Positions 1 through 34,106 of a DNA stretch of 34,106 nt are shown here, one piece after another (positions within the stretch are counted from its first letter, which is position 1; each line of letters opens with the position of its first letter). Below the pieces are notes generated by a model. The model had not been told where the DNA came from and ran no database searches. It worked only from the letters and a program-made list of their open reading frames with translations. The stretch lies in the UHGV virus genome UHGV-0112930. One strand, given 5' to 3'. A program made the position numbers and the translations under genes. This DNA is from a virus.

Positions 1-49
1 TACCGTATTATTCCATTTTGCAAACTTAAAAGTTCTCCATTGCGAAGAA

Positions 50-1150
50 TCATTCCATTTCGAAATCATCAATCCTCACTTCAAGCTCCAGACTGGTCGT
101 AAAACCGTTATCCGGGCTGACGGTATGTGTCAGGGTGGTAATGGTCCATTCCGCATCATCTATCGGCTGTTTAAAGCCGCTGACCTTCACAGGCATTTCC
201 GTGTAGAGATCCGCCCGACCTTCCGCCAGTTGTAGCGAGAATGACGCAACACCGCGTTGCAGGCGTTCCCACTGCATTTTCGCTGCCCGTTCGGCGTTAC
301 TCCGATTAGCATAGGTGCGATTAAGTACCAGCACGTTTTCATCCGTCCCCACCAGGTAATCGCCCTGCTTCGCTTCCGGCTCTTTCTTCTGCTTCTTAGT
401 CCTGCGCTTACGCTTCACCGTGGTGCTTTCTTTCTTCGCGGGTTCGCGGGTATGCAACCAGCTGGCAATTACACCCGTGTAAGCTCCGCGATCCGCCAGG
501 GTAAAGCGGTGACTGTCGCCGTCCTTACGTGTGATAGTGATCACCGGTAGTGGTTTACCGCTGGCGCTTTTACCCTGTCCCTGCCGGATGAATAACAGAT
601 TGCCATTTTTCACCGACGCAATAGCACCGTACTGTCGCGCCAGCCGCATCAGAAAACTGCCGTCACTCTCATTAGTCTGGTCTATATGCTCCACGGGCTT
701 ATCCGACAGGTCTTTACCCAGTGCCATCTTCAGCTTGTGCCGCGCGGCTATTTCCTTCACCACCTCCCCGATGGTGGTGTTATGCCACGATTTTTCACGG
801 CGGGTATTCAGCGTTTCACGAAAATCAGCACTTCGCGCCCGGATAGTCAGGCGGTCCGGTGCGCCAGTGTGTTCAATCTCGTCCACCGTGAATGCCCCTT
901 TCGGGAAAAGCAGCTGCCCCTTCCAGCCCAGCGCCAGCGTAATGACCGCACCACGGCGCGGCAGCACGATTTTTCCGTCGGCGTCGTCCAGCTCCAGATC
1001 AAGCTGGTCCGCTTCAAAGCCCCGATTGTCCGTCAGCGTCAAACTCATCAGGCGGTTATCCAGCACAGTGGTGATATCCCTGCCCTCAATACTGATGCTG
1101 AATGCGGGAGTTTTGTTGCCTTTGTTAAGCAGTTCAGAGCTGAAATTCAC
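50..1150 (-). CDS. D: Tail protein D (P2 gpD-like)
   Basis: 366-aa ORF; translation recognised as P2 gpD-like; last gene of the FI-FII-E-T-U-D tail operon by position. Confidence 0.88.
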   Translation of the reverse strand: MNFSSELLNKGNKTPAFSISIEGRDITTVLDNRLMSLTLTDNRGFEADQLDLELDDADGKIVLPRRGAVITLALGWKGQLLFPKGAFTVDEIEHTGAPDRLTIRARSADFRETLNTRREKSWHNTTIGEVVKEIAARHKLKMALGKDLSDKPVEHIDQTNESDGSFLMRLARQYGAIASVKNGNLLFIRQGQGKSASGKPLPVITITRKDGDSHRFTLADRGAYTGVIASWLHTREPAKKESTTVKRKRRTKKQKKEPEAKQGDYLVGTDENVLVLNRTYANRSNAERAAKMQWERLQRGVASFSLQLAEGRADLYTEMPVKVSGFKQPIDDAEWTITTLTHTVSPDNGFTTSLELEVRIDDFEME

Positions 1151-1632
1151 GGCAGCAGCCCTCCCACCGTTTTACTGATATCGCTTAAGGCAGACGTTGC
1201 CGTGTCCTGCAGATTATTCAGTTGCGCACTGAGATCACCGAACATATCGGACAGGGATTCATCCACCCGTTTGAGCGACAGGGTGAACTCAATCCGGCGC
1301 GGCATACCGTCGCGGAAAAACTCCGTTTTAGTCTGATTCAGTCCCTCAATCACATACATGCCGTAAATCGTGCCGCTGCCTTCAATCAGGGGCCATGCTT
1401 TCCCCTGTTCTGCCATCTGCTCCAGTACCAGCAACGACAGCCTGCCGCCTGTTATCTCCGACATAAGAACGCCAGAAAGCGTCAGCATGTCGTTATCCGG
1501 TCCCAGAAACTGCGTTGACGGACGTCGGTTTACCCGGCTGTTTGCCGCATGTCGCCAGCTGCGCTGATACTGCAGCTCCTGATACGGCACGGTGCGCAGC
1601 ATAAACACGTACAATCCCAGCACCATCATCAT
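1147..1632 (-). CDS. U: Tail protein U (P2 gpU-like)
   Basis: 161-aa ORF overlapping D by 4 nt and abutting T; position and size fit P2 gpU. Confidence 0.85.
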   Translation of the reverse strand: MMMVLGLYVFMLRTVPYQELQYQRSWRHAANSRVNRRPSTQFLGPDNDMLTLSGVLMSEITGGRLSLLVLEQMAEQGKAWPLIEGSGTIYGMYVIEGLNQTKTEFFRDGMPRRIEFTLSLKRVDESLSDMFGDLSAQLNNLQDTATSALSDISKTVGGLLP

Positions 1633-4600
1633 GCGTCGTATCCCCCTTGATCGCTGTAGTTACTCCTGACTTTTGCCTTCAGCCTGCGTTCACGTTCATC
1701 AAGCTGGCGGGCCACCTCCCGCGCAATATCCTGCGCACTTTGTCCAGGCTGCGTCTGGATGATGATCTGCGTCGGTGCCTCAATCCTGTAAACGGGCGGC
1801 ACAGTGGCTGCGCGACTCACCATCGCTTCTCCACCTTTCGCGGGAAGTGCCAAAGGGTGCAACGGTGGAAGCTCTGCTGGCGCGGCAGCAACGCCCATCA
1901 TTCCGGCAACAACGGCAGCCAGTGCAGCTGTATTTCTCCGGCTGGTCACATTTGCCGGGCCGTTAACAATTTCCGGCCCGTTTTCACCGACGATGCCAAA
2001 CTGCCCGCGCGGGATATACCCGCCGCTGTCATACATCCCCGCAAAGCCATATCCCCATGATGGAAAACCACCCAATGGCATCATCACTTTACCGTCTGCA
2101 TTCACCGTCGCAGGTTGCTGACGCGTCACGCTTTCTGGCAGTTTTGCCTTTGCGGCCTCTTTACTGACAATGCCGAGCTTCTCCAGCAACCAGGAAACGC
2201 CGGATTTCAGGGAGTCCAGCGGATGCATGACCATATTCAGCCCTTCCGCCAGTGCCTCCCCGAATCGTCGCCCCATTGCCGCTGCACTCTGCAGTTCGGC
2301 AGAGGTCGACTTAACGGGCGTCAGCAGATCAGTAAACCAGCCCCACAGCGCCTGTACTTTGTCGCCAATCCACTGAAACACAGGCTTAAGTGGTTCGAAT
2401 GCAGCACTGATGGGACCTGCCGCCGCTTTGAATCCTTCCACCACGCCACCGAGAAATGCGGTGATGGGTTGCCAGTATTTCCAGACAACCAGCGCCACGC
2501 CCGCCAGTGCAGTAACCACAAGACCTATCGGACTGAGCAGAGCACCTAACAGACCAGATACGGCATACAGAGCAACGCGCAGCATCGCCAGCGGACCGGA
2601 TGCCAGCACTCGCAGCACCGCGCCTGCGGCGGTCAGTCCACCGCGCAGTACCGCCAGTGGATTCATAAACATCACAGCAACCGCACGTAAACCGGATAAT
2701 CCAGACCGCAACAGTGCAACTGGCGCACCTGCTACAGTTTTCAGGACATTTCCCGTCAGTGATGCCGTACGGCGCAAAGATGACAACGGCGCAGTAAGTA
2801 AACCCGCAGCATTGCCCGATGAAGCAAGCCCGCGTCGCAGCAGTGCCAGTGGAGCGCCAGCCAGCCAGGACAACGCGTTGCTGGTTCGTGTTACTGCTGC
2901 CGTAACGGAAGGTAACGTTTTGATGCCCAGCACAGAGAATCCCAGACGGATGACTGCCAGCGGCCCCAGCACTGCAGCCAGCGCCACAGCCAAGGTGCCG
3001 AGGCCTACGGTAACCGCAGCCACAATAGCGGCTACTTTCATCAGTGTGCCCGTCAGTTCCGGGTTAGCTTCCACCCAGCGACGCAACGCTCCCGTAACGC
3101 TTTTCACCGTGTACAGAATATCCATCAGCGGCTGGCGCAGCGTTTCGCCCAGGCTGCTGAAGGTATTCTGCGCTCCGGTTTTAACCAGCAACCACTGAGC
3201 AGAAAGTGAGTCTTTGTTGATGTCGGATTCTTTCTGCATGGAACCGAGCGCATCATTGCCCGCTGTCAGTTTTAGCTGGCGCTGCAGTTCCGGAAGGTTG
3301 TTTGCCAGTTTTGCCGCGTCATCACCAAACTCTTTACCAAACAACATGGTCATGGCAGACAGACGCTTGTCCTGCGGCAGTGCGTTCACCTTCTCCAGCA
3401 CACGCTGGATAGTTCCCATCGCATCCTTCGTCATCTGCTTTTCAATCACTTCAGGATTGAGTTTCAGCAGATTCATCCCTTCAAAGAAACTCTTGCTTTG
3501 CATGGTGGCAATGGATAATTCACGCACCATCGCGTTTGCTGCACTGGCTGCAACCTCCGGCGCAGCGCCCAGTGTCAGAAAGGTGGAACCCAGTGCCGCC
3601 GCTTTACGATAATCCAGACGGTCAGCCACACCGCCCAGACGTTGCATCACATCAATGATGTCCGCCCCTTTCGACATGGCGTTATCATCCAGATAGTTCA
3701 GCGCATCGCCGAGCTGTTCAATATTGCGGGTAGGTATTTTGTAGAGCTGGGCGATTTTCCCCAGACTTTCTGACAGTTCATCCGCTGGCAGCTCAAAGGC
3801 TGTTGCCGCCTTTGCTGCCGTACTGGCGAAGGCCAGCAGGTCACGTTTCTGGTCTTCCCAGCTGTCGTCAGGGTTTGCGACGTTCATGCGCGCACCACCT
3901 TCAACCAGTGCAGCGAAGTCCACCGCACCGTTTTCCATCGGCAACTGTTCGCTGGCAGCCTTGATGGCATCCTGCATTTCATAAAAACGTGCAGTGCGGT
4001 TGCCATTATCGTCACGCAGACCATTGACCTGCTTTGCCACACCTTTCATGGCATCTTCCATGCTGGTATAGCTTTTTACTGCCGCCATCACTGGTGTCCC
4101 CATTGCCAGCCCTGCAGCCGTGGTGGTGGCTCCGGCTCCTGCAATACGATCACGCACCTCCAGCGAACGGGCATAACTGGCACGCGCCGCATTCATCCTG
4201 CGCTGAGCTTCCCCCAGTCGCTTCAGCCGCGCCTCCTGTTTCGAAAGTTCCTGGTTATAACGTGATGTTTCACGGGCTAAACGGGCAGTTGCTCCCGCAT
4301 CATCTTTCGCAGAAATTCCCGCCCGGTACAGTTCTGCACGCACAAGCGCCGTTTGCTTCTGCAAATATTTTTGTTGTTCTTCCAGGCGTTGGACTGCCAG
4401 CGTTTGCCGACCTAAAGCCACAAGGTGCCGTTGTGATGGTTGTTCCATCGCTTCCAGCTCAGAACTAAGCAAATTTGCCTTCTGTCTGGCATAGTTCAGC
4501 CTGTCGCCTAACTTCTTGTTATCGGCCTGCAGCTTGCGAAATTTTTCCAGGCTGTTACCCGCCTGATTGAGTTGCTTTAATGCGTCACGGGAGTTTCTGA

Positions 4601-4706
4601 TTGCGCCAGCCAGCTCTTTCGAACTGGCCTGTGCAGCACGGAATGGGCGGGTGAGTTTGTCAACCGCATTAAGAATCACCTGCAGCCGCAGGTTATTGTC
4701 ACTCAT
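1629..4706 (-). CDS. T: Tail tape measure protein (P2 gpT-like)
   Basis: 1025-aa ORF, Ala/Leu-rich coiled-coil N-terminal half and hydrophobic Gly/Ala-rich repeats; sits immediately downstream of E/E'. Confidence 0.9.
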   Translation of the reverse strand: MSDNNLRLQVILNAVDKLTRPFRAAQASSKELAGAIRNSRDALKQLNQAGNSLEKFRKLQADNKKLGDRLNYARQKANLLSSELEAMEQPSQRHLVALGRQTLAVQRLEEQQKYLQKQTALVRAELYRAGISAKDDAGATARLARETSRYNQELSKQEARLKRLGEAQRRMNAARASYARSLEVRDRIAGAGATTTAAGLAMGTPVMAAVKSYTSMEDAMKGVAKQVNGLRDDNGNRTARFYEMQDAIKAASEQLPMENGAVDFAALVEGGARMNVANPDDSWEDQKRDLLAFASTAAKAATAFELPADELSESLGKIAQLYKIPTRNIEQLGDALNYLDDNAMSKGADIIDVMQRLGGVADRLDYRKAAALGSTFLTLGAAPEVAASAANAMVRELSIATMQSKSFFEGMNLLKLNPEVIEKQMTKDAMGTIQRVLEKVNALPQDKRLSAMTMLFGKEFGDDAAKLANNLPELQRQLKLTAGNDALGSMQKESDINKDSLSAQWLLVKTGAQNTFSSLGETLRQPLMDILYTVKSVTGALRRWVEANPELTGTLMKVAAIVAAVTVGLGTLAVALAAVLGPLAVIRLGFSVLGIKTLPSVTAAVTRTSNALSWLAGAPLALLRRGLASSGNAAGLLTAPLSSLRRTASLTGNVLKTVAGAPVALLRSGLSGLRAVAVMFMNPLAVLRGGLTAAGAVLRVLASGPLAMLRVALYAVSGLLGALLSPIGLVVTALAGVALVVWKYWQPITAFLGGVVEGFKAAAGPISAAFEPLKPVFQWIGDKVQALWGWFTDLLTPVKSTSAELQSAAAMGRRFGEALAEGLNMVMHPLDSLKSGVSWLLEKLGIVSKEAAKAKLPESVTRQQPATVNADGKVMMPLGGFPSWGYGFAGMYDSGGYIPRGQFGIVGENGPEIVNGPANVTSRRNTAALAAVVAGMMGVAAAPAELPPLHPLALPAKGGEAMVSRAATVPPVYRIEAPTQIIIQTQPGQSAQDIAREVARQLDERERRLKAKVRSNYSDQGGYDA

Positions 4707-5135
4707 GGCTGGCCCCGCTTCTCTGAATCGCTTTATACCGCCATTCCAGCACTTCGGTCAGCGGCATAACGTCAGTAACGGATGGCGGCCAGTGAAAGAT
4801 GGTGGCGATATCAGCCACCAGATCGTCAACCGTCAGGCTGTCGGTAAACCGGCAAGCACCGACTTCTTCAACAAAAAAGTGACAACCTCAACCGACATGG
4901 CAGTGAGATCTGCCGGGTCCATCTCTGCAATTTCCTGTGCAGTCAGTGCCGGACTGGAGATGCGGGGGATCACGGTCATCATCGCGTTCACATCCATATC
5001 CATAATGGCCTGCAGGCGTGTACCGCGCAGCGCACCGGACTGCGGTTTACGCAGCACAATTTCGGTAATTTCTGTTTTACCGCGCTTGATAGGGGTATCC
5101 AGTTGAATGGTCTTTTCAGTCTGCTTATCGCTCAT
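4699..5135 (-). CDS. Tail assembly chaperone E+E' made by programmed -1 frameshift
   Basis: Minus-strand heptamer T_TTT_TTG (plus coords 4872..4878) lies in the E zero frame. Hand translation of the -1 frame gives ...VEEVGACRFTDSLTVDDLVADIATIFHWPPSVTDVMPLTEVLEWRYKAIQRSGASHE and stops at 4699..4701, overlapping the T start at 4706. Confidence 0.75.
4833..5135 (-). CDS. E: Tail assembly chaperone E (P2 gpE-like)
   Basis: 100-aa ORF ending ...VTFLLKKSVLAGLPTA; contains the slippery heptamer near its 3' end. Confidence 0.88.
   Translation of the reverse strand: MSDKQTEKTIQLDTPIKRGKTEITEIVLRKPQSGALRGTRLQAIMDMDVNAMMTVIPRISSPALTAQEIAEMDPADLTAMSVEVVTFLLKKSVLAGLPTA
4872..4878 (-). other. -1 ribosomal frameshift slippery heptamer (T TTT TTG) for E/E'
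   Basis: Read directly: plus strand caaaaaa, i.e. TTTTTTG on the coding strand, with TTT and TTG as zero-frame codons. Confidence 0.75.
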
Positions 5136-5189
5136 TTTGTTGTCCTGTAAATTGGGTTCTGGCGCGGAATCCCGCGCCGTTCAGATACA

Positions 5190-5705
5190 TCAGAGGCCGA
5201 GGGCGTTGCGGTGCGCTTCCATCAGGTCCACACCGTCCACAATTTCCACCATGTTGATAAGGTCCACTTCATAGAGCACCTCACCATTGATGGTCAGCTT
5301 CGCGTAGCTGTTGGTACTGGTCACTTTGGTGGTGTTGCTTTCGCCCGTCTTCCACTCACCGGAATCCACTTCTTTATGACGTCCACGCACCACAAGCTCC
5401 ACGGCCTGCACTTCCGCGGTATCGTCACGCTGGATAGAGCCGGTAAAGCGCAACTGGATGCCATCCACCGTGGCTTTGCCCATCTGCTTAAACAGCAGCA
5501 GTTCAGTACCACCAATGGAAAATTCTGTGTCCAGCGCACTGTCATCAAGCCCCAGATCCACATCCACTGCCCCCGGCATTCCGCCGCCGCGATACTTCTC
5601 ATATTTGCGGGTGAATTTCGGCAGCGTCAGCGACTCAACGATCCCCTGCCAGTTGTTCCCGTCGTTAAACAGGTTCAGGTGTTTTAATTTGCGTGGTAAA
5701 GCCAT
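5190..5705 (-). CDS. FII: Tail tube protein (P2 gpFII-like)
   Basis: 171-aa ORF between sheath gene and E; translation recognised as P2 FII-like. Confidence 0.88.
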   Translation of the reverse strand: MALPRKLKHLNLFNDGNNWQGIVESLTLPKFTRKYEKYRGGGMPGAVDVDLGLDDSALDTEFSIGGTELLLFKQMGKATVDGIQLRFTGSIQRDDTAEVQAVELVVRGRHKEVDSGEWKTGESNTTKVTSTNSYAKLTINGEVLYEVDLINMVEIVDGVDLMEAHRNALGL

Positions 5706-5714
5706 GTTGTCCCC

Positions 5715-6887
5715 TTACGCGCTGACCTGGCTGGCGAAATTCACCAGGTACTGATCGGTGATGCGCTGACGCAACATCAGGTTTTCAAGTGGCGGCACTG
5801 GCGTGTAGTCGTAGTCGATGGTGAGTTTTCCGGCTTTCAGAGTGTCTTTGTCGTTCACCGACTCGTCCAGCCAGCAATCACCACCAATGAGATACCCCTG
5901 ACTGACCAGGCTGCGCATTTTGGCGCGGATGCCCTCGATAATGTCGCGCGCCAGCGACGGGTTCAGCGGTTTGTCCACTGCCCACATGTGCGCTTCTGCC
6001 ATCGTGTCCGTCAGCACCTGCGCCGTGCGGGTGTAGTTTTCGAAGGCAAAAAGCGGATCATCGCTCAGACAGCGGGAACCCCAGAAGCGGAAACCATCCT
6101 TGCGCACAAGCGTGGTGACGTCGTTCTGGTTAAGCAGTCCCGCATCGGTTGCCGGGTCCTGCAGATCCCAGAACACATCAGCAGAAATTCCGGTGACACC
6201 GTTCACGCCCACGTTGGACAGGCTTTTGTGCCATCCGGTCTGCTCATCAATTTTAGCGCGCAGACCGAGCGCACGAGCGGTGGCATATGCCGTTGCTTCG
6301 GCATTCAGCACCGTGTCCCAGCCAGTAAAGTCAGGCCAGATAAGCATCCCTTCGCGCTGGCTGAAGTTTTCACGGTAAGTGATCGCCTCCTGTACCGTCT
6401 TGCAGCCATACGCTGACAGGTAAGCAAACCCACGCAGGCTTTGCGCCACGCTCAGCAACTCAGTCGCAACGGCTTTGTTATCGTGACCAGGTACGCCGAG
6501 AATGCGCGGTTTAACGCCGAGCTGTGTCTGGGCAGATAACAGGGCTTTCATGCCTGTTTTTTTACCTTCAGCGGTCACTGCGCCGATGATATTGGTCGTG
6601 GTTTCTTCTTCCGTTTCCCCCTGCGGCACACGCACAACAACGGTCACGGGTTTTGCCTGGTCAGCGATGGCATCCAGCGAACGGGCCAGCGTGCCAGACT
6701 CACCCGCTTTACCGCTGGCGGTCAGCACATCAGTGATCAGCACGGGTTTATTAAGAGGAAACATTTTTGCATCGGCATCATCGCCCGTGCAGACCATACC
6801 CACGATGGCGGTGCTCACCGTGGTAATGGATCGGGTGCCTTCGTTGACTTCAACAACGCGCACCCCGTGGTGGTAATCCTGAGCCAT
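5715..6887 (-). CDS. FI: Contractile tail sheath protein (P2 gpFI-like)
   Basis: 390-aa ORF; translation recognised as myovirus sheath; first gene of the F operon. Confidence 0.9.
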
Positions 6888-6963
6888 AGTGGCGAACCTC
6901 CTGATTGGATTAGGCTTCGCCCTATGTTGAAGTGATTGTGCCTGACAAACAGCTAAGCGCAGT

Positions 6964-6981
6964 TGTACCGTTATTCACACA
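6964..6981 (-). promoter_or_regulatory. Ogr-type late activator box (TGT-N12-ACA) upstream of FI
   Basis: Perfect TGTACCGTTATTCACACA read in sequence; centre about 85 bp upstream of the FI start codon. Confidence 0.6.
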
Positions 6982-7029
6982 AAATGACGGTATTTGTTTA
7001 CTTGCAGGGATAATCAAAATAAAGCTGAT

Positions 7030-7602
7030 TCAGGGAGATTCATTGCTCTTATTTGCCGGAAATTTTCTATAAATGGTAGAAACGCCTACATCAAAAATCA
7101 GTGCAATACGCTGTCTTGATTCTCCGGCCTCGAGTAAACGCCCAATCTGTGCCCACTGTTCGGTGGTCAACTTAGGACGGCGTCCACCTACTCTGCCTTT
7201 GGCACGAGCTGCAGCCAGCCCTGCCCTGGTACGTTCAACTATCAGTTCGCGTTCCATTTCAGCCAGGGCACCCATGACATGAAAAAAGAAACGGCCCATT
7301 GGGGTGCTGGTATCAATACTGTCAGTCAGGCTTCGGAAATTCACGCCTCGCTGACGCAACTCTTCTATCAGCGTAACAAGATGCCGCATACTGCGCCCCA
7401 ACCTGTCCAGCTTCCAGACAACCAGCGTGTCTCCTGCCGATAGTGTCCTGAGCAGTTTTTTCAACCCTGGTCTGTCGGACTTAGTGCCACTGATTTTATC
7501 CTCAAAAATCCGCTCACATCCCGCGCAGTTCAGTGCATTACGTTGCAAATCGGTGTTCTGGTCATTTGTTGACACGCGTACATAGCCAATAAGCATGATC
7601 AT
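7030..7602 (-). CDS. Site-specific DNA invertase, serine recombinase of the Hin/Gin/Pin/Cin family
   Basis: 190-aa ORF MIMLIGYVRVSTNDQNTDLQRNAL...; resolvase-type N-terminal catalytic domain with the serine in YVRVSTNDQ and a C-terminal HTH; very similar to e14 Pin as remembered; next to a segment flanked by inverted hix/gix-like sites. Confidence 0.9.
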   Translation of the reverse strand: MIMLIGYVRVSTNDQNTDLQRNALNCAGCERIFEDKISGTKSDRPGLKKLLRTLSAGDTLVVWKLDRLGRSMRHLVTLIEELRQRGVNFRSLTDSIDTSTPMGRFFFHVMGALAEMERELIVERTRAGLAAARAKGRVGGRRPKLTTEQWAQIGRLLEAGESRQRIALIFDVGVSTIYRKFPANKSNESP

Positions 7603-7651
7603 CCCCCTGAATAAAAACCGGGGATGATGCCAGTTAGCCGTAATCGCTGCA

Positions 7652-7677
7652 TTTTCTTAAACGTTGGTTTGGGAGAA
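7652..7677. repeat. Left inversion crossover site (hix/gix-like 26-bp site)
   Basis: tttcttaaacgttggtttgggagaa; its reverse complement shares the 15-nt core CTTCTCCCAAACCAA with the right site. Half sites fit the TTCTxxxAAACC / GGTxTxxGAxAA pattern of Hin/Gin sites. Confidence 0.6.
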
Positions 7678-8157
7678 GGTTCGGCATTACCTGTTGGTGT
7701 ACCTGTTCCATGGCCTTCAGCCACTCCGCCGACAGGCTGGCTGAAATGCAACGGTGCAGCTTTTTCTGCTGAAGAATACCCGGAACTGGCAAAGGCTTAT
7801 CCGACAAATAAATTGCCTGATTTACGTGGTGAGTTTATTCGTGGCTGGGATGACGGGCGTGGAGCTGACAGTGGTCGGGGATTATTAAGCTTTCAAAAAG
7901 CCACTCTGGTTGAAAGTTTTGGTCTGGTCAGGTCACCAACCACTGGCTCTTATCGTCTGGTTACCAGACCGACAGAAACTGTTTCTGATAATACGTCTAA
8001 CTATATGACGACTGATTATGATTCCCGTGAAGGTTTATATTCCCCTGCAACAGCATACCCCTCTATCGAATTGCCACCAACTGGAGCAGGCGCAGGGGCT
8101 GGTTTTAGGGTTCGACCAAGGAATATTGCATTTAACTATATTGTGAGGGCTGCATAA
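7663..8157 (+). CDS. Silent alternative tail-fibre C-terminal cassette (expressed only after inversion, fused to H constant region)
   Basis: Open frame ...NVGLGEGSALPVGVPVPWPSATPPTGWLKCNGAAFSAEEYPELAKAYPTNKLPDLRGEFIRGWDDGRG..., a tail-collar-type fibre tip. It has no start codon or promoter of its own after the crossover site; the upstream part of the 7624 ORF is an artefact. Confidence 0.7.
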   Translation, partial: VGLGEGSALPVGVPVPWPSATPPTGWLKCNGAAFSAEEYPELAKAYPTNKLPDLRGEFIRGWDDGRGADSGRGLLSFQKATLVESFGLVRSPTTGSYRLVTRPTETVSDNTSNYMTTDYDSREGLYSPATAYPSIELPPTGAGAGAGFRVRPRNIAFNYIVRAA

Positions 8158-8759
8158 TGGATAACGCCATATTAAATAGCGAGATTATCGCCACCAAAGC
8201 AGGGAATATTACCGTCTATAACTATGATGGTGAAACTCGAGAATATATTTCCACTTCAAATGAATATCTTGCTGTTGGCGTCGGTATCCCTGCATATTCC
8301 TGTTTAGATGCCCCTGGCACACATAAGGCGGGTTATGCTATCTGCCGTTCGATGGATTTAAACTCATGGGAATATGTGCCAGACCATCGCGGTGAAATCG
8401 TCTATAACACCGAAACGGGAGACGCCAAAGAAATCACAACTCCGGGTGATTACCCCGAAAAAACAACCACTATCGCCCCGTTAACGCCATACGATAAATG
8501 GGATGGTGAGAAATGGGTGACGGATACCGAGGCACAGCATAGCGCCGCAGTAGACGCGGCAGAAGCACAACGTCAGTCACTGATTGATACTGCAATGGCT
8601 TCCATTAGTCTGATTCAACTGAAATTGCAGGCCGGACGGAAGTTGACGCAGGCAGAAACAACCCGACTTAACGCCGTGCTGGATTACATTGACGCGGTGA
8701 CGGTAACAGATACCAGCACCGCGCCGGATGTCATCTGGCCTGAACTGCCGGAGGCGTAG
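8157..8759 (+). CDS. Tail fibre assembly chaperone, alternative copy (partner of the silent cassette)
   Basis: 200-aa ORF directly following the silent fibre cassette; C-terminal ...LDYIDAVTVTDTSTAPDVIWPELP mirrors the C-terminus of the minus-strand Tfa. Confidence 0.8.
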   Translation: MDNAILNSEIIATKAGNITVYNYDGETREYISTSNEYLAVGVGIPAYSCLDAPGTHKAGYAICRSMDLNSWEYVPDHRGEIVYNTETGDAKEITTPGDYPEKTTTIAPLTPYDKWDGEKWVTDTEAQHSAAVDAAEAQRQSLIDTAMASISLIQLKLQAGRKLTQAETTRLNAVLDYIDAVTVTDTSTAPDVIWPELPEA

Positions 8760-9174
8760 GCCATTCAATATCTGGAGCACTGGAAGTATCGACCAGTTCC
8801 AGTGCGTCCAGATAATCCAACCACAAATTATATTGCGCCAGTTCCTCACCTTTCAGACGACCAATAGCGGCTTTACCGGGCCATTGCTTACTGTTCATGT
8901 GTTCGTTGGCCTGATTAAGCAATAATTGTCTTTCTGATTCTGCCTGTTGAATAAGTTCTTCATGTGATGGTTGAGGTATTTCAGCCCATGTGGGAAAACC
9001 ATTTACCCCTGCAACTCGGATTTTCCCTTGTGGCGGTTTCGCCATATATTTTACAGAAATGTTATCAGGAATATCTAATGCATCAGCGGGCCATGTTCCA
9101 TTTACTTCATAAGTATTTTTTAAATTAACAGCATAAAATGCATTTTCCGAAGGGGAATAAATATATTGATTCAT
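8731..9174 (-). CDS. G: Tail fibre assembly chaperone (P2 gpG-like), active orientation
   Basis: 147-aa ORF immediately downstream of H; C-terminal ...LWLDYLDALELVDTSSAPDIEWPTPP; 3' end overlaps the convergent alternative copy by about 29 nt. Confidence 0.85.
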   Translation of the reverse strand: MNQYIYSPSENAFYAVNLKNTYEVNGTWPADALDIPDNISVKYMAKPPQGKIRVAGVNGFPTWAEIPQPSHEELIQQAESERQLLLNQANEHMNSKQWPGKAAIGRLKGEELAQYNLWLDYLDALELVDTSSAPDIEWPTPPAVQAR

Positions 9175-9175
9175 A

Positions 9176-10573
9176 TTATCTTCCTATTGCAATAATCATA
9201 GTTCCATACAAACCATTTCCGGTTGATACTTTTAAGGTTACTGATGTCCTTGTTGTCGTGTACCCCATAAGTTTAAAGGTCGGAGCAGCCGTTAATGTGC
9301 CATCAGACCATAAGGCACTAACAGCAAGTGCACCTGAAGGAAATGCAATAGGGAAATTACCAGTAGTTCCGTTAGTGTCCGCCCCATAAACATTCATCGA
9401 AAACATTTGGACAATATGACCACTTGGTAACTGAAACCAGTTTTTGCCAGATGGGAATGCAGACATATCTGGTATCTGATTTTCCCCTGTTCCCACATTT
9501 CGTTTTGCCGCTTCTCCCAAACCAAGGTATGCGAGAAGACCAGCTACATCCTTTCCACTCAAATTAGTCAGCGTATTGTCCAGCGGTTGTTTACCTGCCA
9601 GCGCATTAAGCATTGTCGTGGCAAAGTTCGGATCATTCCCCAGCGCCGCCGCCAGTTCGTTCAGTGTATCTAGGGCCGCAGGTGCAGAACCCACCATTCC
9701 TGCAATCGCCGATTTCACAAATGCCGTAGTGGCAATCTGTGTATTGTTGACCGACTGCGCCGCCGTGGGGGCTGTTGGCGTTCCGGTGAGTGCCGGACTC
9801 GACAGCGGCGCTTTCAGTGCCAGCGCATTGTTAATGGTGGTACTGAATTTCGGATCATTGTTAATGGCTACGGCTATTTCTTTCAGCGTGTCCAGCGTGG
9901 CTGGCGCACCATTAATAAGAGCCGTCAGTGCCGCCTGAACAAATGCGGTGGTCGCAAGCTGCGTGGTATTATTCCCCGCCGCTGGCGTTGGCGCTTTGGG
10001 GGTTCCGGTAAACGTCGGACTTTCTTTGGGTGCATACTGTGAATGCGGGTCCGGTGCGGCAAGATGTTTTGCCATCAGGTCATCCACGTACACCTTCAGC
10101 TCCAGTGCCTTGTCATCCACATACTTGCGGGTTGCCAGCACTACAGCAGGGTCGATTTTCAGGGTGATATTGTCCGTACTGCTGGTAATCAGCACCATGC
10201 GCACAGTCTGGGTGCGCCCGCTGCCTTCAGCCAGTTGCGGCTTATAGCTTTCCGGGCAGTTGCCCACGGCAATCAATGCCCCGGACTCATCAAACAGGCC
10301 CACTTCACGTATCCACCAACCGCCCTCGTTTTCAGGGATCACCTGTTCAGCAATAATCTGGCTGCTGTTCTGCGGGTCGATATAAAGCATATTCAGCGCA
10401 GCCCGGCGTTTCTCATTTACCAGTGCCGTCTGCTTTGCGTCCGGCGTTGGCAATACTCCGCCGCCATCGCCCACCGCCATATGGGTAATTTTTAGCGGCA
10501 CACCGAGCGCGGCGGCGCTGGCAAGTTTCGCCGCGCCAATATCCGTCAGCAGGGTATAAAATTTTGTGCTCAT
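9176..10573 (-). CDS. H: Tail fibre protein (P2 gpH-like), constant N-terminal region plus currently expressed variable C-terminus
   Basis: 465-aa ORF; N-terminus MSTKFYTLLTDIGAAKLASAAALGVPLKITHMAVGDGGG is P2 H-like, followed by Ala/Thr-rich repeats. The crossover site lies in-frame at ...AYLGLGEAAKRN. Confidence 0.9.
   Translation of the reverse strand: MSTKFYTLLTDIGAAKLASAAALGVPLKITHMAVGDGGGVLPTPDAKQTALVNEKRRAALNMLYIDPQNSSQIIAEQVIPENEGGWWIREVGLFDESGALIAVGNCPESYKPQLAEGSGRTQTVRMVLITSSTDNITLKIDPAVVLATRKYVDDKALELKVYVDDLMAKHLAAPDPHSQYAPKESPTFTGTPKAPTPAAGNNTTQLATTAFVQAALTALINGAPATLDTLKEIAVAINNDPKFSTTINNALALKAPLSSPALTGTPTAPTAAQSVNNTQIATTAFVKSAIAGMVGSAPAALDTLNELAAALGNDPNFATTMLNALAGKQPLDNTLTNLSGKDVAGLLAYLGLGEAAKRNVGTGENQIPDMSAFPSGKNWFQLPSGHIVQMFSMNVYGADTNGTTGNFPIAFPSGALAVSALWSDGTLTAAPTFKLMGYTTTRTSVTLKVSTGNGLYGTMIIAIGR
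9512..9537. repeat. Right inversion crossover site (hix/gix-like 26-bp site)
   Basis: ttctcccaaaccaaggtatgcgagaa, inverted relative to 7652..7677 with an identical 15-nt core. Confidence 0.6.
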
Positions 10574-11175
10574 GGATTCACTCTCATTGTGTCAATAACA
10601 TGGACCGCCCCGCCTTCATGCGCGGTGCCACCGGAAATAATCGTTTCGTTGATATACGGATAGATCGTGATTTCTTCGCCAAGATAGCTGGCGGCTCCCA
10701 CCCAGTGCGGGCCGCTGGTCTGCAGATTGATGGACATGCCGATCATGTGGCGGCTACATGGTTTGGCATCGCTTATCAGTCGCTCAAGTTCCAGATAGGT
10801 ATCTTCAGTGATGCCCTGGTCCTGCACGCCGATATCCAGGCGAAACGTGCCCGGTGCCTCTCCGGTCTGCCACCACTCAATAATGCGGATCAGAAAGCCG
10901 AACGGCTCCACCACCCGCCGCACGGCACTGGTGGTCCCTTTATGCTGATGAATATAAAAAGCATCCTTCACCACCTGGCGTTTGACGCTTTCTGTCCAGC
11001 CCTCGTCCCAGCGATCCACAGAGAACGCCCAGGCGAGATAAGGCAGGAAACTGACCGGACAGGTTGCCGGATTCCACAAGTCACGCTGCGGCACCTGCAG
11101 ATCAGAAATCCCGCTGCAGGTTTGCGCCAGTCGGCGCTCCAGTGGTGTTGAACCCGGTGGCAGCAGACTATTCAT
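10570..11175 (-). CDS. I: Baseplate protein I (P2 gpI-like)
   Basis: 201-aa ORF overlapping H start by 4 nt; position between J and H. Confidence 0.88.
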   Translation of the reverse strand: MNSLLPPGSTPLERRLAQTCSGISDLQVPQRDLWNPATCPVSFLPYLAWAFSVDRWDEGWTESVKRQVVKDAFYIHQHKGTTSAVRRVVEPFGFLIRIIEWWQTGEAPGTFRLDIGVQDQGITEDTYLELERLISDAKPCSRHMIGMSINLQTSGPHWVGAASYLGEEITIYPYINETIISGGTAHEGGAVHVIDTMRVNP

Positions 11176-12076
11176 CCGTTCCTCCGTTGGTTACGCTCCA
11201 CTGCGTACATGATGCCGCCTGTGTTTTGTTCAGGACCACATCCGCCAGAGGAGAAGCCAGCTCCACACGCTGCACACCCTCAACATGCAGGGCGGCAAAG
11301 ATGGCGCTACGGCGAATATCCCGACCAAGACGCGTCTGACTGGCGATGTACTTCTGCAGGCTGGCTTTTGCCGCTGCCATTACCGGCTCTGCTTCCGGTC
11401 CAGGATAGAGAAAAATGGTGGCTTCCACGCGATACGGGATGATTTCTGCGCTGCGAACCGTAAGACGGTCAGCCACCGGGCGGACGTTCTCACTGTTCAG
11501 AGCTTTTTCCACCACGTCCAGCAGGTCTTTTTCTGCAGTTCCATCGCCTTCGCGGCTAAGGACAGTCAGCACCACCTCTGCAGGTGCCGGGCTGGTTGCA
11601 CTGGCATCCGCCACCCGACCGTCGGCGCTTCGGGCATGAAATTCATAAGCTGCAGTTGGCCCCGCAACTGAAAGCCCTTCAAAGGCTGCAGGCACACGCA
11701 GGCGTAACGCTTCATCGCTTTCCATCACAGCTGCAACGGGCGGCACAGCGTCATTATCAGCAGGCGTCACCGTCAGGCGTTTCACGTTGTAGTTGGCAGC
11801 GAGCTGGTCAAGATCGCTGCCCATCGCGTAAGCCACCATCACAGCCTGCGCGGCTTCGTTAATGCGCTGGCGCAGAAGCAACTCACGGTAAGCGTTCTCC
11901 TGCAGCAATTTGGTGACGGGTTCAGATTCCAGTTCCAGAGTGCGGATCACTGCTTCCTGCTCATCTTTCGGATGAAGCGCCACAAATTCTGCCTTGCGTT
12001 CGGCAAGCAGCGTCTCAAAGTCCGGCACATCCACAATCTGCGGCGCAGGCAACTGCGAAAGGTCAATCACTGCCAT
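11168..12076 (-). CDS. J: Baseplate assembly protein J (P2 gpJ-like)
   Basis: Translation MAVIDLSQLPAPQIVDVPDFETLLAERKAEF... is P2 J-like. Start taken at the internal ATG (12076) rather than the GTG-extended start at 12115. Confidence 0.88.
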   Translation of the reverse strand: MAVIDLSQLPAPQIVDVPDFETLLAERKAEFVALHPKDEQEAVIRTLELESEPVTKLLQENAYRELLLRQRINEAAQAVMVAYAMGSDLDQLAANYNVKRLTVTPADNDAVPPVAAVMESDEALRLRVPAAFEGLSVAGPTAAYEFHARSADGRVADASATSPAPAEVVLTVLSREGDGTAEKDLLDVVEKALNSENVRPVADRLTVRSAEIIPYRVEATIFLYPGPEAEPVMAAAKASLQKYIASQTRLGRDIRRSAIFAALHVEGVQRVELASPLADVVLNKTQAASCTQWSVTNGGTDE

Positions 12077-12422
12077 TCTCTGCTCCTGTTGATACGGAAA
12101 GGGAAACAGGCACACCGTTATTACGCCGCCCGGTCAGCTCCACCACCATTGAACCGTCAAAAATGCTGTTGATGGTGATGGAATCCAGCGTCAGCCGTGG
12201 CTCCCAGCGACTCAGCGCCACATACACTGCCGACATGACCTGCAGGCGTAATGCCGGATTTTGTGGCTGGTCTATCAGTGTCAACAGCAGGGAACCATAT
12301 TCACGACGGGCAATGCGGCTACCCTGCGGTGTCAGTAGAATGTCCCGCACCGACTGACGCAGATGGTCAATATCAGTAATGGCTTTACCGCTGGTATTGT
12401 TCATCCCGATATAAAGCGTCAT
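12063..12422 (-). CDS. W: Baseplate wedge protein W (gp25/GPW family)
   Basis: 119-aa ORF between V and J; overlaps both; translation fits the GPW/gp25 family. Confidence 0.88.
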   Translation of the reverse strand: MTLYIGMNNTSGKAITDIDHLRQSVRDILLTPQGSRIARREYGSLLLTLIDQPQNPALRLQVMSAVYVALSRWEPRLTLDSITINSIFDGSMVVELTGRRNNGVPVSLSVSTGAENGSD

Positions 12423-12997
12423 ACCGGGCCTCCGGTTGTATCGCCGCCTTTCAGGACGCCAGTATGCTGATGCGCATCAACCACGATCCCGTTAGAACTT
12501 ATCGCTCCGCCGCCCTGGGTAACGCCACCATTGATCACCACTTCGCTGTTAATGCGCGTGCGGTCAGCCTCCAGTACAAACTCAGTGGTTTTCATGGTGA
12601 TGTTGTCAGCGGCCTCAATGACCATTGATTTGATGCCCCTGACATACCAGCGCCCGGTGGCGGGTTCGTATTCAAACCAGCCACCGTCAGGATGTTCTGT
12701 CACGCAGGCGTCCGCCGACGTCGACGGTGGAGCGAACTGATTCGAATAGACAGCGGGCAACGCAAAGGCGGTTTCAAGATTGCCGCCCAGACTCAGCAGC
12801 ACCACCTGTTCACCTTCCGATGGTCGCCACCATGTGCGGGCATTCCCGGCACGCAGCGTCAGCCAGCTGATCCAGTTGGTTTCAAGGTCGCCCGTTTTCA
12901 CCCGGCAAAGCCAGTTTTCCCGGTCCACTTCGGTGACTACACCTGTGCGGATCAGGTTGGTGATAAGGCGCATGATTTCGGTTAATTGTGCGTTCAT
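12419..12997 (-). CDS. V: Baseplate spike / assembly protein V (P2 gpV-like)
   Basis: 192-aa ORF; first gene of the V-W-J-I-H-G operon; Gly-rich C-terminus. Confidence 0.88.
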   Translation of the reverse strand: MNAQLTEIMRLITNLIRTGVVTEVDRENWLCRVKTGDLETNWISWLTLRAGNARTWWRPSEGEQVVLLSLGGNLETAFALPAVYSNQFAPPSTSADACVTEHPDGGWFEYEPATGRWYVRGIKSMVIEAADNITMKTTEFVLEADRTRINSEVVINGGVTQGGGAISSNGIVVDAHQHTGVLKGGDTTGGPV

Positions 12998-13043
12998 AGG
13001 GAAAGGTTGCCATCAGGGGAAGAAAGCCGGCAGTGCTGCAACT

Positions 13044-13061
13044 TGTATCAGTGCTGATACA
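13044..13061 (-). promoter_or_regulatory. Ogr-type late activator box (TGT-N12-ACA) upstream of V
   Basis: Perfect palindrome TGTATCAGTGCTGATACA in the 68-bp S-V gap; centre about 55 bp upstream of the V start codon. Confidence 0.6.
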
Positions 13062-13065
13062 AAGA

Positions 13066-13512
13066 TCACCCCGCCAGCCATTGCAGAATCATGTCGCGGG
13101 TCATTGCCTCAACATCATCATTTACACCCAGAAGGCGACGCTCTGCGTAACGGACCTCAGGTCCTTTGCGACTGACGCGATCACGTAAGCCGTAGTGATG
13201 AACGCGGGCAATACGCTGCACCTTACCTTCAAACTGTACGCTGGCAGAATCAGCGCTGGCGGCAGTTTTCAGGTATTTTGTGGTGCGCAGCTTTGTAAAC
13301 ATCTGACGTTTGATACGACCTTTTTTACCGCGTGCTGTTACTCGCCTCGGTTCATAGCTGCTGCCATCAGGATTGCGTTGCATCCTGATATTTTGCTGCT
13401 GTGTCCGCCGCAGTTCCTGTGCCAGCTGGCGCATCATTCGGCTTCTTGCGGCTGGTTCCAGATTCGCCAGCAAGGCACTCAGCCAGTCGTCCACCTTCTG
13501 CAGTTCAGCCAC
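13066..13512 (-). CDS. S: Tail completion protein S (P2 gpS-like)
   Basis: 148-aa basic ORF in the P2 S position. Confidence 0.85.
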   Translation of the reverse strand: MAELQKVDDWLSALLANLEPAARSRMMRQLAQELRRTQQQNIRMQRNPDGSSYEPRRVTARGKKGRIKRQMFTKLRTTKYLKTAASADSASVQFEGKVQRIARVHHYGLRDRVSRKGPEVRYAERRLLGVNDDVEAMTRDMILQWLAG

Positions 13513-13957
13513 GTTTCACCGTCCACATTTCTTCAGGTTCATCGGGTTCCGCTACAGCTTCAACGCTGGACACAGTGCCGTCAGTGCTGACCAGCACACG
13601 TTCCGTCAGTTGCAGGTTAAGGCTGATATCACAGACATCGTTGCGCAGAATATCCACCTCAAAGGTGAATAGCTTTTCCCGTAACGCCGGGTTATTGATG
13701 GCATCGGGCTGGTTATCCCGCAGCCACAGCAAAACCGGGGCCATCAGCAGATTCTGGTCGCCGCTGAAATCCTCAATCACCACGTTCAGGGTGTAACGGT
13801 ACTCCCATGACATGGAGCTGGCCCCCGTGACAACCAGCGAACCGTTATCCACAAACAGATGCAGTTTGTCCGGGTTATTACGGACATAAGGCACTGCTTT
13901 ATTGAGGGCGTGGCGCAGTGATTGTGGTTTGTTCACTGTTTCGCTCCTGACACGCAA
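13505..13957 (-). CDS. R: Tail completion protein R (P2 gpR-like)
   Basis: 150-aa ORF in the P2 R position; overlaps S by 8 nt. Confidence 0.85.
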   Translation of the reverse strand: MRVRSETVNKPQSLRHALNKAVPYVRNNPDKLHLFVDNGSLVVTGASSMSWEYRYTLNVVIEDFSGDQNLLMAPVLLWLRDNQPDAINNPALREKLFTFEVDILRNDVCDISLNLQLTERVLVSTDGTVSSVEAVAEPDEPEEMWTVKRG

Positions 13958-14189
13958 TAATCATGTCCACTTTGTCTGCACATACCGCCCAGGCGGCCTC
14001 CGTTTCGTCCAGCAATGTGTTCAGATCACCGTTAGTGCGCGGCGCTGTCTGATCCAGTCGACACGGCGTCACTCGCGGACAACCACTGACGGTAAGCTGC
14101 ACCTCCGGTGAATGCCGGACGTTTCCGCAGCCGGATAATGTCAGCAGGCAAAGGAGTATCAGCCCAGCGGCGTAAATCCTCGTTCTCAC
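13899..14189 (-). CDS. lysC: Outer-membrane spanin lipoprotein LysC (Rz1-like o-spanin)
   Basis: 96-aa ORF starting inside lysB in another frame and running into R; signal peptide with lipobox LTLSGC; Pro-rich mature part. Confidence 0.75.
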   Translation of the reverse strand: MRTRIYAAGLILLCLLTLSGCGNVRHSPEVQLTVSGCPRVTPCRLDQTAPRTNGDLNTLLDETEAAWAVCADKVDMIIACQERNSEQTTITAPRPQ

Positions 14190-14460
14190 GTTTCAGTTCC
14201 TCTATCCGGTGTTGTCGTTGTCTCAGCAGCGCGCTGGTCTGTTCTGCTTCGGCATAGAGCCGCGCCTGCTCCCGGTTATTGGTTTCAGTCAGAATGGACA
14301 GGCTGATAAGCTGGCTGTTGCTCTTTGCCAGTGCCTGGCTTTTGCTCTGCAGCTCGTCTGCCTGCGTGCTAATGGTCTGGCTGGCATCAGCCAGCCGCCA
14401 CGTCTGCCAGCCCAGCGCCGCCAGTAATAACGCCAGCATAACCAGCAGCAACCGGTTCAT
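14032..14460 (-). CDS. lysB: Inner-membrane spanin LysB (Rz-like i-spanin)
   Basis: 142-aa ORF with N-terminal transmembrane helix MNRLLLVMLALLLAALGW followed by a charged coiled-coil region. Confidence 0.8.
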   Translation of the reverse strand: MNRLLLVMLALLLAALGWQTWRLADASQTISTQADELQSKSQALAKSNSQLISLSILTETNNREQARLYAEAEQTSALLRQRQHRIEELKRENEDLRRWADTPLPADIIRLRKRPAFTGGAAYRQWLSASDAVSTGSDSAAH

Positions 14461-14834
14461 GCTGCTACCTGTTGCGCCATCTGATTACGGGTGATCCAGA
14501 AGGCAATAACGGTCAGTAGATAAAAGACCAGGGTAATAGCCCACCCCGTCCAGGCGAGACTTACGACAATCAGCAATCGCATCACCCAGCTGATAAATAC
14601 GTTTTCTTTTCGGGTAATGGTCTTAAGCAAAGATGCCCTCAACTCTTGCCAGAGCGGGCCATTCTTAATTAACGCAGCCAGTGCTACCGGAATTACCGCC
14701 CATGTCAGTAAACAGGCTACCCAAACGCCGGACGCTGCCAGTACCGGAAAAATCCCCTGCGGATACACCATTGCTGCGATTAACAGCGCCATCCATAACA
14801 TCAGAAACAGCCCGCTGATTAATTTCTTTTTCAT
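14457..14834 (-). CDS. lysA: LysA-like membrane protein (lysis timing, putative antiholin)
   Basis: Multi-pass hydrophobic protein in the P2 lysA position; start taken at MKKKLISG... rather than the extended ORF start at 14906. Confidence 0.6.
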   Translation of the reverse strand: MKKKLISGLFLMLWMALLIAAMVYPQGIFPVLAASGVWVACLLTWAVIPVALAALIKNGPLWQELRASLLKTITRKENVFISWVMRLLIVVSLAWTGWAITLVFYLLTVIAFWITRNQMAQQVAA

Positions 14835-14835
14835 T

Positions 14836-15348
14836 TCAGTTTGCTCCCTGTAAACACCAGGCCATCTCCCGCGCACGGCGGTTATCCAGCCCCTGATTAA
14901 ACACACCTTTCACATAAACCCAGCGCGGCAACTGTCGGCACGCATCCGCCCAGCGCCGCTGATTGAGTAATTTCACCAGCGTGGAACTGCAGGCATTGCC
15001 CGTTCCCACGTTGAAGGCAAACGACACTGCAGCGTCATACACCTTCTGCGGCGGCTGTTGCTTTACACACCTTTCCAGCGCCCGCTCCACACGCAGCACG
15101 TTGGAGATCAGCCCTTCCGCTGCCTGTCGTTCCGTAATGGTTTTGCCCGGGATGACGCCCGATGTATTACCAATGCCGTCGGTCCAGACACCCGCGCTGC
15201 ACTGATACGGCTGCAGACGACAGCCTTCGTAATCAGCAATCAGTTTCAGCCCCTCCACGGAGGTGTGAAGCTGCTGAAAACCCGGCAGCGTGGCAGCAAT
15301 AGCCAGCACGGTCCCGACAAGGCAGCGTTTAACGATTGATGGATTCAT
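14836..15348 (-). CDS. K: Endolysin, lysozyme family with N-terminal SAR-like signal-anchor (P2 K position)
   Basis: 170-aa ORF; weakly hydrophobic Gly/Ala-rich N-terminus VKRCLVGTVLAIAATLPGF, then a lysozyme-like E-x8-C/D-x5-T region EGCRLQPYQCSAGVWTDGIGNT. Confidence 0.8.
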   Translation of the reverse strand: MNPSIVKRCLVGTVLAIAATLPGFQQLHTSVEGLKLIADYEGCRLQPYQCSAGVWTDGIGNTSGVIPGKTITERQAAEGLISNVLRVERALERCVKQQPPQKVYDAAVSFAFNVGTGNACSSTLVKLLNQRRWADACRQLPRWVYVKGVFNQGLDNRRAREMAWCLQGAN

Positions 15349-15544
15349 AGTCCTCCCGCGAGATCTGCCCGTCGCGCAGAAGCTGGTAGGCTTTGTGTTT
15401 GTAGTACCAGTTGATAGCCAGCATCAGCACACCAATCATCAGACCGCCCAGCGTTGAGGCATCTTTGATGGACAAATCGCCCAGCCAGGCCAGCACGACG
15501 GCGATGCAATACGTGATAAAGGCGCTGATTCGCTCAAGCGTCAT
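15329..15544 (-). CDS. Holin, small two-TMD pinholin-like (P2 Y position)
   Basis: 71-aa ORF with two hydrophobic helices and a charged C-terminus; lies between X and the endolysin; overlaps the endolysin start by 20 nt. Confidence 0.7.
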   Translation of the reverse strand: MTLERISAFITYCIAVVLAWLGDLSIKDASTLGGLMIGVLMLAINWYYKHKAYQLLRDGQISREDYESINR

Positions 15545-15547
15545 AAT

Positions 15548-15751
15548 TCAGTCCCATAGCTGGACGGTCTGCACGGTGGTGGTGGTCGGAATGTCCGGCA
15601 GCTCCACCTGCAGCCCGTGAGGTAAAAAGGGGCCGTATTCGGCAAGCCCCGGATTTGCCTTCAGTACCTGCTCCGTGACACCCTGCGTGCGCCCGTAATG
15701 ACGCCAGCAAAGCGCGTCCACCGTGTCATACTGATGCGCACGCACTTTCAT
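15548..15751 (-). CDS. X: Tail protein X (P2 gpX-like, LysM-like)
   Basis: 67-aa ORF MKVRAHQYDTVDALCWRHYGRTQGVTEQVLKANPGLAEYGPFLPHGLQVELPD, recognised as P2 X-like. Confidence 0.8.
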   Translation of the reverse strand: MKVRAHQYDTVDALCWRHYGRTQGVTEQVLKANPGLAEYGPFLPHGLQVELPDIPTTTTVQTVQLWD

Positions 15752-16215
15752 CAGATAAGCTCCACTGTGCAGTGCGGCGCATCCTGCACCCGGCTGATGG
15801 CCCAGCGGGCGTCACGCCACAAATCACCGCTTGCTTCCGCCAGTTCCTCGCCCCGCTTCACACCGGACGCCGTGGCGTCATAGTCCTGATAACGCTCGTT
15901 GAGCATGGCGCGTGCCCAGCAGTAAACCGCGTTGAAATAGTGCTGAATGCGCTCACTTTTCCCGTCCAGCAGTTCCGCCGGAACCTCACCCAGCGACGCA
16001 TACCCCAGCATCTGCTGACGTCTGCGAAACTCATACAACTCAGCGTTGACCTCCGAAATTGCCGACAGGGCAACCTGCTTTAAACGCGGCTGCGTCACCG
16101 TGCCGTCAGTGCGCATCACGCTGCGAAACTCCGACAGGTCCACATCAGGCCAGAACGGCGTATTTCTGATGATTTCTGCCTGTTCCGGTGCCTGTTCTGG
16201 CGCAACAAACTTCAT
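15751..16215 (-). CDS. L: Head completion / stabilisation protein L (P2 gpL-like)
   Basis: Start chosen at ATG 16213..16215, preceded by AGGAGA; the ORF-track start at 16278 is a GTG extension without an SD. Confidence 0.8.
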   Translation of the reverse strand: MKFVAPEQAPEQAEIIRNTPFWPDVDLSEFRSVMRTDGTVTQPRLKQVALSAISEVNAELYEFRRRQQMLGYASLGEVPAELLDGKSERIQHYFNAVYCWARAMLNERYQDYDATASGVKRGEELAEASGDLWRDARWAISRVQDAPHCTVELI

Positions 16216-16310
16216 GCTGCTTTCTCCTGAAATAGAGGGCGGTGGACGGGGTTTTGATGTGGCAGTGCCTTTCGCCACCCCGTGCCGCCTGTGCGCGGGG
16301 GCACGTTCTG

Positions 16311-16961
16311 TCAGCGGCTGTCATTGCGCAGTCTGCGCTCCAGCTGCTGTTTGTCTTTTTTCACGCCACAGCGGGGATCGAGCTGTAACGCATGGTTGAG
16401 ATGATTAAGGGCGGAAGCCGGGTTGCTTTCACTCAGGACAGCGCCAATCGCTTTATGCAGACGCGCCCGTGACTGGTCCGGCATATCCAGACCGTCTGTC
16501 AGCTCCAGCGTCTGCAGCAACAGATCGGCATCAAAGCCGGTGGCGGCAAGCATTGCGCTCTGCGCGGCGTCTGCCATTTCCTCTGCCAGCACGGTCTGCA
16601 CGTTGCGGTTACCCAGCGGCATCACCCAGCCATGACGCAGGGCATGACGCCCAATCTCCAGCGCCCCGGCATAATCTCCGGCATCAATGCGCCACAGCAT
16701 CACGTACATCAGCACGTCATCCTGTTGAGCGCCTCCGGCAGCCAGGACGCCCTCCGCCCAGGCGGCATATTTCGGCAGCAGCTCCACCTTGATTTCCGCT
16801 TTTTTCACCGTGGACTGAACGCCCTTGAGACGGCGGCGGTCTTCCGCCAGTTGCAGCAGCATCAGGTCATAGCCCGACGCGTGGCGAACACTGCCGCCCT
16901 CGCGGGCGGCCTGTTCAGCCTGAACGCGCAGGCGATGCTGCCGTGCGGGACTCAGGCTCAT
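16311..16961 (-). CDS. M: Terminase endonuclease (small) subunit M (P2 gpM-like)
   Basis: 216-aa ORF in the P2 M position between N and L. Confidence 0.85.
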   Translation of the reverse strand: MSLSPARQHRLRVQAEQAAREGGSVRHASGYDLMLLQLAEDRRRLKGVQSTVKKAEIKVELLPKYAAWAEGVLAAGGAQQDDVLMYVMLWRIDAGDYAGALEIGRHALRHGWVMPLGNRNVQTVLAEEMADAAQSAMLAATGFDADLLLQTLELTDGLDMPDQSRARLHKAIGAVLSESNPASALNHLNHALQLDPRCGVKKDKQQLERRLRNDSR

Positions 16962-16964
16962 GGA

Positions 16965-18023
16965 TTACGCTCCGGTTTCTGCTGCGGCGGCGCTGAAGTC
17001 GCCAATCTGGATGTTTTCCACCAGTGCGGCGCAGCGGTAGTCCTCAACCACATATGCTTCGTTAACGGATTCAAAATTTTCAATCCGGTCACGTTTCGGG
17101 TTGTCGATAACTGAACGGCGGCGGGTATCTTCCTGCCAGTAGATGGACAGGTTATCCAGACGGGTGATCAGCAGCGCATTCGGCGGGAAGAACGGCGCAC
17201 GCACGGCCTGCAGGCCCCCCATGCGCTTCTGACTGATGATCATATCGGCAGCCAGTTTTTCACTGTTTTCCTGCTCTTTGTTGACCAGCGGGAAATACTT
17301 GTCAGACAGCAGTTCACGGCCGCAAATCACCACCAGATCGTCATCGTCCTGGTAGACCACGTCGATAAGCTCATTGACGGCATCCATCACCACGGCGTCC
17401 AGGTTGGCATATTCGCCACCTTTCCCGACTTTCACCGCGCCCGGTGTGGTTTCACCGCCCGTGGTGGTGCTGCCCATGACATGATCCGGTGCATCCTCAC
17501 GGATTTTCTGCAGCCAGCCTTTGTTCACATCCTGCAGCAGCGGGTTTTCACTACGGTTGGAGGTTTTCGCACGCTTCACGCCGTTAAAGCCGATCATGAT
17601 GCGGTCCAGTGCCTGACGTTTCACGATGGCGTCACGGATACGCACCTGGAAATCCTGAAACTTCGCCCACAGGTCCAGCTTCGCGTAGGTCAGCACCGTG
17701 TCAAAGTTGGTCTGCTCGCATTTATATTCCACATCGACCATCAGCGTCGGATCGACAGGTTCACGCTCTTTCGCGGTGGTGTCAGTGGTTCCGGCAATGG
17801 TGCTGCCAACACCCAGCCCCAGCAGCTGACCGGACTGCTCAGTCACTGGCGTGACGTTAATCAGCGTCAGGAAAGCGGCGGACTGCTGGATCTGGTCTTC
17901 CAGCGTCTGCTGCACAGACGGCTCCACAGTGAATTTGCTGGACAGTTCTTCAACTGCCACACCGTTCAGACGCGCCAGCTGCTGCAGGTAAGCGTTAAAA
18001 GCAAAGCGGGTATTCTTCTTCAT
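16965..18023 (-). CDS. N: Major capsid protein N (P2 gpN-like)
   Basis: 352-aa ORF; translation recognised as P2 N-like major capsid protein. Confidence 0.9.
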   Translation of the reverse strand: MKKNTRFAFNAYLQQLARLNGVAVEELSSKFTVEPSVQQTLEDQIQQSAAFLTLINVTPVTEQSGQLLGLGVGSTIAGTTDTTAKEREPVDPTLMVDVEYKCEQTNFDTVLTYAKLDLWAKFQDFQVRIRDAIVKRQALDRIMIGFNGVKRAKTSNRSENPLLQDVNKGWLQKIREDAPDHVMGSTTTGGETTPGAVKVGKGGEYANLDAVVMDAVNELIDVVYQDDDDLVVICGRELLSDKYFPLVNKEQENSEKLAADMIISQKRMGGLQAVRAPFFPPNALLITRLDNLSIYWQEDTRRRSVIDNPKRDRIENFESVNEAYVVEDYRCAALVENIQIGDFSAAAAETGA

Positions 18024-18039
18024 CGGGTTTTGTGCTCCA

Positions 18040-18873
18040 TCAGCAATTGGTCAGAGTGTCAGCGGGGGCGTTACCGCCTGTTGCACGCTGGCGGTAGTCC
18101 TGGCGGCTGTCTTCATGACTCAGCTTGTCCACCAGTTCGTTAAAGGCGGTTTGCTGTGCCTGCAGGGCAGTCTCCAGCTCAGACAGGCGTTCTTCCTGCT
18201 CAGACAGGGATTTTTCGGTGCGTGCGCTCAGATTCTGCTGCTCAGTGGCGACCAGCTCCACGGCCTTATGCACATCAGAGAACCGGGCGTCATCGGACTG
18301 CTCTTTTTTGGTAAACAGCGCCGTGACGCGGGCAAACAGGGACGGTTTGTCGTCCTGGACTTCTTCCAGTTCGATCACCGTTTCCTCTGCAGCGGTAAAG
18401 AGATTGGCGGGGTTCTGCTTGCGGTTTGCCAGCGGGTTATGGGCTGCACTGGCGCTGAATGTCAGCATTTCAGTGCCCAGACTGGCAGGGTCATCAGTGG
18501 CAGCCAGGCCAACCAGGTAGGCTTTGCCCGTATCAGCGAACTTCGGGCTGACTTCCATAGAGGTGAATAATTTCTGGCCTTTTTTCACCAGCTCCACCAG
18601 GGACTCCGTTGGCTCAACGTCGGCATACAGCGCCATCTTGCCTGCCAGTGGACCTTCCGTGATTTCTTCAGCAAACAGCGCCGTCACCTTGCCGTAGCGG
18701 TTAAAGGTGCTGTCCGGCAGATAAGACTTGATGTGCTCAAGGTTAATCAGCGCGGTATACACCGCCGGGTTGTAGCTGGCTGCCATCTGTTCCAGCCATT
18801 CTCGCTGGATTTCGCGTCCGTCGGTGGTGGCACCTTCCACCCCGATGCGAAAACGCTTTGCTTTCACTGTCAT
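18040..18873 (-). CDS. O: Capsid scaffolding protein O (P2 gpO-like)
   Basis: 277-aa ORF; acidic coiled-coil C-terminal half; first gene of the O-N-M-L... operon, divergent from P. Confidence 0.9.
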   Translation of the reverse strand: MTVKAKRFRIGVEGATTDGREIQREWLEQMAASYNPAVYTALINLEHIKSYLPDSTFNRYGKVTALFAEEITEGPLAGKMALYADVEPTESLVELVKKGQKLFTSMEVSPKFADTGKAYLVGLAATDDPASLGTEMLTFSASAAHNPLANRKQNPANLFTAAEETVIELEEVQDDKPSLFARVTALFTKKEQSDDARFSDVHKAVELVATEQQNLSARTEKSLSEQEERLSELETALQAQQTAFNELVDKLSHEDSRQDYRQRATGGNAPADTLTNC

Positions 18874-18951
18874 GAGCCGTGCTCCGTTAGAAAAAACTTA
18901 CTGGAGCCTTATGGTTGCGGTGATGGGGGCAGTGAAACAATGCGCGGTATT

Positions 18952-18969
18952 TGTACCGACAACCACACA
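18952..18969. promoter_or_regulatory. Ogr-type late activator box (TGT-N12-ACA) in the divergent O/P promoter region
   Basis: Perfect TGTACCGACAACCACACA within the 142-bp O-P gap; centre about 87 bp from the O ATG and about 56 bp from the P ATG. Confidence 0.6.
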
Positions 18970-19015
18970 AACCGCAGGCGGGGAAAGCCTTCATTCAAGG
19001 CTGTAGGTTTGTGCC

Positions 19016-20782
19016 ATGAACACCACACTGACACCCGCAGATCTCGATCCCCGTCGGCAGGCCATGCTGCTGTACTTTCAGGGATACCGCGTAGCCCGCA
19101 TTGCTGAAATGCTGGGCGAGAAAGTTGCAACCGTTCACAGCTGGAAAAAACGCGACAAGTGGGGTGACTATGGGCCGCTGGATCAGATGCAGCTCACCAC
19201 CGCCGCACGCTACTGCCAGCTCATCATGAAGGAGCACAAAGAAGGGAAAGATTTCAAAGAGATTGACCTGCTGGCGCGCCAGTCGGAGCGCCACGCGCGG
19301 ATCGGCAAGTTTAACAATGGCGGCAACGAAGCCGACTTAAATCCTAACGTCGCCAACCGCAACAAGGGCCCGCGCCGTCAGCCGGAAAAGAATGTCTTCA
19401 CCGATGAACAGATTGAGAAGCTGGAAGAAATCTTCCATTCCTCCATGTTCAACTACCAGCGCCACTGGTGGGAAGCCGGAAAAACCAACCGCATCCGCAA
19501 CCTGCTGAAGTCACGCCAGATCGGCGCGACCTTTTACTTTGCCCGTGAAGCCCTGATTGACGCCCTGCTTACCGGACGTAACCAGATTTTCCTTTCTGCC
19601 AGTAAGGCACAGGCTCACGTCTTTAAGCAGTACATCATCGACTTCGCCAAAGAAGTCGAGGTGGAGCTGAAAGGCGATCCGATGGTGCTTCCTAACGGAG
19701 CCACGCTTTACTTCCTCGGCACCAATGCCCGCACGGCCCAGAGTTACCACGGCAACCTGTATCTGGATGAATATTTCTGGATACCGAAATTCCAGGAGCT
19801 GCGCAAAGTGGCTTCCGGTATGGCTATTCACAAAAAATGGCGACAAACCTATTTTTCCACGCCATCCAGCCTGACACACAGTGCTTATCCGTTCTGGTCC
19901 GGTGCACTGTTCAACCGTGGGCGCAACAAAGCTGACAAGGTGGACATTGACCTGTCCCACAGCAATCTGGCCCCCGGCCTGCTGTGCGCAGACGGGCAAT
20001 ACCGCCAGATAGTCACCGTAGAAGATGCGGTGCGCGGCGGCTGTAACCTGTTCGACCTTGACCAGTTGCGCATGGAGTACAGCCCGGACGAATACCAGAA
20101 CCTGCTGATGTGCGAGTTCGTGGACGATCTCGCGTCCGTGTTCCCGCTCAGCGAACTGCAGGCGTGCATGGTGGACAGTTGGGAAGTCTGGACCGACTTT
20201 CATGCACTGGCCCTGCGCCCGTTTGGCTGGCGCGAGGTGTGGATCGGTTATGACCCGGCAAAAGGTACGCAGAACGGCGACAGCGCCGGATGCGTGGTGG
20301 TGGCACCGCCAGCCGTGCCAGGCGGTAAGTTTCGCATTCTTGAGCGTCACCAGTGGCGCGGGATGGACTTCCGTGCCCAGGCGGACGCCATCAAAAAACT
20401 GACTGAACAGTACAACGTGACCTATATCGGTATCGACTCGACAGGTGTCGGTCACGGGGTTTATGAGAACGTGAAAGCGTTCTTTCCTGCCGTCCGGGAG
20501 TTTGTCTACAACCCCAACGTTAAAAACGCCCTGGTACTCAAGGCCTACGACATTATCAGCCACCGCCGTCTGGAGTTTGACGCCGGACACACCGACATAG
20601 CGCAGTCCTTTATGGCAATCCGTCGCTCCACCACCGCCAGTGGCAACCGCCCGACCTATGAAGCCAGCCGCAGCGAAGAAGCCAGCCATGCCGATCTGGC
20701 CTGGGCAACGATGCACGCACTGTTTAACGAACCGCTGCAGGGCGAATCCGCCAATACCAGCAATATTGTGGAGATTTTTTGA
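19016..20782 (+). CDS. P: Terminase ATPase (large) subunit P (P2 gpP-like)
   Basis: 588-aa ORF; translation recognised as P2 P-like large terminase. Confidence 0.9.
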   Translation: MNTTLTPADLDPRRQAMLLYFQGYRVARIAEMLGEKVATVHSWKKRDKWGDYGPLDQMQLTTAARYCQLIMKEHKEGKDFKEIDLLARQSERHARIGKFNNGGNEADLNPNVANRNKGPRRQPEKNVFTDEQIEKLEEIFHSSMFNYQRHWWEAGKTNRIRNLLKSRQIGATFYFAREALIDALLTGRNQIFLSASKAQAHVFKQYIIDFAKEVEVELKGDPMVLPNGATLYFLGTNARTAQSYHGNLYLDEYFWIPKFQELRKVASGMAIHKKWRQTYFSTPSSLTHSAYPFWSGALFNRGRNKADKVDIDLSHSNLAPGLLCADGQYRQIVTVEDAVRGGCNLFDLDQLRMEYSPDEYQNLLMCEFVDDLASVFPLSELQACMVDSWEVWTDFHALALRPFGWREVWIGYDPAKGTQNGDSAGCVVVAPPAVPGGKFRILERHQWRGMDFRAQADAIKKLTEQYNVTYIGIDSTGVGHGVYENVKAFFPAVREFVYNPNVKNALVLKAYDIISHRRLEFDAGHTDIAQSFMAIRRSTTASGNRPTYEASRSEEASHADLAWATMHALFNEPLQGESANTSNIVEIF

Positions 20783-21807
20783 TGGGAAAGAGTAAGAAAA
20801 ACCGCGCAGCGGCGATGAATCAGATCCAGCATAAAAGCCAGACTTCAGCCGAAGCATTCAGCTTCGGCGATCCCGTTCCTGTTCTGGACCGTCGCGAACT
20901 GCTGGACTATGTGGAATGCGTACAGATGGACCGCTGGTATGAGCCGCCTGTAAGTTTCGACGGCCTGGCGCGAACATTCCGCGCCGCCGTACACCACAGC
21001 TCACCGATTGCAGTAAAGTGCAACATTCTGACCAGCACCTATATCCCTCACCCGCTGCTCAGCCAGCAGGCTTTTTCACGTTTTGTGCAGGACTATCTGG
21101 TATTTGGTAACGCCTACCTGGAGAAACGCACGAACCGCTTCGGTGAAGTTATCGCCCTTGAACCTGCGCTGGCAAAATACACCCGACGCGGGTTAGACTT
21201 GGATACCTACTGGTTTGTGCAATACGGCATGACTACGCAGCCGTATCAGTTCACGAAAGGCAGCATCTTTCATCTGATGGAACCGGATATCAACCAAGAG
21301 ATCTACGGCCTGCCCGGTTATCTTTCTGCCATTCCGTCAGCCCTGCTCAACGAGTCCGCCACGTTGTTCCGCCGTAAGTATTACATCAACGGCAGCCATG
21401 CAGGTTTCATCATGTACATGACCGATGCCGCGCAGAACCAGGAAGATGTGAACAACCTCCGCAATGCGATGAAAAGCGCCAAAGGTCCAGGCAATTTCCG
21501 AAACCTGTTTATGTACTCGCCTAACGGCAAAAAGGACGGGCTTCAGATTATCCCGTTGTCAGAGGTCGCAGCGAAGGATGAGTTTTTGAATATCAAGAAC
21601 GTTAGCCGGGATGACATGATGGCGGCGCATCGTGTGCCGCCGCAAATGATGGGGATTATGCCTAATAATGTTGGGGGGTTTGGGGATGTAGAGAAAGCCA
21701 GTTGCGTTTTTGTTCGTAACGAATTGATGCCGCTACAGAAACGGCTACAGGAACTAAATAGATGGTTGAAAGATGAAATTATCCGTTTTGCGACATACTC
21801 ATTATGA
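20779..21807 (+). CDS. Q: Portal protein Q (P2 gpQ-like)
   Basis: 342-aa ORF overlapping the P stop by 4 nt; translation recognised as P2 Q-like. Confidence 0.9.
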   Translation: MMGKSKKNRAAAMNQIQHKSQTSAEAFSFGDPVPVLDRRELLDYVECVQMDRWYEPPVSFDGLARTFRAAVHHSSPIAVKCNILTSTYIPHPLLSQQAFSRFVQDYLVFGNAYLEKRTNRFGEVIALEPALAKYTRRGLDLDTYWFVQYGMTTQPYQFTKGSIFHLMEPDINQEIYGLPGYLSAIPSALLNESATLFRRKYYINGSHAGFIMYMTDAAQNQEDVNNLRNAMKSAKGPGNFRNLFMYSPNGKKDGLQIIPLSEVAAKDEFLNIKNVSRDDMMAAHRVPPQMMGIMPNNVGGFGDVEKASCVFVRNELMPLQKRLQELNRWLKDEIIRFATYSL

Positions 21808-21839
21808 CGACAATATGTTCGCTGAACAGTAAAATATCA

Positions 21840-21866
21840 AGAAGGCCTCTTACAAGGCCTTCTTTT
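21840..21866. terminator. Bidirectional rho-independent terminator between convergent Q and the 582-aa cargo gene
   Basis: Hairpin agaaggcc-tcttacaa-ggccttct (8-bp stem) followed by TTTT on the plus strand, and by a moderately T-rich run on the minus strand. Confidence 0.55.
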
Positions 21867-21868
21867 AG

Positions 21869-23617
21869 TTAGAATGCGGATTTGATTTTTTTCTCAAATG
21901 CCTCATATACAGGCTGGTTCATTTGGGCCGTTGCAGTAATAAGCTGTGAAAAATTTGATATACAATCTTTAACTTTTGTAGGACTTTTCAACCCTCCTTC
22001 AACCAGTGCAGGCAGCAACTGATTACTTAAAGCCAGACACACATCTACAATTGGCTCCCAAATACTTTCAGCCTGAGAAGGAGAGACTGTACTTCCAAAC
22101 GAAACTCTAAATAAATTAGGAACGGGACGGCCCAAAAAGTTTTCCAAACATTCGGCAATAGCCGAGCACAATAAAGGTATTGAACCACGATGCCTGAGAT
22201 ATCCCAATTGAGCGCTATCATTTTTTGAAAGAGTATCTTTCTTTGCCAAAGCTATTTTCTTGTTCTCAATACACCGCATGAGAGAATACGCACAAACAAT
22301 ATGTGAAGCTTTTGTACTGTCATTAAAAATCTTAGAATAATGAGAGTCATTAGTCCAAATTGCAGATCGCTGATTATAAGCTACCGTCGGCTCTCCATGG
22401 AAACTCATCAAAGCTTGACCAACAGTATAAGAAGGCAGTAGATTAGTTTTTCGACGAATGACACTTTCAGCACCTCCTCGTCTTCCTCCATCATATTCAG
22501 CATCAGGAATAGAAGCAAATTCATTTTTAAGTCGTTTTTGAATTTTGTCTGTGCTTCTGAAATCAGATGCTTCAACTTTATTCTGACTGTTATTATACTG
22601 AATTATATTCTGAATTAGATCAGCATCCGCATCTTTGACTTTTATAAATCTAGCTTGGACTTTAACTGATTCTGGAGGTAATCGTGGCAGCGTTCCTAAA
22701 GCACCTGTTGTCTGTGCTCCATTAACTATTGACATCCCTCTGATTTCAAGATTCTTTGATGCTTCATTGAATTTATATTCATGAACCAAAACAGTTACGC
22801 CATTATTGTATGCCCAAAATTCTGATGCTGAATTTTCCGCACTGTTACGGATACCATTATTGATATTTGAATCAGATGACCTTGATCCAAGGTAGTCTCT
22901 AACATTTGCTGAAAATATTTTTAATTTATGCTTTTTGTACGCTCTAGCTAAATCTCTTCCCTGAATGGTAGTACAGAATGCATTCCAATTATCTCCTTTT
23001 ATTTCGTAGCCACCATCACTGACCTTAATATTGAAAATCTCATCAACCAGTATTGGTGATAGTGATTCACTATACCATTCCGTCAACTTTTCAGTGCCTA
23101 CCTCCATTGCATGCACTTGTATTTTAGCATCTTCAAAATCATGTTTTAAAATAGTTGTTGCTGTCTGCTGAACCGTAATTAGCTCTTGAGCCACATTTGT
23201 TGAAGATGGTAAGTTATGAACATACCAAACGTACAGAGTTTTAATTTTCCCTTGTTTGATTGATGTCCGTATCTGTTGAGCAGAAGATTTTATTCTATCG
23301 GGTACATCATGCAAATCTCTTTGCAGAAGCCATGCTAAAGCAATATTAAGATCACTCGCTTTATTTGCTGGAGCTTCCTGTCTATCTTTGCTTGAGAAAT
23401 AGCATTGAGCAAGTACAGCAAATTCTTCTTCTTCATTAATATACACAAGGTCACATTTCTTATCGTCATGTCCATCGGTAATGGACTCTGCTGCGACACT
23501 ATCAATGTCATCAATTCTAAAATGTAATGCTAACGCAAACAAAGCCAGTCCATTATCACCATACGATTTCAAATCTTCTCTTGCAGAATAGGCTTGGTTC
23601 CAGGTACTCATTATCAC
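21869..23617 (-). CDS. Large uncharacterised cargo protein (582 aa), candidate anti-phage / abortive-infection-type protein
   Basis: Long uninterrupted ORF in AT-rich DNA, unlike the GC-rich phage core, inserted between the Q terminator and the cos site. No P2 structural counterpart at this position. Contains NVRDYLG, EFWAYNNGVT and IVNGAQTT motifs. Confidence 0.7.
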   Translation of the reverse strand: MIMSTWNQAYSAREDLKSYGDNGLALFALALHFRIDDIDSVAAESITDGHDDKKCDLVYINEEEEFAVLAQCYFSSKDRQEAPANKASDLNIALAWLLQRDLHDVPDRIKSSAQQIRTSIKQGKIKTLYVWYVHNLPSSTNVAQELITVQQTATTILKHDFEDAKIQVHAMEVGTEKLTEWYSESLSPILVDEIFNIKVSDGGYEIKGDNWNAFCTTIQGRDLARAYKKHKLKIFSANVRDYLGSRSSDSNINNGIRNSAENSASEFWAYNNGVTVLVHEYKFNEASKNLEIRGMSIVNGAQTTGALGTLPRLPPESVKVQARFIKVKDADADLIQNIIQYNNSQNKVEASDFRSTDKIQKRLKNEFASIPDAEYDGGRRGGAESVIRRKTNLLPSYTVGQALMSFHGEPTVAYNQRSAIWTNDSHYSKIFNDSTKASHIVCAYSLMRCIENKKIALAKKDTLSKNDSAQLGYLRHRGSIPLLCSAIAECLENFLGRPVPNLFRVSFGSTVSPSQAESIWEPIVDVCLALSNQLLPALVEGGLKSPTKVKDCISNFSQLITATAQMNQPVYEAFEKKIKSAF

Positions 23618-23694
23618 TCCTTAGTAATAAAGTTTTAGCGAAGGTTATCTCTAAGAAGGTACATTTTCAATTCCATTTATCCCTCCAGCGCGCG

Positions 23695-23713
23695 CTCGTA
23701 TCCCCGCCACGCC
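23695..23713 (-). other. Putative cos site (cohesive-end sequence, 186/P2-like)
   Basis: Reverse complement reads GGCGTGGCGGGGATACGAG; the first 13 nt equal the phage 186 cohesive end GGCGTGGCGGGGA as remembered. Orientation matches Q being the cos-proximal gene. Confidence 0.5.
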
Positions 23714-23762
23714 TGCCCGCTTTATGTAGTGGTTTTCATGCACCTGCATGATCTACGCAAAA

Positions 23763-23784
23763 GCCCGCCAGAACTGGCGGGCCT
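23763..23784 (-). terminator. Possible rho-independent terminator (minus strand) downstream of the lipoprotein gene
   Basis: Hairpin gcccgccag-aa-ctggcgggc followed on the minus strand by TTTTG. Confidence 0.4.
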
Positions 23785-23886
23785 TAACACAAAAGATCCT
23801 CAAACGATCATGCGATCTCATGCAGCATAGACATGCGCGTTTATGCAGAATGTGCAAAATCGTAACATACTCAGTAAGCGTGAAAC

Positions 23887-24564
23887 CTAGAACGTGACAG
23901 CCTTGTCAAAGCCAGAAATAATTGTATAAGAAATAGACGAGTTATCAGCCTTGTTCACTTTGAACTTGGCACCTTTGTAAGCGATAACATCACTTCCCTT
24001 AGAATCTACAGAAAAATCTGTTGTAAATGCTGCACGAGCCATATCGTTTGCAAATTCACGATAGGTGAACTTCATTACACCGCCTGCATTTCCATTGTAT
24101 TCGATAGTCTTAACCAATGAATTACTCACTCGACACAGCCCATCAGGAACACGTTTGATAGAAATTTCTGATGCAGTATAAGAAGTGCCATTTGGCGGTG
24201 ATATCTCATTTTTTGCAGCATCGTAGCTAACATAATCAACATAGTTACCGATTTGCCCATAGAGATTTTTTAACGCAACAGCTTGAGGGTTATGATAATT
24301 GCGGTAAATTCCATTCCCCTCACTGCAATATGTACCAGCAGCGATAGAAGACAATGCACCATTAGCCGCACCAAGTTCTAGTACGTCCGTTTTAAATCCA
24401 GTAGCAGATGTGATAATGGGATCGCCCATGTAGGCGGTAGCACTTTGCCCAATAGCTGGCTTCACCACTTCAATAGCAGTGATATTTCGGTTAGAAGCAT
24501 GTGGCACGCAACCAGTTAGGATTACAGCAAGAGATATTGGTAACGCTACATTATTAATTTTCAT
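23887..24564 (-). CDS. Lipoprotein of unknown function (225 aa), phage cargo
   Basis: Start taken at MKINNVALPISLAVILTGC (lipobox LTGC) rather than the extended ORF start at 24618, which would run through an upstream terminator hairpin. AT-rich gene between cos and the SOS module. Confidence 0.7.
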   Translation of the reverse strand: MKINNVALPISLAVILTGCVPHASNRNITAIEVVKPAIGQSATAYMGDPIITSATGFKTDVLELGAANGALSSIAAGTYCSEGNGIYRNYHNPQAVALKNLYGQIGNYVDYVSYDAAKNEISPPNGTSYTASEISIKRVPDGLCRVSNSLVKTIEYNGNAGGVMKFTYREFANDMARAAFTTDFSVDSKGSDVIAYKGAKFKVNKADNSSISYTIISGFDKAVTF

Positions 24565-24598
24565 TTTTAGCCTATTATTCTTTTCTTGACAAAAAACA

Positions 24599-24623
24599 AG
24601 GCGATATCTGATTGACATCGCCT
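24599..24623 (-). terminator. Rho-independent terminator downstream of the dinI-like gene
   Basis: Hairpin aggcgat-(11 nt loop)-atcgcct followed on the minus strand by TGTTTTTT. Confidence 0.5.
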
Positions 24624-24677
24624 CTCACTCATATGTAACCCTTTTTGATTAGTAAAAACAAGCGTCTATTGACAAAA

Positions 24678-24911
24678 TCAATGCAGCCAGCTGTCGTCTT
24701 CCCACACCTTCTGCAAAATTTTCATCACTTGTTTTCTTTCTTCGTCCAGTTGCAGTCCGGTCAGTTCCACACCGTTAGAGCTACCTTTACGGATACGGAT
24801 TACCGTTTTGGGATACAGGGGGCGCAGATTGCGGTAAAGCTCGGATTCAAGGGCGTCCAGGGTAGACTGGCTAATCTTCTGCTCTTTATCGATCATTATT
24901 TCAATGCGCAT
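24678..24911 (-). CDS. DinI-like damage-inducible protein
   Basis: MRIEIMIDKEQKISQSTLDALESELYRNLRPLYPKTVIRIRKGSSNGVELTGLQLDEERKQVMKILQKVWEDDSWLH resembles E. coli DinI (MRIEVTIAK...ISEILQETWESADDWF). Start at the internal ATG, preceded by GAGGTG. Confidence 0.85.
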   Translation of the reverse strand: MRIEIMIDKEQKISQSTLDALESELYRNLRPLYPKTVIRIRKGSSNGVELTGLQLDEERKQVMKILQKVWEDDSWLH

Positions 24912-24921
24912 AAAAGTCACC

Positions 24922-25110
24922 TCAGCTGATGACATCCATTGAGCGGTTGTATTCGTGGCTTCTGATTTTTGCCATGAGTTCATCTGTCAGTTCAGAAACC
25001 CACTGCAGAGCCAGCCCCTTCTCTTCATCACTACACTCACTAGCCGCTACAAGCTTAAGAAAAAAATCAATGCGCTGAAGCTTCAAAGACTCCAAAAAAT
25101 AGTCCTGCAT
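24922..25110 (-). CDS. Small protein (62 aa) co-transcribed with the dinI-like gene, candidate Tum-like antirepressor
   Basis: ORF with strong SD AGGAGGA 5 nt upstream; stop 10 nt before the dinI-like start; LexA box in its promoter. Confidence 0.6.
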   Translation of the reverse strand: MQDYFLESLKLQRIDFFLKLVAASECSDEEKGLALQWVSELTDELMAKIRSHEYNRSMDVIS

Positions 25111-25151
25111 CTTTCCTCCTATGACACCACACGCAATGCTGTATACATAAC

Positions 25152-25171
25152 CACTGTTTATATTTACAGTA
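25152..25171 (-). promoter_or_regulatory. LexA (SOS) box overlapping the promoter of the 62-aa/dinI-like operon
   Basis: cactgtttatatttacagta contains CTGT-N8-ACAG with an AT-rich spacer, close to the consensus TACTGTATATATATACAGTA; it overlaps a TATACT -10-like hexamer on the minus strand. Confidence 0.7.
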
Positions 25172-25264
25172 TATAATAATCTTACTGATGTAAAACGTTT
25201 TTTTTACGCTTATCAGCCTGATATGCCTGGTATTATTAAGAGCACGAATTGTTAACCAGCGTAA

Positions 25265-27679
25265 TTAATACAGGTTCCGCCACTTATCATCTTCCTGCAA
25301 ACGCTGGTTCCGATAGAAGATACGCAGGCCTGCTCCTGACGGAATACTGCCGCCGCGAAGGAGTAAATCGACCTCTTTCTCGCTGCCATCAAATCCTCTG
25401 GACTTCAGTTCATAGACGAGCTGCTGTCGTTGATGGTCTGTAATTCGCTGTTTGTAGTCTCTACGCCGTTTCGGTTTCACCAGGCGTAACCTTGCAGCCA
25501 GTTCCCGGCGCTCTTTTTTGTTCATACAGTGCAGGTAATCGTGCAACTCCTTGTCATCCATGCGGGTGATATCCGTTCTGGTATCCCCATCAGCTGATTT
25601 GTCTTTCCCTTGTTGGTACAAATTTTCAGCAAGGGGACAGTTATTGCCACGAGTCCAAGGGGCGCAAGCGCCCTGGTCGGCTACCGCCTCCTGAACGTCA
25701 ACGGCCTTACGAACCATTTTCCACTTCACTGCATGAGTGCAGATCTTGCCCTCTGCAATGGGTGACCAGATGCCATAAATACGAATGCCGTGATCGCCAT
25801 AGGCGGTCGGCTCTTCGTTGATTTCATAAGCGGTTCTGATAAGGTGATATTTACGGGGAACCAGTACGCCGCCCTGCTTCATGATGTAGGTGGCAAAACA
25901 ACCAGCATCAGCAGCAGCCAGGATGGCATCAAGGCGCGGGTCATCCAGTATCGGCGCACCTGCTTTTTTGTCACCCTGTTGCCTTGCCGCCTGACCAGCC
26001 AGCAAGCGAAGTTCACGGTAAGCCTGACGTCCCGGAATACCAAAGAAGCGGAACTGCTGAACACGATGCAGAGACGCCCAGGCATTAACGTATTCGGCGT
26101 TATCACGCAGGGATTTACCCGTTTCCTTGCTGATCTCGCCAGCCAGACCACGCCCGTCAATGTTCTTACTGATGTATTTCGCGATGTAGCTTGTCGGTGT
26201 TCCTTTGCGCGGGTTAATCAGCTCAGACTTAAAGCGTGGCCCCGTGTTGTTGCCCAGCTCCTCGCGGTCTACACGGATGGCAAACTTACGCAGTAATGCA
26301 GTGATGGCGCGGCGGTCTTTTTTACGCATGAAGCACATGAGATGCCAGTGCACAGTACCGTCATGGTGCGGCTCAGCCACCCGCACGCCATACCAGCGCA
26401 ACCCGGTTTTGTGCATTGCCTTACGAAATGCAGCAAACATGCCGACCATATAATCGCTGCTTTGTCTTACCGTCGCATTTGTCCAGGTCGGGTTGGGTCT
26501 GCCGTTGTTGAGCGTGGAATGGAAACGTGACGGACAGGTGATAGTGTAGAAAACGGCGCAGTCACCGCGCATTTCCGCGATAAGCTCCAGACCTTTAACA
26601 CAGGCCATCATCTCATTGCGGCGATGCGCAGGGTTGCTGCTGCTGGCGTTTACCACATCCTCCATGTCCAGCGTGTCGCCGTCTTCGTTCACCAGTTCAT
26701 GAGAACGGAAAAACTCCAGCGACTTACGGCGCTGCTCACGTTTATGCATCACGGCTTCATAGCTGACATAGGGAGATGCTTTTTTGCTGACCAGGCAGAC
26801 AGCACGCAACTGCTCTTCCCGCCATTCGCAACGCATCTTCCATAATTTCCGATACCACCAGTCGGCGCACAACATACGCGCCAGCGAACCCGGAATGAGT
26901 TCATAGGGCACGGGTTTACGGCGGTTTCTTTTCCGACGGAGTTGCTCAAACGCAGGTGGGATGACATCCAGACGCAGGGTTTCCGCCGCCACCTTTTCCC
27001 ATGTCTTGCGGATTTCTTCTGGCTTAACGTCATCGGTGGCATACAAATCGCCACAAGCTGCATCAAGGCACATGCTCATATGCGCAGCTACCAGGGTGGA
27101 CAGGCGTTTCACCTGATCCTGACTCATTTCAGGCAGGATCAGCAGGCCCTCCAGCCCTTGATGGCTTGCCATAAAACGGAAAGAAGCAGACAGCTGACTG
27201 TCACGTACACAATCCAGTCGCTCCAGACATGGCTTAATCGTCTCACGCAAATAGCGGGAATAAGCCTTTGGCCTGCCCAGGCTGCTGAAGTATTCGATAC
27301 GTTGCATCAGCGGCTTGCTAATATGGGTGGGCTGGGCGCTGACGTCCGCCAGAATGACCATGTCCGGGTTAAAACGCTGCTGTTCATGCGCCAGCTTTGC
27401 CCGGCTAATGAGCTTATCCTGCTCCATTTCGCGCTGGACAGGATCACGAGATTCATTAAAGAAATAACGCTCCCAGACCTGCTCACTCAGTGCATCGCGG
27501 CGCAGCTGTTCCTGCTCATTATCGGCAGCGTACAAAGTGATCAGGTTTAAAAGTGCAGACTCCGGAGCAACTTCCGCCGGGTCCAGATAAGGGTTAATGG
27601 CCTTTTTCGGGCCGTTCCATGAAAATGCTGCAGCGGCCTCGTTAAAGCCGCTAGAGTTGCTCATATCGTCATGACTCAT
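25265..27679 (-). CDS. A: Replication initiation endonuclease A (P2/186 gpA-like rolling-circle initiator)
   Basis: 804-aa ORF with HUH-type motif [11 protein letters not shown] and tyrosine pair [10 protein letters not shown]; translation recognised as P2/186 A-like. Confidence 0.9.
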
Positions 27680-28533
27680 ACACGCACCTCGTACACAGCA
27701 GAACTATCCACGCCACACGAAGGATCAAATCCCACCCAGCAGCGCGCCCCGGAAACAGCAATGATTTCTGTTGCAGATTTACTCTCGCCAGCCGACACGC
27801 CGATGCTGCGTTTTGCCTTGATGTAGTGGTGAGTGAAATTTCGATACAGCGAACGGATCAGGGATGTGTCACTGTTAGAAACAATGACTGGATGACCTTC
27901 TGATGATCGATATTCAAGAACAGATGCCAGGTGATACTGGTCATCTTCAGTGAAGCCGTCAGTGTGATAGCCGGAAAACGTACCGTCATAAGGCGGATCG
28001 CAATACACCACATCCCCCACCTGCAGCATCGCCAGCGTTTCATCAAAGCTGGCGCAGATAAACGTTGCTCGCTGGGCTTTCTCTGCAAATGCGCGAATTT
28101 CTTTTTCAGGGAAATACGGATTTTTATAATTACCGTATGGAATGTTGAAATGCCCGCTCTTGTTATAACGACATAACCCACGGTAACCATGACGATTGAG
28201 ATACAGGAAATATACCGCTTTCATGAAATCAGTAATTTCAGTGGAGTAATTAAACTCCTGCCTTATGTTGTAATAAGCCACCTCCCTGTTTGCTTCCTCA
28301 AATAAAGCTCTGGCACGAGATATAAACGCCTCGCAATCAGCAGCAACCTTTTTATAGAGGTTGATTAAATCAGGATTAATATCCGCAACAAGATAGCTGG
28401 GGTAATCCGTCTCCATCATCACAGCACAGGAACCCGCGAAAGGTTCAACCAGTCGCGGGCCAGCAGGAAGATGTTTTTTCAGTTCGGACATAATGGCAGT
28501 TTTATTACCCGCCCATTTCAGGATGGTGCTCAT
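27676..28533 (-). CDS. DNA adenine methyltransferase (Dam-like, N6-adenine MTase)
   Basis: Motifs [32 protein letters not shown]; strong resemblance to E. coli Dam. Start taken at [11 protein letters not shown]; stop overlaps the A start by 4 nt. Confidence 0.85.
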
Positions 28534-28832
28534 ACAGCACCTCCTGCAATAACATATCCTAAAGCTTCTAATGGGGTTAATGGGCGAATTGATAGCATCA
28601 CCCATTGTTCTGAAACTGCCATGACGTCATTAACCGGAAGCACATGAGAGATAACAGCGGCCCATTCCCTACCCGTAAATACGCCATGCTTCCATTCGCA
28701 AAGAGAAAGAACATCACCAACTTTATAACCACGATCGTCTTTACGAAGTTCAGCCGTCTTTTGACCTGCAACCACAGCGTTGAAATACTTAGGTGCAATT
28801 TTTAATTGATGGATACGCACTGCCCTTGTCAT
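28530..28832 (-). CDS. DUF3850 / ASCH-like small protein
   Basis: [47 protein letters not shown] matches the remembered DUF3850 pattern; start taken at the internal ATG. Confidence 0.6.
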
Positions 28833-29056
28833 ACAGCACCTCCGTTGTAATGTTTGCCTTTCAGCTCTGCGATTTCCTGGCAGGTAATGCAAAGCTGCAC
28901 TCCCGGAATGGCGCGGCGTCGTGCTGGCGGAATTGGCGCTTCACACTCAATGCAAAGCACACGAGACACGCCCGGTGTTTTGGCACGGGCAGCACGAATA
29001 TGGCGCTGGCGTTCTTCTTCAACGCGCTGCTGTACGAGATCCATTGCATCAGCCAT
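28829..29056 (-). CDS. TraR/DksA-family C4 zinc-finger protein
   Basis: 75-aa ORF with CIECEAPIP...CITCQ (Cys-x2-Cys ... Cys-x2-Cys). Confidence 0.8.
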
Positions 29057-29295
29057 TAGTGGATCTCCTGCGCTTCGTTCTGGATTGCTTCAGCAGTTAC
29101 ACGCAGCAGTTCTGCCGCTTCGACGTGGTTTAGCTGGCTGGATGTGATATGACACGCCAGGCTATCAAGGCGAGCTGCCATTGCTTCAGCCCTTGCCCGG
29201 CGTTCTTCCAGACGAGCCTCTGTCAGTAAAATATTAAGCCCTGCGTCGTCCGGTCCGGTTTTAGTCGTGAGGGTTTCAATATTACGCATAATCAA
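29056..29295 (-). CDS. Hypothetical early-operon protein (79 aa)
   Basis: ORF in the early operon between cII and A; Ala/Glu-rich helical sequence. Confidence 0.5.
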   Translation of the reverse strand: MIMRNIETLTTKTGPDDAGLNILLTEARLEERRARAEAMAARLDSLACHITSSQLNHVEAAELLRVTAEAIQNEAQEIH

Positions 29296-29356
29296 TTCTC
29301 CTGAATTTAGATAAAGGGATGCCCGGCGGGTTTACGCCATGATTTTCATTAATTGG

Positions 29357-29698
29357 TTAATTCGGCATGGTTAGCCGTCTGGGAAATAAGCTCACCACTG
29401 CACGAAAATGATTCATTGCTTTAATCAGCTCCCGCTTTTCGTCAGTGGTCAGCTCATTAATGCTGATGCTATGACGTTCAGCTGGAATTTTTGCCATAAA
29501 GAATATGGCAGCCAGTGCTCGTTTATTTTGTTCGTTATTGATATCCCGTGGATCACGCATATCTTTAATAAACCGCTCAAGCTCTGACTCAATATTCAGG
29601 CCAAATACTTTCGCCCTTAACTCCGCAATGTGATTAAGTCCATTCAGGCGTTCACCGGGGCTTAATGGAACAGTAGCCGCAGCGCCATTAATTGCCAT
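29357..29698 (-). CDS. Hypothetical early-operon protein (113 aa)
   Basis: ORF in the early operon; no recognised motifs. Confidence 0.5.
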   Translation of the reverse strand: MAINGAAATVPLSPGERLNGLNHIAELRAKVFGLNIESELERFIKDMRDPRDINNEQNKRALAAIFFMAKIPAERHSISINELTTDEKRELIKAMNHFRAVVSLFPRRLTMPN

Positions 29699-29720
29699 AA
29701 TTCATATCCCCAAAACGCAA

Positions 29721-29945
29721 CTATCGTTCTTTGTTCTTACGGTAACGTTCAAGAGGAGATACATTTTTTCGTATCGTCTCTTTAACCTGCTCTCCCCGTA
29801 AAAACGTCCCATCCCTTAGCGTGAAAAAGTAACTGCCATCGCCCGACAACGACGGATAACAACAGAGCAAATCATCTTCAGGTACTGAATAACTCTCCCC
29901 TCTGTAACGAAACTGATAAACCACTTCACTTTCTGCCGCATACAT
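29721..29945 (-). CDS. Hypothetical early-operon protein (74 aa)
   Basis: Protein-like sequence MYAAESEVVYQFRYRGESYSV...; overlaps the neighbouring ORF by about 130 nt in another frame. Confidence 0.4.
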   Translation of the reverse strand: MYAAESEVVYQFRYRGESYSVPEDDLLCCYPSLSGDGSYFFTLRDGTFLRGEQVKETIRKNVSPLERYRKNKER

Positions 29946-30112
29946 TTGGACTTTCTCCGTTTCCTCGTGGTCAATTCAGACAGCAATTCATCTTGTGAAT
30001 GACATGGATGCCAGCGTTTTCCATCCTCACCCGTGATCCAGCCGTGACCGTAGTGCATTGCCGGGCTTTGTTTTACCAGCAGCGATGCAAATGATGGTTC
30101 TTTCGTCAGCAT
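29816..30112 (-). CDS. Hypothetical early-operon protein (start MLTKEP...), possibly in the position of 186 fil/dhr
   Basis: ORF starting right after the cII stop. The N-terminal half looks protein-like; the C-terminal half (RRKSKCMRQKVKWFISF...) looks like out-of-frame read-through. Confidence 0.35.
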   Translation of the reverse strand: MLTKEPSFASLLVKQSPAMHYGHGWITGEDGKRWHPCHSQDELLSELTTRKRRKSKCMRQKVKWFISFVTEGRVIQYLKMICSVVIRRCRAMAVTFSR

Positions 30113-30119
30113 AAGCACC

Positions 30120-30638
30120 TCACAGCAAACCGAATGAAGCACCGAGGCCAGTCACGGTATCAACTGCACTCGCCATCGCAGGATTAGCCTGTAAACGGGC
30201 CTGCAATGAAACAGCAGCCAGCGCCATCAGTCGTGTTACAGAGTTAATGCTGCTGATAGCATCACGACGACCGGCACTAGTTTTTACATCACCAGATACC
30301 GCACCTGCTGCAACACGTCCGATCTCTGCAGTTGCGCTCATGACGTAATGCGGCAGTTTCTCTTTTGCAACCTCATTAATCGGTACACATGGCAGGCAGT
30401 GAATCTGTGCCAGAAAACCATCTACCAGCGTTGAATCTTCAGTCAGATCGGTAAGCAGCCAGATTTCTGGTGCGGTTAATAAATGAGGTTGAGATGGGTT
30501 CAGCTTGTTCCGCAGAATCTGCACATTCATGCCAGCACGTTCTGCCAGTTGCACCAGATTGTGGCGCAGTGCGAATGCACGACAGGCTTCATCAAAATGT
30601 GGATGTTTGGAAACTTGGTAATCAAACATGGTTTTCAA
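30120..30638 (-). CDS. cII: CII-like lysogeny-establishment regulator (phage 186 CII family)
   Basis: [48 protein letters not shown]... resembles 186 CII as remembered; second gene of the lytic early operon after apl. Confidence 0.7.
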
Positions 30639-30693
30639 CTCCGAACTTATCGCAAAATCGAACTCAGCGTCTTATTGCGAAAATAGACGTCTA

Positions 30694-30897
30694 TTAAGCA
30701 GACAAAGCATCAACAGTCAGAGCAGCCAGGTTAATCATTACCTTTTCACGTTTTTTGTCTTTACGAAGACGATGACGAGGTAGTCGGCCATCAGCCAACA
30801 TGTCGTTAATCGTATCAATAGAAAGGCCTGTCAGTTCGCTATAACGTTCGATTGTGACATGTGGTGTATTCAGAGTAATTGAAATGTTAGGTGTCAT
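30694..30897 (-). CDS. apl: Apl/Cox-like excisionase-repressor (small HTH protein)
   Basis: 67-aa ORF, first gene of the early lytic operon, divergent from cI; basic C-terminus. Confidence 0.65.
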
Positions 30898-31042
30898 AAG
30901 GCAACATTCCTTCTAGATATGGCTTGTGGCGAGCCGTTGTTTGTCGTGATTAGTAGTGAAGGCTCCAAAAGAACACTTCTGGTTCAACTTTAAGATCGCT
31001 TTTGGAATCTGTCAACGAATTTTGGATTTCTTTGGAGGACTC

Positions 31043-31612
31043 GTGGATTTCAATAGCGGCGGTAAGAAAGCCATAGAACGTTTAGTTGAAGCATATGGGT
31101 TCGGTACCCGTCAGGCTCTCTGTGATCATTTAGGTGTTTCTAAGAGCACCATGGCAACGCGCTATATGCGTGATATTTTTCCAGCAGATTGGGTAATCCA
31201 GTGCGCCCTTGAAACGGGCACCTCGCTTAATTGGCTAACAACAGGGCATGGTTCAAAGCAAGCATCAGCAAATACAAATACTATAGAAGTAGAAAAATAT
31301 TTATTGTCTGATGGAGCATTGCAGAAAGACGGTTTTTATATTTTTGATAAGGGATTTCTACCCTCTACGTTTAAAAAACCTTTTGTCATCACAGATAACA
31401 ATTCTGAATTTATTTGTGATAAAGAATTTGATGATATACGTGATGGTAAATGGGTAATAAGTATTGATGGCGAAATAACGATCCGTGACATTACTCGTTT
31501 ACCCGGTGGAAGAATCTTCGTCGAGGGTGGAAACAGAGCCTTCGAATGCAAGATAGAAGACATTGAAATAATTGGTAAAATTATAAGTTTAACAGTCAAG
31601 TATGTTAAATAG
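31043..31612 (+). CDS. cI: CI immunity repressor (186 CI-like)
   Basis: ...ERLVEAYGFGTRQALCDHLGVSKSTMATRYMRDIFPADWVIQCALETGTSLNWLTTGHG... resembles 186 CI as remembered. Start proposed at GTG 31043, preceded by GGAGGA; the ORF-track ATG at 30956 would leave no room for operators. Confidence 0.75.
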   Translation: MDFNSGGKKAIERLVEAYGFGTRQALCDHLGVSKSTMATRYMRDIFPADWVIQCALETGTSLNWLTTGHGSKQASANTNTIEVEKYLLSDGALQKDGFYIFDKGFLPSTFKKPFVITDNNSEFICDKEFDDIRDGKWVISIDGEITIRDITRLPGGRIFVEGGNRAFECKIEDIEIIGKIISLTVKYVK

Positions 31613-31627
31613 TACCGGGAGGAAACT

Positions 31628-31819
31628 ATGCTTGGTAAGGTATTTTTTGTGGTTTTGTCATGTTCTTTGTTATTAAACCCACTAACTACCTATGCTAGAA
31701 ATTATCCCTGCTCAGGGAAAAAGGGAGGTGTTTCTCACTGTACCTCAGATGGCAAATTCGTTTGCAATGATGGAACTATTAGTAAATCCAAAAAAATCTG
31801 TACTAAAAACTCACGATAA
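31628..31819 (+). CDS. Small exported Cys-rich peptide (63 aa) between cI and int
   Basis: Signal-peptide-like N-terminus [23 protein letters not shown]; the mature part has 5 Cys and is Lys-rich; AT-rich. Confidence 0.5.
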
Positions 31820-32007
31820 CTTTTGCTTTTATATCTGCGTCTAAAATAAAAATGAGCCGCAGGTTAACCGCAAAAGTTACATGCTCACATAGCAAAAAGA
31901 ATAGCCAACTTCATTATGGCTTCAGTGAGATGTATGGTCGTAGGATTTCATACATTGACACTGGTTATACATACAGTAAAAATGCTCTCTACTGGAGGGC
32001 ATCTTTT

Positions 32008-33039
32008 ATGGCAGTACGAAAACTCACCACAGGGAAATGGCTTTGCGAATGTTACCCCGCCGGACGAAGTGGGCGTCGTGTGCGTAAACAATTCGCCACC
32101 AAAGGCGAAGCTCTGGCTTTTGAGCGTCACACGATGGAAGAAACCGAATCAAAGCCCTGGCTGGGCGAATCAGTGAATCGTCGAACCCTGAAAGACGTGG
32201 TTGAGCTATGGTTCAAACTACATGGTAAATCTCTGACTGCTGGACAGCATGTCTATGACAAATTGCTGCTGATGGTTGACGCCCTAGGCAATCCTCTTGC
32301 AACCGATCTCACCTCTAAAATGTTTGCCCACTATCGAGATAAACGCCTGACAGGCGAGATCTACTTCAGCGAGAAATGGAAGAAAGGAGCAAGCCCGGTC
32401 ACCATTAACCTGGAGCAAAGCTATCTAAGTAGTGTTTTTAGCGAACTATCCCGTCTGGGCGCATGGTCGTATCCGAACCCACTGGAGAACATGCGATAAT
32501 TCACCATCGCAGAAAAAGAGATGGCATGGCTTACCCATGAGCAGATTGTTGAATTACTGGCTGATTGCAAACGTCAGGACCCAATTCTGGCACTGGTAGT
32601 TAAGATATGCTTAAGCACAGGCGCACGCTGGCGTGAAGCCGTAAATCTTACCCGCTCACAGGTGACTAAATACCGAATTACCTTTGTCAGAACGAAGGGG
32701 AAGAAAAACAGAAGCATCCCTATCAGTAAAGAGCTTTACGAAGAGATCATGGCGCTTGATGGGTTCAATTTCTTCACAGACTGCTATTTTCAATTTTTAT
32801 CCGTGATGGAAAAAACGTCTATCGTGCTCCCTCGCGGTCAACTGACACACGTTCTGCGCCATACGTTTGCGGCGCATTTCATGATGTCGGGTGGAAATAT
32901 CCTTGCTTTGCAAAAAATCCTCGGACATCACGACATAAAAATGACCATGCGTTACGCACATCTGGCACCGGATCACCTGGAAACTGCATTACGGTTTAAT
33001 CCGCTGGCAACACTACCAACATCAACAGCAACTGTTTGA
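32008..33039 (+). pseudogene. int: Tyrosine integrase (P2/186 family) interrupted by an in-frame TAA
   Basis: N-terminal part MAVRKLTTGKWLCECYPAGRSGRRVRKQFATKGEALAFERH... ends at TAA 32497..32499. The same frame continues seven codons later with MAWLTHEQIVELL... through a catalytic region with ...HVLRHTFAAHFMMSGGNILALQKILGHHDIKMTMRYAHL. Confidence 0.7.
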
Positions 33040-33099
33040 AAATGCGTGTTCTGCCCTATTGAGCTAATATTCTTTTTTCTTTCACATGGAGCACGACCA

Positions 33100-33369
33100 A
33101 TGAATGAGTTACAGCATCAGGGAGCTGAGCTACGCAACAAAGCCAAAGAATTGGCTTTATCCGTACTCAGAACTCACCCAGATGGTCAAAAAAACGGTAA
33201 AGGGGTTAAACAAGCTGAAGTATTTCGCCTTAGTGGCCTAGATTGGGGAGAAAAACGAAAAGCAACAAGTTCGAACCAACAATATTGGGTTGTTGCGTTA
33301 TTGCGTGAACTAGAAGACGAAGGTTTAGTCGAGCAGGTTGAAGAAAAAGGGCCATGGCGTCTAAGGTAA
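33100..33369 (+). CDS. Hypothetical protein (89 aa) downstream of int
   Basis: Start taken at MNELQHQGAELRNKAKE...; AT-rich; followed by a plus-strand terminator, so probably part of the phage cI-int transcription unit. Confidence 0.5.
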   Translation: MNELQHQGAELRNKAKELALSVLRTHPDGQKNGKGVKQAEVFRLSGLDWGEKRKATSSNQQYWVVALLRELEDEGLVEQVEEKGPWRLR

Positions 33370-33438
33370 AACAAGTGGCGACAAAGTGGCGGCAGCGGTT
33401 GGCATTACCCCGTAATAACCACCACTGACCACCAACCC

Positions 33439-33470
33439 AACTTATTGTTTTTACTCTAACTTATTGTTTT
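33439..33470. repeat. Two copies of a 13-bp direct repeat (aacttattgtttt) near the prophage end, possible integrase arm sites
   Basis: Exact 13-nt repeat at 33439..33451 and 33458..33470. Confidence 0.35.
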
Positions 33471-33474
33471 CATT

Positions 33475-33500
33475 AACCCGTTTACATAAATGGGTTTTTT
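33475..33500 (+). terminator. Rho-independent terminator ending the int-side transcription unit
   Basis: Hairpin aacccgtt-tacata-aatgggtt (8 bp including one G-U pair) followed by TTTTTT. Confidence 0.5.
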
Positions 33501-33519
33501 GTTGCCTGAAATTTATCTA

Positions 33520-34056
33520 CTACCCAGCAATCCTCTCAACCATCCTCAAAATCTCCTCGCGTGATAGCGGCTTACGGTCGGTGACAAAATGCAGCGTCAT
33601 CCCCTCAATAAACGCATCAAGCGCGCGGGCGGTTCCGGGTTCAAACCATTGTTCGAGCGTTTGTTGACTGCGCTGCATCCAGTTTTGCATTACCGTTTTT
33701 AAGAGCGGTTTTCGGCTAGCCAGCGCGTAGAGCTGGTACATCAGCTCCATATTATCCGGCGTTGCGACCTGTGAGCTGTAGATCATATCGGTGATAGCCT
33801 GGCATGCGCCTGGAGCATCACTAACATCGCTAAAAAATGCCTGATATTGCCGGGACATGATCTCAGTAAAACGGCTGAACGCCTCCAGCAACAACTCATC
33901 AATTCCTGAAAAATAGTAGGTCATCGATCCCAACGGCACCCCGGCAAGGGCAGCAATTTTGCGGTGTGTAACAGCATGTATTCCGTAAAGTTTCACCGCC
34001 TCCAGCGTGGCCTGGATAATTTTTTCTCGCCGTTGCGGATCGTTAGCGCGACGCAT
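33520..34056 (-). CDS. TetR-family transcriptional regulator, probable host chromosomal gene (RcdA/YbjK-like)
   Basis: N-terminal TetR HTH ...[42 protein letters not shown]...; start taken at MRRANDPQ; the RcdA/YbjK assignment rests on memory only. Confidence 0.75.
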
Positions 34057-34077
34057 GTCATTTCCTCTCTCTGCAAT

Positions 34078-34095
34078 TGTGTACAAATGTACACA
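34078..34095. promoter_or_regulatory. Perfect palindromic candidate operator upstream of the TetR-family gene
   Basis: TGTGTACA-AA-TGTACACA, 22 bp upstream of the TetR start codon. Confidence 0.4.
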
Positions 34096-34106
34096 GTCTT
34101 GCTAAT

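Follow-up and report, generated by a model that had tools for sequence, protein, structure and literature searches.

The invertible segments of phages Mu (G, with the invertase Gin) and P1 (C, with Cin) combine a constant N-terminal fibre part with two alternative C-termini, each accompanied by a chaperone, and are bounded by 26-bp sites. These segments are about 3 kb and 4.2 kb long, respectively. A Hin-family invertase, Fin, is reportedly encoded on the P2-like prophage Fels-2 of Salmonella, and this enzyme is known mainly for its action in trans on the flagellar H segment. In the cryptic prophage e14 of E. coli K-12, the P segment with its invertase PinE spans 1,797 bp (PMC12529663); e14 is lambdoid and defective, the constant part of StfP being short and stfE a pseudogene. 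Phase variation of a P2-like locus homologous to the one described here is already known, as it has been measured in EPEC E2348/69. Both orientations coexist there in clonal cultures, and at NC_011601 2977580-2979467 the forward orientation accounted for 93 ± 4% (Goldberg et al., 2014, PMC4272514, Table S1). A survey without site-level or mechanistic analysis had likewise recorded invertases in the Z/fun hotspot of P2-like phages (Egorov et al., 2024, bioRxiv 10.1101/2024.10.15.618418).

The module analysed here is found in the virus genome UHGV-0112930, a stretch of 34,106 nt that is called the window below and that represents a P2/186-like prophage of E. coli. The module is an ordinary, previously described member of the Pin/Gin/Cin family, and it is very probable that it functions as a two-state, invertase-driven tail-fibre switch of this type. 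It is flanked by the H/chaperone genes on one side and by the sheath gene FI on the other, which is exactly the position of the P2 hotspot. P2 itself carries fun(Z) at this place and has no invertase, while a search of the 34,106-nt window for a Fun(Z) homologue gave none. The module thus sits in place of the Z/fun locus, as had been proposed in a preliminary description of this DNA.

The longest inverted repeat within positions 5500-11000 is formed by 7652-7678 and 9511-9537, and it contains two recombination sites of 26 bp. The left, pix-like site (7652-7677, centre dinucleotide 7664-7665) lies 55 bp from the start codon of the invertase gene and reads TTCTCCCAAACCAACGTTTAAGAAAA as the reverse complement, while the right site (9512-9537, centre dinucleotide 9524-9525) lies within gene H and reads TTCTCCCAAACCAAGGTATGCGAGAA. 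They have a core of 15 nt in common, CTTCTCCCAAACCAA, and can be written as TTCTCCCAAACC-AA-CGTTTAAGAAAA and TTCTCCCAAACC-AA-GGTATGCGAGAA, with AA at the centre of both once they are read with their half-sites in the same orientation. The invertible segment between the crossover dinucleotides covers positions 7666-9523 and measures 1,860 bp from centre to centre. These values agree with the inverted 26-bp sites, the 15-nt core and the segment of about 1.86 kb given in the preliminary description, and so does the predicted position of the crossover within the LGLGE codons of H: the right site spans the codons L-L-A-Y-L-G-L-G-E, and its central dinucleotide is found in the CTT codon for the first leucine of LGLGE. 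When aligned with known sites from the reference records, as had been suggested, the window sites match pix, cix and gix, and the same site pattern also picks these out in the e14, P1 and Mu records. The sites of e14 are the closest (1 and 5 differences in 26 positions), the left site differing at a single position from the e14 site beside pinE. A terminator-like hairpin is present between the left site and the start of the invertase gene.

Exactly two copies of the 14-mer TTCTCCCAAACCAA are present in the 34-kb window, and no further match with up to two mismatches was found in the whole window, where shuffled sequences averaged 0.25 matches. A shufflon or another multiple-inversion system was considered and rejected, since there are only two half-site matches at this threshold in the whole window and no third site. 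The switch has two states.

The constant N-terminal part of H lies outside the segment (9524-10573, minus strand), comprises about 350 residues and contains the Pfam Phage_tail_fib N-terminal domain (E 5e-65). It is collinear with, and 96-97% identical to, its counterpart in relatives carrying either orientation of the segment. The variable C-terminal part that is expressed in the present orientation (9176-9523, minus strand) contains the Pfam domain Gp53-like_C at residues 382-465 of H. The alternative, silent tip is encoded on the plus strand (7666-8157) by a reading frame whose ATG start (7624) lies beyond the segment, and it matches the Pfam domain Collar (E 1.4e-15) and is 59% identical to StfE of e14. 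One chaperone gene is found directly 3' of each tip, and both products belong to Caudo_TAP. The chaperone of the silent tip (8157-8759, plus strand, 200 aa, E 1.7e-31) is 90% identical to TfaE of e14, while that of the expressed tip (8731-9174, minus strand, 147 aa, E 1.4e-33) is 67% identical to TfaP in its C-terminal half. The two chaperone genes are convergent and overlap by 29 nt. An overlap of about this length had been noted in the preliminary description and likened to Mu; the overlap is there, but the arrangement is that of e14, where tfaP and tfaE also overlap by 29 nt, whereas U and U' of Mu do not overlap and lie 28 nt apart.

When the segment is inverted in silico, H stays in frame and changes from 465 aa with the gp53-like tip to 513 aa with the Collar tip, both reading frames being open to a stop codon. 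The tip following LGLGE then changes from 111 to 159 residues, so that the lengths of 115 and 160 given earlier were near approximations. Both forms are annotated in public RefSeq genomes, in accordance with the proposal that inversion exchanges the C-terminus of H together with the adjoining chaperone. Gp53-like_C and Collar are unrelated domains, and this is consistent with different adsorption specificities of the two orientations. By analogy with the known systems, the two tips would be expected to give different host ranges.

The invertase reading frame (7030-7602, minus strand) encodes 190 aa, but the start used in RefSeq relatives is the third codon, giving a gene at 7030-7596 and a protein of 188 aa. 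Pfam finds the Resolvase domain at residues 5-137 (E 2e-53) and HTH_7 at residues 140-183 (E 1.5e-15). In NCBIfam no specific family was found for the invertase, every match being far under the cut-off, and the fibre and chaperone proteins gave no match at all. The protein is 85% identical to PinE, 78% to Cin and 73% to Gin, and it matches the sequence of the Gin crystal structure 3UJ3 with an E-value of 8e-93, compared to 1.5e-34 for gamma-delta resolvase. This supports its original assignment as a serine invertase of the Pin/Gin family. The catalytic residue is Ser9, which is found in a YVRVSTNDQ motif that aligns with Ser9 of Gin. Six residues that contact Fis or the enhancer are kept in invertases alone, namely K47, K/R48, K/R51, Q151, R154 and L155 in Hin numbering (PMC3798978). 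The counterparts of Hin K47, R48, K51, Q151, R154 and L155 are here K, K, R, Q, R and L, the first three, in helix B, being placed via a one-residue offset from the catalytic serine and the last three by alignment to the Hin chain 1HCR. The reading frame is intact and retains the catalytic as well as the Fis-contact residues, and in its domains, its sequence relationship and these residues the protein agrees with the Fis/enhancer-dependent Hin/Gin/Cin/Pin group.

Comparison of genomes has shown that inversion at exactly these sites occurred recently in near-identical prophages. The orientation of the window is found in one complete E. coli genome, while the predicted flipped form is found in five, as one unbroken match with 100% coverage and 99.1-99.8% identity. 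In the sister isolates OkiPb01682 and OkiPb01698 the prophage occupies the same place in the chromosome, and 33,700 of 33,700 bases are identical once the segment has been flipped. Every choice of breakpoints that gives zero mismatches between these two falls within the common core of the sites. Similarly, phage 500465-1 and phage KP12 follow the window collinearly as far as 7678 and again from 9511 onwards, whereas the stretch in between is inverted. The repeats thus are the crossover sites, as had been assumed, and both orientations are found together with an intact invertase reading frame. The DNA-flipping switch is real and probably active.

Between the repeats 15-16 bases are identical, and the comparison locates the exchange no more finely than to this stretch. 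General RecA-dependent homologous recombination at the short repeats might therefore be imagined to have caused the inversion between strains. Such a length is, however, below what RecA-dependent recombination usually needs. The repeats are moreover bona fide invertase sites, with the half-sites and centre of the family, beside an intact invertase, and the same event has recurred in many lineages. A RecA route is thus extremely unlikely, and the inversion is best explained as site-specific.

In the window itself only a single orientation is present, and the integrase gene is cut short by an in-frame TAA at 32497-32499, a codon that reads AAA in the closest relative. The prophage might thus be decaying, with the segment left as a frozen relic without any meaningful rate of inversion. 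This seems very unlikely, since the invertase, the two sites and the two cassettes are all intact, and since the region containing the whole module (6900-10600) is 99.8% identical to copies that demonstrably have flipped. In addition, the EPEC locus with measured switching still flips in a much more degraded prophage remnant. The stop codon may nevertheless mean that the switch in this particular genome never reaches a virion.

For a functional switch the following mechanism can be proposed. H is transcribed on the minus strand together with the remaining late tail genes, and approximately 350 codons at its start are outside the segment. The segment consists of two promoterless cassettes placed face to face, each encoding a C-terminal tip of H and its own assembly chaperone. 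The adjoining serine invertase would bind both inverted 26-bp sites and cleave them at the central 2 bp (AA/TT), and subunit rotation would then exchange the strands. If the system works like Hin, Gin and Cin, the reaction would be confined to a Fis-bound enhancer complex on supercoiled DNA. In the state seen in the window, the constant part of H is joined to the gp53-like tip, accompanied by the 147-aa chaperone; in the other state it is joined to the Collar-domain tip, accompanied by the 200-aa TfaE-like chaperone. A population of lysogens would then give particles with two receptor specificities.

A putative recombinational (Fis) enhancer is located at the 5' end of the invertase gene (7507-7578), in the stretch that corresponds by alignment to the enhancer annotated for P1 (cin nt 19-90). 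The enhancer of P1 is likewise placed at the 5' end of its invertase gene. The identity in this region is 78% to P1, 88% to e14 and 72% to Mu. However, the region is coding sequence, and conservation at third codon positions is no higher than in the remainder of the aligned 200 nt. A search of the window, pinE, cin and gin for two 15-bp motifs of the form G-N13-C, spaced by about 48 bp, found a single one conserved in all four (alignment position 71), while a second candidate 49 bp away, at position 22, is not conserved in cin. With a single conserved motif the enhancer stays putative. Dependence on Fis and an enhancer would be expected from the related systems.

The neighbouring invertase is presumably the catalyst of the flip. 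Related invertases complement each other in trans, though; the e14 P segment, for example, is inverted by PinQ, the invertase of Qin (Kirigo et al., 2025, PMC12529663). The flip could accordingly be catalysed mainly by another Pin-family invertase in the host, for instance that of e14, Qin, Rac or another P2-like prophage. The sites in the window are near-identical to the pix sites of e14, and related modules are found in 3,045 of 5,426 complete E. coli genomes, at a median of two places per genome. On the other hand, the adjoining reading frame is intact and retains every catalytic and regulatory residue tested, and its distance to its own site gives the same geometry as for gin and pinE. Action in cis and in trans can also coexist. 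Catalysis mainly in trans is therefore considered unlikely, and the adjoining invertase remains the preferred catalyst.

It is further reported that the chimera StfE2, which arises when the e14 P segment is inverted, blocks adsorption of T2 (PMC12529663). A switch of the present kind might then mainly serve the host, one H variant or tip being made in the lysogen and blocking adsorption of other phages. The silent tip and its chaperone are 59% and 90% identical to StfE and TfaE, respectively, and with a truncated integrase the production of virions may be lost. H is, however, a late gene in a P2-like structural gene set that is otherwise complete, and the promoter scan identified no promoter for expression of H in the lysogen, promoter-like sites being no more numerous than in shuffled sequences. 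A role mainly for the host is for these reasons judged improbable. Because the truncated integrase may prevent excision, the intact switch could also be kept because it benefits the host, either through an StfE2 analogue that blocks competing phages or with the tail genes serving as a switchable tailocin. This too is given little probability; its only support is the homology to e14 StfE/TfaE and the integrase stop codon. A switch of receptor specificity in phage particles remains the favoured function.

The discovery value of the locus is small, and its worth lies in correct annotation. The fragments annotated as 'phage tail protein' beside the invertase are alternative C-termini of H and not separate genes. 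Different assemblies of this prophage will also show a 1.86-kb inversion relative to each other, and this is a biological difference and not an assembly error. As such modules are very common, they are a frequent confounder when strains are compared, but phage or tailocin engineering can also draw on them for receptor-binding tips that come paired with chaperones.

When it comes to the known systems, e14 has both the closest invertase and the closest sites. The layout is also the same, with tip, chaperone, convergent chaperone and tip followed by the invertase 54-55 bp from its site, and the segments are of similar length. The two differ in their carriers, the window having a full-length H in a P2/186-like gene cluster, and the gp53-like tip is only about 32% identical to the C-terminus of StfP. 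The EPEC E2348/69 P2-like locus (Goldberg et al., 2014, PMC4272514) shares with the window both the position adjoining the sheath gene and the order of tip, 603-bp chaperone gene, 441-bp chaperone gene, gp53-like tip, invertase and sheath. Its cassette is 88-94% identical to the window segment while its invertase is only 78% identical, and the EPEC prophage is a remnant without the constant part of H. A second P2-like locus in EPEC has three repeats and four states, unlike the two sites of the window. As for Mu and P1, Gin and Cin are 73-78% identical to the window invertase, but the segments of these phages are larger, the 3' end of cin in P1 is at cixL, and between their tips and chaperones and those of the window there is a distant relationship at most.

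Each element that the preliminary description had placed in the tail-fibre region was recovered in 7030-10573 by ORF calls, a search for inverted repeats and Pfam. The serine recombinase gene (7030-7596/7602, minus strand; 188/190 aa) matches Resolvase (E 2e-53) and HTH_7 (E 1.5e-15). It is followed by a promoterless ORF with a Collar domain (7624-8157, plus strand), which constitutes the silent tip, and by two Caudo_TAP chaperone genes, one TfaE-like of 200 aa (8157-8759, plus strand) and one convergent to it of 147 aa (8731-9174, minus strand), overlapping by 29 nt. The product of the tail-fibre gene H (9176-10573, minus strand) is 465 aa long and has a Phage_tail_fib domain at its N-terminus and a Gp53-like domain at its C-terminus. 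A short leader (MMPVSRNRCIFLNVGLGE, 7624-7665, plus strand) starts at an ATG at 7624, outside the invertible segment, and since it reads in frame with whichever tip is silent, annotation pipelines report that tip as a protein in its own right, a 'phage tail protein' or a 'gp53-like domain-containing protein'. A hairpin resembling a terminator, with a T run after it, lies between the left site and the start codon of the invertase (7616-7635, minus strand) and might stop read-through from the H operon ahead of the invertase gene.

The longest inverted repeat of the region is made up of two 26-bp sites, the left at 7652-7677 and the right, within H, at 9512-9537. They share the 14-mer TTCTCCCAAACCAA, of which the 34-kb window contains exactly two copies. 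No further match with up to two mismatches was found in the whole window, while shuffled sequences gave on average 0.25 at this tolerance, and the system is therefore one of two sites and two states. Written in a common half-site orientation the left site is TTCTCCCAAACC-AA-CGTTTAAGAAAA and the right TTCTCCCAAACC-AA-GGTATGCGAGAA; the inner half-sites are thus identical, while the outer ones differ. The centres of the sites (7664-7665 and 9524-9525) are 1,860 bp apart. Read directly, the right site corresponds to the codons L-L-A-Y-L-G-L-G-E of H, and its centre lies within CTT, the first Leu of LGLGE. When 7666-9523 was reverse-complemented in silico, H stayed open and in frame. The gp53-like tip, 111 residues following LGLGE, was exchanged for the Collar tip of 159, which lengthened H from 465 to 513 aa, and the TfaE-like chaperone came to lie directly downstream of H.

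The window displays one orientation, and the evidence for inversion comes from comparing near-identical prophages. The arrangement of the window across 6900-10600 is found end to end, at 99.8% identity, in one complete E. coli genome, OkiPb01698. The predicted flipped arrangement is matched end to end and in a single piece by five complete E. coli genomes (CI5, OkiPb01682, 2014C-3097, 2015C-3905, and Z0117EC0117) at 99.1-99.8% identity. The phages 500465-1 and KP12 are also collinear with the window on either side of the segment, up to 7678 and from 9511, and inverted between these positions. Both orientations thus occur across E. coli genomes and phages. That the switch is a frozen relic in this particular genome is unlikely, as copies that have flipped share 99.8% identity with the window over 6900-10600, which takes in the whole module. 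The sister strains OkiPb01682 and OkiPb01698 have a common source, bovine faeces from Okinawa, and carry the prophage at the identical chromosomal site beside ybjL. Between their loci, each of 33,700 bases, there are 1,376 differences as deposited and none after one interval is reverse-complemented. All breakpoint choices that give zero mismatches fall inside the common core of the two sites, confirming the repeats as the crossover sites. Recent inversion has thus taken place at exactly the two sites of the window, in near-identical prophages. RecA-mediated exchange between the repeats is very unlikely, as the match is 15-16 nt long and is located at genuine invertase sites.

Both the enzyme and the sites belong to the Pin/Gin/Cin family. 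The invertase shares 85% of its residues with PinE of e14, 78% with Cin of P1, and 73% with Gin of Mu, and matches the Gin crystal-structure sequence with E 8e-93, compared with E 1.5e-34 for gamma-delta resolvase. It contains the catalytic serine motif YVRVSTNDQ. A degenerate pattern that matches the two sites also picks out gix, cix, and pix in the Mu, P1, and e14 records, and between the invertase-proximal site and the e14 site beside pinE one of 26 positions differs. The distance from site to invertase start codon is 55 bp, while it is 54 bp for gin and pinE. By analogy with the family, Ser9 would cleave at the central dinucleotide and strands would be exchanged by subunit rotation, probably on supercoiled DNA and under the control of an enhancer to which Fis is bound. 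Residues whose conservation is confined to the Fis/enhancer-dependent invertases are, in Hin, K47, K/R48, and K/R51 of helix B, and Q151, R154, and L155 of the DNA-binding domain (McLean et al., PMC3798978). At the equivalent positions the enzyme of the window has K, K, R, Q, R, and L. The Cin enhancer is annotated in the P1 record at cin nucleotides 19-90; the stretch aligned with it, 7507-7578, shows 78% identity with P1, 88% with e14, and 72% with Mu. This stretch is coding, and conservation at its third codon positions is not above that of the remainder of the 200 aligned nt. Two Fis sites were sought in it and could not be convincingly delineated. The probable Fis dependence of the switch thus rests on the contact residues of the protein and on family precedent. 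It is also plausible that another Pin-family invertase flips the segment in trans, as PinQ does for e14 (PMC12529663), and this is compatible with action of the enzyme in cis.

As in related systems, only the tip-chaperone pair fused to the constant part of H is expected to be expressed, and the two tips may differ in receptor specificity. A benefit to the host, with one H variant acting like the e14 chimera StfE2, is speculative.

The window is a complete P2/186-like prophage. The module is preceded by D, U, tape measure, E/E', tube, and sheath, and followed by I, J, W, V, lysis genes, head genes, terminase, portal, a cargo hotspot, replication genes, CII, CI, and integrase. The CII (CP76) and CI repressor genes (30120-31612) form a pair that is the mark of a lysogeny module of 186 type, as opposed to P2 type. 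The hotspot, at the old/tin position of P2, encodes a 582-aa AIPR/AbiU-like protein (21869-23617, minus strand; Pfam AIPR E 2e-34, PADLOC AbiU E 1e-34) adjoined by a 243-aa ORF without family match (23887-24618, minus strand), and likely holds abortive-infection defence cargo. A DinI-like protein (24678-24983, minus strand) and a Dam-type N6-adenine methyltransferase (27676-28605, minus strand; Pfam MethyltransfD12 E 1e-76) are also encoded. In the lysis-gene region about 425 bp (14418-14843) do not align to the OkiPb01698 prophage, which is elsewhere 97-98% identical, suggesting a local mosaic replacement. The TetR-family gene at the end of the window (33520-34086, minus strand) corresponds to host rcdA, annotated beside the integrase in strain E9, while the other prophage end in the Okinawa strains adjoins ybjL (5921-7606 of their loci), suggesting insertion between ybjL and rcdA.

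An in-frame TAA at 32497-32499 interrupts the integrase gene (31852-33039); in the closest relative, E. coli E9, this codon is AAA (Lys) and the integrase is intact, with 343 aa. The truncation removes the catalytic domain, and unless the TAA is a sequencing error, the prophage may have lost the ability to excise. In that event the host-range function would be moot for this lineage.

The switch itself is already known, and its preliminary description was correct apart from small corrections. In P2 the G-FI interval is occupied by fun(Z), while here it is filled by the extra cassette and the invertase. As no Fun(Z) homologue is found in the window and homologues of FI and FII flank the module, the proposed replacement of the Z/fun locus is right by position. 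Among P2-like phages a DNA invertase is often encoded in the Z/fun hotspot, with adjacent genes inverted (Egorov et al., 2024, bioRxiv 10.1101/2024.10.15.618418), and Cartapus, 500465-1, and pro483 are examples of deposited phages whose records annotate a DNA invertase at this position. Sequence related to the module is found in 3,045 of 5,426 complete E. coli genomes. In records named Klebsiella phage (the Kp48xx-2 series and KP12) the invertase and the constant part of H are about 96% identical to the window. KP12, the only such record compared, has the segment in the opposite orientation; it is filed under Vequintavirinae, is described as a partial clone, and looks mislabelled or mixed. At two loci in P2-like prophages of EPEC E2348/69, coexisting orientations have been detected and quantified; NC_011601 2977580-2979467, the simple locus of the two, was 93 ± 4% forward (Goldberg et al., 2014, PMC4272514). 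Its gene order beside the sheath gene is that of the window; its cassette shows 88-94% identity with the invertible segment of the window, and the two invertases are 78% identical. Of the characterised systems the P segment of e14 is the nearest. The TfaE-like chaperone is 90% identical to TfaE and the StfE-type tip 59% to its e14 counterpart, and the other chaperone shares 67% identity with TfaP over its C-terminal half. The chaperone overlap of 29 nt stands, but its likeness to Mu does not: U and U' of Mu are 28 nt apart, while tfaP and tfaE of e14 overlap by the same 29 nt.

Follow-up and report, generated by a model that had tools for sequence, protein, structure and literature searches.

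A gene lying between portal gene Q and the cos site of a P2/186-like prophage belongs to the AIPR/AbiU family, and it probably encodes a stand-alone anti-phage protein, one of the exchangeable pieces of cargo found in the cos-proximal gpA-gpQ hotspot. The window, meaning the whole 34,106-nucleotide stretch that was analysed, is a nearly complete prophage of this type. Reading of the sequence alone had correctly flagged defence cargo in the P2 cos-proximal hotspot. The gene is an AIPR/AbiU defence candidate whose kind, location and exact protein are already catalogued, and no new kind of system is added. The remaining interest is twofold. AIPR/AbiU is mechanistically uncharacterised despite its size (5483 representative clusters at E up to 0.001), with no biochemical mechanism reported in the literature examined, and the clade to which this protein belongs carries a distinctive variant of the nuclease motif, termed here QxY + K84.

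The gene and its family

A 582-aa open reading frame had been claimed on the minus strand, and the ORF listing contains it at exactly 21869-23617. At 37% GC, the chance of a stop-free frame this long is about 1.6e-18, as computed from local base composition; the frame is intact and is a real gene. Its mechanical start, GTG 23617, overlaps a Shine-Dalgarno sequence. From the spacing of this sequence, and from the 1743-bp CDS annotated by RefSeq in E. coli, the true start is likely ATG 23611, giving a protein of 580 aa. The description of the gene as AT-rich was accurate, as its GC content is 37.3% compared with 54.5% for P and Q together. The features of the gene and its surroundings are as follows.

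20779-21807, plus strand: portal gene Q (Pfam Phage_portal), with its stop at 21807
21839-21864, either strand: hairpin AAGAAGGCC-loop-GGCCTTCTT with an 11-bp stem, between the convergent Q and AIPR genes
21869-23611, minus strand: AIPR/AbiU-family CDS of 580 aa, probable start ATG 23611 (the mechanical ORF reaches GTG 23617)
21869-21871, minus strand: stop codon TAA of the AIPR gene
23617-23622, minus strand: Shine-Dalgarno AAGGAG, 5 nt upstream of ATG 23611
23642-23670, minus strand: weak promoter-like element TTGAAA-17 nt-TAACCT (8/12 matches by hand count, below the scan threshold)
23695-23713, minus strand: cos cohesive end, reverse complement GGCGTGGCGGGGATACGAG, with conserved flanks to about 23744
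23763-23782, minus strand: GC-rich hairpin GCCCGCCAG-TT-CTGGCGGGC, followed by TTTT on the minus strand

The earlier note had suggested the AIPR abortive-infection family from sequence motifs, and profile search bore this out. Pfam AIPR (PF10592) was matched with 120.1 bits against a cut-off of 25 (E=2e-34) over residues 235-453 of the 582-aa frame, or 233-451 in 580-aa numbering. The PADLOC profile for AbiU (PDLC02357) was matched with 118.6 bits (E=1e-34), from profile positions 125-451 of 537 to residues 103-453, and PHROG 1841 was matched with 816 bits; 'Abi alpha-like', the label given there, does no more than name a family. AbiU (AbiU1/AbiUi) from Lactococcus lactis is the prototype of both Pfam AIPR and the DefenseFinder/PADLOC type 'AbiU'. 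Compared by profile, it is likewise a single protein of similar size with the AIPR core in common. However, it comes from another host phylum and was carried on a plasmid instead of in a prophage slot, and its profile match leaves out the first 100 residues, where the D-D-QxY motif of the protein studied here is located. The profile match, together with homologues that stand as solo genes in varied contexts, places the gene among single-gene systems of the AbiU type as PADLOC and DefenseFinder define it. The AIPR core is also found in MzaE of the MZA system, and the PADLOC MzaE match (4e-16) is weaker than that to AbiU and covers residues 213-358 only. Identity as MzaE was rejected based on an NCBIfam MzaE score of 67.3 bits against an equivalog cut-off of 1050 and on the lack of MzaA-D neighbours; the neighbouring genes encode the portal, a lipoprotein and DinI.

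The gene had been called uncharacterised, whereas RefSeq already names its product an AIPR family protein. The identical protein is found on 593 public contigs under the name 'MULTISPECIES: AIPR family protein [Enterobacteriaceae]', and the gene is present at a minimum of 99.5% identity in 13 of 5426 complete E. coli genomes. In nine records of Klebsiella P2-like phages the gene and its flanks were found at 98.5% identity, labelled 'abortive phage infection protein' or 'AIPR protein'. It is also present in prophages of carbapenemase-producing Klebsiella clones, which may be of relevance to phage therapy if the protein restricts phages. Outside P2-like phages, full-length homologues stand alone in unrelated settings, such as a small integrative element in E. 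coli and beside uvrA in cyanobacteria, and relatives were found on 109 plasmid records. The best match in the plasmid collection (CP125156.1, 99.7% identity) is a 5.37-Mb Klebsiella pneumoniae record, evidently a chromosome.

The slot between Q and cos

The position of the gene depends on the assignment of cos to about 23695-23713 in the earlier note. Alignment to the P2 cos junction upheld this assignment and with it the argument from position. The cohesive end given in the P2 record is GGCGAGGCGGGGAAAGCAC, to which the proposed site is identical at 14 of 19 bases (5 differences, hand count). A search of the window for the P2 19-mer, exact or with up to 3 mismatches, gave no match, and the site was recovered only through its flanks: when the junction of the P2 right and left ends was aligned with the reverse complement of 23620-23790, GGTGCATnAAAACC...AAGCGGGC, cos and GCGCGCT fell into register. 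From the orientation of this alignment, the AIPR gene and Q are on one side of cos, which would be the left end of the packaged genome, and the gene is 84 bp from cos; replication gene A is found at 25265-27679. Two details on P2 had to be amended. The interval from the Q stop to cos in P2 is 167 bp, not about 120 bp, and holds the terminator tQ, which leaves the point being made intact. The genes tin and old, which had been named as residents of this region, sit across cos in P2, between it and gene A. The AIPR gene itself has no counterpart in P2.

The gene had also been described as convergent with Q behind a bidirectional terminator. This is indeed the arrangement, with Q on the plus strand, the AIPR gene on the minus strand, and the hairpin at 21839-21864 between them followed by T-rich sequence on both strands and terminator-like in both directions. 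On the other side of cos, the hairpin at 23763-23782, whose loop is below the minimum of the hairpin scan and which was therefore missed by it, is likely a terminator that ends the lipoprotein/DinI unit ahead of cos and isolates the AIPR gene. A promoter scan of the minus strand from cos to the AIPR start codon gave no site with 9 or more of 12 matches, and none of consensus grade for independent expression; the sole candidate promoter in this interval would be the element at 23642-23670. A weak promoter-like element is similarly placed on the Q side of cos in Klebsiella phage 4LV2017 (L005, about 4350-4400). The two elements compare as TTGAAA and TTGAAT, a 17-nt spacer in each, then TAACCT and TAGCCT, in surrounding sequence that has diverged. 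It is conceivable from this resemblance that the Q-side cos flank of these P2-like phages has a resident weak promoter (TTGAAw-17-TArCCT) which may drive whatever cargo is inserted. An Rfam search of the window found no known RNA, and a tRNA search found no tRNA.

In P2-like phages the gpA-gpQ interval beside cos has been defined as a hotspot in which anti-phage systems are found (Rousset et al., 2022, PMC9122126), and AbiU has been reported in P2 and P4 (NAR 2026, PMC13586616). Similar to the AIPR cargo of the P2 gpA-gpQ and P4 psu-int hotspots, the cargo described here adjoins cos and occupies the same genomic location. In published hotspot surveys everything from A to Q counts as a single unit, whereas the gene in this prophage can be assigned specifically to the Q side of cos. 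Table S5A of PMC9122126 includes the combination 'hypothetical + hypothetical + AIPR + DinI' with WP_000700647, a lipoprotein-like protein annotated by RefSeq at the homologous E. coli locus; the listed combination thus has its flanking lipoprotein gene in common with the locus described here. An AIPR gene from P4 was also cloned in that work (pFR77); it was placed under 'additional tested systems', not among the validated ones (Rousset et al., 2022, PMC9122126). Its product is 22% identical to the protein studied here and has a canonical QxK motif (QSK).

As in the P2 hotspot, the gene lies between A and Q beside cos, and the cargo varies among related phages. In the related phages compared, the Q-cos junction carries either a retron or an AIPR of 25% identity. 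In Klebsiella phage 4LV2017 the space from Q to cos is taken up by the reverse transcriptase and effector of a retron St85 system, and the flanks are otherwise homologous. The Salmonella phage RE-2010 has the same layout as the prophage in the window, namely A, a 62-aa ORF, DinI, cos, AIPR and a convergent portal gene. Its AIPR (YP_007003507.1) has 554 aa, is 25% identical, carries QFK in place of QxY, and has E at the position equivalent to K84. On the low identity and these motif differences, it represents another AIPR lineage that was acquired independently.

Between cos and gene A, where P2 has tin and old, the prophage carries three minus-strand genes: a lipoprotein-like gene (23887-24618), a DinI-family gene (24678-24983) and a 62-aa ORF (24922-25110, phrog_698). 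The lipoprotein-like product has the lipobox ILTGC, is 225 aa long from the RefSeq start, and falls in phrog_1353 under a label of function unknown. WP_000700647 occurs with different partner cargo in Table S5A of Rousset et al. (2022). The lipoprotein-like gene may be another moron that is open to exchange, perhaps one that codes for a superinfection-exclusion lipoprotein.

Domain anatomy and conserved residues

The full-length structural model has a pLDDT of 85.1; a model of the core only reached 68.7, and its second half is unreliable. Three domains were delimited.

23096-23506, minus strand: N-terminal PD-(D/E)xK-like nuclease-fold domain, residues ~36-172; conserved residues D46, D50, K51, K52, D54, Q69-x-Y71, N83-K84, H132-N133 and E170
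22226-23056, minus strand: central AIPR core of ParB/sulfiredoxin-like fold, residues 186-462 (literature PMC3632139); motifs ANxRDYLG, NNGxT, IVNGAQTT, NNSQNK, DFRSTD and GGRRG
21872-22225, minus strand: C-terminal all-helical domain, residues 463-580 (118 aa)

In the model, the N-terminal domain has the alpha-beta-beta-beta-alpha-beta core of the PD-(D/E)xK superfamily. The central core is predicted to have the ParB/sulfiredoxin (Srx) fold, with a modest match to ParB, and no recognisable relative was found for the C-terminal helical domain. When pieces 1-231 and 430-580 were scanned alone against Pfam at E up to 10, neither gave a match. A Pfam scan of 26 diverse homologues (alignment A4) returned AIPR in 26/26 and otherwise only noise. 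The nuclease assignment is thus one of fold, not of sequence. No solved structure of an AIPR relative was reached through sequence searches; the published AlphaFold model of AbiUi superimposes on FokI. The three parts of the model in which pLDDT falls below 50 (residues 48-50, 239-247 and 342-351) all overlap invariant motifs, which suggests loops that become ordered when substrate binds.

The 235 full-length homologues over which conservation was tabulated came from the 120 closest hits and the 150 best representatives at 50% identity, plus RE-2010.

D46: 220/235
D50: 233/235
D54: 232/235
Q69: 234/235
Y71: 221/235
K84: 232/235
H132 and N133: 232/235 each
G298 and Q300: 235/235 each
T301: 234/235

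The three motifs that had suggested the family (NVRDYLG, EFWAYNNGVT and IVNGAQTT) are all present, and NVRDYLG, NNG and IVNGAQTT are kept across the family. The N-terminal acidic cluster had been proposed as a nuclease-like site. This proposal held in part, as the cluster falls in the predicted PD-(D/E)xK fold and D46, D50 and D54 are near-invariant, but the EEEE run is not conserved. In the model, D54 precedes the second core strand (55-59) and Q69-x-Y71 lies within the third (64-71). These residues occupy the canonical D ... (D/E/Q)xK positions, with a tyrosine replacing the lysine, while both distant AIPRs that were aligned (RE-2010 and P4 pFR77) have QxK. The clade is marked by a small detail that is new, as read from the alignment: the canonical nuclease lysine of QxK is exchanged for QxY, and an invariant lysine is found 13 residues later. 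Its full signature, D50-D54-Q69xY71 + K84 + H132-N133, is found at ~30-60% identity across several bacterial phyla. In two rare, degenerate members of alignment A4 (P0217 and P0270), most of the signature residues were lost together.

The pattern of QxY with a conserved K84 fits a catalytic lysine relocated to the start of the next helix, where K84 may substitute for the missing one. Relocation of the catalytic lysine occurs in other PD-(D/E)xK enzymes. IVNGAQTT is located where a strand passes into a helix, as is DGQQR in DUF262, but in N297-G298-A299-Q300-T301-T302 the arginine of the ParB/Srx GxxR and DGQQR type is replaced by T in 234/235. Taken to its furthest, this would make the clade a mechanistically distinct single-protein immune nuclease, in which the lysine migrated from strand 3 to the next helix and a ParB/Srx-like switch lacking the arginine controls activity, with the resident Q-side promoter in addition; we consider this extended version doubtful.

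Proposed function and other features of the prophage

For expression from the prophage, the trigger, nuclease activity and a protection phenotype, we infer the following scheme. In the lysogen, the AIPR protein would be made from a short transcription unit that serves it alone. The central core would act as a sensing or nucleotide/nucleic-acid-binding switch, and the N-terminal domain as a nuclease effector that cuts nucleic acid of the superinfecting phage or of the infected cell, the latter amounting to abortive infection. The helical C-terminus would provide specificity or oligomerisation. The AbiU prototype lowers plaquing efficiency 10- to 100-fold and delays phage transcription, which is a modest, abortive-type effect. 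The conserved-residue map (D50, D54, Q69, Y71, K84, H132, N133 and NGAQT) supplies concrete mutants for a first mechanistic study, and the P2-borne copy sits in easily manipulated E. coli and Klebsiella prophages.

The closest alternative is a type IV modification-dependent restriction enzyme similar to GmrSD/BrxU, in which a ParB-like NTPase with a nuclease destroys modified phage DNA and confers immunity instead of abortive infection. This mode is mechanistically close to the scheme above. However, GmrSD/BrxU (DUF262 + DUF1524) has its nuclease, an HNH of the DUF1524 type, at the C-terminus and carries DGQQR, whereas the protein described here has PD-(D/E)xK at the N-terminus and NGAQT without the arginine. 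Profile scans gave no sequence match to DUF262 or DUF1524, and AbiU, with its weak abortive-type effect, supplies the sole known phenotype of the family. Restriction of modified DNA is judged unlikely, if the best placed of the alternatives.

It was also considered that the gene is an inert or decaying moron whose nuclease site was lost by the change of K to Y. The canonical lysine is missing, and the integrase of the prophage has an in-frame stop, which could indicate a decaying element. Against this, the ORF is intact, the identical protein is spread over its 593 contigs across Enterobacteriaceae, and QxY + K84 is itself kept across phyla at the identities given above, which argues for purifying selection on an alternative site, not decay. 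This conservation makes an inert remnant very improbable. Least probable is a role in serving the phage, as a ParB-like or DndB-like DNA-binding regulator or a packaging accessory at the neighbouring cos: the predicted ParB/Srx fold, the AIPR-type N-terminal region shared with the regulator DndB and the short distance to cos would accord with it, but distribution and base composition speak against it, since the gene is absent from P2 and from close relatives with a retron instead, is foreign in GC content, and has homologues in cyanobacterial chromosomes, small integrative elements and plasmids with no phage packaging genes nearby, and a conserved nuclease-fold domain would be unexpected for a mere regulator.

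Several further features of the prophage were recorded. The integrase (31852-33039, plus strand) is interrupted at 32497-32499 (...NPLENMR*FTIAEKEMAWLTHEQ...), so that its Int_N and catalytic domains lie in two ORFs of the same frame; its best E. coli match (98.3% identity) is annotated intact. The prophage may thus be unable to excise and be a fixed carrier of its cargo. In the tail region, a serine invertase (Resolvase + HTH_7; 7030-7602, minus strand) adjoins an ORF for a tail-fibre C-terminus that contains a Collar domain (7624-8157, plus strand), and next to these are two tail-fibre assembly genes in opposite orientation (8157-8759, plus strand; 8731-9174, minus strand). The segment 7030-9174 looks like a Gin/Cin-type invertible host-range segment. 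Immediately downstream of gene A, a D12-class N6-adenine DNA methyltransferase that P2 lacks is encoded at 27676-28605 (minus strand) and may protect the phage genome from restriction. Finally, the immunity region (30120-31612) encodes a CI-type repressor (Phage_CI_repr + Phage_CI_C) and a CII/CP76 regulator, which places it closer to phage 186 than to P2.

Follow-up and report, generated by a model that had tools for sequence, protein, structure and literature searches.

The intergenic gap at 23618-23886 of the window, by which we mean the whole 34,106-bp stretch of virus genome UHGV-0112930 analysed here, most probably houses an intact cos packaging signal of a Fels-2-like prophage (P2 family, Peduoviridae). 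The signal is compact (23688-23838) and lies between two slots for cargo genes; we put the probability of this reading at roughly 0.9. The gap measures 269 bp and separates two minus-strand ORFs, one of 582 aa (21869-23617) and one of 243 aa (23887-24618). The window represents a P2-family prophage whose map runs opposite to the way in which P2 is usually drawn, with the gene order tail; N, O, M; P; Q; 582-aa gene; intergenic gap; 243-aa gene; DinI-like gene; gpA. In database searches it came nearest to Klebsiella prophage records (97.5% identity over 4.6 kb), with Fels-2, RE-2010 and SEN8 next; the host was an enterobacterium, probably a Klebsiella.

Identification and position of the cos site

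The cohesive end and the core genes that frame it are the following:

16311..16961, minus strand: small terminase subunit, homologue of P2 gpM (Pfam Phage_term_smal, 2e-40), expected to recognise the cos module
19016-20782, preceding the portal gene: terminase large subunit, gpP (Terminase_6N/6C and gpP-like Terminase_5)
20779..21807, plus strand: portal gene, homologue of P2 gpQ (Pfam Phage_portal, 7e-18), left border of the Q-side slot
23695..23713, minus strand: 19-nt cohesive end, GGCGTGGCGGGGATACGAG, which aligns with the annotated P2 cosL and 186 cos
25265..27679, minus strand: replication gene, homologue of P2 gpA (Pfam Phage_GPA, 2e-126), right border of the gpA-side slot

The genome is P2-like, with gpM and gpP terminase genes recognised by Pfam, and in it the site has the portal gene Q on one side and the replication gene A on the other. 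Pfam assignments were also obtained for M, L, N and O, the head genes matching Phage_cap_P2 and Phage_GPO. When the right and left ends of P2, P4 and 186 were joined and then aligned with the reverse complement of the window, the same succession of elements was seen in P2, P4, 186, Fels-2 and the window: TGCAT repeats, TGCATnAAAACC, AAGyGGGCr, the 19-mer and then GCGCGC alone. At the junction the P2 and window lines read

P2: aagcgggcgGGCGAGGCGGGGAAAGCACtgcgcgc
Window: aagcgggcaGGCGTGGCGGGGATACGAGcgcgcgc

An alignment of this kind had been proposed as a check in a preliminary description of the region, and it bore the assignment out: a 55-bp core matched the reference phages at 42-44 of 55 positions and the cohesive end coincided with the annotated P2 cosL and 186 cos. 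The 19-mer is of the GGCG(A/T)GGCGGGGA... type and shares 15 of 19 positions with 186 (four differences) and 14 of 19 with P2. Its last 6 nt are unlike both P2 and 186, and the variant is common to the whole Fels-2 group, whatever the cargo. The terminase cut positions given here for this prophage are putative, as they were transferred by homology from P2, 186 and E. coli HS phage 1.

It might be thought that the true cos lies elsewhere and that 23695-23713 is a chance match in GC-rich DNA. We consider the probability of this to be virtually negligible. No point in its support was found, and the searches contradict it. GGCGWGGCGGGGA is present as a single exact copy in the 34-kb window (23701-23713, minus strand, by motif scan). 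A profile made from the cos regions of P2, P4 and 186 alone gave one nhmmer match, at 23839..23688 on the minus strand (E = 9e-19, profile positions 5-156), and revealed no other cos in the window, the next matches having E > 4. Moreover, about 150 bp of flanking sequence are homologous to P2, P4 and 186, and the site is in the canonical position between Q and gpA. The preliminary description had named 23695..23713 as the only cos-like sequence, and both the exact motif and the profile match proved to be unique. A second match to GGCGWGGCGGGGA, at 2036-2048 with 2 mismatches, was dismissed as being at chance level.

The same description had placed cos about 1.9 kb from the Q stop. This was correct, since the gap between the stop (21807) and the start of the 19-mer (23695) is 1,887 bp, as compared with 167 bp between the 19-mer and the Q stop in P2. 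In 186 this slot is empty, with 176 bp from the 19-mer to the W stop.

Extent and internal structure of the cos module

The packaging signal is composed of the following parts:

23688..23838, minus strand: complete conserved cos module of 151 bp, from -125 to +25 counted from the first base of the 19-mer in P2 orientation
23688..23694, minus strand: Q-side conserved stretch, GCGCGC after one variable base, seen in the alignment and in the conservation profile
23714..23742, minus strand: gpA-side part of the 55-bp P2/P4 core, TGCATGAAAACC...AAGCGGGCA
23756..23785, minus strand: putative terminator hairpin within the module, an 11-bp GC stem followed by UUUUG (-26.3 kcal/mol, z = -3.9)
23806..23847, minus strand: distal cluster of YATGCR repeats, with two further copies at 23737-23750

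The borders of the module were taken from a conservation profile in which the segments of relatives were anchored on the cos 19-mer (126 distinct segments from 130 relatives). Information content was 1.2-1.9 bits per position within -125..+25 and about 0.1 bit on either side. On the Q side, P2 and P4 had nothing in common past the 7 bp at 23688-23694 in the alignment. It had been stated earlier that recognition in P2 needs sequence on both sides of the cut. For the Q side this is true in a weak sense, as the need there appears to amount to about 7 bp, at which both the sharing between P2 and P4 and the conservation end. Judged by conservation, the cos signal is strongly asymmetric, with about 125 bp conserved on the gpA side and 7 bp on the Q side. 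The cargo on the Q side therefore lies outside the signal.

The 55-bp core occupies 23688-23742. TGCATT through GCGCGC counts to exactly 55 bp, and the segment matches P2 at 42, P4 at 43 and 186 at 44 of the 55 positions. A 55-bp core of P2 and P4 is attributed to Ziermann & Calendar (1990) in the papers that cite them (PMC5694545, PMC9594776), and PMC9122126 describes the P2 terminase as packaging both P2 and P4, the core cos signal being common to the two. The cos architecture of these phages is that of the window, with TGCAT repeats on the right-end side, the 19-mer and GCGCGC, and in them, too, accessory defence genes adjoin cos.

CATGC/GCATG occurs 5 times in 173 bp, whereas 0.31 copies would be expected at the window-wide rate (a 16-fold enrichment), and the alignment places TGCAT motifs at equal positions in P2, P4 and 186. 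The YATGCR repeats are probable binding elements for the small terminase subunit. The hairpin at 23756-23785 was missed by a consensus terminator scan and confirmed by folding, and it is kept in relatives. It would end transcripts of the DinI/lipoprotein operon ahead of the cut site. A hairpin is found at the equivalent spot in the Fels-2 group, 186 and P4, with different stem sequences, and is lacking in P2. In 186 the terminator t95b is annotated upstream of cos. P2 differs from the window in carrying cargo on the gpA side only (old and tin) as well as in having a module devoid of a terminator hairpin; old and tin, the neighbours of that module, are transcribed away from cos.

Comparison with a mapped cos site and with named relatives

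An experimental anchor is provided by E. coli HS phage 1, an inducible prophage whose cos was mapped to GGCGTGGCGGGGATACGAG by read starts and PhageTerm (Zünd et al. 2021, PMC8008629, Suppl. Table 4). Its cos module and that of the window are identical at 151 of 151 positions. The gene order is also the same, namely gpA, a small ORF, DinI, a lipoprotein gene (225 aa), cos, cargo and Q/portal. What differs is the Q-side cargo, for which E. coli HS phage 1 has an unrelated gene of 463 aa, and the homology to the window breaks 7 nt past the 19-mer. PMC8008629 also deals with Fels-2, for which induction was shown by outward-oriented reads at att; the cos mapped in that paper is the one of E. coli HS phage 1.

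Fels-2 is 100% identical to the window over 23688-23840. Together with RE-2010 and SEN8 (Felsduovirus) it has the same cos variant and 98-100% identity across the module, while the one or two genes between cos and Q in these phages are unlike the cargo of the window: a 565-aa gene in Fels-2 and two genes spanning 2.2 kb in SEN8. In phage Cartapus the slot is taken by a DUF4145 gene. SEN8 forms virions and was sequenced from them, and its annotated cos is identical to the 19-mer of the window (PMC5427200). On the gpA side SEN8 has a gene for a DNA-binding protein, which again is unlike the window.

These comparisons bear on the proposal that the packaging signal either tolerates cargo insertions or has been rebuilt around them. 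Tolerance holds, albeit in a trivial sense. Rebuilding does not, as the module is the same as in E. coli HS phage 1 and the cargo is outside it. One could imagine that cargo was inserted into the signal itself, which was then rebuilt or adapted, so that this cos would be functionally unlike an ordinary P2-family cos; the 1.9 kb that separate it from Q (167 bp in P2) and the deviation of the last 6 nt of the 19-mer from P2 and 186 would fit such a history. It is, however, a very improbable one. A module identical at all 151 positions works in E. coli HS phage 1 next to different cargo, Fels-2 has the same sequence over 23688-23840 without a single difference, the conserved block has an equal extent in P2, P4 and 186, and the variant 19-mer is found throughout the Fels-2 group regardless of cargo. 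An ordinary Fels-2-type cos with cargo on either side of it is the reading that we prefer.

The Q-side slot

The region between Q and the cos module contains the following elements:

21839..21864: GC-rich hairpin lying where the Q and AIPR genes converge, a terminator-like match with an 11-bp stem
21869..23617, minus strand: Q-side cargo, 582-aa AIPR/AbiU-like candidate abortive-infection gene, GC content 37%
23618..23687, minus strand: leader and probable promoter of the AIPR gene, cassette-specific and outside cos

The flanks of cos had been described as a 582-aa gene and a lipoprotein gene. Both identifications stand: the former is AIPR/AbiU-like, the latter has a lipobox, and both are accessory genes of low G+C content. 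The product of the 582-aa gene matched Pfam AIPR (2e-34), PADLOC AbiU (1e-34) and phrog_1841, 'Abi alpha-like' (5e-246). Its true start is probably the ATG at 23611, which has AAGGAG ahead of it. The Q-side slot of the window has a G+C content of 37%, as compared with 51% for Q. Fels-2, E. coli HS phage 1, SEN8 and Cartapus lack the AIPR-like gene and have the slot filled by other genes.

Homology to Fels-2, RE2010 and E. coli HS phage 1 ends at 23688, and the 70-bp leader is missing from relatives with other cargo. The leader reads TTGAAA-17 nt-TAACCT and includes the AAGGAG ribosome-binding site; on the strength of these motifs, 23618-23687 probably holds the promoter of the AIPR gene. At the other end of the slot the hairpin at 21839-21864 is likely to be a terminator shared by the two convergent genes. 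It is placed like tQ/tW of P2 and 186, in which a terminator is annotated right after Q/W. Ungapped conservation anchored on the Q stop yielded no left border of the slot; the Q C-termini and the stop estimates vary.

The gpA-side slot

Between the cos module and gpA the window carries

23887..24618, minus strand: gpA-side cargo, lipoprotein gene, 243 aa (lipobox LTGC; phrog_1353; GC content about 40%)
24678..24911, minus strand: DinI/Tum-like gene of a 186-type SOS operon (Pfam DinI, 9e-23; phrog_189)
25154..25169: perfect LexA box, CTGTTTATATTTACAG, upstream of the small ORF and the DinI operon

In the 243-aa ORF the lipobox MKINNVALPISLAVILTGC follows the second Met, and this Met (24564) is probably the real start of the lipoprotein, which is identical at 226 of 226 positions to an E. 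coli HS protein starting MKINNV. In a tblastn search the gene was found in just 10 of the 160 related loci and is therefore accessory. The 100% protein identity with E. coli HS is seen although the nearest relatives of the window overall are Klebsiella prophages, which suggests recent cross-genus sharing of the cos-side cassette. Homology of the 243-aa gene to orf97 of 186 was considered on account of their like position and equal length (732 nt) and was rejected (BLASTP E = 4.5); the last gene before cos in the window is not an Orf97 homologue.

The operon, which lies downstream of gpA and includes a LexA box and a DinI/Tum-like gene, mirrors p95-tum-orf97 of 186. The right arm of 186 is built as in the window, with gpA, a LexA-controlled promoter, the Tum/DinI gene, a last gene, a terminator and cos. 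The LexA box is the sole zero-mismatch CTGT-N8-ACAG in the window and its position fits p95 of 186, while the DinI-like gene has an equal size and position in Fels-2, SEN8 and E. coli HS phage 1. The LexA box and the Tum-like gene, taken together with a 186-type CI repressor gene (30956-31612), predict SOS-inducible control in the style of 186. Directly upstream of gpA lies a gene for a D12-class Dam-like adenine methyltransferase (27676-28605, minus strand), as in Fels-2, SEN8 and E. coli HS phage 1.

Distribution of the layout and content of the slots

The layout was surveyed in 160 loci with Q relatives, 80 from bacterial contigs (one genome per species) and 80 from viral contigs; these loci were picked by Q similarity and are not phylogenetically independent, which applies to all counts given here. 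Gap lengths refer to the 131 relatives with a recognisable cos and a Q that is at least 70% identical. The distance from Q to cos had a median of 1.68 kb; it was below 300 bp in 11 of them, lay between 300 and 1000 bp in 18 and reached 1 kb or more in 102. Most members of the lineage thus carry cargo between Q and cos (a gap of at least 300 bp in 120 of the 131). A view of this layout as unusual is not supported, and 'displaced', the word of the preliminary description, fits the majority of the lineage. In the species-dereplicated set, 48 of 57 loci had a Q-cos gap of at least 500 bp. On the other side of cos, the gap to gpA had a median of 1.56 kb, and both slots were filled in 74 of 111 loci.

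The cargo is highly diverse. The longest ORFs of the Q slot fell into 62 families in 122 loci, and on the gpA side 46 categories were distinguished, one of them being 'no ORF'. Despite this variable content the identity of Q among the viral contigs was 94-99%. Domains detected in the Q slot of relatives were TIR, PIN_12, AbiLi, AriA, Old-like, GmrSD, retron RT, AIPR, Schlafen, SEFIR, DprA and RES. These are typical of defence systems, and by its domain content the slot would be mostly of the defence type. The mean G+C content of Q-slot cargo in relatives was 36.9%, as compared with 51.9% for Q. The longest Q-slot ORF was on the strand convergent with Q, i.e. directed away from the genome end, in 118 of 122 cases; the accessible portions of the literature on P2-family hotspots contain no statement of this regularity.

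That foreign genes accumulate here is established. In PMC5694545, which cites Dodd & Egan (1996) and Nakayama (1999), the interval from cosL to Q is a recognised hotspot. The title of Dodd & Egan (1996), which concerns 186 and the retron Ec67 and Ec86 prophages, speaks of DNA replaced between cos and the terminator after the portal gene, i.e. in the Q-side slot of the window. The interval between gpA and gpQ is presented as a cos-proximal defence hotspot of P2-like phages by Rousset et al. (2022, PMC9122126), and a later study (NAR 2026, PMC13586616) confirms the hotspot in thousands of P2-like prophages. As far as the text of these two papers is available, it describes the same interval with defence systems and rapid turnover and treats it as one hotspot. 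In the window, by contrast, the gpA-gpQ interval resolves into two slots with the 151-bp cos island between them. The window and its relatives otherwise show what is expected of the hotspot, with variable content between near-identical core genes and candidate anti-phage genes. Since both slots are in the literature, the layout as such is already known. What is new here is only the sharper delimitation, a cos island of 151 bp that separates the two slots.

State of the prophage

In the integrase region (32005-33039, plus strand) there is an in-frame TAA at 32497-32499, a position at which AAA (Lys) is found in Klebsiella phage 4LV2017 and E. coli phage 813R9. This nonsense codon splits Int_N from the catalytic domain. 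Unless it is a sequencing error, the prophage is probably unable to excise alone. Consequently cos may never be used here, save by excision in trans or if the TAA is indeed an error. The integrase C-terminus diverges from relatives after ...NPLATLP, at about 33020-33045, which is probably the att junction. Downstream of the integrase follows a TetR/RcdA-like host gene (33520-34086, minus strand), as in the flank of the 813R9 record.

The nonsense codon raises the question of whether cos is an unused relic in a defective prophage kept for its cargo alone, in which case the layout would say nothing about packaging tolerance in this element. We hold this to be unlikely, though far from negligible. 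Against the nonsense codon stand a cos module free of decay (151 of 151 positions) and head and terminase genes that are full length with strong Pfam matches, and a change of one base may have arisen very recently or reflect a sequencing error. As an equal layout is functional in relatives, the general conclusion, namely an intact signal between two cargo slots, stands even if this copy is defective.

A model for packaging and cassette exchange

We propose that gpM (16311-16961) and gpP (19016-20782) act together as the terminase, which would attach to the YATGCR repeats on the gpA flank of cos before introducing the staggered nicks that leave the 19-nt 5' end GGCGTGGCGGGGATACGAG (23695-23713). 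The first slot extends from 7 bp past cos to the probable terminator that follows Q. In the window it contains the AIPR/AbiU-like candidate defence gene, which is low in GC, probably has a promoter of its own and is transcribed away from cos. The second reaches from gpA to about 125 bp before the cut and comprises the LexA-controlled small ORF, the DinI/Tum-like gene and the lipoprotein gene, an operon that may end at the terminator within the module. Exchange of the cassettes presumably takes place by recombination within the conserved sequences that border them, namely Q, the cos module and gpA.

Packaging would be unaffected because the slots are outside the module. A longer cos flank improved cosmid transduction (PMC9594776), and since flanking DNA can therefore modulate efficiency, 'unaffected' should be taken to mean viable, not necessarily equally efficient. 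A more speculative idea concerns the sharp boundary 7 bp past cos and the orientation bias of the cargo. Cleavage at cos might drive the capture of cassettes, if DNA ends made by the terminase or arriving by injection served as entry points for illegitimate recombination, or a position at the end of the virion DNA might give the defence genes an advantage in timing when the DNA enters the cell. We regard this as a rather improbable conjecture.

Implications

As a discovery the finding carries little weight: in Fels-2-like phages, as in other P2-like ones, the cos variant, the cut site and the presence of cargo on both sides are already on record. A cos module delimited to 151 bp is useful for the annotation of prophages, for setting genome start coordinates and for the design of cosmids and transducing particles. 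For the P2 family, cargo cassettes become easier to extract systematically once the gpA-gpQ hotspot is treated as two slots whose borders are fixed.

Follow-up and report, generated by a model that had tools for sequence, protein, structure and literature searches.

A conserved lipoprotein gene between the SOS operon and cos of a P2-like phage and its possible role in phage exclusion

The window analysed here is the whole 34,106-nt stretch of viral DNA UHGV-0112930. Its source phage is P2-like, of the Fels-2/DuoHS type. The locus under study is transcribed from the minus strand and comprises, in the direction of transcription, the following features:

25152..25194, minus strand: p95-like SOS promoter, with -35 TTTACA at 25194-25189, -10 TACTGT at 25171-25166 and a spacer of 17
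24922..25110, minus strand: TumA-like ORF of 62 aa (phrog_698, E 6e-38), first gene of the SOS operon and putative antirepressor half of Tum
24678..24911, minus strand: DinI-family (TumB-like) gene (Pfam DinI, E 9e-23)
24588..24624, minus strand: intergenic hairpin with an 11-bp stem followed by a U-tract, GAGGCGAUGUC-AAUCA-GAUAUCGCCUU GUUUUUUGU (dG -16.6 kcal/mol, z -3.8)
23887..24564, minus strand: lipoprotein gene of 225 aa, ATG at 24564, TAG at 23887-23889
24508-24564, minus strand: signal peptide and lipobox LTGC (residues 1-19 of the lipoprotein)
about 23756..23786, minus strand: GC-rich hairpin GGCCCGCCAG-UUCU-GGCGGGCUUUU (dG -22.5 kcal/mol, z -3.9), putative end of the lipoprotein transcript
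23686..23755, minus strand: cos region, by alignment to the right end of 186 and to P2 cosL
21869..23617, minus strand: AIPR/AbiU-like abortive-infection gene (Pfam AIPR 2e-34, PADLOC AbiU 1e-34, phrog_1841), a neighbour outside the lipoprotein unit

The reading frame given in the first-pass annotation was recovered exactly from the ORF list and the sequence. The 225-aa protein starts with MKINNVALPISLAVILTGC from the same start codon that is used by the NCBI PGAP annotation. A longer reading of 243 aa from an ATG at 24618 was rejected, as the extension is not kept in relatives (locus L041 has an in-frame TAA six codons upstream). The dN/dS ratio of 0.05-0.07 against relatives with dS of 0.24-2.7 indicates strong purifying selection, and due to this and to the invariant lipobox the ORF is far beyond chance. 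The gene was described earlier as lying in AT-rich DNA, between cos and an SOS module and with a terminator on either side. The GC content of 0.42 at 23.5-25.0 kb compared to 0.52-0.64 across the structural genes, the cos core at 23701-23713, the LexA box at 25154-25169 and the hairpins at 24624-24588 and ~23785-23760 agree with that description.

The lipoprotein signal is as clean as originally described. The lipobox matches [LVI][ASTVI][GAS]C, and 22 homologues all share G18-C19. Of 62 distant family members, 58 have the lipid Cys and 48 a lipobox by regular expression. The residue at +2 is Val, and none of these 48 family members has Asp at that position. Asp at +2 is the inner-membrane retention signal in Enterobacteriaceae, so that Lol export is predicted for the protein. 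The mature part of about 206 residues consists of a tether of ~10 residues and an all-beta domain with the conserved Cys80/Cys144; additional Cys residues of the family occur in even numbers. The C-terminal part holds the motif Y156-x-G ... Y168-R-E-F ... R177 ... D187 ... Y196-K-G-A ... N208 ... Y213, which conforms to the family motif Y-x-G ... Y-R-E-F ... R ... D ... Y-K-G-A ... N ... I-x-Y ... F. Among 62 diverse members, Y156, G158, Y168, E170, R177, D187, K197, A199, N208, Y213 and F219 are each kept in 90% or more. Judged from these sequence features, the protein is predicted to be an outer-membrane-anchored lipoprotein with a signal of the Lgt/LspA type and a disulfide-containing domain, which would face the periplasm or the cell surface. 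We regard this identity together with the localisation as highly probable.

WP_000700647 of DuoHS, the prophage of E. coli HS, has exactly the same sequence (100% identity), and STM2726 of Fels-2 is 99% identical. Clinical K. pneumoniae of ST11, ST258, ST437 and ST512 carry the gene unaltered on P2-like prophages; it is likewise found in the Salmonella phages Fels-2 and RE-2010 and in ~1% of complete E. coli genomes. Among phages of Klebsiella, Salmonella and E. coli the protein sequence is 99-100% conserved. A profile built from close homologues and run against representatives of 50%-identity clusters revealed a much larger family, with 2434 representatives at E<=1e-3 and 1256 at E<=1e-10. 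They come from Verrucomicrobiota, Planctomycetota, Nitrospirota, Campylobacterota and Alpha-, Beta- and Gammaproteobacteria, and most of them are encoded on chromosomes in ordinary neighbourhoods. No conserved partner gene was found among 46 species-level loci. One homologue on a Vibrio plasmid overlaps an upstream "porin family" gene, an arrangement which does not recur elsewhere. Distant homologues in Acinetobacter and Moraxella phages, as well as in at least four prophages of other genera, have the tail chaperone on one side and the tape-measure gene on the other. Others are lone inserts in phage-plasmid-like replicons or lie at the ends of recombinase islands.

The mature domain had been noted to show no recognisable family, and that holds after database searches. 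Pfam (E<=0.1), NCBIfam and PADLOC gave no match; a polysaccharide-lyase match in NCBIfam was discarded (13.9 bits against a cut-off of 366). The only PHROG match is phrog_1353 (E 3.1e-105, residues 1-223 of 225), for which no function class is given. A Pfam scan of 62 diverse family members returned single marginal matches only, none of them to the TraT or Bor families. The best match of a profile search against PDB sequences was at E 0.26. The structure-based check proposed earlier, here carried out with Foldseek, yielded no match at E<=1e-3 in PDB or BFVD. Databases label the protein "hypothetical", and defence-system catalogues omit it. Our literature search found no paper on WP_000700647; for STM2726, a microarray study of the mutagen MX (PMC2225428) is the sole mention found.

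The first-pass annotation placed the gene next to cos. The 13-nt cos core GGCGTGGCGGGGA at 23701-23713 on the minus strand and its flanks bear this out; the flanks can be aligned with the linear 186 genome at its right end and with cosL as annotated in P2. The site was located by this core and alignment; the cos 19-mers of P2 and 186 have no match in the window with up to three mismatches. The predicted 19-nt cohesive end GGCGTGGCGGGGATACGAG would occupy 23713-23695, with the cut at ~23713/23714, 173 bp past the stop codon of the lipoprotein gene. The hairpin downstream of the gene aligns with the cos-proximal palindrome of 186 and is part of a conserved cos-proximal block. The block ends just past cos at ~23686, where homology to phages with other cargo starts.

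In P2-like phages, the interval between gpA and gpQ is known as a defence hotspot (Rousset et al. 2022, PMC9122126; PMC13586616). WP_000700647 is listed in these papers as an unnamed "hypothetical", e.g. in "hypothetical + hypothetical + AIPR + DinI". The lipoprotein gene lies inside the interval that defines the hotspot, but it belongs with tumA, dinI and cos to the flank that stays constant, whereas the swapped cassette is located between cos and gpQ. Among 58 IMG/VR loci nearly all P2-like ones keep the order gpA-orf62-dinI-lipoprotein, while the gap to gpQ can be as short as 0.38 kb or as long as 3.6 kb. The variable part is occupied by the AIPR/AbiU-like gene in the window; in lipoprotein-bearing relatives it holds another AIPR gene, a 565-aa hypothetical, a reverse-transcriptase system, a three-gene set or no cargo (L034, L051). 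The lipoprotein gene was earlier assigned to the cargo DNA, which is not borne out: conservation extends over the gene, its terminator and cos, and the cargo that varies is found past cos. Since it stays constant while the sequence beyond cos varies, the lipoprotein gene belongs to the phage backbone and is not a swapped cassette.

The SOS module proposed at first reading is well supported by a perfect LexA box, the TumA-like ORF and the DinI-family ORF. The window has no other perfect LexA core than the box TACTGTAAATATAAACAGTG (CTGT-N8-ACAG). This box overlaps the -10 element upstream of the two ORFs, a layout as in the annotated p95 of 186. The TumA-like ORF has the position of PsP3 tumA and of STM2728 in Fels-2, and tum is described as split in two in these phages (PMC3121763). 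Counterparts of the second gene are annotated as DinI family in Fels-2, E. coli HS and ATCC 8739.

By analogy to t95a of 186, the hairpin between dinI and the lipoprotein gene is a candidate partial terminator or attenuator. It is kept in a lineage of 88% identity, where one C:G pair is changed to U:A (compensatory) and one U:A to U:G, and it is weaker than t95a (-16.6 versus -21.7 kcal/mol), for which partial termination is experimental. Only ~24 bp separate the hairpin from the ATG. Neither a promoter scan nor manual reading gave a credible sigma-70 promoter positioned to serve this ATG, and no Ogr-type TGT-N12-ACA dyad is found near the gene. Relatives of 79% identity (L043-L046) possess a good promoter of their own, TTGATG-17-TATGAT. 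Thus, of the hallmarks of a moron, an own terminator and low GC are present, and an own promoter was found in these relatives only and not in the present lineage. In S. Typhimurium carrying Fels-2, STM2726-2728 were all upregulated after MX, with 14.8-fold for the lowest and 2.6-fold for the highest p value (PMC2225428). These two values are the extremes within the predicted operon; they are not assigned to genes and do not separate read-through from prophage induction or a rise in copy number.

That the gene is expressed in the lysogen had been concluded from its terminators on both sides. This does not follow, given ~24 bp without a promoter behind a t95a-like hairpin and the MX-induced operon of Fels-2. 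Because no own promoter was found, the hairpin resembles t95a and STM2726-2728 respond to MX, SOS-induced read-through is likelier than constitutive expression, and we consider such SOS-timed expression reasonably probable. The hairpin might on the other hand act as a full terminator, or a weak unrecognised promoter might follow it.

The closest known counterpart of this arrangement is found in phage 186. According to its record (NC_001317, Brumby et al. 1996), Orf97 is a membrane protein, with the remark that "expression from plasmid blocks 186 infection", and t95a is annotated as "partial termination of p95 transcript", which continues into orf97. The order p95/LexA, tum, t95a, orf97, t95b and cos of the 186 SOS operon is copied by the lipoprotein locus. 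In both phages the slot holds a gene of ~225-243 codons with an envelope-targeted product, followed by a terminator and by cos ~0.2-0.3 kb downstream. The two proteins are not homologous (BLASTP E 3.8): phage 186 is missing from the tblastn matches of the lipoprotein, and the lipoprotein phages are missing among the Orf97 matches listed (15 of 33). By reading of its sequence Orf97 has N-terminal transmembrane segments, where the present protein has a lipobox signal instead. The infection block is on record for Orf97 alone, to which the lipoprotein is likened by position. A general rule by which every gene in the position after tum would encode an envelope protein failed on PsP3, whose gp37 and gp38 look cytoplasmic. 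As Orf97 is non-homologous and the PsP3 genes look cytoplasmic, the slot does not dictate function.

A second parallel by position is gp15 of HK97, as the siphophage relatives of the lipoprotein occupy the same moron slot between chaperone and tape measure. Gp15 confers moron-encoded superinfection exclusion and derives from the chromosomal YebO family, so that both proteins come from widespread chromosomal envelope-protein families which were taken up by phages (PMC3594210). Gp15 differs in being an inner-membrane protein of 62 aa without sequence kinship to the lipoprotein, expressed from the prophage and with demonstrated exclusion.

Phage-encoded predicted outer-membrane lipoproteins are also known as Llp from T5 and Cor from phi80/N15. 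These have ~60-80 residues and block FhuA, and their genes lie near receptor-binding or tail-fibre genes, in contrast to the present gene at the replication/cos end. T5 produces Llp in its lytic cycle, a schedule similar to the SOS timing suggested for the lipoprotein. Pfam, PHROG and fold searches revealed no similarity in sequence or fold to either of them. For Cor, inactivation of FhuA is described (PMC11436027). Lambda Bor/Iss and F TraT are accessory outer-membrane lipoproteins of mobile elements involved in serum resistance or surface exclusion; the present protein would likewise be an accessory outer-membrane lipoprotein of a mobile element. Mature TraT has with ~223 aa a similar size. 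However, the lipoprotein has no match to either Pfam family, for which reason membership was rejected (Pfam scan at E<=0.1), and Bor and TraT are constitutive from prophage or plasmid, whereas the lipoprotein gene lies behind a LexA-controlled operon. An outer-membrane spanin of the Rz1/LysC type was also rejected, considering the 225 codons, the position at the cos end and the presence of LysB and LysC elsewhere in the near-identical DuoHS prophage.

Taking these parallels together, our best explanation as a whole, which we put forward tentatively, is a backbone lipoprotein, encoded by the final gene ahead of cos and at the distal end of the LexA-repressed tum/dinI operon, that is probably made with SOS timing and would interfere with an incoming phage. 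In a quiet lysogen LexA would keep the operon low, and the hairpin at 24624-24588 would halt most residual transcripts. Upon DNA damage and cleavage of LexA the p95-like promoter would fire and TumA and DinI would be made, while a fraction of the transcripts would pass the hairpin into the lipoprotein gene. The protein would thus reach the envelope as induced lytic growth begins and most likely interfere there with an infecting phage, like the non-homologous Orf97 in the same slot of 186. The step hindered may be one after adsorption, e.g. tail penetration or passage of the genome through the periplasm, rather than access to the receptor.

The support for this reading from the Orf97 slot and from the HK97 gp15 slot of the siphophage relatives is positional. 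Exclusion at the envelope level, if taken alone, is accordingly a possibility to which we give somewhat less than even weight. Strong purifying selection and a mostly chromosomal family that spans many phyla without a conserved partner gene are observations that speak against it. As the family is chromosomal, widespread, partnerless and under purifying selection, a general envelope function fits better than an arms-race factor.

Such a function would make the protein, like lambda Bor or F TraT, a factor that benefits the host, in lysogenic conversion or a housekeeping-type role, instead of excluding phages. It could bind a universal envelope ligand, inhibit lysozyme, colicins or T6SS effectors, or act against serum. 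The 2434 representatives across phyla in mostly ordinary chromosomal neighbourhoods, the (near-)invariant Y168, E170, R177, D187, K197 and N208, which suggest a conserved ligand site, and a dN/dS of ~0.05 without diversification all argue for it, as do the constitutive-type promoter of the 79%-identity relatives and the frequency of the gene among prophages of clinical Klebsiella, Salmonella and E. coli. We nevertheless hold it to be on the unlikely side, because the protein resembles neither Bor, TraT and lysozyme inhibitors nor any Pfam family or structure, SOS timing shortly before lysis is odd for a factor of host fitness, and the recurrent uptake into moron slots of exclusion genes suggests conflict between phages. 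A broader version of exclusion is in our view rather unlikely. The protein would then be the founding phage example of a hitherto unrecognised cross-phylum lipoprotein family with a fold absent from the PDB, a single-gene anti-phage factor at the inner face of the outer membrane which blocks tail penetration or genome transit, was repeatedly captured into moron slots and is SOS-timed in P2-like phages. In P2-like phages the slot is the tum operon/cos end and in siphophages the chaperone-to-tape-measure position; phage-plasmids and recombinase islands are the others. With SOS timing, the induced cell would be sealed against competitors during the production of progeny.

Masking of a receptor in the way of T5 Llp or phi80/N15 Cor would block adsorption, shield induced cells and limit the loss of progeny on debris ("anti-Kronos"). 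The first-pass annotation had suggested a role of this kind, pointing to phage lipoproteins that exclude superinfecting phages by blocking receptors. A phage-made predicted outer-membrane lipoprotein is what one would look for in this case, and SOS timing would suit an Llp-like protection of progeny at the burst. Published data on DuoHS speak indirectly against it. Capsule-less DuoHS lysogens bind their own virions and suffer lysis from without, lysis debris traps virions, and the receptor is the O9 O-antigen and not a protein (PMC13622650). The prophage of these lysogens encodes the identical lipoprotein, and since they adsorb DuoHS virions, a block of self-adsorption is not evident; a block of entry would be masked by CI immunity in such assays. 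Moreover, the mature protein of ~206 residues is far larger than Llp or Cor with ~60-80, its gene is not beside a receptor-binding-protein gene, and its sequence is 99-100% conserved among phages of Klebsiella, Salmonella and E. coli, although the surface receptors of these hosts are presumably not the same. Receptor masking is for these reasons improbable. A role in lysis or release, as an outer-membrane factor that helps or times the disruption of the envelope in the induced lytic cycle, is suggested by the colicin operons under SOS control, in which the terminator-distal gene encodes a lysis lipoprotein. An SOS promoter, a candidate partial terminator and a distal lipoprotein form a similar layout here, with expression predicted at induction. 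But the related DuoHS prophage already has holin, lysozyme, LysB and LysC, the gene lies outside the late/lysis cluster and lacks an Ogr-type late promoter, size and fold are unlike those of spanins or colicin release proteins, and chromosomal family members occur without any phage context, which makes this role very improbable. The least credible proposal is a two-gene anti-phage system with the lipoprotein as sensor or effector partner of the AIPR/AbiU-like gene. Although the two are same-strand neighbours in the gpA-gpQ defence hotspot, a strong terminator, cos and ~270 bp lie in between, they are at opposite genome ends in packaged DNA, and most of the 58 loci pair the lipoprotein with different cargo or none. 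Due to the lack of co-occurrence this proposal is effectively refuted.

Envelope proteins of prophages decide on the entry of phages into lysogens and thus bear on phage therapy and typing of Klebsiella, Salmonella and E. coli. If the lipoprotein is an exclusion factor, the family it defines would be new, very large and of a new fold, and exclusion would be switched by SOS rather than constitutive. Otherwise, the view of the P2 hotspot is still corrected to a flank of tumA, dinI, lipoprotein and cos with the cassette between cos and gpQ, and the conserved family of envelope lipoproteins merits a Pfam entry. In DuoHS of E. coli HS, which encodes the identical protein, genetics and single-virion imaging are already established.

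The window is a P2-like (Peduoviridae) genome, in which the AIPR gene is followed by the lipoprotein gene and then by a DinI-family gene and a 62-codon ORF (orf62). The relevant features are:

19.0-21.8 kb, plus strand: gpP and gpQ
21869-23617, minus strand: AIPR-family/AbiU-like abortive-infection gene (Pfam AIPR 2e-34, PADLOC AbiU 1e-34, phrog_1841)
23701-23713, minus strand: cos 13-mer GGCGTGGCGGGGA, occurring once in the window
about 23785-23760: strong hairpin downstream of the lipoprotein gene, followed by cos
23887-24564, minus strand: lipoprotein gene, 225 codons, starting MKINNVALPISLAVILTGC
24624-24588: hairpin after dinI, 11 bp and U-tract (dG -16.6 kcal/mol, z -3.8)
25154-25169: perfect LexA core CTGT-N8-ACAG over the -10 of a p95-like promoter (TTTACA-17-TACTGT) upstream of orf62
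25265-27679, minus strand: gpA replication endonuclease, 804 aa

The reading frame is the one described in the first-pass annotation, and its AT-rich setting was also confirmed (GC about 0.42 around the gene versus 0.52-0.64 in the structural genes). The record of the Salmonella P2-like phage Fels-2 uses a 243-codon version with an upstream ATG (24618). This extension lies within the RNA hairpin, is unconserved in relatives and is not used by NCBI PGAP; therefore the 225-aa form is regarded as the gene. The protein matches phrog_1353, a group of unknown function, from end to end (E 3e-105), and searches against Pfam, NCBIfam and PADLOC gave no match, in line with the earlier remark that no family could be recognised. 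It is carried at 100% identity by 24 Klebsiella phage or prophage records and by the P2-like prophage DuoHS of E. coli HS (WP_000700647, ECHS_RS25360, old tag EcHS_A0921), and is 99.1% identical to STM2726 of Fels-2 and 98.7% to the protein of Salmonella phage RE-2010. The gene occurs in 50 of 5426 complete E. coli genomes, and Table S5A of Rousset et al. 2022 (PMC9122126) lists it, without a name, as 'hypothetical'. A codon analysis against relatives (dS 0.24-2.7) gave dN/dS values of 0.05-0.07. The gene is real and under selection, and as a 'hypothetical' it is already known.

The lipoprotein signal noticed earlier holds: all close homologues share G18 and C19 of the lipobox, and likewise Cys80 and Cys144. 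A regular expression finds a lipobox in 48 of 62 diverse family members; none has Asp at +2, and 39 of the 48 contain an even number (2 or 4) of further cysteines. This pattern fits an exported, disulfide-bonded protein, and from the +2 rule Lol would route it to the outer membrane; its identity and localisation as an outer-membrane lipoprotein are very probable. The AlphaFold2 model (mean pLDDT 80, above 90 across most of the core) comprises an all-beta domain of about 17 strands preceded by a disordered tether (residues ~20-30). The C-terminal third is best conserved, and the nearly invariant residues Y156, G158, Y168, E170, R177, D187, K197, N208 and Y213 suggest a conserved binding or active site.

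The LexA core overlaps the -10 in the same arrangement which the phage 186 record labels p95, 'SOS-dependent transcription of SOS operon'. Fels-2 and PsP3 carry tum as two pieces, one the antirepressor half and the other the DinI half (PMC3121763), and orf62 and DinI of the window match this split tum. With the p95-like LexA site and a DinI-family gene present, the SOS module of the first-pass annotation is well founded. The 186 operon is recorded in the order tum, t95a, orf97, t95b and genome end, t95a being described by 'partial termination of p95 transcript'; the window repeats this series with dinI, hairpin, lipoprotein gene, strong hairpin and cos. The hairpin after dinI (-16.6 versus -21.7 kcal/mol for t95a) ends 24 bp before the lipoprotein gene and is retained in a lineage of 88% identity with a compensatory C:G to U:A change. 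No usable sigma-70 promoter was found between dinI and the lipoprotein ATG, nor an Ogr-type late-promoter dyad nearby. The gene is indeed bracketed by hairpins, but the earlier conclusion of likely expression in the lysogen cannot be drawn from them, as no promoter of its own was found. Rather, the lipoprotein would be the distal, terminator-attenuated gene of a LexA-controlled tum operon and be made mainly on induction, which we consider probable.

S. Typhimurium TA100, an LT2 derivative, presumably still carries Fels-2. In this strain the mutagen MX raised all three genes of the predicted operon STM2726-STM2727-STM2728, 14.8-fold for the gene with the lowest p value and 2.6-fold for that with the highest (PMC2225428). 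These data are compatible with strong promoter induction and attenuated read-through, as well as with general prophage induction. Relatives of 79% identity lack a t95a-like hairpin and contain instead a good sigma-70 promoter (TTGATG-17-TATGAT), which in the loci L043-L046 precedes the lipoprotein ATG by ~60-100 bp (locus ~5900-5945) and is conserved between L043 and L045; regulation therefore varies by lineage, with an apparent switch between read-through and a separate promoter.

The sequence just before GGCGTGGCGGGGA aligns with the final bases of the linear 186 genome, and that from GGCGTGGCGGGGA onward with the annotated P2 cosL. Therefore about 173 bp separate the lipoprotein stop codon from the cos cut, in accordance with the earlier placement next to cos, and no gene follows the lipoprotein gene before the right end of the packaged DNA. 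Homology to the window ends at ~23686, just past cos, in phages with different cargo, and the hotspot junction is ~10-30 bp or less from the cohesive end. The order gpA, orf62, dinI, lipoprotein is retained in nearly all P2-like loci among 58 IMG/VR loci, in which the lipoprotein is 96-100% and gpA 81%-97% identical, while the lipoprotein gene and gpQ are between 0.38 kb (no cargo; L034, L051) and 3.6 kb apart. The gene thus belongs to the constant flank of the gpA-gpQ interval, a known defence hotspot (PMC9122126, PMC13586616), and the exchangeable cassette, here the AIPR/AbiU-like gene, lies between cos and gpQ. Other cargo comprises a different AIPR of 25% identity (RE-2010), hypothetical proteins of 565 aa (Fels-2) and 463 aa (E. 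coli HS), a reverse-transcriptase pair (4LV2017) and three hypothetical genes (E. coli ATCC 8739); L034 and L051 have none. The cos site (23686-23760, minus strand) separates the lipoprotein gene from this cargo, which is therefore packaged at the left end, and the SOS operon with the lipoprotein at the right end.

Searched with a profile, 1.84 billion representatives yielded 2434 proteins at E<=1e-3, of which 1256 reach E<=1e-10. Nearly all retrieved members are lipoproteins of 210-240 residues, and all that have a source name are 'hypothetical'. In a scan of one genome per species they were found in Gamma-, Beta- and Alphaproteobacteria, Desulfobacterota, Nitrospirota, Campylobacterota, Planctomycetota, Verrucomicrobiota and Bacteroidota; no conserved neighbour gene was found across these loci, and the neighbours are mostly ordinary chromosomal genes. 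A subset resides on mobile elements, among them P2-like prophages, E. coli IncFIB replicons (~95-108 kb) bearing phage terminase and other phage genes, and the ends of small serine-recombinase islands in Klebsiella and relatives. In Acinetobacter and Moraxella siphophages and prophages of Rouxiella, Acinetobacter, Pseudocitrobacter and Erwinia the homologue is directly upstream of the tape-measure gene.

Position suggests interference with incoming phage through two independent analogies. Orf97 of 186, a non-homologous envelope protein of 243 aa, occupies the identical operon slot, and according to its record 'expression from plasmid blocks 186 infection'. The siphophage homologues share the slot between tail chaperone and tape-measure gene with HK97 gp15, an exclusion protein which prevents genome entry and itself stems from a chromosomal family (PMC3594210). 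By these analogies the lipoprotein would limit infection after adsorption, a possible role to which we give somewhat less than an even chance; the overall explanation is likewise tentative. The anatomy noted earlier is confirmed, and its interpretation is supported in part, exclusion through position. The slot does not dictate function, as PsP3 bears cytoplasmic-looking genes there.

Family breadth, ordinary chromosomal contexts and strong purifying selection speak against a phage-specific role, and a host-protective envelope function unrelated to phage is the main rival, though an unlikely one. Less likely still is masking of the receptor, which we regard as improbable: DuoHS, with the identical protein, uses the O9 O-antigen as receptor, its capsule-less lysogens still adsorb their own virions and are killable by lysis from without, and progeny are trapped by lysis debris (PMC13622650, September 2026 preprint). 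These assays are blind to a post-adsorption block because the lysogens are already CI-immune, and they would also miss a factor produced solely in induced cells. An accessory role in lysis appears very improbable, and partnership with AIPR is hardly credible; a two-gene system of both was ruled out, the lipoprotein being in the constant flank and AIPR in the exchangeable cassette.

New are the placement of the lipoprotein in a 186-type SOS operon beside cos and as constant flank of the gpA-gpQ hotspot, the size and structural novelty of its family, and its recurrence in moron slots known to house exclusion genes.

The position after tum/tumB, a second, smaller variable slot within the SOS operon, holds Orf97, PsP3 gp37/gp38 or the lipoprotein, depending on the Peduoviridae lineage. 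PsP3 gp37/gp38 (L124 2249-3009) look cytoplasmic; the membrane protein Orf97 (186, L123 2105-2836) is found in 33 phage records including Vibrio VHML (44% identity). The homologues in L004 (4091-5907, Acinetobacter phage PhabP_R1), L005, L089, L092, L100 and L114 (24-27% identity, own lipobox) occupy the moron slot of HK97 gp15, with tail tube or chaperone genes on one side and the tape-measure gene on the other, and in PhabP_R1 a DUF4258 toxin/XRE antitoxin pair precedes the homologue. On the Vibrio parahaemolyticus plasmid NZ_CP010886 (L066 3447-4678) a 28%-identical homologue begins on the last base of the upstream gene for a 185-aa 'porin family protein', an arrangement that points to an outer-membrane operon of two genes; none of the other 46 genomes examined showed this pairing. 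Homologues of 54-57% identity border AT-rich islands (L057 1897-9345, L055, L071-L074) in which serine recombinases occur together with a putative AbiC and further hypothetical genes resembling defence genes; in L057 there is a second lipoprotein, which is small (119 aa, LLTGC) and encoded on the opposite strand 1.2 kb upstream.

Directly upstream of gpA a 309-aa ORF (27676-28605, minus strand), another accessory gene of the early operon, takes the position that in Fels-2, RE-2010 and E. coli HS is occupied by a DNA adenine methylase, whose annotation notes similarity to retron Ec67 Dam. The convergent gpQ and AIPR genes are 61 bp apart, and the gap contains the GC-rich hairpin AAGAAGGCCTCTTACAAGGCCTTCTT (21839-21864), which resembles a shared terminator and has its T-run on the AIPR (minus) strand. 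A scan for TGT-N12-ACA surfaced the perfect 18-bp palindrome TGTGTACAAATGTACACA at 34078-34095, ~10 bp from the window end, which may be an operator, an att-proximal site or due to chance.

Follow-up and report, generated by a model that had tools for sequence, protein, structure and literature searches.

A predicted LexA-controlled tumA-tumB operon in a Fels-2-like prophage of Escherichia coli

Introduction

The closest described relatives of the locus presented here are the tum operons of phages 186, PSP3 and Fels-2. In 186, the Tum protein binds the CI repressor and blocks its binding to the operator (Shearwin 1998, as cited in PMC3121763 and PMC7708051), and a p95-tum fragment by itself confers UV de-repression on a CI-repressed 186 pR switch (PMC7708051). 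According to Lemire et al. 2011, who cite Bunny et al. 2002 and G. Christie, tum is split by a stop codon in both Fels-2 and PSP3, and the PSP3 antirepressor is the upstream gene of the split tum (PMC3121763). The small antirepressors of the Gifsy prophages, which are made from operons with similar features, are able to act on more than one repressor (PMC3121763). Our own literature search on TumA, TumB and PSP3 returned nothing relevant.

Sequence records carry part of this knowledge. The p95 promoter, the LexA site, tum and t95a of 186 are annotated from experiments. The PSP3 record lists tumA ('similar to 5' end 186 tum; UV induction of prophage') as well as tumB. The Fels-2 record calls the 62-aa gene a 'hypothetical protein' and the second gene 'DinI family, similar to TumB of PSP3'. 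In Salmonella, lexA null mutations are reportedly lethal because of the Fels-2 tum homologue, a result attributed to Bunny et al. 2002.

Here, we analyse a 34,106-nucleotide stretch of viral DNA (UHGV virus genome UHGV-0112930, hereafter the window). From sequence comparison, we consider it probable (roughly 85%) that the window carries the SOS operon of a Fels-2-like prophage (P2/186 family, Peduoviridae) next to rcdA, which would encode a LexA-repressed TumA antirepressor together with TumB. The comparative set consists of 240 related IMG/VR loci from three diverged lineages.

A predicted SOS operon downstream of gene A

The window holds a prophage of the P2/186 family whose early genes are encoded on the minus strand; its host flank is E. 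coli rcdA. Its replication gene, gene A (804 aa, Pfam Phage_GPA, minus strand), ends at 25265. The SOS operon lies immediately downstream of gene A and outside the immunity region, in the same order as in 186, PSP3 and Fels-2. The features on which the analysis turns are the following:

25166..25194, minus strand: p95-like promoter, read from the sequence, with the layout annotated for 186 p95
25152..25171, minus strand: LexA (SOS) box, TACTGTAAATATAAACAGTG, 17/20 against the consensus TACTGTATATATATACAGTA
24922..25110, minus strand: tumA-like gene for a 62-aa predicted CI antirepressor; an ORF with the Shine-Dalgarno sequence AGGAGG at 25120..25115
24678..24911, minus strand: tumB-like gene for a 77-aa DinI-family protein (Pfam DinI, 4.6e-23)
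24589..24624, minus strand: intrinsic terminator from a terminator scan, with an 11-bp stem, a 5-nt loop and a T-run (hairpin and T-run at 24598..24624)
30956..31612, plus strand: gene for a 186-type CI repressor, which TumA is predicted to target (33% identity to 186 CI)

A sequence-only reading of this DNA had described a near-consensus SOS box (CTGT-N8-ACAG at 25154..25169, minus strand) overlapping a sigma70-like promoter, followed by a 62-aa ORF with a strong Shine-Dalgarno sequence, a 10-nt spacer, a DinI-like ORF and a terminator. Each of these elements is present. The terminator, which had been counted within 24678-25171, begins beyond that interval, at 24624.

The CTGT-N8-ACAG core occurs once in the window. 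A bare core of this kind is compatible with chance (0.49 expected per window, and at least one in 38 of 100 shuffles). The full 20-mer TACTGTAAATATAAACAGTG is beyond chance, as none of the 100 window shuffles held a site with three or fewer mismatches to the LexA consensus. Comparison across loci is the stronger evidence: with a conserved box defined as CTGT-N8-ACAG at most 200 nt upstream of the TumA-like gene, 226 of the 238 scorable related loci have one at the same place, against a background in the same loci of 0.075 per kb. The sequence of the box and its distance to the TumA-like gene vary among the three lineages.

The box lies 94 nt downstream of the end of gene A and is separated from the 62-aa ORF by a 41-nt leader that ends in AGGAGG. 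The promoter is made up of a -35 element TTTACA (25194..25189), a 17-nt spacer and a -10 element TACTGT (25171..25166), the latter being the first half of the LexA box, so that the box covers the -10. An alternative -10 is TATACT (25173..25168), with a spacer of 15 nt. The generic sigma-70 promoter scan of the sequence did not call the p95-like promoter because TACTGT agrees with TATAAT at only 3/6 positions; its identification therefore rests on the layout in common with 186 p95.

A degenerate second site (25139..25154, minus strand; GTGG-TTATGTAT-ACAG), in which a single half-site is intact, follows the LexA box directly. MAFFT aligned the LexA boxes of 186 and PSP3 with it. We do not count it as a second functional box, but as an alignment artefact or a relic; it may also be a weak auxiliary site.

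The switch on which the operon would act is of the 186 type. Over 175 aa, the CI protein and 186 CI are 33% identical (E 8e-38); the true start of the window gene is probably internal, near 31043. It matches PF07022 and PF16452 above their cut-offs; Peptidase_S24 scores 16.8 bits, below its cut-off of 23.3. An Apl-like 67-aa ORF and CII (Pfam Phage_CP76) are present in the same element, and the 186-like cI/apl/cII region proposed from the letters of the sequence is thus borne out.

A remote relative of the Tum N-terminus

If the 62-aa protein is the antirepressor, some trace of common descent with 186 Tum might be found in it. Pairwise BLASTP between the two proteins gave no alignment, and the 62-aa protein matched zero Pfam or NCBIfam families. 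A search of 1.8 billion cluster representatives returned 67 relatives, the most distant at about 35% identity, and a TumA family profile was made from 31 of these 67 and the window protein. This profile aligns with residues 6-48 of 186 Tum at 35.1 bits (E 5e-13 as a single comparison); among 2000 shuffles of the Tum N-terminus, the best score was 7.4 bits. The same profile found a TumA-like ORF in 241 of the 241 loci examined, including 80/80 of the 186 type.

Protein families from phage genomes give a second, independent connection. The 62-aa protein falls in phrog_698 (5.9e-38), with further matches to phrog_8554 and phrog_1993 (E 0.002). The N-terminus of 186 Tum matches the same three families, with phrog_1993 first (2e-23), together with phrog_8554 and phrog_698 (6.7e-6). 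PSP3 TumA, the one split form for which antirepressor genetics are reported, is a member of phrog_1993 (2.7e-32); it is linked weakly to the window protein, via phrog_1993 alone (E 0.002), and its score against the window TumA family profile (3.5 bits) is not significant.

The proposed likeness of the 62-aa protein to Tum thus fails in pairwise BLASTP and holds at the level of the family profile and the PHROG links, and we let the profile comparison supersede the pairwise result. Taken together, profile and PHROG matches support distant homology between the 62-aa protein and the N-terminal half of 186 Tum.

In the joint alignment, E7, R13, C26, A34, E40 and L41 are nearly invariant. The AlphaFold2 model of the 62-aa protein is a helical hairpin (helices 2-23 and 28-61, mean pLDDT 87) that places the conserved Cys in the turn. 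A Foldseek search of this model against the PDB returned generic helical hairpins only, with 0 matches at E <=1e-3.

The second cistron and its junction with the first

The 77-aa protein matches Pfam DinI (PF06183) at 81.8 bits (cut-off 24.2) over model positions 1-63 of 63, and also matches phrog_189. Its identity with residues 71-145 of 186 Tum is 43% (75 aa, E 1e-24), rising to 77% with PSP3 TumB and to 99% with the DinI-family protein of Fels-2. The chromosomal DinI equivalog (NCBIfam NF007893) was ruled out, with 44.1 bits against a cut-off of 111. These sequence matches identify the 77-aa protein as a phage paralogue of the TumB type and not as the host DinI.

The 62-aa and 77-aa ORFs thus correspond to the N and C halves of Tum, which bears out the earlier view that the equivalent of Tum appears here as two separate cistrons. 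More broadly, the candidate proposed at the outset, a LexA-controlled antirepressor of the 186 Tum type, is supported by the profile and PHROG match to the N half, the 43% identity of the C half, the p95-like layout and the 186-type CI.

The junction between the two cistrons is compact. The TGA of the 62-aa ORF is followed by a 10-nt spacer, ggtgactttt, and then by the 77-aa ORF, whose own GAGGTG overlaps the TGA stop. A weak 6-bp hairpin (24916..24933, minus strand; GTCATC...GGTGAC, then TTTTAT) extends over the stop codon of tumA and the Shine-Dalgarno sequence of tumB, and might couple translation of tumB to that of tumA or serve as a weak attenuator.

Such a junction invites the question of whether the split is only apparent, with programmed ribosomal frameshifting joining the cistrons into a fused, 186-like Tum. 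Ahead of its ATG, the DinI frame indeed has a further 24 open codons and runs into the 3' end of the 62-aa ORF (a 101-aa ORF, 24678..24983), and the weak hairpin lies across the junction. Against this, an open stretch of 24 codons arises by chance in about one case in three, a +1 or -2 shift would be required with no slippery site evident, and the DinI cistron comes with a correctly spaced GAGGTG and ATG of its own. Moreover, PSP3 and Fels-2 are annotated as truly split, and are described as such in PMC3121763. We therefore rejected fusion by frameshifting on sequence grounds and consider its probability close to negligible.

The terminator hairpin lies 54 nt past the tumB stop and appears in both the MFE and the centroid folds. 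Its counterpart by position in 186 is t95a. At gathering thresholds, an Rfam scan covering the entire window returned no RNA family.

Fused, split and TumA-only operons

The three lineages of the comparative set arrange the two modules in three ways. In the Fels-2 type, TumA and the DinI-like module are split into two cistrons (80/80 loci). In the 186 type, they are fused in one ORF (79/80 loci). The third lineage, with about 43% TumA identity, has no DinI-like ORF within 600 nt downstream in 80/80 loci. The LexA box is kept in 79/81 Fels-2-type loci, in 79/79 of the 186 type and in 68/78 scorable TumA-only loci. Retention of the box in the TumA-only lineage speaks for TumA as the essential, autonomous part of the system, with the DinI module as an add-on. 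A Gly-rich tail, KNPQxGG...GGxLQ, ends many database relatives of the third-lineage type and the closest loci of that lineage (e.g. L165 and L170; the lineage comprises L165-L244).

The same pattern bears on the opposite assignment of roles, in which the DinI-like protein would be the induction effector and the 62-aa ORF an accessory or leader peptide, inactive on CI. This has some precedent, in that 186 also makes its DinI-like part separately (the truncated Tum95.5, annotated 'modulates SOS induction'), and the LexA-controlled induction operons of the Gifsy prophages contain DinI-like genes (PMC3121763). Yet a DinI effector is hard to reconcile with a lineage that keeps the LexA box without a DinI-like ORF in reach, or with the conservation of the 62-aa family, down to about 35% identity, and its homology with the N-terminal half of Tum. 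Non-polar dinI deletions leave Gifsy induction unaffected (PMC3121763), and the same paper places the antirepressor activity of PSP3 in the upstream gene. We regard a DinI effector as very improbable, and continue with TumA as the antirepressor.

Stand-alone 'Tum protein' entries of 63-78 aa are 79-85% identical to the N-terminus of 186 Tum. These suggest that fusion and fission of tum happened more than once.

The module is also widespread. Of 5426 complete E. coli genomes, 1124 carry it (about one fifth), and a 671-bp stretch of the window is 96-98% identical to many P2-like phages of Klebsiella, Salmonella and Escherichia.

Core module or cargo

On the mosaic map of long related loci, tumAB and gene A form a backbone common to 55/55 loci and are 95-100% conserved; the cI region is common to 41-66% of loci, and a variable cargo hotspot lies just past the tumB terminator. 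Several genes around the operon deserve a mention in their own right. Just past the terminator, a predicted lipoprotein (23887..24564, minus strand) starts with MKINNVALPISLAVILTGC, has the lipobox LTGC and belongs to phrog_1353, whose function is unlabelled. Its start is likely the ATG at 24564 rather than 24618, and the gene is present in about 29% of related loci. The ORF sits where 186 has orf97, the third gene of its SOS operon. We rejected this downstream 243-aa ORF as a homologue of 186 orf97 (BLASTP E 4.5; predicted lipoprotein of phrog_1353), and its match to orf97 in length, 243 aa, is a coincidence.

Further on, there is a 582-aa AIPR / Abi-alpha-like abortive-infection protein (21869..23617, minus strand; Pfam AIPR 2e-34, phrog_1841 5e-246). 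Its gene sits in the variable hotspot that separates tumB from the portal gene, and only about 7% of related viral loci carry it. At least 80% of the 4.5-kb stretch 20800..25270 (gene A end to portal gene, AIPR included) is found in 14 of 5426 E. coli genomes. On the other side of the operon, a 309-aa DNA adenine methylase-like ORF (27676..28605, minus strand) directly precedes gene A, whose start it overlaps; the Fels-2 counterpart of this ORF is annotated as similar to retron Ec67 Dam.

The P2-type integrase gene (31852..33039, plus strand) has an in-frame TAA at 32497..32499. At this point the integrase of Klebsiella phage 4LV2017 contains a Lys (ENMRKFTIAEKE in 4LV2017, ENMR*FTIAEKE in the window), and the catalytic C-terminal half is encoded downstream of the TAA. 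With this nonsense codon, SOS de-repression may give no excised phage in this strain.

The module might then be mainly a host-directed modulator of the SOS response, that is, a 'moron' that tunes RecA via DinI in a defective prophage and has no role in induction. Besides the integrase TAA, where relatives have Lys, such a reading could draw on the place of the module at the edge of the cargo hotspot and on the related Salmonella prophage BTP5, which expresses tum strongly with no detectable phage released (PMC7067206). However, the ORFs of the operon, of CI, Apl, CII and gene A, and of the late genes are otherwise intact, and conservation of the module with gene A in all of the long loci suits a core function better than cargo. 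We consider a mainly host-directed role to be unlikely, if somewhat less so than a DinI effector, and favour the prophage-inducing operon.

CI diversity beside a constant TumA

One observation counts against CI as the target of TumA: the same TumA allele co-occurs with CI proteins that can be as little as 27-38% identical overall, which is unexpected for a tightly specific repressor binder. Among the 80 Fels-2-type loci compared with the window, TumA is 97-100% identical and gene A about 95%, and the CI homologue ranges from 38 to 100%. These CI proteins form 19 clusters at 80% identity and 7 at 50%.

The divergence beside a constant TumA is mostly in the C-terminal domain of CI. Across the Fels-2-type loci (L005-L084), where TumA is 95-100% identical between loci, median identity is 74% for the N-terminal HTH domain and 34% for the C-terminal domain, and the recognition-helix region is largely conserved. 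Between lineages, the type of TumA tracks the type of CI N-terminal domain (NTD), with r = 0.71 for the NTD versus 0.55 for the C-terminal domain. Fels-2 and 186 types share 23% identity in TumA and 39% in the CI NTD; for the Fels-2 and TumA-only types, the values are 43% and 73%.

Given a conserved CI NTD and a divergent C-terminal domain beside a near-invariant TumA, we put forward, tentatively and as something rather doubtful, that TumA-type antirepressors recognise the conserved N-terminal DNA-binding domain of CI, rather than the oligomerisation domain or CI as a whole. Genetic linkage between the N-terminal coding part of cI and the operator/apl/cII module, together with shared ancestry, would account for the pattern equally well. 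If NTD recognition were true, one TumA allele would inactivate CI proteins with very different C-terminal domains, and a single SOS-made antirepressor would cross-induce co-resident Fels-2-like prophages with different CI alleles. As for the hypervariability of the C-terminal (oligomerisation) domain itself, one possibility is that it avoids mixed oligomers between co-resident prophages.

A model for the switch and its significance

Our model can be stated as follows. In an undamaged cell, host LexA would occupy the box over the -10 and the start site of the p95-like promoter and keep the operon off. After DNA damage, RecA would become active, LexA would cleave itself and the two cistrons would be transcribed. 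TumA, modelled as a helical hairpin, would act as the antirepressor, binding the 186-type, presumably non-cleavable CI and preventing its binding to the operator; this binding is proposed because of the homology with the N-terminal half of 186 Tum. Loss of CI from pR would then de-repress the early lytic promoter. TumB would be dispensable for antirepression and most likely modulates RecA filaments, tuning the strength or duration of the SOS response. The terminator would stop most transcription ahead of the variable cargo genes. The comparisons above establish the sequence elements, the homologies and the conserved LexA box; for LexA repression, TumA binding to CI and what TumB does, the model draws on published studies of 186, PSP3 and Fels-2.

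A switch of this kind would set the wake-up of very common prophages of E. coli, Salmonella and Klebsiella after DNA damage, including that caused by antibiotics such as fluoroquinolones. The practical point is an annotation gap for the antirepressor cistron. PHROG 698, 8554 and 1993 are all labelled 'unknown function', and RefSeq lists the 62-aa gene in the 1124 E. coli genomes as 'hypothetical protein', with 'levan regulatory protein' in some records. With no Pfam or NCBIfam model and a 'hypothetical' label, the antirepressor is therefore missed by genome-based predictions of prophage inducibility.

Comparison with known systems

The Gifsy-1/2/3 operons (GfoA, GftA, GfhA) are similar in plan: each is a LexA-repressed operon outside the immunity region that pairs a small antirepressor with a DinI homologue (PMC3121763). 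They differ in having dinI first, that is, in the reversed order, and in belonging to lambdoid phages with unrelated repressors; the likeness to TumA is one of operon features.

With 186, the locus shares an operon placed after gene A, a LexA box that supplies the -10 TACTGT, a terminator at the same relative place, an N-terminal antirepressor module followed by a DinI-like module, and a 186-type CI/Apl/CII switch. The p95 promoter of 186 reads TTCACA-18 nt-TACTGT, with the -10 as the first half of the LexA site, whereas the spacer here is 17 nt. The modules of 186 form one 146-aa polypeptide with internal restarts, rather than the two cistrons found here, and the N-terminal modules are about 20% identical, a homology detectable by profile only. 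The leader is 18 nt in 186 and 41 nt here, and orf97 is unrelated to the downstream 243-aa ORF.

PSP3 is closer in architecture, with a two-cistron split behind a LexA box and a TumB that is 77% identical. Its TumA differs, being in phrog_1993, whereas the window protein is in phrog_698 (3.5 bits in the profile comparison).

Closest of all is Salmonella phage Fels-2, with 97% DNA identity over the 671-bp stretch. Its 62-aa protein is 96.8% identical (STM2728) and its DinI-like protein 99% (the pair STM2728 / STM2726.1), and gene order is the same: A, LexA box, 62-aa gene, DinI-like gene and lipoprotein-like ORF. The differences are the host (Salmonella there, E. coli here) and the cargo (another hypothetical gene there, AIPR here); the CI allele and the integration site may differ as well. 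Because of this 97% identity and the split tum already published for Fels-2 and PSP3, the operon described here is a split-tum SOS operon of a kind already known from 186, PSP3 and Fels-2, and it brings no new principle.

Follow-up and report, generated by a model that had tools for sequence, protein, structure and literature searches.

Probable inactivation of the integrase gene by a nonsense mutation in a 186-type prophage of Escherichia coli

The integrase gene (int) of a prophage inserted between ybjL and rcdA of Escherichia coli is most probably a pseudogene. We analysed 34,106 nt of virus genome UHGV-0112930 (this whole stretch is referred to as the window), which represents the right-hand part of a prophage of 186/P2 type (Peduoviridae). 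The explanation that we prefer, with a probability of roughly 0.85, is that a real, lineage-specific nonsense mutation (K164*) has inactivated int, leaving the prophage locked in the chromosome yet SOS-inducible. Such a prophage would be a very early snapshot of prophage grounding, with one lesion and the remainder apparently intact.

Interrupted integrase gene

The int frame opens with ATG at 32008 on the + strand, 8 nt downstream of the Shine-Dalgarno sequence GGAGGG. Counted from this ATG, codon 164 is an in-frame TAA (32497-32499). In-frame initiation is next possible at ATG 32521 (codon 172), and the frame closes with TGA at 33037-33039. The gene is composed as follows.

32008..32499, + strand: 5' part of int, 163 codons and premature TAA; arm-binding N-terminus and core-binding domain
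32497..32499, + strand: premature ochre stop K164*, caused by A>T at 32497; next base T (TAAT)
32521..33039, + strand: 3' part of int, catalytic domain; codons 172-343 and TGA, same frame

The peptides around the stop read ...PNPLENMR*FTIAEKEMAWLTHEQIVELL... and agree with those quoted in an earlier sequence-only reading of this DNA. Its description of two same-frame ORFs split by TAA at 32497..32499 is borne out by our analysis. When Int of phage 186 was used as tblastn query, a single HSP crossing the stop was obtained (32008-33024, 54.7% identity, E 3.6e-124). Because 186 Int aligns across the stop in one HSP, the two ORFs are, on the evidence of this alignment, halves of one interrupted gene and not chance ORFs. 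E. coli F829 has a 343-aa integrase colinear with the interrupted frame; only three amino acid differences, the stop included, were counted in the first 337 codons.

Comparison with intact integrases, proposed in the sequence-only reading as the way to learn which codon had been replaced, gave AAA (Lys) in all relatives examined. This codon is found in F829, Klebsiella phage 4LV2017 and phage vB_EcoM-813R9, in 3/3 matches among GTDB representative genomes, and in 120 of 120 IMG/VR contigs (TAA in none). The same holds for aligned relatives, where AAA occupies codon 164 in 129/129 and 151/151 loci. Since AAA occurs in every relative, the lesion is, judged from these alignments, a single A>T transversion converting AAA to TAA (K164*) and confined to one lineage.

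With a 61-mer that has the stop at its centre as query, 1010 complete E. coli genomes were hit, all of them in the 95-99% identity band; among the 15 matches listed, identity is 98.4%, i.e. 60 of 61 bases. The identical 61-mer with TAA was not found in the 5,426 complete E. coli genomes searched, and exact-pattern scans of JGI metagenomes likewise did not retrieve the TAA version. Two relatives were considered as carriers of further interrupted integrases and rejected as artefacts, one due to an alignment offset from an N-terminal indel (L121), the other due to low-quality poly-C sequence (L139).

Position of the stop in integrase structure

In an intact relative, the core-binding domain (Pfam Int_N, PF24624) covers residues 57-165. 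The 5' ORF of the window retains Int_N at residues 58-163 (E 2e-30) and matches phrog_11531, annotated as 'integrase'; this is a family of 144 positions corresponding to the N-terminal part of P2-type integrases only. The downstream ORF contains the Phage_integrase domain (PF00589, E 5e-23). The catalytic-domain chain of HP1 integrase (1AIH) aligns with residues 169-334 (E 6e-58), and chain 5C6K, listed under the name 'Integrase', aligns from residue 48 onwards (E 2e-47). We take 5C6K and 5DOR to be structures of P2 integrase.

The domain boundary is fixed by the solved structures of HP1 and P2 integrases. Since Int_N ends at residue 165 and 1AIH starts at 169, the stop is located, by these domain assignments, in the interdomain linker at the end of the core-binding domain. 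It precedes the start of the 1AIH-aligned catalytic domain by 5 residues, and the downstream ORF begins 3 residues after the start of the 1AIH chain. The 172-aa downstream ORF is, on the same structural alignment, almost exactly the isolated catalytic domain. The translation places all six catalytic residues (R207, K230, H281, R284, H307 and Y316) downstream of the stop, and the active-site set of tyrosine recombinases, R-K-H-x-x-R-H-Y, is present in the downstream ORF. The presence of Int_N and close homology to Int of 186, P2 and HP1 assign the protein to the P2/186/HP1-type subfamily. No uninterrupted frame joins DNA-binding and catalytic domains, as TAA stands at codon 164. The attribution to a P2-family integrase and the proposed separation of the N-terminal from the catalytic domain are thus both upheld, the former by Pfam, by HP1 and 5C6K alignments and by the similarity to 186 Int, the latter by the position of the stop between Int_N and the residues covered by 1AIH.

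The two start codons differ in their potential for ribosome binding. Pairing of the Shine-Dalgarno sequence at int ATG 32008 is strong (dG -9.8, spacing 8). At ATG 32521, dG is only -1.7 kcal/mol with spacing 0, i.e. Shine-Dalgarno pairing is absent, and a ribosome-binding site of its own was ruled out for the downstream ORF. The C-terminal piece is therefore, as far as these predictions go, obtainable only via reinitiation 21 nt after termination. The sequence-only reading had considered a C-terminal fragment reinitiated at the downstream ATG; the route itself is possible, but it is expected to be weak since this ATG has no Shine-Dalgarno sequence. TAA followed by T (TAAT) is the most efficient terminator context in E. 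coli. A phage-borne suppressor tRNA was considered and dismissed, as the window contains no tRNA gene.

Occurrence of the stop in other assemblies

Exact protein look-up revealed that the 163-aa and 172-aa fragments are called as neighbouring genes on several contigs. Among the contigs read, the exact 163-aa fragment was found on 7 and the exact 172-aa fragment on 10. TAA is also present in ERZ651866, ERR1578655, ERR2017751 and ERZ28598996/SAMEA104142411, which are 100% identical to the window over 11.6, 11.6, 1.9 and 3.3 kb, respectively. Some of these four assemblies possibly represent one sample twice, for example where a single run was assembled by both ENA and Logan, so that no fewer than two independent observations can be counted. 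Because four accessions share TAA on 100% identical DNA, a random sequencing error appears very unlikely, and this alternative of the sequence-only reading loses most of its weight.

One of the ten contigs encoding the 172-aa fragment (L006, from SRR33636699) was discarded as a stop carrier; it ends one base before ATG and is therefore uninformative on the stop. The left prophage end was available in another contig, L014 (GCA_047582245.1), where it is identical to the window. Look-ups with neighbouring proteins did not retrieve the int region of this assembly. Comparison of L014 with positions 1-11632 of the window shows 100% identity except for an inverted tail-fibre segment, in which one base is different.

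This segment (7661-9525) comprises the C-terminus of the tail fibre and tail-fibre-assembly genes. It is inverted with respect to L014, with one mismatch inside and 100% identical flanks, and it is adjoined by a gene for Hin/Gin-type resolvase (invertase; ORF 7030-7602, - strand). It looks like an invertible host-range switch caught both ways round.

Other lineage-specific changes

Besides the stop, three substitutions in and near int distinguish the window from its relatives.

32003, + strand: T>C in spacer between Shine-Dalgarno sequence and int ATG; T in 107 relatives, gap in 41
32176, + strand: D57N missense, GAT>AAT; G in all 129-150 relatives
32462, + strand: E152A missense, GAA>GCA; A in all 129-150 relatives

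Across 24-33 kb, where 70-150 relatives were aligned, these three and the change at 32497 are the only window-unique substitutions, and all four are located in the 5' half of int or shortly upstream of it. The window-specific coding changes in int (K164*, D57N and E152A) are amino-acid-changing in 3/3 cases. Among 17 relatives, int contains 80 variable codons, 71 of which have synonymous changes only and 9 amino-acid-changing ones. The scaffold (O) and portal (Q) genes together carry 8 window-unique changes, 8/8 synonymous. Comparison of amino-acid-changing substitutions in int (3/3) and in O and Q (0/8) yields Fisher p = 0.006, a value based on tiny counts and on panels of unequal depth.

Since all int changes alter the protein while all O/Q changes are synonymous, constraint on int appears to be lost; with only 3 versus 8 substitutions, the pattern is suggestive. 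It would be easier to reconcile with a true pseudogene, or with selection for inactivation, than with a functional split or readthrough gene. An intermediate allele (E152A together with AAA), sought in order to establish the sequence of mutations, was not found in scans of JGI metagenomes and IMG/VR.

The eight substitutions in the virion genes lie at 18232-18802 (O) and 21199-21501 (Q), five of them within 300 bp of Q. Only 20-45 relatives align in these regions, and a patch from an unsampled allele probably explains the unique changes there.

Attachment site, genetic switch and virion genes

The sequence-only reading had also claimed that the prophage keeps an apparently intact SOS-inducible switch and a complete set of virion genes. 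Relevant elements are listed below.

24678..24911, - strand: 77-aa DinI-like gene, homologue of C-terminal half of Tum (Pfam DinI, phrog_189)
25154..25169, - strand: perfect LexA box TACTGTAAATATAAACAGTG, the only CTGT-N8-ACAG match in the window
30694..30897, - strand: gene for Cox/Apl-like excisionase and repressor, 67 aa, full length (phrog_575, E 8e-29)
31043..31612, + strand: 186-type CI immunity repressor, 189 aa (Pfam Phage_CI_repr and Phage_CI_C)
33100..33369, + strand: 89-aa ORF between int and attR, in position of 186 Orf69; no Pfam/PHROG match
33373..33394, + strand: two tandem 11-nt arm-type Int sites, AAGTGGCGACA and AAGTGGCGGCA, matching 186-type consensus
33490..33516, + strand: att core of 27 bp, attR copy, ATGGGTTTTTTGTTGCCTGAAATTTAT; same 27-mer beside ybjL in L014

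On the host side, the flank containing rcdA shows no difference from CFT073 and further E. coli strains (100% identity). Matching att cores as well as arm-type sites were found, attL being read only in L014 because it lies outside the window. The arm-type sites match the reverse complement of the published consensus of 186-type arm sites, tgccGCCActt (PMC3448106). The stretch from these sites to the att core contains AACTTATTGTTTT twice in exact form, 19 nt apart (33439-33451 and 33458-33470); they may be candidate sites for Cox/Apl-like excisionase or IHF. At the other prophage end, as seen in L014, the T-run of an apparent ybjL terminator partly coincides with the 27-bp att core. In attR (33473-33516), the same T-run is preceded by a short stem supplied by the phage, ACCCGTTTACATAAATGGGT.

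The exact 89-aa protein encoded next to attR adjoins intact 343-aa integrases in many genomes. The excisionase gene occupies the position of 186 apl and has the same length in relatives. The CI gene is located upstream of int on the same strand, and the exact CI protein is widespread. The LexA box lies upstream of an operon coding for 62-aa and 77-aa proteins, in the position of 186 p95. When residues 71-145 of Tum were compared with the 77-aa ORF by tblastn, 43% identity was observed (E 5e-20). The 62-aa ORF (24922-25110, - strand; phrog_698) precedes the 77-aa ORF, at a place where 186 has a single Tum of 146 aa. CII, recognised by its Pfam domain, a Fil homologue and replicase A are present as well, and no virion or lysis ORF of the window deviates in length from its counterparts in relatives. 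The late activator gene ogr/B and attL are situated just outside the window and are present in contig L014.

The gene set of a 186-type SOS-inducible phage thus appears to be present, as CI, Cox/Apl, CII, the LexA box and homology to the C-terminus of Tum were all detected. Within the window, both the SOS switch and the virion genes look intact, in line with the sequence-only reading; completeness of the set with regard to ogr/B was checked only on L014.

Two slots of the prophage contain cargo. The first, flanked by the Tum-like operon on one side and the portal gene on the other, holds an AIPR abortive-infection gene (580 aa, 21869-23617, - strand) and a conserved 225-aa ORF (phrog_1353, 23887-24564, - strand) in the position of 186 Orf97. 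In relatives, reverse transcriptases, GmrSD, KAP NTPase, DUF4145 and others are found there, and the slot therefore appears to be a hotspot of defence cargo. In the second slot, between cI and int, the window has a 63-aa YdcA-like ORF (31628-31819, + strand), preceded by a strong Shine-Dalgarno sequence and with an N-terminus resembling a signal peptide. Very different cargo is found at this place in relatives, namely KAP NTPase, DUF4747 and proteins of 325-400 aa with no assigned function.

Proposed consequences of the mutation

We propose the following course of events. The A>T change turned Lys164 into an ochre stop in this lineage, and translation from the strong int start would end after 163 residues. 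The arm- and core-binding part would then be released without the catalytic domain. The latter would be made at low level at most, by reinitiation, and would not be joined to the half that clamps DNA. Excision by tyrosine integrases needs full-length Int, which bridges arm and core sites, as well as excisionase. Since full-length Int is needed, the prophage is very probably excision-defective; this loss follows from what is known of tyrosine integrases, and recombination between attL and attR would very probably not take place. Under SOS conditions, the LexA box, the Tum-like protein and inactivation of CI would still switch on lytic genes. We infer that induction would kill the cell while yielding few or no packageable circles, with the element staying in the chromosome. 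If the host contains a second prophage whose Int has the same specificity, that enzyme could act in trans.

For annotation, this case is a warning. A prophage that most likely cannot excise or spread alone would here be scored as 'intact' by tools based on gene content. The prophage may also serve as a convenient natural control in induction and excision experiments.

Alternative explanations

That TAA merely reflects faulty sequencing or assembly of a really intact integrase gene is, in our view, extremely unlikely. In favour of an error, the change concerns one base only, and TAA was not encountered in complete RefSeq genomes of E. coli, in IMG/VR or in JGI metagenomes. Against this, four accessions whose assembly pipelines differ (SPAdes-type contigs from ENA, contigs from Logan) show the same T on DNA otherwise 100% identical. 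Moreover, int carries two more lineage-specific missense changes, and the context CGA-TAA-TTC is non-repetitive with no homopolymer. If the stop is accepted as real, some integrase activity might persist, either by readthrough of TAA or by reassembly of the 163-aa piece and the reinitiated 172-aa piece as a split recombinase on att DNA. Split fragments of Cre can complement each other, and the two domains separated by the break in the window, which lies in their linker, fold independently. The downstream ORF resembles the crystallised HP1 catalytic domain and is free of lineage-specific amino acid changes, and its ATG, 21 nt after the stop, is reachable by post-termination reinitiation. This ATG nevertheless lacks a Shine-Dalgarno sequence, TAAT is generally known to terminate efficiently, and the window offers no suppressor tRNA. 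Changes at two residues of the N-terminal piece that are invariant in about 150 relatives misfit continued selection, and the split form is found in one clone and does not recur across the family. We therefore regard residual activity as very improbable. Even less probable is a natural split tyrosine integrase, in which reassembly would provide low, tunable excision or the N-terminal part would confer, as a dominant-negative factor, 'integration immunity' against related phages using the same att site.

The truncation might, on the other hand, be adaptive, because the host locks in a useful prophage or because the arm-binding fragment acts as dominant-negative towards related integrases. It is in favour of this explanation that the four unique substitutions of the 24-33 kb region all lie within 32003-32497 and that none of them is synonymous. 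The prophage also carries the AIPR gene and other cargo, and the N-terminal fragment keeps a strong ribosome-binding site, with which it would be made wherever int is transcribed. However, three or four substitutions are too few to separate positive from relaxed selection, and loss of int does not spare the cell from lethal induction. The allele is also rare: neither the 1010 complete genomes nor the 120 viral contigs contain it. Adaptive truncation is accordingly improbable in our opinion, and we retain plain inactivation of int by K164* as the preferred explanation.

Comparison with known systems

Coliphage 186 (GenBank U32222) is the reference for the organization described here. Along its full length, its Int (336 aa) is 54.7% identical to that of the window. 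The order of elements is alike: att and arm sites, small ORF, int, cI, divergent apl/cox-like gene, cII and fil, followed by A and the LexA-controlled Tum operon. The arm-type sites of the window are of 186 type as well. SOS induction of 186 is mediated by Tum under the control of LexA; on the leftward transcript of this phage, int follows cI (PMC7708051). Two differences were noted. The int gene of 186 is uninterrupted, whereas codon 164 of the window is a stop, and the Tum homologue of the window corresponds only to the C-terminal half of Tum, with a separate 62-aa ORF before it.

The ybjL/rcdA site has already been described as the location of ΦECO1 (E. coli HS), ΦECO2 (ATCC 8739) and ΦECO3 (CFT073) by Nilsson et al. 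2011 (PMC3448106). ΦECO1-3, the F829 prophage, 4LV2017 and vB_EcoM-813R9 share the insertion site and the integrase family with the window, at 94-98% DNA identity. The CI type of the window is common to F829 and the usual E. coli relatives. In all prophages and phages named here, int is intact (326-350 codons), and AAA stands where the window has TAA.

With HP1 integrase 1AIH, the 172-aa ORF of the window aligns end to end and shares the same catalytic residues. 1AIH, 5C6K and 5DOR are fragments engineered for crystallography, whereas the fragment boundary in the window has been made by a natural nonsense mutation. Truncated forms occur elsewhere in the same integrase family; a 207-aa form is present on 155 contigs (Shigella boydii, S. 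dysenteriae). A truncated form of 103 aa is represented on 247 contigs. As many truncated forms are seen in the 90% protein clusters, broken copies of this integrase family are frequent in databases.

Prophages are known to become 'grounded' or domesticated when genes for integration or excision are inactivated (Ramisetty and Sudhakari 2019, PMC6379469; border-mapping survey, PMC13626063). The prophage described here belongs to the same class of mechanism, in which loss of integration/excision fixes a prophage in the chromosome. The K164* allele is new as such, but the kind of event is ordinary and already known, and it points to no new mechanism. In two relatives (L165 and L168), the early region is replaced or interrupted by IS (DDE_Tnp_1) insertions and a reverse-transcriptase gene, which represents far more advanced decay. 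No deletion, IS insertion or other interrupted ORF is visible in the window. Compared with grounded prophages in general, this element stands at the very first step, with one nonsense and two missense changes.
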